From Octopus vulgaris (taxonomy: Eukaryota), in assembly GCA_951406725.2 (NCBI GenBank), contig OX597817.1:101618001-101682000 (forward strand): a stretch of DNA of 64,000 nucleotides, in the 5' to 3' direction. Shown here piece by piece: positions 1-64,000 of this stretch. Each line of letters begins with the position of its first letter. The stretch's first letter is position 1. Made by a program: the position numbers and the translations under genes. The notes beneath the pieces are model-generated. The model did not search any database and was not told where the DNA came from. It worked only from the letters and a program-made list of their open reading frames with translations.

Positions 1-862
1 CAACTATATCTGGTCTGTTGGCCTTAATTTCTCTATCTGTGTGTATCGGCAAATCCCAAAGTATGGTTGCTTTCTTGTTTTCTGTGACCTTTTCTGATGT
101 GTGCCTATACCATCTTTTTTCTGTTGTTATTCCATAATGTTAGCATAGCTTCCAGTGTATGTAGGTTCCAACTCTGTCATGTCTGTGAATATATTCCTTC
201 TTAACCAGGACTGGGCAGCCAGAGATAATATGATTTTTCTTGTTTTCCTATCTATTTTGGTCAGTTCATTTCGTGTCCAGTTAAGGATATTGTAGCTGTA
301 ACTTATAACTGGGACAGCTAAAGTGTTAATACCTATTATCTTGTTTTTAGCTATGAGCTCTGTTTTTAGTATTGATCTAACTCGTCTATAATATTCTTTT
401 TTTATTTTCTCTTTCATTCGTGTGTGTTGTGTCTTATCTAGTTCATGGATTCCTAAGTATTTGTAAGTTTGGCTTTGGTCCAATTCTTTTATTTCATTGG
501 TTTTATCTAGTGTGATGTTGCTACTCTTAACTAGTTTTCCTCTTTTCATGGTTACTTTGGCGCATTTTTCTAAACCAAATTTCATATCTATTTCTATTGT
601 AAATCCATGAACTGTCTTTAATAGTGTTTCCAGCTGTTTGTCATTTGCAGCGTATAGTTTTAGGTCATCCATATATAAAAGGTGGCTGATCGTTTTGCCG
701 TAACATTTATATCCGCATCCAGTCCTATTTAGTATATCAGATAGAGGTGACAGTGCCAAGCAGAAAAGGAGTGGAGAGAGCGTGTCTCCCTGGAATATTC
801 CTCTTCTAATGGGGATGTCTTTGGTTTTCATGAGTCCCTCTTTTGTTTGGAGCTGTAGCACT
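1..862 (-). mobile_element. Dong/R4-type RLE non-LTR retrotransposon fragment (RT, internally deleted)
   Basis: GIFQGDTLSPLLF and HLLYMDDLKLYA RT motifs. A jump near 235 joins the RT thumb to the C-terminal RHD/WD..TD RLE region. Confidence 0.9.
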
Positions 863-1056
863 GAATCGTCACCGCGGCAAACAAAATGCTTAGCGGCATT
901 TCTACGATCTAAGTTCAAACTCTGCCGAGGTCAACTTTGCTAGTCATTCTTCGGAGTCGATAAAATAAACCCCAGCTGAGCATTGGGATCAATGTAATCC
1001 ACAAATCCACAAAGCCCTCCTCCATATTTTCAGGCTTTATGCCACTAGTAGAAATA
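863..1056 (+). mobile_element. SINE remnant
   Basis: aaatgcttagcggcattt...gttcaaactctgccgaggtcaactttgc core shared with copies at about 22870-23045, 29820-30285 and 53040-53200. Confidence 0.65.
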
Positions 1057-1138
1057 ATTATACTTACATACACACATGCATACATACGTACATATATAGA
1101 CATATATATGAATGTATATGTATATACATATATATATG

Positions 1139-1202
<64 letters not shown>

Positions 1203-1418
1203 AGTCCATACAGATCAAAAATAATGGTTAAAAAAGTAAAGTTGATAAAAACACAGAAGTATATTTCAGAGAATGTTTAATATTTTGTCACAGTGAGTGA
1301 CGTAAAATATAACCGGTTTCGATGTACCCAGCTTATCAAATAGTAAAAAGAAATTTGGGGGAAGTCAAAAAGGAAAAAAAATAAGGGGTTAACAGTTTGT
1401 ACCCATGCTCTCAGTGTG

Positions 1419-1491
<73 letters not shown>

Positions 1492-1569
1492 CATATATAT
1501 ATGTACATACATGCATATATACATATATGCATACATACATATATATATATATTTCGATAGGTGAATGAA

Positions 1570-2660
1570 TTATCCTATGTTTACCGCCAACATGGAAAAT
1601 TCGATGAACCGATACCAGGATAGCAAATTCACGTCAGAAGCACGGTTGAAGCGACCTGTCCAAGGGTAGAAACTCCGGGTTCATGTGCAGAAATTTGTGT
1701 GTTATATATGAATAAATAAATGAATGGAGTTGAACGAAGATGTTATTCTCATTTACTCTCATTCATTTACTCTCGACATATGTTTCGAAGACAACATGGT
1801 TTCATTCCAAAGGAATAAACGGTGCATGATGCAATCTTCTCATCAGGAAAGAAAGGGAGCCTCTCTCAACAACAAGACAAACAAAAATTTCGGTGACTGC
1901 CTACATGGTAAACAAAACGATAATAAGGGGTTTTAAAAAAAAACCGTTAGTAGAATTGACGTCAAAGTTAGATAGTAGGAAGAGAAGAGTTAAATGAATA
2001 ATAGGTAGGGAACAAGTGGAGAGGGAAAGGTACGTTGATTAAAAGAATGTTCAAAGGCTTAGGAAAGAATTTCGCTATTGAAGTGGAGTGCACGTTAAGC
2101 TAATTGTTCAAACCACAATGACTATCGTAATCATTTATATGAATAAAAAGTATGTTTCTGCCAGTGTTTACATTTGTACGATTTCTCTATGAGTGTGTTT
2201 ACAAGGGGGGCCTTAGAGAAGAGAATATGGAAGAGTTCGGAGTTGCAAATGTTATCTCTTGCCCTTATCTCTTGCCCTTATCAAAAGGAAAGGATACAGA
2301 CAGAATGAACCAATCTAACTTAAAATCTATATTATTGTCTTTAAGACGCCAAACTAATTTACTTAGCCCTGTACTATGTCGTTTTTTACAATCCCTGAAT
2401 GTTGAATAATGGTTTGAAATTCTCTTAGATAACTGGGAAGTGGACCCTCCTATATAGAAGAAGACGTCGGTACCGGAAGAAATTCTACACTGGTAAATAG
2501 AATTCTTAATCTTAGAATTACTAGACAAAAATTTAATTCTGTAGCACCACCAACAACACTATTCCTATTATTATTAGTATTATTAATGGTAATACAACCA
2601 ATAAGACCATCAACAATAATACCGTTATTGTTATTAGAAGTTGTTAACATCTTCGTCCAA
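1570..2660 (-). mobile_element. Penelope-like element 3' remnant: GIY-YIG endonuclease followed by a pLTR with hammerhead
   Basis: ORF 2265-2528 reads SIYQC..FYIGGST..KRISNH..F; a hammerhead motif lies downstream at 1770-1851. Confidence 0.8.
1770..1851 (-). ncRNA. Type I hammerhead ribozyme
   Basis: ctttc-CTGATGA-GAAGA..TCTTC-GAAAC-atat-GTC-gagag; stems I, II and III can all be paired. Confidence 0.8.
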
Positions 2661-2677
2661 CTCCATTCATTTATTTA

Positions 2678-2719
<42 letters not shown>

Positions 2720-2756
2720 GGTCCCGGGTTGATTTGGGGTTAACCACATATAATAA

Positions 2757-2825
<69 letters not shown>

Positions 2826-3661
2826 TATTGCTGACGTCATAGAAATGTATGAACTTCGAAAACAATCCAAAATTATTCTTTCTTTGAAATAGGATCTCGA
2901 AGCGTATAAATATCACCATGCAAATATTGGGTTGAAAAACCCTTCTTGAAAGAAAAAGGCAAAGATTTCTCAAAGATCTTGCAGCCATAACTTTCGTAGA
3001 TATGACTGGTGTTCTACTAGTCAAATAATTCATTTTGGAATTGGATCTCAACACATAAGGCTTCCTAAATGAATAGGAAATTTCGAAGGGTTTTTTTAGT
3101 CAAATGGCAGAATTCGTTTCATGCCTAGAGGAGTTATAAGTTCGAGATTTACTGGCAGGAAAATACGCGCGTGTTAAAGTATCAACCAGAAACAATATCT
3201 CCCATATCCCGCTCCTTCTCCCGCTCTACTCCAAAGAAATTCTAATTTATTACCACTCCTATATCTTCTCTTTCTCTCCACCTCCTGATTATTCTTTTTC
3301 TAAAGTTTTTCTCTGACTCTGCTTAAATGTATTTACAGAATTCCACAATATGTTATTTATTTTACAGTTGACATAGTAAATGACCCCAGCTTAAATTCAC
3401 AACGATCTTCCCATAGCCAGCTTCAATGCTACCAAAATATTTTCCCGTACTCTTCTCCCTCTCTTTTTCTTTATTCTTTTTCTTATTCTTTTTTTAACAA
3501 CTTTAGACATTTTCCCACTCCCATATATTATTTCTTCATACATATGCATTCGATTTTGGTCTCTCGCTCTGTGCTTTCCATGCATTTTCGATCAAGTCTC
3601 CTGACAGTTAACTTAGGATCCCTTGACGACAAAGTAACCTTCATTCGACTAAGGTATCTCT

Positions 3662-3745
3662 AGCCTGATGAGTAGCTAGCGGAGTACCTCTCATTGAGTA
3701 ATTACTACTTCCGAAATTCTGCTAGCCAGGAAACATTTGTAGCCT
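3662..3745 (+). ncRNA. Degenerate hammerhead ribozyme
   Basis: CTGATGA-g-tagctagcggagt..attctgctagcca-g-GAAAC-attt-GTA-gc; the stem II closing pair is mutated. Confidence 0.55.
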
Positions 3746-3787
3746 GGATTTTATCTACTCCATTCTCTAAACTTGGATTTTTATTCG

Positions 3788-3859
<72 letters not shown>

Positions 3860-3961
3860 GGAGTAAACACATAAATGTGAAACAAGGTGGAAAAAAGAGT
3901 ACTCAAATACCAGTGGTAGAGTAATATGGTTTATTTTAAGCAGCAGAAAATTCAACAAAAT

Positions 3962-3999
3962 CTGTTACTCTGAGTTTCTCGTTGCCGTTCATCAGACAG
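3962..3999 (-). ncRNA. Minimal hammerhead ribozyme in a ~145-bp element (3857-4000) between (TA)n arrays
   Basis: ctgt-CTGATGA-acg-gcaa-cga-GAAAC-tcaga-GTA-acag; one mismatch at the stem II closing pair. Confidence 0.7.
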
Positions 4000-4000
4000 T

Positions 4001-5062
<1,062 letters not shown>

Positions 5063-5499
5063 TATATTTATATATATATATATATATATATAGCGTTGAT
5101 AACGAAGAGGAGAGTGGAGATATTATTCACATCCGAAAACTTCTTTATAATGGACCGTTGTGGATACCCGGCATCTAAACCAATTAGAGAGATAATACGG
5201 AATCCGCCAGGATAACATCCCTTTTATACTCTCTCTCTTTCTATGTGTGTGTGTATGTGTGTACACGTTAGCTCTGAACGCATAGACCTATGATGAAAGG
5301 CGTTCTAGCCATGTCATACCATCCTTCTAGACATAATCTGTGACAATGTAATATATTGTGTCCTTCCCATATTAAGAGATTGGGATGTTAGTTGTGGAAA
5401 ATCTAGTTGTTAATGTTTGAAACGTATGTCTAATAGTGTGATTCAACTGCAAAGAGGCTCCTTCAGTGGCTTATGAACAGTGTGTTGTGCATATATATG

Positions 5500-6541
<1,042 letters not shown>

Positions 6542-7129
6542 TATATTTATATATATATAGCGTTGATAACGAAGAGGAGAGTGGAGATATTATTCACATC
6601 CGAAAACTTCTTTATAATGGACCGTTGTGGATACCCGGCATCTAAACCAATTAGAGAGATAATACGGAATCCGCCAGGATAACATCCCTTTTATACTCTC
6701 TCTCTTTCTATGTGTGTGTGTATGTGTGTACACGTTAGCTCTGAACGCATAGACCTATGATGAAAGGCGTTCTAGCCATGTCATACCATCCTTCTAGACA
6801 TAATCTGTGACAATGTAATATATTGTGTCCTTCCCATATTAAGAGATTGGGATGTTAGTTGTGGAAAATCTAGTTGTTAATGTTTGAAACGTATGTCTAA
6901 TAGTGTGAGTCAACTGCAAAGAGGCTCCTTCAGTGGCTTATGAACAGTGTGTTGTGCATATATATGTGTGTGCATGTTTGTGTGAGTGTGAATGTGTATG
7001 TATGCATGTTTGTGTGTGTAAGTGTGTATGTGTGCGTACATGTAAATTAGGTGTTTATAAATTTTCTAGTGTGTATGTATGATCGTGTGTGGGTGGGTGT
7101 GGGATAATTTAGTTGATGTTTATTTAGAA

Positions 7130-7366
7130 CTGTGGTTCTAAACTATTTTTTGTGTATGTATGGGCCACTTTCGTTCCTGTTTTACTCTACTGGACCTCTA
7201 TAGCCATTCCCTTTTCTAAAAAAAAAAAACTTACTGTATTTTTATAATTACATATTATAAGGAACTGTATAAAATAATTTTAATATTTTGTGTATTGTAT
7301 TATAACCAAAAATTTTATATGGACAACCCCACCAAAGGTCATACGGACTCCAGTCGAGGACCACTG
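7130..7366. mobile_element. hAT (Charlie-like) MITE, decayed
   Basis: Ends ctgtggttctaaac / gtcgaggaccactg; 8-bp TSD atttagaa/atttagag. Confidence 0.55.
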
Positions 7367-7803
7367 ATTTAGAGTAAACCTATTACTAAATGCAATTCTG
7401 CATTTAGTAATATATTCTTTCTAAGGCTACACCATTTAATATAGTTCTTTTCCTTTATTTAAGACATGGGTGAGGGTTATTTGACAAGGATTTGGCCACA
7501 ACTACTAGCAGATCAAAGAACCACATAGAAGATACTTCGTTGATTAGGTATACTTCATTGTTCCGTCAATCTGCTGTACCTCTATAATATTTTCCTAACG
7601 GTTTCAGCCAATAGCTGTGATCATGCTATGACATCGTCGTTACTATATGTGGAATTTATACGTCATCTATTGGATCTTCCTATTATTTGGAAAAATAATG
7701 AGAATCTCCCTATCTAAGGTTTCCGCTTAACTTGTCTCATGTATTGTATGTGTTTATTTGTGCGTGCGTACATGCGTGCGTAGGTGTGCGTGTGTGTGTG
7801 TAT

Positions 7804-7867
<64 letters not shown>

Positions 7868-9505
7868 GTGTGTGTGTGTTTGCATAACCCTATCGTTGTG
7901 TGGCTCCAAGACGTCTGTGATCGTTTAAGACCTATGACATGCATTAAGTTGTGATCATCCAGACTTATTTTCAGACACTGTGTAGAATTATCAGCCAAGG
8001 TGTCCATCTTTTTGAAATGGTTGGCTTTGATAACGAAGAAAATTATCTGCTATTTCTAGCAGGGCGTGCAACAACATATTGACTTCCTTATTGGTTTTTG
8101 TAGAGAGGTGTAAATCGATAAATATAGGGTATTTGATCTATAAGTGTAAAATAAGTTTCCTTTTTAAGAAGGTCGGCAAAGACAACAGTCGCTATTAATT
8201 CGCCTTAGAACATAAAAAGTAAAAAATATTGTACATGCTGAAGTTGAAAAATTCAGTACAGCATATCTCGACATCACGTAGTCACCAAAAGGAATGCATT
8301 GTCATTTAATTTAATATGGTTTCCATTAAGACTGATAAATATCTAATGTAAATCAAACATGTCAATTTAATAGTGAACGATAAACAATCAGTAATTTCGT
8401 GCCAAACCCAAAGCAAGAATTTTTGATTATCATCAATTTTCATGATAGTAAATACATTTTGTTCTAACTGAAATATTTAAAGTCTTCGCATAGAATCCTT
8501 GTTGGTAAAATACGTGTTACCAGTAATTCCTCTTAGTAATTTTTATACACTTACACTTCTTATAATATATTTCAATCCTTTTCCAGAATATATTGCTAAA
8601 AATTTCAGTAAAGAGAATGAATGTCTTAAATTTGTTTCATAATGCAAAAGGGAGTAGAATCACTTGATACAATTCCATACACGTATTCTCGATCGACACA
8701 AACACTTTGAATACCCTTGATCTCTTTCACCAAACCATCACCGTTTCTTTACCTATCGAACTCTGTTAAATTACTATTACCCACCACACCTATAGACACC
8801 TTCCTACCTTCCCGACCCTATTTCCCCCTCATGTCAGCTAATTAGTTAGGAACTTCGCTAGTTTTACAATTAATTTCAGCAGGAAATTCGCTTCAACTGA
8901 AACTAGTAACTGAAAACATCCTCTTTGCCATATCCTTTTTCAGCGTTCCTACGACCAGTTCTCAAACTCTAATTCCCAATATACACTTCACACTTAGATG
9001 TGCTTTTGCAATAAAGACTACAACGCAGCCTACAACGTCTATCAAAAAAGTCACTCCCTCCTACAACTGGTGCTTAACCCAAGCAAGACTAGCATCCGTG
9101 AATCAAAAAGCTCATTTGCGTATCACAGAGCCTGTAAGCTCACCTCCCTCAGTGAGACAGAAGTTCTCCAAAACGTTTCTTCTCCATCTAGCTATATATA
9201 TCTCATCACCATATACTTATACATGCCAAGTGAATCTATCCTGGTCATTTCAAATCAAAATGACCTGACAATGTCACTTTCATCATCCATAGACATAATC
9301 CAGAACTATAATTATATATTCTTTTGTAGTTCTATATTTAAGAGATGAGGAATTGTGTACATTATTTACGTTATTTACATTTGACGGATATTTGACCACA
9401 TCTTGTTTGTTGTTAACACAACGTTTCAGCTGATATACCCTCTAGTCTTCATCAGGTGTCTTGGGGAGATTTCGATCCTGGGTTCTCATTCCTAAGGTAT
9501 TTTTC

Positions 9506-9873
<368 letters not shown>

Positions 9874-10152
9874 GAGTTGTAGTACCGACTACATTACAAT
9901 TCCATACAAGGCTGTCATATTTTCTCCTACTCCATGCATTTTCATTGTTTTTATTATCCAGAAGTGTGGCATCATATCGTATTCTTTACAATAGTTAACC
10001 CATGCCATGCTCAGGCTTGAGTGTCTTCTCTTGAAGATCCTGATAGATTATCAATTAAGAGCTGATTCTTCGTTCCCTAGCTCCTCTTTCGACACCCTTT
10101 CCGTTCAATAGGTAGCAACCCACTGTTTTCCAGGTATCTATTATTATTATTA

Positions 10153-12131
10153 TTCAGTAGTTTTATTTTTATAGTGTGCTTTCACTTCACTACCGAGCGC
10201 AGCTTTGTGTGCCTTGGGTATGTGTTGTGATTTGTTGTGATGCTCTGATGGTTATTGTATGGAAAGTGTTCTGCGTAGGATGTGTGCAGTGCCTAGTAGT
10301 GCAATTTTCTGTATGTTATATGTGTTTGTAAGTCCTGATGTTTTTGTTATGTATTTGCCTGAATATTTTTTTATCATGCCTAATGCACCTACTATGATAG
10401 GAATTGTTTCTATCATTCTAACATTTATATCCGCATCCAGTTCTATTTAGCATATCAGATAGAGGTGACACTGTCAAGCAGAAAAGGAGTGGAGAGAGCG
10501 TGTCTCCCTGGAATATTCCTCTTCTAATGGGGATGGTTTTGGTTTTCATGAGTCCCTCTTTTGTTTGGAGCTGTAGCACTGTTTGCCATTTATTCATAGA
10601 GTGTCCTATGAATTTTATAATTGTTGGTGCTACTTTGTTAATGGCTAGTGTTTCGAGGATCCATGTGTGGGGGATGCTATCAAACGCCTTTTTGTAGTCA
10701 ATCCAGGCCATACTGAGGCCTTTCTTCTTTCTGTGGCTGTCTTCAGTTATGGCTTTATTAATCATTAGTTGATGTTTACAGCCATATGAGCCTTTGCGGC
10801 ATCCTTTCTGCTCTTCTAGAAACAGGTTGTTTTCGTCCAGGTGCTTGTTCAACCTTTGCGATATCACTGCAGTAAATGCCTTGTACATTGAAGGGAGACA
10901 GGTTATTGGTCTGTAGTTTTCTGATTTTGCTGTCTTATTTGATTTGGGAATTAAGATGGTTTTCCCCTTCGTGAGCCATTCAGGCACTGTCTCTGGCTCT
11001 GCCAGTATGTTGTTAAAGTTTTCAGCCAGCTTTTTGTGCATTCCTGTTAGATATTTCAACCAGAGGTTGGGGATCTTGTCATGTCCAGGTGCCTTCCAGT
11101 TGCTTAGTCTTTGCAGTGCCTGGATGACCACTTCAGTTGTTATGGGGGTCCAAAGTTGCTCAGATGCTGAGTTTGTTGTTTTAACACTCCTTGTTTTTGG
11201 TTGTTCGTTCGCCGACCATATTTCTCTCCAGAATGCTTCCACTTCTGCCGTTGGTGCCGCAGTGATTTCTATTTTATTTTTGCCAAGTTCTTGGTAGAAC
11301 TTTTGGGGGTTGGAGTTGAACTGTTTGTTTTGTTCAAAGAAGCGCTGACGTTTGTTGTACCGGCGGATCCTTTGTGCTTTGGCAAGGATATCTTGCTTTA
11401 GCTTTTCTTTTTTCTCAGGTAAGTCTTTTTCTGTGATGTTGTATTTGCGGAGTATTTTCGTTTTCTTTTTGTTGCTTTTAGTAGCGTTGATTGTCTACTG
11501 ATTTCATTAAGAATCGACAGATCTTTTCTCATTTTTTGTATTTTGTTTTGGATGTTATTTATCCACAGGGTTTGTTTGGGTTGTGGTACTCCTGTTTGGA
11601 TGGGTTTGAGTGAGTATCTAGCTTCTTTTGTGGCTACAGTGGCTGCTGCGTATATTAAGTCATTTAGCTCAAAGATATCGCTTTTTGTTTCAGTGGCTAT
11701 TAGTTCCGTGACGGCTAGGTTTATGCTGTTTATAATTGGTGTTGTTGTTTCGTCTATTTTGATTTTTGGGAAGTATGGTCGGTGGTCCATTTTGAGCTCT
11801 GTGGTTTTCAGTTCTTTGATTATTCTACTTTTTATATTATCATAATCATTAGGCTCCCCTTCGTTGTTTCCAGGTTTTAGATTTGTGTCACTTTCTTTCT
11901 TATTTGTATGTTTGTTTGTCGTGTTTTGGCTTGCTGTTTGTCGTGTATTATTATGCATCCTTACGGTCTGGGTTTGTTGTGTTTGTTTACATCGTGTTTG
12001 TTGGGAATGTTTCGTTCATCTTCGTGTTTTACTGTTTCAGTGTTTATATTATTGAGCATTGTTGTGGGGCTTCTATCTACATTTTTCTGATATTTTTTTC
12101 TTTTAGATGTTCTATTTCTATTTCTGATATT
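10153..12131 (-). mobile_element. Dong/R4-type LINE, internally deleted, flanked by (TAA)n
   Basis: WKAPGHDKI, NYRPITCL, EEQKGCRKG, WIDYKKAFDSIPH, GIFQGDTLSPLLF; deletion junction near 10417 joins directly to the 3' end. Confidence 0.9.
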
Positions 12132-12142
12132 TTTATTATTAC

Positions 12143-12228
<86 letters not shown>

Positions 12229-12233
<5 letters not shown>

Positions 12234-13419
12234 TAGTTTTACTTTTATAACGTGCTTTCACTTCACTACCGAGCGTAGCTCTGTGTGCCTTGGGTTTGTG
12301 CTGTGATTTGTTGTGATGCTCTGATGGTTACTGTATTGAAAGTGTTCTGCACTTACTATGATAGGAATTGTTTCTATTTTTAGATTCTACATTCGAGTTA
12401 CCTCCATTTCCAGGTCTTTATATTTTGAAAGTTTCTCCATTTCTTTTAGAGACATGTTGTCATCTGCCGGTATTGATACATCAATTAGAAAGCATTTTTT
12501 CTTCTTCATGATCTCTGACAACTATAACTGATCTGTTGGCCTTAATTTCTCTATCTGTGTGTATTGGCATATCCCAAAGTATGGTTGTTTTCTCGTTTTC
12601 TGTGACATTTTCTGGTGTGTGCCTATACCATCTTTTTTCTGTTGTTATTCCATAATGTTGGCTTAGCTTCCAGTGTATGTAGGTCCCAACTCTGTCGTGT
12701 CTGTGAATATATTCCTTCTTAGCCAGGACTGAGCAGCTAGAGATAATATGATTTATTGTTTCTTGTCCATCTCCACATATTCTGCAGTTACTTGTAATAT
12801 TTCTTTTCATTACATGTTTTTGGTAATTTCTGGTGGGGAGGCTTTGGTCTTGTGCTGCAATTAAAAATTCCTCTGTCTCTGTTTTGAGTCCTGAGCTTCT
12901 CAACCACTGCTGGGATTTTTCTTTGTCTATTTGTTTTGCATTTAATTTAGTCCAGTACTTGCCATGAAGGGGCTTTTCTTGCCATCGTTTTATCATGGTC
13001 CGTTGCTGTTCTAGTTTTAGTTTTGATTTCATTTGCTTTATAGCTTTTGTTGCTTTCTTCTTCTTCTTCTTCTTCTTTTTCTTCTTCTTCTTCTTCTTCT
13101 TCTTCTTCTTCTTCTTCTTCTTCTTCTTCTTCTTCTTCTTCTTCTTCTTCTTCATATTTGTTAGGTGGTATGATTTCTTGTTTGTATTTGTCAGCTTCCT
13201 TAAATACTGAGAACAATTTTTTGTTTTGCTCGTGTTTTGCCGCTATTTGTATCAGTTTTCCTTTCTTCTGAAGTGGGTATGGTTATTTTATAGTAGTTTT
13301 CCAGCTTTATAAGGGTCTATCACCTTCTATACGTTGTATATATAGCCTTTCTATGTCAGATTTTGGGTGATGCATCCTAGATCCTGTCATTATTTTTCTT
13401 GTTTTCCTATCTATTTTAG
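12229..13419 (-). mobile_element. Dong/R4-type LINE 3' part (CCHC knuckle + RLE) flanked by (TAA)n
   Basis: IAAQDQSL, CRICG..ETINHIISSC, RHD, ILWD..TD; same 3' end as the copy at 10153. Confidence 0.9.
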
Positions 13420-13443
13420 TTATTATTATTATTATTATTATTA

Positions 13444-13492
<49 letters not shown>

Positions 13493-13507
13493 CATTATTA
13501 TTATTAT

Positions 13508-15105
13508 ACACTCAAAATATTAGACTGGAAAAGAAAAAATCTTAACATCGGGCTACAACACTCAGACTCAGATGCGAAGAATTACACCAAATAACCATAG
13601 ATGCCAAGAACCCTCCTAAGTATCCTAGCTGCCCCTAATAGCAATGTTTTCTGCAGCTGGACTAAACTGGGTTTTATGCCTATTTTCTCAATCCATATGT
13701 TAAAATCTTTAGGGGTAGTTCCCAATGCACCTATAACTACTGGGATACATTTACCCGCACTTTCCATAATCTCTGTAATTCAATGGGTAGCTCCTGATAC
13801 TTTGCTATTTCTTCCATACCTCTTATATTGATTTCCTCATCATTTGGGATTGTAAAGTCAATTACCTGGCACTTTCTATTTTCTTTATCTACTACTACTA
13901 ATTCAGGCATTCTAGCTACTATTACTCTGTCAGTCTGAATGTTAAAGTCCCACAACATCTTGTATTTCTTAATGTCTAGTACATTACTAGGTTCATGTTC
14001 ATACCATTTATCAGTATGTTCAAATCCTAGCTTTCTACATAGATCCCAGTGGATTGCACTCTCTAGATCGTCATGTCTTTTCTTGTATTCCTTCTGTACC
14101 AGCATACTACATTCACTTTCTATATGAATAACGATTTCCTCTTTTGATTTGGATAATGTACATTGAGAATCTACTTGGATTTTGTCTATCTTGGCTTTTA
14201 TCCAATTACTCCTTAAATACTTGATCTTTTGCAGTTACTAACAAACTTTCTGTCTCCCTCTTTAGCTTTCCTTTCTGCAGGCATAACAATGTCTCACTAC
14301 TACTATTTGCTACATCTAACTTTGGGAATCTACTATGAAACTCCTTCTCCTGCCAGTCAGATAGTTTCTGTTCTTTTTCTGTTTTTTAACTTCGGTTGGT
14401 TCTTGGTTTCCTTATATCTTGCTGTGACTCTAGCAGCTTTTAATAAACTTCCACATTAATGGAAAGCAAGTGGAGGCGCAATGGCCCAGTGGTTAGGGCA
14501 GCGGACTTGCGGTCGGAGGATCGCGGTTTCGATTCCCAGACCGGGCGTTTGTGTGTGTTTATTGAGCGAAAACACCTAAAAGCTCCACGAGGCTCCGGCA
14601 GGGGATGGTGGTGATCCCTGCTGTACTCTTTCACCACTCTAAAGGCGGTGCTCCAGCATGGCCGCAGTCAAATGACTGAAACAAGTACAAAAAAAAAAAA
14701 AAAAGTGATTGGTCTATAATTGCTAGCTCTGTTACCCTTGCTCTTATCTTTCATAATGAGTATTGTCCTCCCTCTAGTCATCCAATCTGGTATTATTCCT
14801 CCATTAAGGCAATCCTGAAGTTGTTCCGTCAGCCTACCCCTCCCCCATGTAAACTACTTGAACTAAGTCTGCTCTTGGGCCCTTCCAATTCGGCATTTTT
14901 CCTATCATTTTACTCATTAATGCACGGGTTAGTCTTGGATTTGGCTGCTTCCCACTCACTACTTCTTCCCTCACTTTCTTTAACTATAATGCATCTCCAT
15001 TATGATTGTCCTGAATTTTCTAGCTTCCTCTCTATTAGTTTTCTCGTCTTCAGTATTTCGTTCTTCACTATTTATTTGGTTATAAATTCTTCTGTCTCTC
15101 TCTCT
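13508..15105 (-). mobile_element. Second Dong/R4-type subfamily, decayed, interrupted by a SINE
   Basis: YKKRHD..IHWDLC, MLWDFNIQTD, IPVVIGALG; (TAA)n on both sides. Confidence 0.85.
14471..14704 (+). mobile_element. tRNA-derived SINE with A-rich tail
   Basis: A box tggcccagtgg, B box gtttcgattcc, poly(A) end; a related inverted copy lies at about 27155-27530. Confidence 0.85.
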
Positions 15106-15120
15106 TATTATTATTATTGA

Positions 15121-15190
<70 letters not shown>

Positions 15191-15743
15191 GAGTGAGAGA
15201 GCAGTGCGTGCCATCAAAGTGACACTGGGGTAAAATATACGAAGCCCAGTATACCCATCATGACTACCCGTCTGATAAGGGTACACCAGGCACATGCATC
15301 ACAACCATATGTGCGCGACATAGTGATCTCATATCAAAATAAACAGCTCATGACCTTGCAGGTGGGGCCCAGTTAGAATTTTCTTCAGGTCGAGTAACCC
15401 ATCCCACTCGAAAGGTCCCTGAATGAGGGTTGTTTAAAGATGTTGAACGAAACACCCATGTTTCCAGAGGTGAATTATTCAAACCCCAAAGAATCCCTCT
15501 CAACACATGGCTATGATGCTCCCCCACTACTTCTGCTCGTGATCAGAGATGCACATATCGTCAGCCACTAAGGGACATGCTCAACTGGTTATGGTCAAAC
15601 AACTGACAAGCAAATCTGTGGTATTGAGCAGAATATTTGCTGTAGCCCATCTTTTATACCAAGACAAAACAATGTACATGATAACACTTCCAATCAGTTA
15701 AGATCAGAAGCCATGAGAGCCACTGCCTGGTACTGCATCAGGG

Positions 15744-15745
<2 letters not shown>
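15191..15745. mobile_element. ~555-bp non-coding element inserted in a (TTA)n array
   Basis: Sharp boundaries inside uninterrupted TTA repeats; no ORF. Confidence 0.55.
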
Positions 15746-15815
<70 letters not shown>

Positions 15816-15839
15816 CATTATTATTATTATTATTATTAC

Positions 15840-15881
<42 letters not shown>

Positions 15882-16738
15882 TATTATTACTTTGTTATAA
15901 GATTTGAAGAATTATTATTATAGTTTATGAGATGCGAAATATCAAGTATTAAAGAGTAAAGAAACCAAAAACGTATGAATTGATATATTACATAATATTG
16001 CTCATTAAAAAGATAAGATAATTACAGTATAATTACACTATAATCTGTTGTGTCTGGGGAGATTCATTCTCTTTTAGTGGCTTATTATTTAACACACTCA
16101 CCGGTAAAGTTTCCACTAATTTACTTATTTATTTTTCCTAAAATTTTCGTTGTCTTGCATCCTTTTCAATAGTTGTTGACTCTGTCCGTTATCAGAGCTG
16201 CATTCTTTTTGTTTGTTTGTTTGTGAGCATAGAATCTTGCAAACCAAATCCAAAAACGAAATACAACATAATCATTTAATCAATATGTAATCGATGGGGA
16301 AAAAAAACCTAAATCGTAAAGTTCCTAAAACGCTCATTATACCTAATCCTCTAATAAGCTTCAAAATATATTTGAATATACTGAATTTATGCTACAAATA
16401 GAAATGCTTTGGCCAGGAGCAGACGCCATACTATATTTCTTAATAATAGATTACCATGGCAAAGCCAGCTTGAAACCATATGCGAAGAGTGATATTTCTT
16501 CACTTTTTGTCATGTCGACATTAGAAATGTGCGGTTGCTCTCAAAGAATGTTATCTTTTTCCACAAATAATTTCATAATTTTCACCACAAAATTTATTTT
16601 TAGATATTTCCATCATATATAGATGAATGTCTGCTTCAATTAATTAAGCAAATATTGAGTTGTTAAATAAGAATTCATTTTAAACAGATTCGCATAGACA
16701 TAAAAGTACCTTCTCTGCCATTTCTCTTCTTAAATATA

Positions 16739-16774
<36 letters not shown>

Positions 16775-16796
16775 TGTATGTATGTATGTATGTATG

Positions 16797-16861
<65 letters not shown>

Positions 16862-16949
16862 GAGAGAGAGAGAGAGAGAGATAAAACTTACTTGGAAAAG
16901 GATGCGTGGCATTCGATCATATAATAATATAAATAATATATAAACATAT

Positions 16950-17450
16950 GCATATATACATACATATATGTACATACCTACATATATATGTATATATACA
17001 TGCATATATGGATACAGGACATCAATAAAAACGTTGAACACAATGAGAAACGAAAACATAAAAACAAAAACATTGAAACGAACTTTTTACTTTTTTATTA
17101 TTTTTACTGTCTTATTCTCACTGTCCTGTTCTTGTTACCACTTTCACCCTCTGCAAAAAATCCCAAATTTTATTTAATTCGCTTTGTGGGAAGGACTGTT
17201 TCAACGAAGTCGCGACTTGTCCTTACTTTCGAACGCAGGGTAGATGAAACAGGGACAACTGAAGAAGGGAATATTTCTTGTATTGTATGTCTTGTTTCTC
17301 TGGGTTTTTTTCGTTGTTTGAAAAAAAGTTCGTTTCTATGTTTTTGTTTTTGTTTCTCATTGTGTCCAGCGTTTTTTTGATGTCCTGTACCCATATATGC
17401 ATGTATATATACATATATATGTAGGTATGTACATATATGTATGTATATAT
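16950..17450. mobile_element. Inverted-repeat element (MITE-like or Penelope inverted pLTR)
   Basis: gatacaggacatcaataaaaacgttgaacacaatgagaaac... is mirrored at about 17320-17395 and extends into microsatellite arms. Confidence 0.7.
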
Positions 17451-17557
17451 GCATATATTTATATATTATATATATATATATAATATATATAAATATATAT
17501 ATATAACACTCTCTTTCTCAATCACTCGTTCATTTCCCATGCATGTGTGTGTGTGTG

Positions 17558-19800
17558 TGTTGTTGTTGTTGTTGTTGTTGGTAGTCCTTGGTGTCTGATG
17601 ATGACGTTTCAGCGATGAGAACACATGTGACTCTACAGTCCAAAACTGGAAGCACACAGACACCCACCGATGTCACAGCGAAGATTTGTTAACTGGATTG
17701 GTGTGAATGCTGCCCTGTGAAGTCTTTCACTTCTAGCATCGAGACGTTGTCGCGGTCCTCTTCTAAGGCAGCTGCTGCTCGTGAGGTGAGAGATCTCCAC
17801 GATGATCTGTCTGCAGCAGAGGCCTCGAGTGCGCATGGTCTAATGCCGCTCCATTTGAAGTTGCTTTTCTGAGTGACTTTCTTTCTCAGTTTGGGCCTCC
17901 TTGTTTGCGCGAGCCCTGTGTGATCCCGCCGTATAACAGCTGTCTGAGTACACGGTTATCAGACATTCTGATAACATGGCCAGTCCAGCGTAACTGAGCC
18001 TTCCGCAACATTGAGTCAATTATGCTGGTGTCTCAGAAGTCTACTGGCATACACTCTTCCTCCCAAATGGCTACATGGATGTCACGGAATGCATTGAAAG
18101 TTGTGATACCAAGTGCCTTGTACAGTTCTGCAGGAACTCCATCCGGTCGCGGAACTTTGCCATAGTTTATTTCATTCACGGCAATCTTGACCTCATCTAC
18201 ACTTGGCAGCAGGTCGAGGTCTTTGAGTAGAGGCTTCTAAGGGATTTGATGCAATGCTTTCTGGTCGACAATGGATAGCCAGTTTAGGAGTTGGTTGAAG
18301 TTCTCCTCCCTTCTTGCCATGACCCCTTTTTGTCTTTGACGATCATTGAGTCATCAACAGATACCAGGTTGTCTGTTCCACTTCTTGAAGAGTCGTAAGT
18401 GGCCTTGATAGCGCTGCACAGCATATTGGAGTTGTTGGTATCAGCATAGAGATGTACTTCTTCCGTTTTCTGCTCCCACCATCTGTCTTGAATGCTGCAA
18501 AGCTCCGTCTGGACTTTGGTATAACAGTCCCTGGCCGTGAGGCGCAGTTTAGGTCGTTCTAGCAATCAATGTAGACCTTCCTCTTATCATCCAACTGTGC
18601 CTGTACCGCCTCGTTGTTGCCATCAAATCAGAACTGATGAAGCTTTTCCATTGGGTCTAGAACTGTTTTGGCTGTTTCTGTGACAACTTCTTTTAACTGA
18701 TTCCACTTTTCCTCAGGTCCTATCACTTGAAACTTGTCTTCAAGACTGGACTGGAACTCCTGTTGATATTTGACTGAAAGGAATCTGGCTGTTCTGAAGG
18801 CAAGTCAAATGAGCTTTGGGTGCTCGTGGTGTTAGGGAACTATGCGGGTGTTGAGCTTGGCTCTTATGAGTCTGTGGTCTGTCCAACACCGCGCTCCACA
18901 CATTTCCCCGGTGATGAGGACATCACTGCTGTCACGCTGGCGGGTGAAAATGTAGTCAAGGATATTCCACTGTTTTGAACGCGGATGCATCCGTGATGTC
19001 TTATATTTACCAGCCTGCCAGAAATGGTGTTCGTAATCAGCAGGTTGTACTCGGTACACTTCCCAGCAAATGAACACCATTTCTATTCATCTTCCCAACT
19101 CCATGCTTCCCTCCCCCGCTCGTCGTCCCTGCCGACTCTGGTGCTGAAGTCGCCTAGTATTACAAGCTTGTCGGGAGTAGGCGTGTCACGTTGCACAATG
19201 CCCAAGTCAGCATAGAAATGTTCTTAGTCTCTTCTGTGCACGTCATTGTAGAGGCGTACGCGCTCATGATGGTGATGAAGCATTTGTCGCTAACAGAAAG
19301 GCGTCGTTTTATTAGCTTTTAATTTATGCTAATGGGAAGGCTGGGAATTTGTTTCAGCAGACTGAACTTGATGGTGAATCCAGCCCCGTGTATTCTGTCC
19401 TCATATAGGGTCTTGCCTTTCCAGAAGAAAGTGTAGCTGCTGCCTGATTCTGCCAGCAACCCTTCCTCAGCCAGTCGAGTTACACTGATTGCTGTTATGT
19501 CGATATTGTATCTTGACAATTCTTTGGCAATGAGAGCTGTTCTTCCCTGAGGTCCGGAGATGTTGTCTCGTTCCACGAGGGTACGTATGCTCCATGTACC
19601 AATGATTAGGCTTTTCTTTTTGAATCGACCGCAAATGGATGTCTGTTAGCTGCGCTTAGCTGGCCAGAACCGTTCAGGACAAGCTTTAGGGCATCTCTTC
19701 TAGGTCCCTCCCTTACTAGGGTGGGCAGTATCGTCCTAAAAAGGCTGCTCAGTCACTGAGATGCTGCCGAAATTATTGGCTGTCCGATACGAAGAACAGC

Positions 19801-19803
<3 letters not shown>
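17558..19803 (-). mobile_element. RTE-clade LINE, decayed and internally deleted (APE domain, RT start, 3' end with (CAA)n tail)
   Basis: RTALIAKELSRYNIDITAIS.TRL, HPRSKQWNILDYIF, CWTDHRLI; multiple frameshifts. Confidence 0.88.
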
Positions 19804-19834
<31 letters not shown>

Positions 19835-20059
19835 TTTATTTTTTTACTTTTTCAGTCATTTGATTGCAGCCATGCCGGAGCACCACCTTTAGTCGAACCA
19901 TTCGACTCCAGAACTAATTCTTTGTAAGCCTAGTAATTATTCTATCTGTCTCTTTGGCCGAACCGCTAAGTTATGGAGACGTAAACACACCGACATCGGT
20001 TGTCTAGCGATGGTGGGACAAACACAGACACACAAATATGTATATATATATATATATAT

Positions 20060-20500
20060 AATTGAATAATGGTAGAAATTGATATTAATCAATTAAAACC
20101 AGTGGCCTAGCATATCAAACAAATCCGAAGATTAAAATATTTTTACATACAAAATGTAAAGGACTGACCACTAAAAGTGGACAGTCAATATGCTAGATAT
20201 AGACGTCAAAATCGCTATTTTCCGCAAAGAATGTGTTCTCAAGTAAAAACTCAGCACAAAACCAAAGCAAGACAAATGAAAATATACGAAATAATAACGA
20301 TTACCTATGTACCGATCAGTTTCGCTTGTTAATATTCACGCATATGGATACGTGAAAATCTGCAAGCTCATCAGCATAGTCTGTCGTATACAAACATAAT
20401 TTCCAGAACTAGATACAAAAACGCTTGACTGTGGAAAATAGCGATTTTAACGTCTATATCTAGAACAGTGACCGTCCACTTTTAGTGGTGAGTCCTTTAG

Positions 20501-20505
<5 letters not shown>
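20060..20505 (-). mobile_element. Short Penelope-like/retrozyme-like element with inverted arms and a central hammerhead
   Basis: About 20153-20226 is inverted at about 20429-20503; hammerhead at 20305-20379; (TA)n on both flanks. Confidence 0.7.
20305..20379 (-). ncRNA. Type I hammerhead ribozyme, intact core
   Basis: ctatg-CTGATGA-GCTTG..CAAGC-GAAAC-tgatcg-GTA-catag. Confidence 0.85.
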
Positions 20506-20541
<36 letters not shown>

Positions 20542-20690
20542 GATACTTTCAGTTTCCGTCTACCAAATCAACTCGGGTCGGCCCGAGGCTATTGTAGAAG
20601 ACGTTTGCCTAAAGTGCCACGTAGTACGACTGAACCCAGAACTATAAGGAAGCTGCTTACCACGCAGCCACGCCTGTATATGTATACATA

Positions 20691-22120
<1,430 letters not shown>

Positions 22121-22373
22121 TATTTGAGGGAAAATTAATCCTAACTTACAGGGAAAAAATTCAATTTAGAAATATTAAATCAAATTTCACACAATATAAT
22201 ATATATATATAAAAATTAGAAAAAAACACCTTTTATCAATTCAAAATGACCAATTATATTACACCATCTAGAAAATTACATATAATAGAAATATTAAAAT
22301 TAAAATAACAATAAAATACCGATGATTAAGTAAATTGCAAAAAAAATAATAAAAACGTATATAATTGGTAGAA

Positions 22374-22478
22374 TAACGACACGTGTTTCGTGGCTATATT
22401 TAAGAAATGATTATAATAAAAAAAATTAATAGTAGTAGTAAAATCACTTCGATATAAATATAGCCACTCATCAGGTTA
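22374..22478 (-). ncRNA. Type I hammerhead ribozyme, intact core, long stem II
   Basis: taac-CTGATGA-GTGGCTATATTTA..TAAATATAGCCAC-GAAAC-acgt-GTC-gtta. Confidence 0.88.
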
Positions 22479-22583
22479 AAAATAAACTAGAATAATAAAA
22501 TAATTAATGGATTGAGCCCGGAAGCAAACTTTTTACTACACAGCCACACTTGTGCTTATGTGTGTGTGTGTAAGTGTGCAGTA

Positions 22584-22639
<56 letters not shown>

Positions 22640-23299
22640 TGTAGTAGTAGTAGTAGTAGTAGTAGTAGTAATAGTAGTAGTAGTAGTAGTAGAAACTCTA
22701 CTATTACTATATTTTAATGTGAGTTTCTCATATATATATATTTCATGTGATATTTCAAAGTTGTTTAACAGTGTTTCATGTGTATTATGTTGAGTAATGG
22801 CACAACTTTAAATCACCTAGTTTTTCAAATATTGATTTCAAATTATGGCTCAAGGCCAGCAATTTCGAAGGAGATGATAAGTCAATTAAAGCGACCCCAG
22901 TGCTCAACTGATATTTATTTTATGGATCCCGAAAGGATGAAAAGCAAAGTTGATCTCGGCTGAATTTGAACTGAGACCGTAGAACGGACGAAATGCCACT
23001 AAGTATTTTGCCCAGCGTGCTAAGGATTCTCCAAACTCACCGCCTTAGTTTTTTAAATATTATTGCGCATTTCGTTACATCAGATCGTAATGTGATATGA
23101 ATTCTGATTGAATAAATCCTCATTACTTTTGGGTTCCACAAAGTTAACATAAATTTTATTCAAAACATTTTTGTTTATCCACTCTCATGGTGTTGATTAC
23201 TCATTCAAGAATAAGTAATCAATACCGTCACTAAAAGTGTGAGCACGCTCGCATGTGTGTATGTGTGTGTGCTTGCATGTATGCCTGTGCGGGTGGATG

Positions 23300-23332
<33 letters not shown>

Positions 23333-23335
23333 ATT

Positions 23336-23367
<32 letters not shown>

Positions 23368-23989
23368 TGTATAGAACGTATTTTTGTACGTATGAATCGC
23401 ACGAGCGTATAAAGCACGTCCCAATTTTGGTGTGGCTATCATAGGAAAAATATAATGCAGTTAACTCCAGACCACGTATCTAAATGTTTCACGCCTACGG
23501 CGCTCTACCCATTTGATTATTACTACATAGACATGCACGCTTTGCTTATAAAATTTTCATTCATGGAAACAATGAAAATTTAGACTAAAGGTACCCTTGA
23601 TGAAGTATATTGATAGGTTAAGTTGCGCTACTTTCCTGAACACAACTAAATATCTCCATTGGCCATCTGCACCGCCACTGGTCATTGTTAATTATACTAA
23701 CCTCTATCAATCAATAACACTAAAATTATCAATCATTATCATCAGTTTCATAATCTGAAAGTCGTGAGCGCGATCCTTACGCGGAGCAGTCTTTTTTAGG
23801 CGCAGGTATGTATATGTGGCAAAAAATTTGCTTCCCAACCACATAGCTTTCGATTTAGTCCCACTATGTGAAACCTTCGGAAGTGTCTTCTTTCGTCCGA
23901 CCAAGACCTTGTAAGTGAATAACGTCCATCCATCCATCCATCCATCCATCCATCCATACATACATACATACATACATACATACATACAT

Positions 23990-24787
23990 ACTTAGAAAAT
24001 AAAGGAAAACACCTTAATTAATACGGAGCTGCTCTATATTTGGCATGAATCACAGCTTTAAAACAACGAGGAATTAACTTGTAGCGGTTCCGAATAATCG
24101 TTAGAGGAATGTTGAGCCATTCGAGTAAAAACCGTTATAGCTCTTTCAGCGACCCTACTGGAGGCAAGTAGTTCCTCACTTGCTGTCCCAAAATGTACCA
24201 TAAAATATTTGATTTTATTGAGATGTAGTGATCGTTGAGGCCAATCCAAGTAATCTGCTTCAATTTGGTGACTTTTCCCATGTCACGCAGGTGTTGATGA
24301 ATGGTTGAATGACCAAATCCAAGATTCTCTGCTAGTTCTTCAACAGTTACGATAGGATTTTGTTCCACCAAGGTTTGCACCAAAGACGTCCTCGTCGAGC
24401 TCCACAGATCTTCCAGGACGAGGCTCGTTTCCTAGGCTATAGTTTCCGGCTCGGAATTTCTGACACAGGCATATGCTTATTATCCGGTCTCCATATACTG
24501 CATTAATATTCCTCGCACTTTCCGTTGCGTTGTTGCCTTTATTGAACTCATAAAGCAAAATATGCCGAATATGCTCCTTTCTCACTCCCATTATATCTTT
24601 GAAAAAATAACTGTTAAAAATAGCTGTTAAAATCGAACTACACTCTTTAAAACTTGCACTAAGAATAAATACAAGGTAAAATTATTACATGCTTTTATAG
24701 CAAGTTGATGCAGGTAGTTTATCCCGTCCCCTCCGGCCTTTAGTTCATGCAATTGAAAAAAACGCATTATTTATAGGATGACCAAAT
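23990..24787 (-). mobile_element. Mariner 5' part (HTH) abutting a Tc1-like C-terminal fragment
   Basis: EHIRHILLYEFNKG.NATESARNINAVYG, PRPGRS, TVEELAENLG, then WPQRSLHLNKI / LWYILGQQV. Confidence 0.75.
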
Positions 24788-24916
24788 ACATATATATGTA
24801 TATATATATATATAATATCATAAGATCAAAGGGTAATCTGAAATATTAGGAATTTCTATTGCCAGTGGTCTAGCGTGTAAAAGTTTAGTCAATAGACTAT
24901 ATATTATTCATATAAA

Positions 24917-25045
24917 TACAGTATACATTTAAATACATGAGGTATCCATCATAGGACTACCTGCACGCTAGAGAGGAATTTAACTCTCCTCTCTAGTGTG
25001 CAGGTAGTCCTATAATGGATACCTCTTATGTGTTTAAATGTACAC

Positions 25046-25049
<4 letters not shown>
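24917..25049. repeat. ~130-bp palindrome
   Basis: acagtatacatttaaatacatgaggtatccatcataggactacctgcacgctagagagga / tcctctctagtgtgcaggtagtcctataatggatacctc...tttaaatgtacactgt. Confidence 0.9.
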
Positions 25050-25091
<42 letters not shown>

Positions 25092-27140
25092 TGTAGTTGT
25101 GTGAGTGTCTGTCCCCTTCGATTTAGATTCCTAACTACTCCCACATTTTGCGGTGCAGTTTAACCAAATTCGGGTATCTTATAGTCGTGATTCATATCAA
25201 GCCCGTCTGCGTATTAGTGCGCGTCTACGATGAGTCTACGATTTTAAAAATAATTTACCATAATTTTTTTTCCATTTTAACGCATATTTTTTTAATAAAG
25301 GGAAGGCGGCGGAGTTGGCGTCCATGCTCACACCTGCACCTGTGTTGCTTCTCCCCCTTCTTCCCTCCCTCGTGAAGCTGTGGGGAAGGGAGTGTAAGGA
25401 AATGAACGTCGTAAAGCGTTGTCAAGGAGACCAGCGTTCTTTTAGAACAACGACTTCATGGTTTGAAGACACCAAAACAGAAATGGCTAAGAAAGCCCGA
25501 AAGCAAATTCTACAAAATCGGGAAACACGCCACACAGGGAAGGTTTCCTGTGCAAATAATTTGCCCAACCGAATGTTATAGTTGTTGCACAACTTTTACT
25601 TAAAAAATATTATCCAAACACAAACTTTTGAAGGCAATATTGTATGGCGATGGTACTTGTGAAATATGGTAATGGATTTAGTAGCCAAAAGGAGAGAGCA
25701 GAGGCATAGTATGGTGGTGGTGGAGGCGGTGGTAGTGGCAGCGGTGGTGCTGGTAGTGGTGATGGCGGTCTTTGTCGTGGTGGTCGTCGTGTTTGTGGTG
25801 GTGGTGGTGGTGGTGGTGGTGGTGTTGTTGTTGGTGGTCGTGGTCGTGGTCGTGGTCGTGGGGGTGGTGATGATGGTAGTGGTGGTGGTGATGATGGTGG
25901 TGGTGGTCGTCGTCGTCGTCGTGGTCTTCGTGATAGTGGTGGTGATGGTCATGGGCGTAGTGGTGGTGGTGGTCATGGTGGTAGTGGTGATGGTGTTGGT
26001 CGTGGTGGTGGTGGTGGTGGTGGCTGAAGCTGTCGTCTGGGTTCTTCCAATTTTTTCGTGTGTCGGTGGCGGCGTTGGCGTTCATGCTCGCACCTGCACC
26101 TGTGTAGCTCCTCCCCTTCTTCCCTCCCTCGTGAATCTGTGGGGAAGGCAGGGTAGGGAAATCAATGTCGTAAAGCGTTGTCAAGGAGACCAGCGTTCTT
26201 TTAGAACAACGACTTCATGGCTTGAAGTCGCCAAAACAGAAATCGCTAAAAAAGCTGAAACAGATCCACAAAAACGGCAAAAACCGCCACACAGGGGCAG
26301 GTTTCCGTGCAAACAATTTGCACAACCGAATGTTTTAGTTGTTGCACAAATCTTTATATATAAAAGTGAAGTTGTGTGTCTGTCTCCTACGATTTAGATT
26401 CCTAACTACTCCCACATTTTGCGGTGCAGTTTAACCAAAACCGGGTATCTTATAGTCGTGATTCATATCGAGCCCTTCTGGGTATTAGCGCGCGTCTACG
26501 ATGAGTACGATTTTTAAAAAAAATTTACCATCATTTTTTCCATTTTAGTGCATTTTTTCGCTATTATATAAGGGAAGTAACTCTCTAAAAATGTCTACGA
26601 TGAGTCAACGATTAAAAAAAAAATTACCATCATTTTTTATTCCATTTTTAATGCATTTTTTGCTATTTTTTTGCTATAACTCTCTAAAAATGCTTATATA
26701 GTTATTTCCCTTACAAACCCGAGCAACGCCGGGCGATACTGCTAGTATATATATAAGTGAGGTTGTGTGGTGTCTGTCTCCTACGATTTAGATTCCTAAC
26801 TACTCCCACATTTTTCGGTGCAGTTTAATCAAAACCGGGTATCTTATAGTCGTGATTCATATCGAGCCCTTCTGGGTATTAGCGCGCGTCTACGATGAGT
26901 CTACGATTTAAAAAAAATTACCATAATTTTTCCGCATTTTTAATGCATTTTCGCTCGGTTTATATAAGGGAAGTAACTCTCTAAAAATGTATTATTAAAT
27001 CTCAGAACGTAAAAAGCTACAGTAACACCCCCCCCTTTGTGGTTAGCCATATTGAGATGGCTATTATATTTTACATCTCTAAAAATGCTTATATAGTTAT
27101 TTCCATTACAAAACCGAGCAACGCCGGGTGATACTGCTAG
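25049..27140 (+). mobile_element. Tandem/nested non-autonomous Helitrons
   Basis: Three copies of a 5' module (about 25095, 26370, 26762), two of them preceded by TC(TA)n. Two 3' ends with hairpin ccgagcaacgccggg followed by CTAG-t (about 26746 and 27140). Confidence 0.8.
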
Positions 27141-28807
27141 TATATATATATATGAGGGAGGAAGCACACCGTCGGTTACGACGACGAGGGTTCCGGTTGA
27201 TCCGAATCAACGGAACAGCCTGCTCGTGAAATTAACGTGTAAGTGGCTGAGCACTCCACAGACACGTGTACCCTTAACGTAGTTCTCGGGGATTTTCAGC
27301 GTGACACAGAGAGTGACAAGGCCGGCCCTTTGAAATACAGGTACAACAGAAACAGGAAGTAAGAGTGAGAGAAAGTTGTGGTGAAAGAGTACATCAGGGA
27401 TCAGCACCATCCCCTGCCGGAGCCTCGTGGAGCTTTAGGGTTTTCGCTCAATAAACACTCACAACGCCCGGTCTGGGAATCGAAACCGCGATCCTATGAC
27501 CGCGAGTCCGCTGCCCTAACCATTGCGCCCCCTATATATATAGGGGAAGTATATAGGTGTGTGTATATATATATATATACACACACGCACATGCAAAAGA
27601 AACCACGTAGACGTTTACATACACTCACACACATCCGTATGTTTGTGTATAGGTATGCTAATAAATGCATACATTTATATATACACGTATATGAAAGTGT
27701 TTGTATATGTATAAGTATTTTCGTGATATCTTTTGCTTTTTACAACTTACCGTAAGTTGACAACCCACTGTTAATATTAGGAAATATTTTATTCAATTTC
27801 AGAGTTGAGAGCGATGTCATAGCCCAAAGACAGAAAATACTACCCGTCTGACTTACCCTAGTTGAACAACTTGCAGACGGTGGTTATATTAATATCTTTA
27901 AAATGTATCATCTGGCATAAGTCATACAGCCTTACACTATTTTTGAAGTTTCTAACCCATCCCAGTATTTTTGGTTTGAAGCATGATATTATCACACGTG
28001 TACCAGAAGCCGATGGCGAAGAGCGGGGTGGGTACGGATATATTGTAGGACAGAGAGAAAGGAGACAGTTAACGAAGCAGAGGCAGACAGAAAAAAAGGG
28101 AGGTGGGTGATGAATTATATTTACTTTACACAGTTCTAAAAGTTTCAAAATGGTCACACATACACGGGTATACGTAGACCCAGACATACAAACATACGTA
28201 CAGTACGTAATGACATCCATGCAAAACTGCATACGGTGATATGAATATGAAATTGTAATCATTCGGTTGTCAGACCTTTATAATATCACTGGGGGTTATT
28301 AAATTTCGAAACCTGACACATTAACCTACTAATTTATATTAGTATATTAGATGACAAGTCCAGCAACATGTAACAGTAATAATGACTTACAGAAAAATGC
28401 AAATTAAAGGATTAAGTACACCGAAGTGTTCCCCAAGAAACGCCCAAATATAAATGCATGTGTGAGTGTGAGTATCCGTGTGTGCACGCGCGCATAAATT
28501 CATAAATACATACACACATAGTATGAGTGTGTATGATTGTATACGTATGTGTGTATACGTATGTGTGTATTATTTATTTCTGTAGTACAAATTATAAAAG
28601 TGCTTAGGATTATATACACACTCTCTCTCTCTCGCGCACACACACACACATATATATATAGGGTATGCATGTAAATGTATATGCTTATATATAGAGAGAG
28701 GGGGGAGGAAATAGTGATGCAGATAAACACGATTAAGCTTGTTATATATATATATAAATGAATATATAGAGAGACATATAGATTCACAGATACACACATA
28801 TATATAT

Positions 28808-28854
<47 letters not shown>

Positions 28855-29030
28855 CGTTTATATATTTGTTTTGCTAGATTTTTGAAGTGAAATCGTATGT
28901 TGAAACAGATATTGTTGTATTTAGGAATGGTCATTTTGCCAGTTTAGCCAATAAAAACACACGCACTATATATTTGGTGTTATTTTGCTTCAGCGTTATT
29001 CAGTTTTTACATTAATCTTAATCTTATTTC

Positions 29031-29075
29031 GTCCAGAGTTCTTTCGTCACACTCCTGTGACCTCATCAGTGGTCC
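29031..29075 (-). ncRNA. Degenerate minimal hammerhead ribozyme
   Basis: cca-CTGATGA-g-gtcaca-ggag-tgtgac-GAAAG-aa-CTC-tgg. Confidence 0.55.
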
Positions 29076-29644
29076 TTTGCTTTCTTCTTTCTTATTTGTG
29101 TGTCTTTCCTTACTAAAGGTCAGCCATTTTGTATTTGTATTCCTATTGTATGTGTCTTCATTTGCGCATGCGTATACCTCTATGTGCATCTATGTTTAGT
29201 TAGTGTATGGTGGGGGAGTGCCTGTAATATTTGTAATATAGAAATAACGAACTTTTTTTTAAAATCCTGTTAGCTCGCTTTCTTCGATTTCAGCACGACG
29301 CGTATTTATAGTGAATATATATTGAAATGTGGAAATTGACGATTTAAAGTCTGTTCTCAGCATATTGCCATAGAAATAACTTTTCTTTTGCCCTTGTTTA
29401 CAAGTTGTATATATATATATATATATATAAAGTTAATCCAGACATGAAAACACAAAGAGAAAATACAACAACGCGAGGACGTGAAACAAGTATAGTGTTA
29501 TTGGACGCTCAGGAAAGGAAAGAAAGAAAGAGGATTTAACGTTTCGAGAGGAGCTCTTCGTCAGAAACATAGGAAAAGGAAAGACCCAAGGAAGGGAAGA
29601 CGGAGGAAAAAAGTCGCCAACGATACACACGCGGTCACATATAT

Positions 29645-29716
<72 letters not shown>

Positions 29717-29717
29717 G

Positions 29718-29772
<55 letters not shown>

Positions 29773-29819
29773 GTATATATATGTATATGAGGATATTGTT
29801 TATAATAAATATCAGTGGC

Positions 29820-30285
29820 AAGGCTGTGAGCTGGCAGAAACGTTAGCACGCCGGGCGAAATGCTTAGCGGTATTTCGTCTGTCTAAACACAGAGGGGACA
29901 AACAAGGACAGACAAACGGATTAAGTCGATTATATCGACCCCAGTGCGTAACTGGTACTTATTTAATCGACCCCGAAAGGTCGACTTTGCCTTTCATCCT
30001 TTCGGGGTCGATTAAATAAGTACCAGTTACGCACTGGGGTCGATAAAATTGATTTAATCCGTTTGTCTGTCCTTGTTTGTCCCCTCTGTGTTTAGCCCCT
30101 TGTGGGTAGTAAAGAAATAGGTATTTCGTCTGTCTTTACGTTCTGGGTTCAAATTCCGCTGAGGTCGACTTTGGCTTTCATCCTTTCGGGGTCGATAAAG
30201 TAAGTACCAGTTGCGTACTGGGGTCGATCTGATCGGCTGGCTCCTTCCCCAAAAAAATTCAGGCCTTGTGCTTAGTGTAGAAAAG
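29820..30285 (+). mobile_element. SINE with an internal fold-back and a 16-bp TSD, inserted in an inverted-repeat element (29786-30543)
   Basis: TSD aataaatatcagtggc at 29804-29819 and 30286-30301; inverted arms at about 29884-29980 and 29998-30094. Confidence 0.85.
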
Positions 30286-31010
30286 AATAAATATCAGTGG
30301 CTTAGCATGCGTAAAAAACTCATAACGGTAAAAATTATCAAATAATAATTAAGGGTACAAACAAGCAAAATATAGCTGTCAAAATTACCAAACCACAAAT
30401 TTTAACTAAAACACAAAGGTGAAAGAGGACAAATGAATAAAAATCCTAAAACCCTTAATTATTAATAGATAATCTTTTACCGTTATGGGTTTTTTTACGT
30501 ATGCTAAGCCACTGATATTATTATAAACAATAATATCCTCATACATATTTAAATAATTTTTATTCTCTTCGATCACCATTTAAAAAAAATTTTTTTAAGA
30601 ATCCATGCGATTCTTAGAAGTTGTAGTCTGTTCCTAGCTACATTAGCGACATTAATTTCTTGCATCTTCTTACTCTATAAACATATTTAAGAAAAATTAT
30701 ATTAATGTGTCCTACTTGTTAAAATTCCATTTATTTATTTGTGCAACTTAAAATAGCACTGCATTTAAATTGATGTAATGATTGCATTGTTCAGTTGAAT
30801 GGAGTCGCTTGAAACGGCCGTACTGCATTACTGTTGCATATTTTGATTATATATATATATACATATATATACATGCATAAAGACATACATACATATATAC
30901 ATACACACATACATACGTGCATACATGCATGCATGCATACATACATACATACATACATACATACATACATACATACATACATACATACACACGTGCATGT
31001 ATATGTACAT

Positions 31011-31767
31011 ACGTGGCCTGATCAGCAAGTATCCGGACTGTTGCCATAGTAACGAATCTAAAGTACTTAGAGTGACGCCGCTTAGCACAGATTGATCTTC
31101 AAGTCCGTTGTGCAGGTGCACTAAGTTTTAATGTTCTAGCTCACTTCTCCTGTTTACAGCAGTGCTTCGAAGGAAGGTGCGTGGCGTGTGATCGTCAGAT
31201 TGACCATGGCAGAGAAATTTGTACTGAGAATCTGCATTCAATTTCGCTAAAATCTTCACGATACCTGTTGAGAGGCCTACGCAAAGTTTTCAAAAAGTTT
31301 TCATCATTCTCAACACAATCAAAGAGATCTGATGCAACTGAAGTCCGAGTGTCTTTTTGGTTACCTGAAAGCAATTTCGGTGCAAACTTGGCAGATACGC
31401 GTCTCATAACCAAATCTTCAGTGATAATGGGCTGAACTGAACCGTAACTAATCTGCACATTCTCTGATGACTAACAGATGGTGACTCCACGATTTCCTTG
31501 CACAGCTGCACACACATCTGCTTGCACATCTCCATACACTTTCAGCAACTTTGCGTAGGCCTCTGAGGAGGTATCGTCATAACAATTTACACGCTACACA
31601 CCTTCCTTCTAAGCACTGCTGTAAACAGTGGAAGTGAGGTAGAACGTTAAATTTCAGTGCACATGCACAGCAGAGTTGAAGGTCAATCTGTGCCAAGCGG
31701 CGTCACTCTACGCGCTTTAGATCGTTACTATGGCAACAGTCTGGATACCTATTGATGAGACTTCGTC
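31011..31767 (-). mobile_element. Internally deleted mariner element
   Basis: TIRs gtatccggactgttgccatagtaacga / tcgttactatggcaacagtctggatac; ITEDLVMRRVSAKFAPKLLS. Confidence 0.85.
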
Positions 31768-32349
31768 TATGCATACATATATATGTATATGTATGGATGT
31801 ACGTACGTATGTATGTATATATATATATATATATACATACATATATACATACATGCATGCATACATACATAATACATACATACATACATACATACATACA
31901 TACATACATACATACATACATACATTCATACATACATATCTATGTGTGCGCTCGTTCTCTTTTTAATTTAGAATAAATCGTGACAGGCCACCTACTTGGT
32001 AGGAAAATTGTGAAGAGAAGTATCTCGTTTTAACTGTCATCCTTTAAATCTTAAGTAGGACTTGCAGATTTTTATAGTCCCAGATTTTTATAGTCGTGAT
32101 CATTTGTAGTGTATGAATTAAGGATTTGCATTCTCACCCTGTTGTGACGTGCGTGTACACGTCGGGTGTAAAATAGTATTACCCAAATAACTATTTGGAT
32201 GTGGTTATCTAAAATAACCTATCGCAGAATTATTATTATGTTTACACAGAACGCACTCCGCACTACTCGAACGTAGGTACGATATTAAACCAACACTCAT
32301 CGCACTAACACAGTAACCAATACGGTGGACCAGCACTGTCAATTGCCCC

Positions 32350-33130
32350 TGACATTTCACACAGTTCTTTATTTATTGAAATCCATTAGTCCACTTTCAG
32401 TCACGTAGATATGTTCAGAATCCTCCCACATCACTCCCAAGATCCCAAATTCAGCCATACTTTGCTCTAGACGTGTTGGTATGAATCCTGTCGCTTCAAT
32501 AATAATTGTCATGAAGCTGAAGGTGTATCTTAATACTAGATTTGCAAACTCCGTATCAATGGTTTGGGTTTACGTTCCAAGTACTTATGTCCTATTTTCT
32601 CAGTAAACTGGTCCACCTCTTTTAATTGTTTTTTCTGATAAACTGATTTTACAAAGGCTCCTTGTGGGGAGATCTGTATCAGCTTTTATTTCATACTTTT
32701 CCTTAGTTTTATTAGCTATCCTAATTATGTCATTGATTTCATGGTCACAAACTTTGGCCAGGTAGTTACTGCAGATGTTGTTTCAGTGTCACTATACGTG
32801 CATTATATGACATCAATACATATTTGAAACCACGGTCAGCATCCTTGCGTGAGAAATATAGCATGTCTACATTTCCACTGGTGTTGAGGTTTCCTGTAAC
32901 AATGAGCAGCTTGCGAATTCAAGTATCTATCTCACTGAGTTCTTGTAGTTCAGAAGGCCAAACGAACGCGTGAGGACGGGCACTTAAAAGGTGTTTTGGG
33001 CAGTATGCCTGGTGTAAGCTGAGAGCTCTGATGACCATATTCTCTTTGCTCTCCTGCAGTATCCATTATTGATCCTCTCATTTTGTCCAAGGTTCCTATA
33101 ATTTTATCATCTGACTGACTGCAGAGGTTG
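32350..33130 (-). mobile_element. Old RLE-type (Dong/R4-like) LINE remnant
   Basis: Minus-strand translation YCRRAKRIWSSELSAYTRHTAQNTF resembles YYRRVRSILKTEL..NKIIGINTL of the younger copies. Confidence 0.55.
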
Positions 33131-33786
33131 TATAGTCAAGCCGTTCATTTTAGGTTTTCACAGGAGGGTACAACTTTGCCACCTTTTAGTGATAAAAATA
33201 TACATTTGAACTCACCAAATTTCCTTTCAATGTCTGGAGAAAATCGGGTTATGAGGTCCAATTGTTGTTTTATGTAGTCGATATTTGGCCCATACAGTTG
33301 CAGATCGTCGACAAAGGATAGCGAGATACTTCTGCGTTAGTATGTTTTGCATGTATGTATGTATGTATGTATGTATGTATGTATGTATGTATGTATGTAT
33401 GTATGTATGTATGTATGCTTGCATGTATGCATGCATGTATGCATGTACGTATGTATCTATTTCTATGGTCACTATATTTTGTGTGGGGGTATGTGTGTGT
33501 GTGTGCATGTGTGTGTGTATATATGTATGTATGTACGTATGTATGTATTGGCAAGATCCTATGCCTTCTGTAAGGACGGAAAATATGTTTATCTTGCATA
33601 CAAATGTGTTTGTTTTATTTAAATATGCTGATTATGCTAATAAGATAACGTTAATCACATATGATAATTTCAATTGAGCACTCTTGAGAAAACAAGCTTC
33701 TTTGCTCAATATTTACTTTATTAGTACACAAATTCAAAAATGCAAACTAACGTAGACAATATTGTGACGACATAGTCTTTGTACTA

Positions 33787-33900
<114 letters not shown>

Positions 33901-34039
33901 ATTATTATTACTATTATTATTATTACTTATATACATTTTTTAATATTATGTTTCCATTGAATATTTTGTTCCAGATGAAATTCCCTTGGTTGTACCTAAT
34001 TGCTACACAGGGTTTTAAATCATTTTGATTCCTATTTCT

Positions 34040-34136
34040 ACGGAGTGCCATGTATAGTAGCCTGAAAGATCACAGTCGCCAGCATACAGAAATTTGCGTA
34101 TTTGTGATATGAACATCTCTCTCTCTCTTTCTCTCT

Positions 34137-34174
<38 letters not shown>

Positions 34175-35960
34175 CAGCAAACCGTCTTATATTCAACATC
34201 CTACCCGGTGCTTGGTATGTGAGGTAAACTCTGTGCAAGCAACTCTTAGAAGCCACCAAGAAAACTATAGCAAAGTACAATGCAAATAGAGTAAGTGTTG
34301 GTATATTTCCTTGCTTGACACTATTTTTAACCAAGATAGGATCACAGAGCTTACCATCCACATTATCACATGCTTTTATTCCATCATTGAAAGCTTTAAG
34401 ATCTTTTGATAAACTTTTCAGCACACCCAAGTTCCCTCAAAATGTTCCATAAAATGTTTCCAACCACAACAAAAGCCTTAGCCAGATCAACGAAGACTTG
34501 ATACGGGTTTATCTTCTTCTCAATGTATTTTCCTGAAATTAATTATCTAACAGAAATGGTCATATCCATTGTCACCCAGCTATTTATAAGAACACGCAGA
34601 GACTTAGGGAGGGCCTCATGGGGCCTCTGCTTACACGAGAGAGAAGAGATATCCCACAGTAATTCCCCCAGTCATCCTTCCTACCTTTCCATTTATAGAG
34701 AATCATCTTTCCAATCACTTGTGACACTCTCTTCAATCCAGACCTTTTGCATTGAATTAGACTGATATTAGACCGTATTTCAAGATTTCAGCATAGAAGC
34801 CATCCATTCTTGGTGGCTTCCCAATATTTAAGTTTTTTACTGCATTTTAAAATTCTTCAAAGAAAGGAGCTTCTCCCATATGGTCTTCAGGGGACATACA
34901 TGGAATCAACCAACAAACTGACTCACCAACCTGACAAGGTCTATTTCGTTAGTGTTATCTCCACCTCACAAGAATACCTTCGGGATCGCTCTACAATTCT
35001 TTGCGATCCAGAGCACACAGAGGAACAACAGGAGAGGAAGAGCCCATACAATTCCCGTAAGAAGTTATACAGAATCATTGTATTGATAGAATCAGATACA
35101 GATTGGATCCGATCATTTTCATTACTCCAACAAGTATCTTGTATGTAACAAATCCTGTGCTGTACCTTACAGCTTCATGTGCTTGTACAAGATTTCATTA
35201 TGTTTTCCAGGTTTTCCACTAAGGGCTTGCATTAACACTACAGCTTTTACATTTAATAGTCTCTGAAATTCATTGCTTTCATCAAACTGGTCTCAATATT
35301 TTTCGATAAACATTGTCTTTACTAAAGCCATACACGGATGTTTTGAACTTTTCCTACGGGTTATTGAATTGAATGTCGACCATTCTCTTCACCAACTCTT
35401 CCTTAATTGCATAATCTTTCAGACTCTTCATATCTAATTTCTTTGAAATTGTCGCATCACTGACTCTTCGGTTTTACAATAAACTTCACCTTTGCGTGAA
35501 CAAGAGGATGGCCAGGCCATCAATTAGCTCCGTGCATAACATGGACATTACATATATTACGAACATCGCATCTACGAACAAGAACAAAATTAATCATATG
35601 CCACTGCTTCGACTCAGGATGCAATTGGGTTATCTTGTATTTACATTTCTGCTGAAATATGGTGTTTGTTATGAACAAATTCAGGTATTAGGTCATCATT
35701 AAATCCACATAGAAGCTCTTCCAGCTTGGAAACTATGAAATGATTTTCTGCAAATGCCACACCAGCCTTCCTTTTGCACCAGTCTGCTCTCCCACTTTAA
35801 TAAAATGTGTAGCCAGCAGATTATTCTCTGAAGTGACCCTCTTCGAAAAGACTCATTTCAGGCAAAGCCGTCACATTTATGATATATCCCTGTAGCCCCT
35901 TTGTTAGAAGCACTGATCTTTTCGAAGCAATAACAAGGTGACAACCGAACCCAGGCAACG
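34040..35960 (-). mobile_element. Old RTE-clade LINE remnant
   Basis: VKQGNIPTLTLFALYF, a YQVFVDLAKAF-like segment near 34480, and an APE-like N-terminus near 35800-35900. Confidence 0.7.
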
Positions 35961-36377
35961 GTACCCTGGGACACCTGCCGAACCAAACACTTTCACTACC
36001 CGTTCCAGAACCTCTGTTGCCTTTATTCTGTAAATTATTGTCATTTTATGTTGTTTCGCTTTTTTTACTACAGCCAGACTATGCAACACATAGTAGAAAT
36101 GTTAATAGAAATGTTAAGAAATCAAGCGGTGTGTGTGTTTGACATTTTTAAAGTGAGGAAATGTGTTATAGAGGGGCAATTCCATATTCTGAAGAACGTG
36201 TGCATTTATCCAAAAAGAAGAACTACGTCATTGGATGCAAACAACCTGATAAGTGTTACATTAGTTTTCGTTCTTTTATACAGATGTCTAAACAAGGACT
36301 AGGGTGTCTCTCGTTTCCAGTGGACTATCATTCAGGTTTATTCCTTGATCCTTGATTCCTTGATGCGTAAATATATA

Positions 36378-37896
36378 TAGTCATGGCCAATGATTTTGGC
36401 AAACACCGTTTTTTTCTGCTATTTCATGTGAAATATCGTGTGAATATTAATGATTTAATATTATTTTCGCAGGTTATCTTTTATCCAGCAAGATTTGAAA
36501 GAAAAGCTGTTGAAAAACCAATAGTTCTGCAAATAATCATCAGTTTGCGGAATTGGTTATATTTCGTACAAGTGGAAATCAAGTTGGAATCGCATGCAAA
36601 CGCGAGATAATAACCAAAACAGTTAAGTAAAGTATAATGTCATATTGTCATCAGCCTTTTATAATTGAATTTTAATTAATGAGTGATCTTTTTCCTCACA
36701 AAAACTTAAAATTTTATTTTCTTTTACTGCAAGAATGGTGTTGGCACAAGAAAAAAGGTCAGTCAATAATTTCTTTCCACCAAAATGGCCTAACAACACA
36801 GGATATTGTTGATAAAGGCATTGCACCAGAAAGAACTGTGTACAGGATTATAAAACTTTTCAAAGAGACAGGATCCATGACGGGGAATAAGGTCTCTGCT
36901 CGCCAACGTCTGTCCTCTGACCGCCAAGACAGGGCTTTGGTGAGAAATTCATTGAGGAATCGAAGTGCCGGCAGCAAACAGCTTCCTAAAGAATGAGAAT
37001 CAGCCGGTGTCAGGGCTTCAGCTCGGACTTTTAGACGACAATTTCTTAACAATGGTCTCGCTTCACGGAGTGTTGCAAAGAAACATTTTTTGTCCATTAG
37101 AAACGTAAAGGACAGGCTTGCCTTCAGCAGAAAATATAAAAATTGGTCTATTGAACAATGGGACAAAGTGATTTTTCTGATGAAGCACCATCTCGATTGT
37201 TTAGGATATCTGGAAAAAGGCTCGTCATAAGGCGACAAGCTGAACGCTATGCGGCCTATATCGTGTTCATGATCAAGCATCCAGAAACCATTCATGTGTC
37301 GGGTTGCTTTTCATCCAAGGGCGTTGAATCACTGTCAGTTTTGCCGAAAAATATTTCTGTGAATTCCATATGGTACCAAAATATTCTTGAAAACCATCTC
37401 CTTTCAACCATTGAGAAACTTGCATTTTCCAACAAGGTGGAGCACCTTGCCACGCTGCTAAGAAGATTAAAAACTATCTTGGAGATAAAGGTACCGAAAT
37501 TTTGGAGTCTTGGCCGGGAAATTCTCCAGATATAAATCCTACTGAAAATTTGTGGTCTATCCTTAAAATGCAAGTTGACAGAGAGAATCCAATAAATATT
37601 GCATAGTTGAAAGCTCGCGTACAGCAAGAATGCAGGTCTGTAAACATAGAACTGACTCAATCATTAGTTTCCAGCATGGGCGTCTCGAAACATAGGGGTC
37701 GCCACTGCAAATAGTGAGAGGAAGATGAATAACCGCGTATCACACCTTATTATTGTTCATATGGTTCAAGTGTGATATTATTCTTCGTTAATATCCTCGT
37801 ATGCGCTCAAACAAACCAGGTTTTGCCTTAGATAGGCATATTTATATATATTTTGGTTCAAAATAACTCTTTTGTCAAAATCATTGGCCACGACTG
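36378..37896 (+). mobile_element. Tc1-like transposon (DD34E-type), full length, frameshifted
   Basis: TIRs tagtcatggccaatgattttggcaaa / tttgtcaaaatcattggccacgactg, TA TSD; WDKVIFSDEA, GCFSSKG, WPGNSPDINPTENLWS. Confidence 0.9.
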
Positions 37897-38021
37897 TAGA
37901 CATTTCTTGTTGAATGGCCGCTAACTCTACTGATTTATCTGCCCTTTCTCCACCTTTTTACGTGTATATGTGTGTGTTCGTGTATGTGAGTCTGTCTGTC
38001 TGGTTGTGCATGTATATATAT

Positions 38022-38550
38022 ACTAGCCTTGAAGCAGCCCTTCGGTCTGCATCCACGTTGGCTCCTGCTGAGGGTACCTTTGAGGCCTTCGGCCACATAT
38101 CGAGCCGCTTCGTGGCCCTCTATCCTTGTTTAATGAAGCGTATTTCTGAAACTGTGCTAAGCACTGATGCTGATCATAGTTTAGTCAATAAGCGTAGGAG
38201 CGAGATAAATGCAGTAAAAATAGAGGGATCAGGATCAGTCGGGCCCCATTTAAACGCCCCTTCAGAAATTGAACCTCCTTACGATACTCCCTGGGAGTTC
38301 ATGGTATGAAATTCATTGTCATTGCTTCAATTTGGTCGCCAATGCCAATTTAGTTTAAAATGCAGTAAAGATAGTGGGGTCAGTGGGACTCCAATTTGGG
38401 CGGGCCCTAAAAAATAGACTCTGTTCGAACATTCCCTGGGATTAGGGCAGTTGCTGGTTTGAGTTTCGTTGTCCTTCCACCAACGGTCTTGGAGGAGTTA
38501 ACGAACATAAAAACGTAACGGACAGAGAAACATGACTCAAATTTATATAT
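38022..38550 (-). mobile_element. Non-autonomous Helitron-like element
   Basis: CTAG terminus next to a GC hairpin (gcagcccttcggtctgc) at the left end; AT-rich end at the right. Confidence 0.5.
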
Positions 38551-38889
38551 ATATATATATATATATCGTCAAATTTAGAATTAAATAATTAATGTTTAGA
38601 AAGTAGGCGATAAATGCAGTATCCAGACCTTGTTTCAGGGTAAGTCCCAGGTAGTGTGCCTGCATCGCATGTTCAGCACTTATGGCTACCAGGCGTCATC
38701 AGCAACACTGTGTGTTCGTCGTTGGATGTTATCCGCAAATCCGAGGTGCACGTATAGCCTATTTTAAAAGAATGATACGGAAGACGGAGTGTAACTAGAA
38801 TCATTTATTAGTACAGTGCAGAATGAAGCTGAAACGATTATTGTGCTAATACATGCTCTAGTTACACTCCGTTTACGGTATTAGTCTTT

Positions 38890-41370
38890 ATATATATATA
38901 TCAAAGTGAAGTTGTAAGGTACCGCAGAAGTGGAAATATATATGAAAGAAGGTTTGAAAATGCAATTTTAAAGATGTTTATTGACTTGACCGGTTTCCCT
39001 TTTTTAGAAAAAGATTGTCAAAAGTAAAATGTAAAGCTTTGTATAAGCTTTGTTGTGTTAAGTACTGGTTATCACAAAAGTTTTTTTAAAAAAAAACAGA
39101 AATACATTCTTTGATAATAATAAGAAAATGTTAAAAACAGTTTACAAGAAAGTATTTGAGAAAGTAATCAGAATGGGACTCCAAAACGTAGACTTCAATA
39201 AAAATTATGTTTGTTTGGTAGTATATATATACACAGAAGGAGATATAATTAAGATTTTACAAAAAATTGTAGAAGAATAACTGACCTTTCTGACATTTTC
39301 TCTAAGGAATGTTTGGGAATGTTTGCTATCTCAAGGGACAGTGTGGAAGGTTCGTTGGGGGAAGGCGGAGCAATGTGGAATTAAAGGGATTTTTTTGTTT
39401 CTGGGCTAGTCTGTCACGGTTCAGTGGTTTGGGGACTGGCCTTAGAAGTCAGAATGGTGTGAGTGTGTGTGTGTCTCTATGCAAGTCTTTACGTGTGTGT
39501 ATATATATATATACATTTGCTTGTGTTTTATATTTGGTAGGATGGTGTGAGTATATGTGTGCACGTTTGTGTGTGTGTATGTATGTATGTGATTAGTATT
39601 TGTTAGAGTGTTGAGTGTACGCATATGTGTGGATGTATTTGTTCGCGTGTGTGTATGTGTGCGTCTGTATGTGCGTGTGTATGTTTGTGCGTTTTGCCTT
39701 GTGTGGGGATTTTATGCGTGCGTACATGAGTGTGTGTGTGTCTCTGTCTGAGTATGTATGTGTTGTTATAATTGTCCTGGTGGTGTGTGTGTATATGTGT
39801 GAATAGTATTTGTCTGGGTGTTGTGCGTGCGTATATGTGTATGTGTTTGTTCGCGTGTGTGTATGAGTGCATCTGTGTGTGCGCGTGTGTATGTTTGTGT
39901 TTTGTGTCGGTGGGGATGTTATGTGTGTGTACATGAGTGTGTGTGTACGTGTGTGTCAGTGTACGTGAGTGTGTGTGTGTGTGTCTGTCTGTCTGAGTAT
40001 GATTGTGCTGTTGTAATTGTCCTGGTGGTGTGTGTATGAGCTACCGTATGTGTGTGTGGGTTCAAATGTATGTGTGTGGGGGTATGTATGGGTGTGTATG
40101 TGTGTGTGATGTTTTGTATTTATCAGGGGTTCTGTGTGTGTATCCGTATGTGTTGGGTTTATCCGGGTAGTGTGTATGTGTGCGTGTACGTTCTGTGCAT
40201 GTTGGTACTGGGTATGCCTTTGTGTGTGTGTGTGTAAATATGTGGGTATGGTTTATGTAGTTTTCCGGGTGTGTGTACATGTGTGTGTGCTGTATTTGTG
40301 AGTGATTTGTTTTGTTTGTATTGTTAATGCAGTGTGAGTGTGTCTATGTGTGTTGTATTTGCCGAGGAGGTGTGTGTCATTGTATATGTGCATGCTTTTG
40401 TGTGTGTGCACGTCTGTGTGTTTGTGAGTGTTTGTTGAGATTGTTGGGATTGTATTGTGTGTATATGTGTGTTTTTTTCTTTTTGAATGCGTGTGTGTGG
40501 TTTTTTACTGGAGAACGGGTGTATTGGGGGTTGTATTGTATTTGCGTGTTTGTGTATGTATCTGTGTATGTGTGGGTGTGTTTGTGTGAATGTGATTTGA
40601 GATTGTCAGGGTGGTGTGTGTAGGTGTGGGCATGTTCGTGTTTACGTATGTGTGTATGTGTGTGTGAGTGTTGGTTATGGTTGCTAGAATCGTATTGCAA
40701 GCGTATATATGTATGCGTTTTTTCTTGGAATGTGTGTGGGTTTGTGCTCTATTGTGAGGATATTGTGTTTGTACTATTTTATATACCCTAAGTGTGTTTC
40801 GGTTTTCGTAAGTCTTGGGTAGCAATTGCCTTCGCCCGTTCTATTCCATTGTCAACTAATGATGCTGGGTAATGTCTTTCGAGAAGAATTGCCTTTAGTT
40901 CTTGGAGTTTTTTTTATTTCGTGTTCACAAGCACGTGTATATATACACACACACATAGAGACGTGCACAGAAACACACTCACTTACACCATTCTGACCTC
41001 TAAGATCAGTCCCAAAAACCACTAAACCATGACAGACTAGCCCAGAAACAGTAAAAATCCCTTTAATTCCACATTACTCTGCCTTCCACCCCCACCTCCT
41101 CCAACCAACCTCCCACACTGTTCCTTAAGATAGCAAACATTCCCAAACATTCCTTAGCTACACACAAGAGAAAATGTCAGAAAGGTCAGTTATTCTTCAA
41201 AAATTTTTTGTAAATTCTGAAATATATCTCCTTATGCTTATATATATACAATCAAACATAATTTTTATTGAACTCTACGTTTTGGAGTCCCATTCTGATT
41301 ACTTTCTCAAATACTTTCTTATAAACAGTTTTTAATATTTTCTTATTATCATACATACACACATACCTTC

Positions 41371-41375
<5 letters not shown>
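38890..41375 (-). mobile_element. Penelope-like element with inverted 5' pLTR
   Basis: About 39112-39520 is inverted at about 40935-41351. Minus-strand LQELKAILLERHYPASLVDNGIERAK (about 40800-40910) resembles the PLE RT C-terminal helix; degenerate GAAACCGGTC motif near 38990. Confidence 0.7.
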
Positions 41376-41428
<53 letters not shown>

Positions 41429-41944
41429 GTGTGCGTGTGTGTGTGTGTGTGCGCGTATGTGTGTGTGCGTGTGTGTGTGTGTGCGCGTGTGTGTATGTGT
41501 GTGTATGTATGTATGTATGTATGTATGTATGTATGTATGTATATATATATATATATATAGGCATGTGAAGACGCACGGCTTTGTGGTTAAAGTGCTGCAC
41601 TTACGATTGCGAGATCGTGGGTTCGATTCCCAAACCAGGCGTTGCGTTGTGTTCATGAGCAAAGTACTTCATTTCACGTTGCTCTGCGATCATTTCGACA
41701 TCTAACATGTGGCACCCATTGCACCTGTACAGGTGATGTCGATCTGATGGAGAGAGTGAGCTTATGTCTGCACAAACATTTGACTATTATAAACAATCTT
41801 CTGTGTGGTTGTTCGGTAAGAAATTATCGAACCCTTATAAATCGTCTAACGACGGGAGAGTTCATCATATTCATATGCATATATACGTACATACATGTGC
41901 GTGTGTGTGTGGGTGGGTGTGTGTGTGTGTGTTAAATGTGTGTT

Positions 41945-42798
41945 CAGGGTGCGGTGAATATATTGTCGTCTGAATTACGCACAAATGAAAATAACACTGA
42001 CATTTTTTAACAGATATATTTACTAAAGTTACAATACTAAAGAGTAAATGTATTCAATAAAATCGCCATTAGCTTCAGCCGCAGCCTTCAGACGACCTCG
42101 GAATCTCTTGCAACTCTCCTGGACGGTCTCCTTGTTTAAGTTGGTGAATGCTGCCATAATCCTTGCCTTCAATTCATCTTTGGTGTTACAAGGAGATTTG
42201 TTGGTCTTTCGCTCAACTGCACCCTACACATAGTAATCAAGGGGGTTACAGTCTGGAGAGTTAAGTAACCAGGTGTTAGGGGTGATGTGGTCACAAAAAT
42301 TGTCAGACAGCCATGACTGGGTTATACTGCTTGTGTGACATGGTGCAGAGTCTTGTTGCCAGACATAGGGTCTTCCAGCAGCCACCCTCTTGACCCAGGG
42401 CAGCACTACCTCCTCCAGGCACTTGATGTAGGCCACCGTGTTGAGTGTGGGGCCGTGTGGGAAGATGACTGGAAGTATAACGTCGCCATCACTAGTGATC
42501 ATTCCATGATGTTGGATGTTTGATTTTTATCATTCTCGGTACATGTTTTAGGGACACGACAAGCCAACGGTCATTCTGTGTGCTCATCTGATTGTATTGG
42601 AACTCCTGGTGCGACTGCCAAGCAGTACAGCATTTCGTTTCCAAATTTCTCGCAAAGTGAATTGTGTCATGATACTTTTGCTCACAGACGGTGCCAAACT
42701 GACCCTACTATAATGTGTAGTCAACAAAATCGAAAACAAACAACGCACATACCTTAAACTAAAAATATAGAATGGCGACAATTTACCCATCGACCCTG
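41945..42798 (-). mobile_element. Tc1/mariner DD37D (maT) element, internally deleted
   Basis: TIRs cagggtgcggtgaatatattgtcg / cgacaatttacccatcgaccctg; QQD-(37 aa)-D ending SPDCNPLD. Confidence 0.85.
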
Positions 42799-44311
42799 TG
42801 TGTATGTATGTATGTATGTATGTATGTATGTATGTATGTATGTATGTATGTATGTATGTATGTATGTATGTATGTACGTACGTATGTATGTATGTAGATG
42901 GATCAATTCATTTCAGAAATCGAGCTAATCCTCTGAAAATTATATTAAATTTTTTGAATCCACAGATAGTTAACTTATCAGTAGTTGACACGTTATTAAA
43001 GTATCCTAATACCCTAATACCATGTTATAGAGGAAACATTCTTCTTTTGTGAAAATCTGAGAATAAGTACAAACGAAGTTATAAATTCTGTGTGAACTTA
43101 CAGAGCACACGGAAAGAGCATGTGGAATGCTTGAAATAAATCTGGTTTATCTGCACAGATGAAAATGGGATTTCAGACTTTTTGCATCATAAACATTCTC
43201 TCTAAATTTAAGGATTTGATGCGTGTGTGAAGATTACCAGCAGCACCATAGAGTATGATTTCAACGATTGCTTCTTTAAAACATTTTAAGATCTGGGAAG
43301 TGTGCATTCGTTTTTTTTTTCCACACTAAAGTTCATTGGTTGTCATAAAGAAAACTTCTAGGTCGCCTCTTTGAACTACAGGGAGAAATTAAGGGGTTTT
43401 TTTCTGGAGAGGTGTGACTGTGATCGAGCTGTGTAATTGAAATCACAGGAATTCACCTAAATATTAATTTACGTGGCTGATATTTTCTCTTTATATTAAT
43501 GCCCTGATTATTCCTCTTTAAAAAAAGGTTAAAGTAAAGGCTTAAGAAAGTTGAATAGCTTTAAAGAAAATTTATCTGTTTGGTGTCGAAGAATAGAAAG
43601 AGAGGGGCCCGTGCTCGTTGCTTTGTTCCTGTTGCCAGAAGGATGCCGTACTCGTGGCCGATTGACGCTGCTGGATCTATAACTCCTACAAAGTATATGA
43701 CTCATTTGGAAATGATGTCAAAACTGTTTGACGGATTTTTAGTGCTGACAACCTGGAGATTTCAGCAAAATTTATTATGAACCCATATATCTACTATTTG
43801 GAGAAAATGTCAGATAATGATGAACTGAAGAAAGAGCTTATTTACTTGCAAAAAGTCAAGCTCTTGATTTCCAACATTGGATATATTTCCAAGATTTTAT
43901 GTCTTCATTTTATTTGTCATAACGTAACTTGTATGAATCTGGATTCAGTTCTCTCTTGTCAATCAAAATAAAAATCTAGGAATCGTCAGAAACCTCGAGT
44001 AGATCGCAAGAATACTCCACATATCAACCAAATCTTGAATACGAAGCAGAAACAAACTAATCACAGGAGCAAAGAAGTCATGTTCCCAATCTAGGCTGAC
44101 TTCACTTTTATCTTTTATCTTTTACCTGCTTCAGTTATACTGCGGCCATGCTTGGAGAATTTTTATTCGAACGGATCGACCCTAGTACTTATTATTTCAA
44201 GCTTGGCACTTATTGTAGTGGTCTCTTTTGCCAACCCGCTAAGTTATGGACACGTAAACACATCAACACCGGTTATCAAGTGTGGTGGTGGGGAACAATC
44301 ATAGATACACA

Positions 44312-44343
<32 letters not shown>

Positions 44344-44699
44344 TACAAACACACACATACAAACACACACATACAAACACACACAGGCACACAGGTATAT
44401 ATATATATACATATGTAAAAAATGGAGATAATTCATTTATCAGACTGCAAATATGTACGTTGAAAATATAGAACTCTGAAACATCGATGAATGTAGTCGA
44501 TAATACCGCCTACAGTACTTAACTGATAATTTATTTTAGCGACCTCGGAAAAATGAAAGACGAAGTCGAACCCGGTAGTTTGGGGGCTCCGATATATTGA
44601 TTATATTAAAATACAAAAAAAAAAAGTAAATACAAATAAATACTTATATATTAAGGAGAATTTTTCCTCGTTGTACAACTCGCTTTCTAGCTGTAACTA

Positions 44700-46150
44700 T
44701 GCGATCTTACCTTGAGTTTTGCAGTCGGTCAGTAATTGTTAGGGAATAAAGTATTTTCTGCCTCTGAAATAAAAGGCCAATTTTGCTAGTTACGTTAAGG
44801 ATATGCACCTGTCATGGCAGAGCGTAAGTGATAGTGCAGCCTAGCATTTGGACTGATCTCTATTACTTTAGATACGTGTGACTGCTGTCTAGAATGTGAG
44901 GCGTGGTTATTTTTCTTGATGTGAACTATCCTTGAAAGACACAAAACTATCATATCTCTACAGGCGGAGGCTTTCGAGGCCTCTGTTCAGGTTTGCTAAG
45001 TGTTGTCCAGGTTTCATATGAATGACGCTTAAGTAGAGAGGACGGTAACACGTGCGTAAGTGTGGGTGTTTTTGGCTAGAACAGCAAGATCATTGATATA
45101 AAGAAGGAAGAGTGTGAGGACAGAACTGAACTCGGGTACATCAGAGATAGAGAGCACTTTATCAGAAAAGGCTCTGCAATAGGAAACTATTGACCCAAGA
45201 GATAAGAGAAGAGGGTAGCTCACAGACAGGTAGTTTTTATAATTTTATAATTTAAGTTCAGGTCAGTAACCTTAATAATCTGAAGTAACCGGAGGTACTT
45301 TTGCGCATGGTACATATGTATTCAAACTATTGAATGCGCTTAGCATGAATATATTCAAAGTAATAAATCTGGTTTGATGGAAGTGGGTATTTTCGAAAAT
45401 ATTCACCGAATAGTGTGGAGCTGGTTGCAAAGCGATGGCGAAGATAGATGCTTTACGTACAGGAGTACTACTCACAAAACCGTCATAGTAGAGAAGTGGA
45501 AAGGAAAGAGCAAACTGAAAGTTTAATTGTAATGCTTTTGACGAGGAATCAGAAGGATCACTTGCAATTTGGGAGATGGGGGAGCTGAAAGACTGCATGA
45601 TATACGGAGGTATCTTTTGCGATTCGGAAACTGATTTTGCAAGAGTTAAGATCTTGGGTAAGCACCATTCAGTTTTAAAGGGTGCGTGAATTTCTCCGGA
45701 CGTTTGTCTTCAGTATGAGTTTTGAATAAACCATTCAAGTGATAACTATGAATAAACCATTCAAGGGATACAGGGCATGTAGTTTTTCCTGTGTGTGATG
45801 TGAAGAGACATGTCTGAGACGGTTCTTTCTGTCAAATGCCTGTTTTAGTCAAAGGCTTAATAGCTCGAAAATGTAGCACGTGCTGTCAGAGATTGCATAA
45901 AACTGACTGAGTTCCGCATAACTTGAAATATTAGAGGATTCATAGGGGAGGCCTTGTCATATACGTGGTTGTGTAGTCGTGGTAAGACAGTGATGAGAAC
46001 ACTCCATAGGTGCAGAGACTGTTATGGACTTGTAGACATTGGGTTCGGAGATGAAAAAGAGATCAAATGTGATTGGAGTGTCTGTGTGTCAGTCAAGGAT
46101 ACTTATAGGGAATAAAGCAAGTTGCTGTAAAGAGTTAGGGATGTATCAGT
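44700..46150 (-). mobile_element. Old Jockey/L2-group LINE remnant
   Basis: DVPEFSSVLTLFLLYINDL (decayed GVPQGSVL.P.LFLLYINDL) at 45029-45223. Confidence 0.65.
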
Positions 46151-46228
46151 GTTGAGTAAGTGTGAAAAGAAGGAAGATTAATAATAAACTTTGAGACAAA
46201 ACTGTATTATGTAATAATAAATATAGAA

Positions 46229-46234
46229 TTTATT
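46229..46234 (-). terminator. Candidate polyadenylation signal AATAAA of the VWA gene (second candidate at 46485-46490)
   Basis: Plus-strand tttatt about 510 nt downstream of the stop, just before a LINE remnant begins. Confidence 0.5.
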
Positions 46235-46742
46235 TCAATATATATAATAATTTCTTACATAGATATAAGTACAGATATTTATAATGGATGACAAATGAGA
46301 TTATGCGTTGTTTGTATCAAAATCGACGTTCATACATGTTGCGAACTCAGATTTCAGATAACTTACCTATCTTTCATAATGAAGCAAAATTCGTATACAT
46401 TTTTACATTATGGCTCGAAAAGACTTGGAAAAGAACTGCTGCCAGCAACAGATTAGGTGTCTTCGTAAAGAACAACCTAAAATTATTTATTTCAGTTAAT
46501 TAGAATTAATACATTTCCTGAAAGAAGTTAGTTTCTCTGCAATACTCGTCAGACAATGTCATAAAAAGGAATATAAGAAGAATGAATGATGACAAAAATG
46601 TATATGAAGATGTAGATGCAGGTGCCGATGAAGAAATCATGTTTTAAATATAAATTGTATATTTACATAAGCAATAATTTACTAAAATAATGTAAATGGA
46701 AGAAGTTCTCTTGACTGATCCTGCAGTCGTTACGAAACAAGA

Positions 46743-47293
46743 CTATAACCTATAGCCTTTACACATTTTTCTGTATTGGAAAGGTCGATATTCAGCTCTC
46801 TGTACTAATCGGTTGTAATTTGGTGCACTGTAAGTATACCTATGATACGGTTGACTGCTCAAAGAGCGCACAAGTAGTTTGTTTTGCCATTCTTTACGTC
46901 CGACGCTTATTAGAAATACTTTTGCCCCTTTCTGTTTAAGTTTTTCAGTTTCACTCACTACACCAGGTGTTATAACTGATACCATTGGATCAATAAATAA
47001 AACAGCAGTTTTAGTTTTGTTGATATTACTTTCTTTGTATAGTTCGTTTCCAATCTGGTGCACAACATCTGCCAATCCAGGAACATTTAATTTGATACTA
47101 TGGCCTATATCTGCGTCCGATTTATTTAACAATGATGTGATAGGAACATTGAAGCTTGTAGGACAATGGGCATAGGTAACAACTGCAAAGTTGCCATAAC
47201 CAGTGTGCGGAAGAAGGGTATTGATGAACCTCGTGACCATATTGGCTCGATAGGCTCCCATTGATAAAAGATCATATCCAAAAGATATAGCGC
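46743..47293 (-). CDS. Exon 5 (terminal): degenerate VWA domain 2
   Basis: Acceptor tttatttcag. Translation [48 protein letters not shown] follows VWA strand/helix order; stop TAG at 46745-46743. Confidence 0.88.
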
Positions 47294-49084
47294 CTGAAAT
47301 AAATTTAAAAAATAATTTTAGGAAATTAAGATACAGAGCATGATTAGTTTAGCGTCTTCTTCGTATTTAATTCAACTAAACAAAACACGTACTTAAAACA
47401 GTATTTTTTTTTCAATAAAATATGGAGGAAGAAAGTTGATTTTGTGCTAAAACTCAGAGGTTAGTAAATCGCTTACATTCTGTAATAATATTTTTTCCTA
47501 CATTCTTCATATTAATTTTTGGAATTTTACTTGAATGAGTAAAATATTCCAAATTAAAATCAGTAATTTAAAATCTAATGAAATGTAAATATTTAGCTCA
47601 CAGAATATCTATCTATTTTATCAATGCTTTTACACATAAAATAACATTCTAAAAATAAAAGAAATATTTCATTTGATAAAAAAAATATTTATATTTTTCT
47701 TTATAGTGTTACTGAATTATCTCCCTTTATCTTTCAACCACATGCATTTTTATGACGCGCTTTTTAACAATGTTGTAACTATAGGAATCTCTCTTCGTAA
47801 TTACAAGAAAATTATCAAAGGTTCTGATCAATATAAGCATTAGGTCTTATGCGCGCGCGCGTGTGTATAGAAATGTTGCTCCCCAATCACATGGTTTCGA
47901 GTTTAGTCCCATTGCATGTGGAACACTGGGCAAAGGTATTCTATGAAACCTGAGCGGACCACCAAAGCTTTGCTAAATGGAAACTGAAAGAAACCTGTCG
48001 TATATATGTGAATGTATGTGGGATGTAAAGTGTGGGGTATGGGGAATGTCGGGTATGGTGTGTGTGTGTGTATGTGTGTGAAAAGGGATCATAATTCCTC
48101 CCCATGGGCTCATAAGACCGCTTTCCTGGATTCGTGTGCGTATATATTTCCCCACTGGACGGGACGTTATCCGTCGTCTGTCGCAAGATTGTTCATTTTT
48201 ACCAGCTAAGTTTAAAGTGTTCGAGAGTAACGAGTAGTAAAAGGTACAATAAAGTGCTCAAAAACACAATGCATCCCTTTCTCCTGCAATTGGAACCATA
48301 ATCCTACGAGCAAGAGGACAACACCCTAACCAATAAATAAAGTGCCTACACACACACACACACACACACACATTGCTATTGTATTTTCTGTATAATATTT
48401 TGCCTTAAATTTTACCTGCATCCCTTGACATCCTCATACTGAACTCATTCCCATTGCCCCAAAATCACATCAATAAATGTCTATTGCTTTAATCCTTCAC
48501 ACTGCATTATTTCATCCCTAAATCAAATGCCTAACTATTTTCTAATTCCTAGATAGTAAATACACCTATATATTAATAATGTGCCCTCTCAAGTACAAAT
48601 TATTTACTAATTGTATATTTTTAGATTTTTCTCTTATAACATGTTGAAAATCAATTTTCAAGCATTGTCGATTATGCATTATGCCAACATTTTACATACC
48701 ATCTGGATAGCTTCGCAACGTTTTTTTCATTTATTATGGAATATTTGCAGTTTAAGTTGCGTCCCCTTGTATGTTTAGTAACTATTCGTTATGTAAAGCA
48801 TACTTTCACTTTTAATCTTTTTTTTATTTTTACGTGTTTCAGACTGTGGCCATGCTAGGGCACCGCATCGAAGAATTTTAGTCGAAACTACATCGGTTCT
48901 TAATTGATTTTTAAGGCTTGGTACTTATTCTACCAAAAACTTAGGCCGAACCGCTAAGTTACGGGGACATATACACACACTGGTTGTCATGCGCTGGTGG
49001 GAGACAAACACAGACACAAAGGCACACACACACACACACTCACACACACACACACACACAAACATACATACATACATACATACA

Positions 49085-49117
<33 letters not shown>

Positions 49118-50060
49118 TTACGACGGGCTTTTTTCGGGTTGCCCAAGATGTTACATAGTGGTTCTGAAGCACGAAACCATGTAGATGGGAAGTAAACTTC
49201 TTTTATTCATTAAATTTGCCATGTAGGTAGCACATAGATAAGGTAGCCTTGCGGGCTGGACATAGACATTGATGAGGCGAATGATTATGATCCAAAAATG
49301 ATAAAGATGGGAGAAGACAGAAGGCGCCCGCCGACCCTCTGCTTTTCTTCTTACCACACAGCCAAGTAAACTTCTTACCACACACCCAAGTCTAAAAATT
49401 TGAAATTTAACTTCATCTACTCTGTTTTTAGACTCTGTATTGGTTAGCGGCTTCATTTCTAATTCGAATTCTAACCCGAACTACTTTAAAACTTTCGTTA
49501 CATTCCTGTGTTGCTACCTTTATTTTTAATATATTTTCTTCAATTTTTTTTGCTGGGTTTTTGCTATTTTTATTTGTTCTACCATCTTTCTTACTATCTT
49601 ATTCACTTCTTAACATGGCTTCTAATGAGCTTCTTCCGAGATTCGAAACAGTGTTGCAAGTTGTAATCTTCAACTACAAAAATATATGATGCCTTTCCTT
49701 AAACAGATAGATCCCGTTATTTAAATTGTGTGTGTGTATGTGTATTTAAATTGTGTGTGTGCAGTGTATTGTTATGATGTGAGATCCTCGTTCACTTGTA
49801 TGTTATTGTCGGCACTGCAATATTCTTGTCGCCATTATTATGCTGTGGCAGTATTCCGCGTCGTATCATCCTTGACTCGTCTATCGTTCTATCGCTGATA
49901 GCTCCGCATGACAATGACTTTGAAACGTCTATCCTTACCGGTAACTCGAACTCGTATATATCACGTAACTGACACTGACTCCAACATGTTATTTTTGACA
50001 ATCTTTTTCTAAAAAAGTGAAACCGGTAAAGTAAATAAACATCTTTTAAAATTGCATTTT

Positions 50061-50117
<57 letters not shown>

Positions 50118-53100
50118 CGCAGGAGTGGCTGTGTGGTAAGTAGCTTGTCTACCAACCACATGGTTCCAGGTTCAGTTCCACTGCGTGGCATCTTGAGCAA
50201 GTGTCTTCTGCTATAGCCCCGGGTCGACCAATGCCTTGTGAGTGGATTTGGTAGACGGAAACTGAAAGAAGCCTGTTGTATATATGTATATGTGTGTGTG
50301 TGTATGTGTTTGTGTGTCTGTGTTTGTCCCCCTAGCATTGCAATCTGAGTTCGCAACATGTATAAACGTCGATTTTGATACAAACAACGCATAATCTCAT
50401 TTGTCATCCATTATAAATATCTGTACTTATATCTATGTTAGAAATTATTATATATATATTGAAATAAATTCTATATTTATTATGCTGGTGTGTTTACGTC
50501 CCCGTCACTTAGCGGTTCGGCAAAAAGAGACCGATAGAATAAGTACTGGGCTTACAAAGAATAAGTCCCGGGGTCGATTTGCTCGACTAAAGGCGGTGCT
50601 CCAGCATGGCCGCAGTCAAATGACTGAAACAAGTAAAAGAGTAAAAGAGTATATAATTATAACAATAAGAGTTTTGGAACAAGTTGCTTAACCACATACC
50701 GAAAATTTTAGAAATAGCAGCCAAAGGACTACTATTTCCTTTTTCTACAAAAATATGTCTCCACAGACAACAATATTTGCAAATCACATATGGCAAAAAG
50801 AAAGAAGAAAAATAATGAAATCAGTCTTCGGTTAATTATAGACGTACGTTTCTGGATTAGAATCATAAGATTCATTTCCTTCATCGACATAATATTCAGA
50901 TAAATAAATCTAGATATGCTAGGTAAACTTACCCCTTATATTTCCGACCAAGCGTCATCGGAACATATAAAAGCTAATCAGCATATCCACATTTATATAG
51001 ACAAGTGAATTCGTATTTCCCTCCAAAATTTTTTTCTACCATGTATATGTATGTATATTCCTTAATTCTAATTTTGCTATTGCAATGCATGTTCATTGTC
51101 CACCCATGCATAAATTACATGGTTTCTAATTAAAGGCCTTCTACATTGCCACAAAGGAAAGGTGAAAGGTACTCAGTATACGATTACTAATTCATTAAAC
51201 TTAGAAGTGACAGAAGGGAGAGAAACTAAATTCTACAGGAAATTTAATCCAGTGTCTTAATGTATGTCACTCCATCTCACTCCACTGAGATAATAACAGT
51301 GATAGATTCTTCAATATTAAGCATGTTGTATGGTTAAGGAGCTCCCTTTGCAAACACATAGTTTCGGGTTCAATCTCACAATACGGCACCTTGAACGAGT
51401 GTGCTCTACAACAGCCTTGTAAATGAATTTGGTAGATGGAAACAGCGTGGAAAACGAACATACATATACACGTATAAGAATGTGTGTTGAGTGCGCTTAT
51501 GTGCTTGTGTTTGATTTCCACCACTGATTTACAACCGGTGTTGGTTTGTTTACGTCCCCGTTACTTAGCGCTTCGGCAAAACAGAACTGACAGAATAAGT
51601 ACCAGAATTAAAAATAAATACTAGAGTCAATTTATTCGACTAAACCCTGGAACAAGTAAAATTCAAAAGATAAAAGATGGTGTTCTTTCTAGAAGGAATA
51701 TCACTAGAGAGAAAAAGCAACATAAATTCATAACTTCAGTTTATGTTTTCTTTGTGAAGAGGTTTTCAAACTGTGTGTTGTGTGCTTTTAATGTGGGATC
51801 TTTTCCTTTTGATTGGCAGGTCAATAATTTTTTTTTTTTTTAGCTAAAAACTTTCAAACTTCGGATATTGGTAGAATGTGTCATATAGAACATCTTTTAC
51901 TCTTAGCGTTGTATTTCGGTAATTTCAACCAATCAATGACGTCTATTGAGCTGAATAAAGTTACTGCTGTTGTTTGTCAACAACAACTTCCGGCGGTGTA
52001 TATTTCGTTTGTCACTGTTATTCATGACACATTTCATCTCAGTTACGTTCGTATGATTAAACGAGTGTATCTGAAACACGTTTAGTTCATGGCACCACCA
52101 CAATCGTTCGTACATTTCTACTGCTTTTAGCTCTTCTTTCCTGTTTTTCAGCTACTATTTTCGGAAAGACCTCCTCCCGTCCGCCCGCACCACCACAACC
52201 ACCATTTTCTCGCAAATTATTGTTTTCTTAAATTTTTTTTTTTTTTTTTTTTTGCCAAAAACCCAGCTTTTCGGATACGGAGATTCCGGAAAATTGCCAA
52301 AAATCGGAATTTTGAAATTTTTTGCCCACCCCTTTACCCCTCCCAATTTCTCCATTTTTCACTTTTTTCCGTAACCCTAACCCTAACCCTAACCCGAAAA
52401 CCCTAACCCTAACCCGAAAACCCTAACCCTAGCCCTAAAAGCTTAACCCTAACCCTAAAACCCTAACCTTAACCCTAAAACCCTAACCCTAAAACACTAA
52501 CTCTAAAACCCTAAAGCTAAAACCAGTACAAACACACGAACGATATCATAACAGTGACAAACGAAATATACAGCGCCGATAGTTATTGTTGACAAACAAG
52601 AGTAATAATTTTATTCAGCTGAATACACATCATTGATTGGTTGAAATTACCGAAATACGACAACTTTAACACGAAATAACTTCGAAAATACAAACTTTTC
52701 TCAACAACGCTAAGAGTAAAAGATGTTCTATTTAACACATTCTACCAGTATCCGAAGTTTGAAGGTGCTTAGTTTAAAAACATTAATTTATCGACCTGCC
52801 GATCAAAAGGCAAAGATCCTTAATGTGTTACAGATTGTCTCTATGTGTGTTGCAAAACTAAGTCAAATCTGTCCGAATTTCATGAATATAGGACTGTGAA
52901 GTATATTTTCATAGCAGACGACTCTGTGAATATTTTGAGACACGTGACTTGTGAGAGGCGACGTAAAAAGCTATATTTTAAAAAAGTATATTGGTTTCAA
53001 ATGTTGGCCTTAAGGCAAGTAATTTTGGGCTAGGAAATAAGTCGATTACATCGACCCAAGTACCCAACTGTTACTTATTTTATCGACATAGAAAGGCTGA

Positions 53101-54162
53101 AAGGCAAAGTCGACCCAAGCGGCATTTGAACTCAGAACGTAAAGACGGACGAAACACCACTAAGCATTTTGTCGGGAGCAGTAATGCTTCTACCCCCTCC
53201 CTGCCTTACTTTAAAAAGTTGAGCTAATGTAGAATGTCTGGAAAGCTCTGTAGTTCTTTATGGAGGTAGTGCTTTAAAGTGAGCTACTTACTCTGGTCGT
53301 CTCTTTGCAGACGTGGAATTTTTGTTGTCGTTGGTTTTGGTGTAGTAGTCGTTGGTTTCGGAGTAGTAGTAGTCGTTGTTGGTTTTGGAGTAGTAGTAGT
53401 CGTTGTTGGTTTTGGAGTAGTAGTAGTTGTTGTTGGTTTTGGAGTCGTAGTTGTTGTCGGTTTCGGAGTCGTAGGCGTTGTTGTCGGTTTCGGAGTCGTA
53501 GTTGTTGTAGTTGGTGGCGGAGTTGTAATATCTGTAAACAATAGGTAAACGATAAAAAATATAGTTTGTAAGCCAAAGAAACATAAAAGAGCGTTGACCG
53601 CTATATTTTATTTTAAAAATTAATAACACTTAACCTATTAAAAATTAAACATTTTCATTGACAATGAAAAGTGATACAAGCACCAAGAATGATGAGTGAC
53701 AGTTTTCTCAGCAGCATTATTGACGTAAATTATGTAAATTTGATACAATGAAAAATCAAGAAAAAACAACTTGGTGAATAACAGAGTATTGAGAACTGTA
53801 TTACTCTTATTTATTTTTTCTCACGAAAACATTTCATTTCAGCAATAAAATGTTTTGATTAGAGAATATTTAGATATGTATTACTGAAAGTCAATGTCTG
53901 GATATTATTCATTCTTTTATTCCTTTTCGTTTTTCATTTGTTTCAGTCTTTGAACTGCGGCCATGTTGAAACACCCTCTTCAAATATATTTTAGTCGGTC
54001 GTATCAACCCCAGGACTTACTTTTTAAATCTGGTAGTAGTGATTCTATCGGTCTATTTTGCCGAAACTCTAAATTATAAGGAGGTAAACAAGCCAACAAA
54101 GACACACATTCATGCATATATACATACGTACATCATACATATAAATGTGTGTGTGTGTGTGC

Positions 54163-54228
<66 letters not shown>

Positions 54229-57200
54229 GTACGGCGGGTTTCCGTCTCTCAAATTCACTCACAAGCCATTGGTCGACCAGGGACTATAGTTGAAGATACT
54301 TACCCAAGGGATCCGGTACTGAGACTGAACTCGAAAGCATGTGGTTGCAAAGTGAGCTTCATAACTACACAGCCGTGCCTAGCATATATTTAATAAGTTT
54401 CGTGGGTGCGTAGGACACATCCATCTCATCAGATGTTAAGACAGTCTTCCGTACAATTTCTATCTATAAAATCCTACTAACTGATTTTGGTCGACTGTTC
54501 CAAGTTTACAGTAAACGACACTTATGAAAGGTACTGCATGTGGGACCCAACAGCCCTTTATTACTAGGTAAAGTGGCAAATGCTTTAGCCTCAGAGTTAT
54601 GCTGCTACAATGCTTTCAGGTATGTTGTTTGTGATTTCTAAACTTACTTTAGCATAAATATATTTGAATTGAGAGAGAAAAGACGAGAACAAATGCAAAA
54701 AAGGGAAATAGAGAAACAAATTGGAAGTTAGCGAGAAAGAATGTTAGTAACAGGAGAGAGAAGAAAAGAAGAATCGGGGATGGGGGAAAGAGACAATGAT
54801 AAGCAGGGATATAGGCAGAGTAGTTTGAAGTTTCAAGAATTATGTTTGTGTAACTCACCTTCACATGTTTTTACACCAAAATGTTTTGCAATATTCTCCA
54901 ATGCTGAGTAACTTGACACTAACTGGATATTTCTGACAGGATCACTGGCGATGGACTTCAGCTCCTTTAAGTCATAATAGTAACCGACACCAATAGCATA
55001 AATATGTACACCGAGTTTATGAAGCAAACTGGCTTCGTATCGAGTAGACCAGCTATCACGTGATTTCCCATCTGTGATGACTATTACCATAAATGGAGCT
55101 GTGAAGACTTTCATCTTTGGTTCAATTTCCGTTCTTAGGAGATGCAGAGCATCTGCCGTGTTAGTTTCTCCGGTTCTATAAGGGATTTTTAGAATAGCAT
55201 TCTGTAATTTCTTTTTGCTCGCATATCTTCCCAAAGGTATATCTAAATGAGCCGTACGACTAAAGGTTATAGCACCAACACGTACATGAGAGTTGGTTTG
55301 ACCGATATCGAAATTGTCGACCAAATCACGGGCAAATTGTAGCTGTTTTTTATAATCTTCTATCCAAATACTACTGGAAGAATCCATTACAAGCATAATA
55401 TTTACTGCTTTTCCTTTGCAACCTATTTTGAAAAGTGAATAAATAAAGAATTTATGAATATAACAATTATTCTTTTACTGATTCTAATCAATTCGATTAT
55501 AATAAAATAATATACTACGTTAAGTTATATTAAATATTCCTTTCTACTGAAGGCACAAGACCTTAAGTTACAGTAAATATTGAAGCGAGTAATAGTAGAG
55601 CAATAGAAAATAATTGTAAAGTTTCAATTCTCCAAGTTTTAATAATCGGCAAGTAACTGTAAGATGCTAAATATTATTCAACCGTCTGCATTGCCTTCTT
55701 TCTAATATTGACTAAATGCTTAATAAAGGGACCATGGGTAAGTTTCTTAGGGTTCTTAAAAGAAAAATCCTTCTATATTTCAATATTTATGTAACTGTAA
55801 ACTATTGAAGTATGTTAAATATTCGAGTTTTTTACCATAATTCGACAATATTGCATGTTTTATATAATGGCACAATGACAGTTTATTTTGGCACCCAACA
55901 AGCAGTTTTGATCTCACCTCGAAAGAATAGATCTCTGATATGTGAATTTATTGAGAGAATGAGCTTTTCAGGTGTATGTGCTTTCATCTACGTTGGGCAT
56001 AATGTGTAATGTACTGCATGTAAAATGAACTGCCGCTTAGAAACATAGCGTATGATAAGCTAACGCTCGCACCATATATACGTGGATATTCTAAGCTGTT
56101 CTGTAAACAAATTTCGAAGTGTCAACTTGTTCCTTGGATATTAATGAAAAGAAAATATAGCGATAATTTGTAACCGGAGGAAGTAACTACTGAAAGTTAG
56201 AATTCCCCAACCAGAGGAACTTAGAAGTTACGAGGTGTTACTGCTGCAGTGATAGAAGACGTTCGCTTCTTAATCAAACAAGTCGGGAAAATAAGGTTGT
56301 TGTTTGGTCCCTAACTCGGTCCTGATAGAACAAACTAATTATCAGAAATGTCTCGGTAGCAACCATTTGATCTAGGACCACTTTAACCAAAGTCTCCGTC
56401 GCTTTTTCTTTTTATAAAATTTGGGCATTATTCCTATCTGGTACTTTAACCGCGTAGAGATACTCAGTTGGCTGAGTGTAAAGAATCTGCGAATGTAGCA
56501 AATATTACAAAGCTAGTAAAACACATAGCGAACTCCAGAAGACTGGTATAGATGTATTCAGTACGCCTGAGAGCGGATTTTATTATGAAAACCAGATTGA
56601 TAAGGTATATGAAAAAATTGGAAAAATAGAACTCAAAATATGAGTTTATGTATACTTTTATGAATATTTAGGAGAATCAACTGCGTGACTCAAGGGCCGA
56701 AAGTTTCGTGCGTTGATAAGTGCCAACGTACAAAACTCTCGGCCTTTGAGTCACTTTGTTGCTTCTGTTATATATATATATATATATATATAGTAAAGAA
56801 AAAAGCGTTTTTGAGACATAATTTGATGGATGTTTCAAAGATAAAATTATAAAATAGTTCAAGTGCGAATGATCCTGAAGTGACACGATTCGAAATTTCT
56901 TTCAACATTGTTACATTTTACAACAGTTGACAAATGATTCTTACAATATTAACTTACACAATAGGCGGATTCATGTGAATCATAATTTAACCATACGATG
57001 CTACATTGCTATACTTGATATATGTAGATATGGCTAGCCATTATATCTTATGTGTACATATATGGTTCGCATACATTTGTGTATATTTGTGAGTATTTCC
57101 CACGTAGGCAGGGGAATTTCTAACCTATATCAATGAAATTAAATGCTAGATAAAGGAACCATTATATCTTATGTATGTGTATATTTGTAAGTAGGCAGGG

Positions 57201-60200
57201 GAATTTCTAACCTATTTCAGTGAAATTAAATGCTAGATAAAGGAAACATGTCCATCATGACTTAGTAATCATTGCAGTCTAGAATATTTAAATATATCCG
57301 AACTTCCGCTTATATTTTGTGGGAAACATTGCAAATTATAACCAGTTTTGTTTGTGACGTCATTGAAAACCTAAATGGTAAGTGCAAGGACTTCAAATAA
57401 CGCTATGCTGTAAACCTAGTGTGTGAAGTGGTTTTAAGTGAGACAGATGATGTATATAAAAGTATTTAAGAAATAATTTACAAATCTAAAGAGAGAATAA
57501 TATTATGGAAGTTTAACCTATATAAAGAGAAATTCATTATTTACTATTTGAAAGATGTAAAACTATACAACTACAACTTACGTTTCATTGGCATACTAAA
57601 GGCTGAGACCTGGAAGAAGAAAAAGAAAAACAGACGTCAATTTTAATACAGAAACTTAAAAAGCTTATCGGTCAATTATTCATTTATTTTGTTTATAAAT
57701 TTGTGTCTATATACTCTGAGATGAGATAATCCAAAGTTCATTCTAACTGACTTCTTACTGTGGAAAGGAAAGCGTAAAGGATAATAAAAATATATTCCAT
57801 AGATGATATTTTGCTTAAAATAGTCTAACATTTGTATCACGAGTAAGTTCTGAATTAAAAATTATTATAAAAGAAAGGCTGGATATTTTACTGGACCAAA
57901 CATTATGAGAGACACACGGATTAAGATTTTAGGTGGTTAGTATATTCTAATCAGTAGTTTATTTCTGAAAACGTGACATGATAAAGCTCAGCAGCGTTGA
58001 GACAGCATATCTAACAATTTTAACAGTATATTCGGCTATGTTAGGCGAATTATTGGTGTAGAACGGAATTTTTAACTACCAATGAAATAACACTGAATAA
58101 ATATAGACATTATGTAGAGACAGTATGAGCTAATCTCTGGGAGATTATTGATCCTTATTTAGAAAATAAGAAAATTTACAGTATGAGCTAATCTCCGAGA
58201 AATTTATTTTCAAAAATTGTAGCTATCTGAATATTTTAACTTCCTGCTATATGCGTCCAAAGTAAGAGGTTTTCTGCTGCAATCTCACTTTTCTGATAAA
58301 AATCGTATTATCTGATTCGTACGAAATGATCCCTTTTCTCCGCATAGATATTGTAGCTGACTAAAATAAATAATTTGATATCAATACATCGAATGATTTA
58401 CTAAGTGTAACACTCTTCCCTTGACACTAAATCTTAAGAAAATTTAAGAGGAAATACTTATGAACGCGTTTTACATTAAAAAAAAAAGATATGTCTGTAT
58501 TTGTCAATTCTTTTATATTCTTTCCAGTATAGGTTAACGTGGAATGGTTGTTTCTTCAAATATGTAAATATGTCTAACGAAATTTATAAAAATTTTTGAT
58601 GAACATTGAGAAAAACATTTGAGAAAAGGTAAACATTTAGCAGTATCAATGACAATTTCCTGATCCATCGTATTCTTGAGGTTAATAGCATAAGAATGTT
58701 AACTTCGAATAATATGAGAAATATAGTCGCTTATCCACTTTTCAATGGTTTCTCTCATGTTATTCAGGTCCATTCTATCACCTAATAAACTGTTTGATTC
58801 GGGTCTCTCTCCCACTCTCTCTGTTGGCCTTTCTCTACTCTCTTACGCACATTCTCTCTTTCACATTCTCTTTCCTTTCATTATGTTCTTTTCAATGCAT
58901 AAATTTTGCTCACTCGAAGAGAACCTTCTTAAAATATTATAATTTCTCATGATCTAATTTCATAGGTTTTAAAACAATGAACATACACAGCGTTGAAGAA
59001 AGGATTAAGATTAATTCTGCTAATAGGGCTTGATTGGAAATTGGTGAACTACCAATGTGTTTACATTAGTTAATAGGATTCTGATTTTATATTACAATAT
59101 ATGATCTGGAATATTTTCTTTCCTCCGATAAATTCACTGCTGAAAAGAAAATCCATAGACATTTATGCCTGAATCAGTGCAGACAACTGTATTTCATTTA
59201 CGTTTTTAGATTCGGCGAATTCTGCAAAATATAGAATATTGTCCGAGAAAATTAGACTAGTTTTGCGTAACAAAAACAATCCACTTATAAACTTCCCTAA
59301 GGGGAATTATGTGCTTGAGAAAAGGTTGAAATATTACAAATCAAAAAGATAAAATATTTTAAACCAAGATTACGCTTAAATGTCATGGAGTAATGTTCAT
59401 GTGGTTTCTAGTATGAAATCCATATGAAAAATTTATCTTTAAAATTTTATAGTAAATAGTAATCAATCAAGTGTTGAAGTGAAAATGTGGATGAATTATG
59501 TGTTCTCGATATAAGTTCAGAAGCAGACAACTTAGATATCTCAGGGTTAGATCAAACTTAGTATATTGTGCTTACTTATTTTAACGCCCTAAAAGTATTC
59601 AAACGTGATTGTAAATCGGAATTTAGAGCGACATAAAATACTGTAAAACATTGTCTAGTGCAGATGTTCTCGATCAGGTTCCATATGAACGTTGGTGGTC
59701 CAGATAAGATTTGGGCCCATGCTAGCAAAATAGTAAATTAGGGCCCCACAGAAGTATTTTAAGGGTCCATGAAATGTTCTCATCTAAATATATGTATGGC
59801 AAGAAACAGCTACGTATCTTTCGCTAACATTTTACATAATTCAATCTATATAAGTAAATGAGTGGATAACAAAACAGGAATTTTGAAAGATGTGTCTTTA
59901 AAATTAGTTATTAAACATCGAATGGATATGGGGCAGGGATAAGCCACCAAAGGGGTCCATAGATTAAAAAAATGATTGAGAACTACTAGTCAAGTGCTTC
60001 CGTATTTCACCCCTCGATGAGTGGATCTAGCCTGTCAAAGATCATATAATCTCCTATGTGTTGTATAACACAGATAGCCGTCATTTAAATGTTGTCAAAC
60101 ATTAAAGATCACACATTTTTTTTTATTTATATCATGTATCAGAAATTGACATATTCCGTTAATTCTTTCATGTCCTCAAAAAATTCTCATAATATATATA

Positions 60201-60642
60201 TCAGGTAGTTAATTTCACTTTGAGGTAGCTATTCTTCGAAACATAATATGACTTAGTTGAATATAAAACTGTTTTTCGGTACAGTCATACGTTACAGATA
60301 GTTTATATTTGATTCCAAGTGACTGATAGCATTACAGAGCTGGTCATAGAGGTATTCAAATGGTTTTACACGGCTTGATTAAAGATACAGCTCTCGAAAC
60401 AGAATGTCTTGTATCTGAAGAATTGATACAGGGCAATATCATGCATGTCTTTGTTATATCTTGGATCAGAAATTGACACTTTTCAGTTGCTGCATCACTT
60501 TTACTGAATACCATAGCTCCAAATATTTCATAATATAAATGGGTATATGTCTAGCACTTCAGGAGAAATGTCCGTCACTGAAACAAAATATTATGTACCA
60601 TATGCTACGGCGTGTCTATACCTACATGTGTGAAACTACACG

Positions 60643-60681
<39 letters not shown>

Positions 60682-61523
60682 ACACGCACACACACACGCA
60701 CACACACACACACACACACACATATGTATAAATATATATATATATAGTGGCTGTCTACTCCTTATGAAGAGACTGATCACCTCCTATACCTACACCTTAA
60801 AATCATCATGGCATCTGATGTGGCTTTTTAAACCAATGTTTTGAAAAGACACCCACATAGATTGCATATCCGATTTGGATCACCAAGAGCTACAGTTAAG
60901 TTCTGATCTTTGTGGATCTTACAATGTCTTTTGAGGCCTCCGTTAGATTTGCAGACCTTATGGCATACATGGCATTGAAAGGTGTGCACAGACATATAGG
61001 CAGAATAGTTGGTGTATTAATATATATCTATATATATGTGAATACACATACATGCATATATATTATATATATACATATATATATATGAATAAATAGATGT
61101 ATGTATATATAAATATATACATGTATATATAAATATATACATATATATATAAATATATACATATATATATATTTATATATATATATATATGTATATGCAT
61201 GTATATATTTGTTTGTGTGTGTTGTGTTGTGTTGTGTGGTGGGGGTGTATAAAATACTTTTATTTTCGAATATATTTCTACTATTTTTGGTATTGTTCTA
61301 AAGCATTACTCCAGTTATGTCTTTTCGAGATAACATCACTATCTGACAACAGAAGAATCGTGATGCCCACCTGGTTGTCTCTGACACTGTGCCCATGCAA
61401 TTAGGACCACGCATACTTTCAATCAATATCGATTATTTACATGTTAACAATGTTATCAATTTCTTACATTAAATCATGTACATGTACATATAACGTGGAT
61501 CATAAAATATGTATGTGTATATA

Positions 61524-61588
<65 letters not shown>

Positions 61589-61986
61589 ACAGACAGACAT
61601 ACATACATGCATATATATATAAATATATATACATATATATATATATGCATATATATATAGATACATACACACATATACATATATATTTACATGTTTAAAC
61701 GTGTATATGCATACATACATACATATATATATATGAGTGTGTATTTGTATGTATGTATGTATGCATGCATGTATGTATGTATGTATGTATGTATGTATGT
61801 ATGTATGTATGTATGTATGTATGTATGTATGTATGTATGTATGAATGTATGTATATAAATGTAATGAACATCGCTGATGAAAGTAAGAAATAATTGAATG
61901 GAAGTAATATAGTTAGAAATATAATAAAATCGAAATTCATTACATACCAACATCAGGCAGAAAACTACAATGGTTTGGCAAAGCAT
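46743..61986 (-). CDS. Spliced gene, join(complement 61948-61986, 57582-57609, 54859-55422, 53292-53531, 46743-47293): 473-aa secreted protein with two VWA domains and a Thr/Pro linker (matrilin/collagen VI-like VWA family)
   Basis: Exon lengths 39+28+564+240+551=1422 nt, one open frame. Donors are GTATGT, GTAAGT, GTGAGT, GTAAGT; acceptors are pyrimidine tract + AG; intron phases 0,1,1,1 are compatible. Confidence 0.9.
50116..50650 (+). mobile_element. tRNA-derived SINE in intron 4, interrupted by a 142-bp foreign insert
   Basis: Head gcgcaggagtggctgtgtggtaag..ggttcagttcc, internal TG repeat, 3' gtcaaatgactgaaacaagtaaaaga shared with other copies in the window. Confidence 0.85.
50836..50892 (-). 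ncRNA. Mutated hammerhead ribozyme in intron 4
   Basis: ttatg-tcGATGA-agga..tcca-GAAAC-gtac-GTC-tataa; the CUGA box is altered. Confidence 0.5.
51796..52819. mobile_element. Non-autonomous TIR transposon (Merlin-like) carrying telomeric repeats
   Basis: TIRs of about 225-270 bp starting GGATCTTT and ending AAAGATCC; exact 8-bp TSD ttaatgtg at 51788-51795 and 52820-52827. Confidence 0.85.
52372..52524. repeat. Interstitial telomeric-type repeat (CCCTAA)n with CCCTAAAA/CCCGAAAA variants
   Basis: Direct reading of the sequence. Confidence 0.9.
53292..53531 (-). CDS. Exon 4: Thr/Pro-rich mucin-like linker (PKPTTTTT repeats) ending IPRLQRDDQ
   Basis: 240-nt phase 1-1 exon with cag acceptor and gtaagt donor; ORF track 53284-53541. 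Confidence 0.88.
54859..55422 (-). CDS. Exon 3: VWA domain 1 with intact MIDAS
   Basis: [20 protein letters not shown] (DxSxS), [43 protein letters not shown], flanking Cys pair; tag acceptor and gtgagt donor. Confidence 0.95.
56685..56754. repeat. 31-bp-stem hairpin in intron 2
   Basis: gtgactcaagggccgaaagtttcgtgcgttg - ataagtgc - caacgtacaaaactctcggcctttgagtcac. Confidence 0.85.
57038..57248. repeat. Short local tandem duplication (period about 87 bp)
   Basis: gtaggcaggggaatttctaacctat..gaaattaaatgctagataaaggaa occurs twice. Confidence 0.8.
57582..57609 (-). CDS. Exon 2 (28-nt micro-exon): VSAFSMPMK, completes the signal peptide
   Basis: Strong acceptor ttttctttttcttcttccag and donor gtaagt. 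The joined N-terminus [20 protein letters not shown] has an A-x-S cleavage pattern. Confidence 0.85.
59661..59988. mobile_element. hAT (Charlie-like) MITE in intron 1
   Basis: Ends cagatgttctcgatc / gattgagaactacta; TSD gtctagtg/gtcaagtg. Confidence 0.6.
61948..61986 (-). CDS. Exon 1 (coding part): [13 protein letters not shown], signal peptide core
   Basis: ATG at 61986, hydrophobic stretch, donor GTATGT at 61947-61942 (phase 0), which joins in frame with exon 2. Confidence 0.8.
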
Positions 61987-62100
61987 GATGAAATTTCTTA
62001 CGATAGTGACCGTCTATATAATAAAGAGTTGCTTCTCGCTGATTAGCACTAACCTGTGTGCTTAGAACGATCCAATTTAATATTGAGTGAAAACGATCAT

Positions 62101-62112
62101 CTTTATATATAT
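62101..62112 (-). promoter_or_regulatory. Possible TATA box upstream of exon 1
   Basis: TATATATAAAG on the minus strand about 115 nt upstream of the ATG. The AT-rich context weakens the call. Confidence 0.3.
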
Positions 62113-62659
62113 AGCTATAATCATGTTGACAAGTGGCCAACTAAACTACTTCCAGTTATTACGTAGGAAGCATCCCAAATATGGCATTATATTACCGGTA
62201 CGCCATTCTACTTTTTAGGGTATCCCCCATCTGCAAATCATAACAGGATTAACTTCTCTTTCTTTAGCCCACGTCCTGTACACTCGTTTAAAACGTTTTA
62301 CATATTTCTGGGTAAATTATAAATAAGTAGGCTTCTTTTTTAATTTTTCAAAGTAGGAGGGTGTAGTTATTTTGAAGGCGTTACTTCATTCGTGTAATTT
62401 TATTGTTATGACATCAGAGACAGATTCACTCCTAAGAATGTCGTTATCTGTTCGGCTTTATCTTCTTTTTTAAGGGTCTCTGCTATGTCATTTAGAAATA
62501 ATACGCACATATTCATGCATAGAAACATTACAGCACACTCAGAGAAACACGTGCACACACACATACACACACAAGCACGTGTACACACAGACACCCACAG
62601 ACACACATACACACGCGCGCGCACAGAGGCATGTTCATATTTTGATAAATATATGTGTA

Positions 62660-62770
<111 letters not shown>

Positions 62771-62871
62771 TTATTTTATTTTATTTTATTTTATCTAGTT
62801 TCAGCTCACGAGCTGTGGCCATGCTGGGGCACCGTCATTTATAGGAGGATTGAGTCTTTTTTATATGTATG

Positions 62872-62982
<111 letters not shown>

Positions 62983-64000
62983 GATATAAAAAAATAGATA
63001 GATAGATAGATAAACAGATAGAGAGAGAGAGAGAGATGATAGACACACACAAATATGTATATATATATGTATGTATGTACATATATATGTATATAGTACG
63101 TGTGTGTATGTATATATATATATATATATATGTATATACATAAATACATACATACATACATGTGTGTGTATGCGTGTGTGAGTGCGTGCATGCGTGCGTA
63201 CGTTTGTGTGTATGTATGTGTGTTAACTTTTGACAAAGCTAAAAGTTTTTCATTATAGCTATACGCTTTCTAATGTCATTTATTTGTAGAGGAAAGAGAA
63301 GAAAAATATATTCTATTCCAAATCGGAAGACGAAGGAATCAGAATAAAAAGACAAAAAACGCATAAGTTGTTACGGGAGAAAATATCAAAGCCCGTACAC
63401 TGTGATTTGATTTATTTCTTCATTTTTGGTCTACTCTATCTATTCAACTTTCTTCATCCCTAGTCTAAAAATAAATTTCGTTTACAAACGTGTGGTTATT
63501 CCTAAATATCTTAGCAGAATATTTTGGATTGTCAATTCTTTACTAGCCCTCGCCCACGAAATTCTAGTCGTACTGCTTTACATCGACATTTTTATTAATT
63601 CAGAATGAAAAACGGCAAAACGTGCTCCGAAATTCTAGTTAAAGAGATAAACAGCTCTTCTACTTCAATACCCGCGTCAACGCATACATACATACATACA
63701 TAGATACATACATACATACATACATACATACATACATACATACATACATACATACATACATGCATACATATATGCATGTATCTGTGTATGTATTCTTTTA
63801 TGCGTTTCAGCCCAAAGGCTGTGGCTATGCTGGAGCACCGCTAGTGTTCTCCAACATAGCCTATTCAATGGCCATTTTAATACGACTGACTTTTGGTGCA
63901 GGAGGGATCCTGACATTGCTGCCCTCACTTAAGTTTTTTGACGCGACGTATATATGTACACACATACACACATATACGTATGTACGCATTTTATGTATTT

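What the first reader, a model, noticed from the sequence alone, without database searches (positions are those of the whole stretch)
50342..50483. Inverted copy of the gene's own putative 3' end inserted in its last intron
Seen: 50342-50483 is the reverse complement of 46214-46353 (2 substitutions, one 2-bp TA indel). It interrupts a SINE, apparently replacing about 10-12 bp, with no TSD or poly(A). The copy stops 15 nt after the AATAAA, about where mRNA cleavage would occur. Inference A: templated break repair, possibly from the gene's own RNA or cDNA. Inference B: in the pre-mRNA the intronic copy is antisense to the 3'UTR, so it can form a ~140-bp duplex that covers the poly(A) signal and loops out the last exon. 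That would be an ADAR editing-complementary sequence or a switch for poly(A) choice or splicing, relevant given extensive A-to-I editing in coleoids.
Basis: partly seen in the sequence, partly recalled or inferred. Interest (0 to 1): 0.75.

Follow-up and report, generated by a model that had tools for sequence, protein, structure and literature searches.

The report
Break-repair patch copied from gene's tail
A 140-letter piece from the very end of an octopus gene sits copied backwards inside a jumping-gene copy in that gene's last intron, most likely as an ordinary DNA-break repair patch; it would pair with the gene's own RNA, but no effect on editing or on where the RNA ends was seen.

Summary
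In detail: 50342-50483 is an inverted copy of 46214-46353, found only twice in the genome, inside a young SINE in the 6-kb last intron of a vWA-domain gene. cDNA contigs confirm the intron and put the mRNA ends at 46203-46209, 5-11 nt past the copy's end, which has no poly(A). The anatomy matches every testable criterion of repair-mediated duplications (Pace et al. 2009): interrupted transposon, single donor 3,988 bp away, 140 bp, 2-nt microhomology plus 10-bp deletion, no target duplication. At least 3 other two-copy local pairs lie in 1.66 Mb sampled. DNA-templated repair is likeliest (0.6). RNA templating stays open (0.27) because the copy ends so near the poly(A) site; chance gives roughly 0.4-1.7 such cases per genome. 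A 140-bp pre-mRNA duplex is predicted, but four cDNA contigs reach the distal site with no majority A-to-G change, and the host SINE is young, so a conserved switch is unlikely. Whether other animals carry the insert was not resolved; one DNA run's 3'UTR contig equals the copy letter for letter. The scan noted a similar patch elsewhere in this genome (e1-9582499).

The parts
50342..50483 (+). Inserted copy (acceptor): 142 bp, or 140 bp if the last AT is given to the SINE; reads as mRNA sense on +, so antisense to the 3'UTR in the pre-mRNA
46214..46353 (-). Donor: distal part of the 3'UTR, 3,988 bp from the copy, holds the distal AATAAA
50117..50341 (+). 5' part of a young, very abundant SINE-type repeat, left of the insert (family name not tested)
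   Evidence: nearest sampled copies 94-96%
50484..50651 (+). 3' part of the same SINE; 10 bp missing at the junction, 2-nt microhomology at 50482-50483
   Evidence: 3/166 from consensus of 43 copies
46229..46234 (-). Distal AATAAA, the signal used by the observed mRNA ends
46203..46209 (-). mRNA 3' ends: poly(A) after 46207-46209 (2 of 4 runs), contig ends at 46203 (2 of 4 runs)
   Evidence: tables 7, 8
46486..46491 (-). Proximal AATAAA; use not measurable with contigs
46203..47293 (-). Last exon (coding 47293-46743, then 3'UTR)
47294..53291 (-). Last intron, 5,998 bp, holds the SINE and the copy
   Evidence: (splice 47293 to 53292 in 3 of 4 runs)
53292..53531 (-). Thr/Pro-rich linker exon
54859..55422 (-). 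vWA-domain exon (PF00092, E 3e-29)
57582..57609 (-). 28-bp coding exon
61948..61986 (-). First coding exon (13 codons, read by eye; matches the N-terminus of P0001), giving 473 aa in all

Best explanation
The segment is a 140-bp inverted copy of this gene's distal 3'UTR lodged in a young SINE 4 kb away, and it was most likely written there as a patch during repair of a germ-line DNA break, with nearby chromosomal DNA as the likely template and probably no function. Shown: two copies only, SINE interrupted, 10 bp lost, 2-nt microhomology at the right junction, blunt or imperfect left junction, no target duplication, no poly(A), donor intact. Inferred: a break in the SINE was trimmed, one 3' end annealed by the shared AT to the donor (same chromatid, sister or homologue), about 140 nt were copied, and the new strand was released and joined to the other end (SDSA or microhomology-mediated end joining). 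Predicted side effect: unspliced RNA from the carrier allele can form a 140-bp duplex over the distal AATAAA that ADAR could edit; nothing here shows that it does or that selection keeps it.
For: [quoted passage not shown] Local two-copy pairs recur in this genome: 25 of 314 within-block pairs had no third copy in 1.664 Mb, 12 were short discrete pairs including this one (13 dropped as tandem, over 1 kb, hairpin, under 90% or 44 kb apart), and of 7 of the other 11 checked genome-wide 3 were strictly two-copy, 1 a near-identical local pair in an old family, 3 mobile families. That is at least 1.8 and about 3-4 per Mb. Host SINE young (3/166 from consensus). The copy's letters are not assembly typos: run X3's 3'UTR-locus contig matches the copy 142/142 and X12's differs by 1.
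Against: The copy ends 5-11 nt before the real mRNA ends, about a 1 in 1,000 placement for a donor taken at random within 5 kb; genome-wide chance gives only about 0.4-1.7 such cases (formula rescaled by hand to 5,000-10,600 events; 20,000-40,000 poly(A) sites assumed). No contig spanning either insert junction was listed in 4 of 4 DNA runs, including the possible source X1, though that call could hardly show one. Only this pair was polarised as an insertion by an empty site; the other pairs are not shown to be repair products. A 2-nt microhomology is weak and can be chance. No orthologous empty site was seen.
Confidence: 0.6

Rival explanations
1. Same break-repair patch, but copied from the gene's own transcript: the broken end primed by 2 nt near the mRNA 3' end and was reverse-transcribed 140 nt upstream (endonuclease-independent LINE-type or polymerase-mediated RNA-templated repair), in cis.
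For: Copy ends 5-11 nt from mapped mRNA ends and lies wholly inside the transcript; the microhomology is at the end where reverse transcription would start (inference); break lies in the same transcription unit; class 2 templated insertions lack tail and duplication and were suppressed by RT inhibitors (PMC5110952 parts 1-2); mRNA-templated repair reported in human cells (PMC12065846, abstract only).
Against: No poly(A), no splice junction, no A-to-G change toward the copy (the one A/G difference runs the other way and is an allele: A in X2, X3, X11, X13); proximity of donor is the normal DNA-templated pattern (PMC2671141); an end-proximal AATAAA occurs in 4.6% of 20,000 random 142-mers; germ-line expression of the gene unknown.
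Confidence: 0.27
2. Whatever its origin, the copy acts as an editing-complementary sequence or poly(A)/splicing switch: it pairs with the 3'UTR, hides the distal AATAAA and is edited by ADAR with a measurable effect.
For: Best-matched inverted pair in the gene, predicted duplex about -205 kcal/mol covering the AATAAA, 52 A in the UTR arm; one contig of depth 3 (X11) carries a poly(A) tail and 259 nt of the last intron, a weak hint that tailed unspliced RNA exists.
Against: 4 of 4 cDNA contigs reach the distal site and none shows a T-to-C (mRNA A-to-G) majority change (blind to minority editing and carrier status unknown); host SINE young, so no deep conservation is possible; arms 4 kb apart; five other inverted pairs of -74 to -277 kcal/mol exist in the same gene, so pairing potential alone is commonplace; target is non-coding.
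Confidence: 0.07
3. The insert is an assembly chimera drawn from the second haplotype of the 3'UTR and does not exist in the animal.
For: Copy equals another run's 3'UTR-locus contig exactly (X3) while differing from the 3'UTR beside it; no junction contig listed in 4 of 4 DNA runs; depth over 50342-50389 equals the 3'UTR contig alone in each run.
Against: skipped the repeat just left of the junction, overflowed with 107,000-204,000 SINE contigs per run and read only about 80% of X1; contigs show presence, not absence. Junctions carry a deletion plus microhomology as in validated cases (PMC2671141). Copy and donor share a 33-bp end, so a carrier's contig graph could itself splice the copy's letters into the 3'UTR contig, which would make X3 and X12 carriers.
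Confidence: 0.08

Closest known systems
Repair-mediated duplications (RDs), Pace, Sen, Batzer and Feschotte 2009, PMC2671141 (parts 1-5 of 8 read, plus passages; supplements not read)
   Same: [quoted passage not shown]
   Different: Invertebrate (octopus) rather than vertebrate; donor ends 5-11 nt from a mapped poly(A) site; no orthologous empty site available, only the SINE family's empty site (a fallback that the paper itself uses).
Class 2 templated sequence insertions (Onozawa and Aplan 2016, PMC5110952, parts 1-2 of 4 read)
   Same: Donor intact, no target duplication or poly(A), micro-deletion and microhomology, size within 73-414 bp; RNA templates proposed.
   Different: Defined as templated from a distant region; this donor is 4 kb away. 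Class 2 is described as lacking a poly(A) signal, whereas this copy holds one.
Class 1 TSIs / LINE-mediated retrocopies (same paper)
   Same: AATAAA near the 3' end of the insert.
   Different: No poly(A) tract, no target duplication, target deleted: not a member.
MMBIR/TMEJ templated insertions (PMC8421209, passages only)
   Same: Inverted copy of nearby DNA with microhomology, found as germ-line variants.
   Different: That search defines templates within 100 bp; here 3,988 bp.
Intronic editing-complementary sequences for ADAR (recalled; search listing only)
   Same: Intronic sequence able to pair with an exon of the same pre-mRNA.
   Different: No editing seen, target is 3'UTR, element is young and near-perfect rather than conserved.

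Membership tests
Repair-mediated duplication (Pace 2009) | Insert of 50 bp or more interrupting a transposon, halves collinear within 30 bp | tested here: met
   140 bp insert, halves 10 bp apart
Repair-mediated duplication (Pace 2009) | Found at only one other place in the genome | tested here: met
   2 matches of 2 candidates
Repair-mediated duplication (Pace 2009) | Donor more than 50 bp and less than 5 kb away | tested here: met
   3,988 bp
Repair-mediated duplication (Pace 2009) | Microhomology, deletion or filler at breakpoints; no poly(A) tail | tested here: met
   2-nt microhomology, 10-bp deletion, no tail
Repair-mediated duplication (Pace 2009) | Empty orthologous site or presence/absence in individuals | tested here: inconclusive
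   could not show junctions in 4 of 4 DNA runs
Class 1 TSI / retrocopy | Target-site duplication of 5 bp or more | tested here: not met
Class 1 TSI / retrocopy | Non-templated poly(A) 10-30 nt after AATAAA | tested here: not met
   SINE resumes 15 nt after AATAAA
Class 2 TSI | No duplication or tail, NHEJ-like junctions | tested here: met
Class 2 TSI | Template from a distant genomic region | tested here: not met
   donor 4 kb away
RNA-templated repair | RNA-only marks in the copy (splice junction, tail, edits) | tested here: inconclusive
   none present, but the segment spans no intron and ends before the tail
ADAR editing-complementary sequence | Can pair with the exon in the same pre-mRNA | tested here: met
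   same strand, last intron confirmed; predicted duplex
ADAR editing-complementary sequence | A-to-G changes in the paired region | tested here: inconclusive
   no T-to-C row in 4 of 4 cDNA contigs; contigs hide minority variants
ADAR editing-complementary sequence | Loss of editing on deletion; conservation across species | not testable with these tools
   no relatives' genomes or raw reads offered; young host SINE argues against conservation

The most novel reading that the evidence does not exclude
A break in the gene's last intron was patched in the germ line by reverse-copying the 3' end of the gene's own mRNA, and the patch now base-pairs with that 3'UTR in carriers, creating from scratch an allele-specific ADAR substrate that hides the poly(A) signal: birth of an RNA-editing and 3'-end switch in one repair event.
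Probability: 0.05. Interest if true: 0.7.

Novelty: new member of a known kind. Interest (0 to 1): 0.27.

Why it matters
As it stands, it is one clean octopus example of a class catalogued in vertebrates (9 papers hold the phrase 'repair-mediated duplication'; none of the titles concerns a cephalopod, listing only), and the sampling suggests thousands more in this genome. Inverted local patches inside genes are a ready source of new double-stranded RNA in an animal group known for heavy A-to-I editing (recalled), and this one is unusually testable: mapped 3' ends, a young host SINE, three marker differences, and possibly carriers and non-carriers. If its template was the gene's own mRNA it would be a natural heritable scar of RNA-templated repair in cis. 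Neither step is shown.

Tried and rejected
No RNA holder listed as 'on record'; the four runs used are guesses, but each shows a splice joint or a non-genomic tail. Presence/absence test: no junction contig listed; uninformative for the reasons given. Extra depth with the copy's letter at 50439 in X2, X3, X12 (table 3) could not be assigned to records and was not used. Reading the 2 substitutions and indel as age of the copy: rejected as unsafe, since one is an allele and the others occur in other runs. Editing footprint in the copy: rejected, no donor-A to copy-G change. Genome search with the SINE half found nothing, not even itself, because common words are skipped; SINE copies were taken from 1.664 Mb of fetched DNA instead. 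First base-rate estimate (6.6 per Mb) rejected after 3 of 7 spot checks proved to be mobile families. 3'UTR has no special fold of its own (z +0.76). Rfam: 8 matches, all far below gathering score, on microsatellites. Pfam: no hit for the last exon or two decayed ORFs. Paper search for inverted repeat + poly(A) signal + last intron + alternative polyadenylation gave 1 paper, not on such a switch by its listing. Notes search by words gave nothing.

Full report
Observation. Self-BLAST of the window gives an inverted match of 46214-46356 to 50483-50339 at 140/145. The core is 142 bp against 140 bp with substitutions at 50364 and 50439 and a TA indel near 50449. A search of the 2.8-Gb own genome returns these two places only; the same search returned over 1,200 candidates for three repeat families, so the segment is not a hidden family, with the caveat that very common words are skipped.

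The gene. It lies on the minus strand: a 13-codon first exon read by eye, a 28-bp exon, a vWA exon (PF00092, E 3e-29), a Thr/Pro linker exon and a last exon, 473 aa in all. The last-exon protein is 100% identical to records named Octopus vulgaris and O. sinensis, 88% to O. bimaculoides, and has a paralogue and a cuttlefish relative at 43-48% (8 hits of 380 candidates); sources call it collagen alpha-1(XXVIII)-like or uncharacterised. Four runs guessed to be RNA, from four studies (4 of the 14 such rows), were laid on 45600-47600. Three splice 47293 to 53292, so 47294-53291 is the last intron. Two carry non-genomic tails at 46207 and two end at 46203. The mRNA therefore uses the distal AATAAA (46229-46234) and includes the whole donor; the copy stops 5-7 nt before the nearer end and 11 nt before the farther one.

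The target. The copy interrupts a very abundant SINE-type repeat (107,000-204,000 contigs laid per run; about 100 3' halves in 1.664 Mb). Forty-three sampled copies and the loose ends in 4 of 4 DNA runs give the empty site: 10 bp are lost and the last two letters of the insert are shared with the SINE. The left junction is blunt, or a 3-nt match with one mismatch. There is no target duplication or tail. The host SINE differs from the majority of the 43 copies at 3 of 166 letters and its nearest sampled copies are 97.6% alike; the insert is younger than that. The family name was not tested.

Other animals. Four runs taken to be DNA (X1, X2, X3, X12; 4 of the 6 large holders) were laid on 50120-51000. 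In each, the insert is covered by one contig that continues into 3'UTR flanks. X1's differs from the copy as the window's donor does, X2's by one substitution and the gap, X12's by one letter, and X3's not at all (142/142). The A at 50364 also appears in two cDNA runs (46331), so it is an allele. The other two letters are either a 3'UTR allele in X3 and X12, making the copy identical to a living allele, or the copy's own letters drawn into the contig of a carrier, which a shared 33-bp end allows (inference). No junction contig was listed in any run, but the tool skipped the repeat left of the junction, overflowed on the right and read about 80% of X1, so this is no evidence of absence. An assembly chimera is left at about 0.08.

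How common. In 1.664 Mb (window, 400 kb of neighbours, six 200-kb blocks) 25 of 314 within-block pairs had no third copy. Twelve were short discrete pairs including this one; 13 were dropped as tandem, over 1 kb, hairpin, under 90% alike or 44 kb apart. Seven of the other 11 were checked genome-wide: 3 strictly two-copy, 1 a 98% local pair in a family otherwise at most 81% alike, 3 mobile families. That gives at least 1.8 and about 3-4 pairs per Mb, or 5,000-10,600 per genome. Only the present case is polarised by an empty site (1 of 29 paired SINE halves). With 20,000-40,000 poly(A) sites assumed, about 0.4-1.7 donors per genome would end within 11 nt of one by chance (formula, rescaled by hand). 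The coincidence is thus possible but not comfortable.

Mechanism. Shown: anatomy, two copies, junctions, mRNA ends. Inferred: a germ-line break in the SINE, trimming of 10 bp, priming at the shared AT, copying of about 140 nt, release and joining. Pace et al. (PMC2671141; parts 1-5 of 8 read; supplements not read, and their table of cases may hold donors at poly(A) sites) describe exactly this in vertebrates: 824 of 1,136 with donor under 5 kb, median 147 bp, microhomology plus deletion in 9 of 39 inspected, no poly(A) in any of the 39, 11 donors in 3'UTRs, 295 acceptors in introns, one exon inverted into an intron of its own gene, and possible use of the homologue as template, which would explain a copy that matches the other allele. 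I give DNA templating 0.6. RNA templating (PMC5110952 parts 1-2; PMC12065846 abstract) gets 0.27: the end near the poly(A) site and the microhomology on the priming side fit it, but no RNA-only mark is present.

Function. In unspliced RNA from a carrier the copy is antisense to the 3'UTR and a duplex of about -205 kcal/mol is predicted, covering the AATAAA but not the cleavage sites. One low-depth contig holds a tail and 259 nt of the intron, a weak hint of co-occurrence. Against function: all four cDNA contigs reach the distal site, none shows a majority A-to-G change, five other inverted pairs exist in the gene, and the host is too young for conservation. Contigs cannot show minority editing or the share of proximal ends, and carrier status is unknown, so incidental editing is plausible and untested; a selected switch is put at 0.07.

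Verdict. A real-looking, young repair-mediated duplication: new member of a known kind. Searches for prior print were made; none listed this locus. Earlier notes of this scan record a comparable patch elsewhere in the genome, not checked here. Interest 0.27.

Noticed in passing
window 46207-47552 (run X11): One depth-3 contig carries a 19-letter tail and runs 259 nt into the last intron: possible polyadenylated, unspliced RNA, or a contig mosaic.
   Followed up: partly
window 46203 and 46207-46209: Two mRNA end positions 4-6 nt apart, 2 of 4 runs each.
   Followed up: partly
window 51796-52021 / 52548-52819: Older inverted pair (73%) inside the same last intron, predicted duplex -277 kcal/mol.
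   Followed up: no
window 4007-5508 / 5491-6975: 1.5-kb tandem duplication, 98.5% alike, bounded by TA runs; recent duplication or assembly echo.
   Followed up: no
window 53292-53531: Thr/Pro linker varies in length: 42 aa shorter in P0001 and 24 aa shorter in P0003.
   Followed up: no
L007:388-495 / 980-1087; L023:8369-8534; L067:7516-7732: Three further strictly two-copy local duplications (one inverted), candidate repair-mediated duplications.
   Followed up: partly
L053:7175-7298 and L088:6528-6721: Two young mobile families with 100%-identical copies genome-wide, often as close inverted pairs; the first recurs at about 487-bp spacing, like ribozyme repeats in earlier notes.
   Followed up: partly
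window 42029-42704 and 45272-46170: Decayed transposase-like and retroelement-like reading frames by eye (recalled motifs); no Pfam hit for the two pieces tested.
   Followed up: partly
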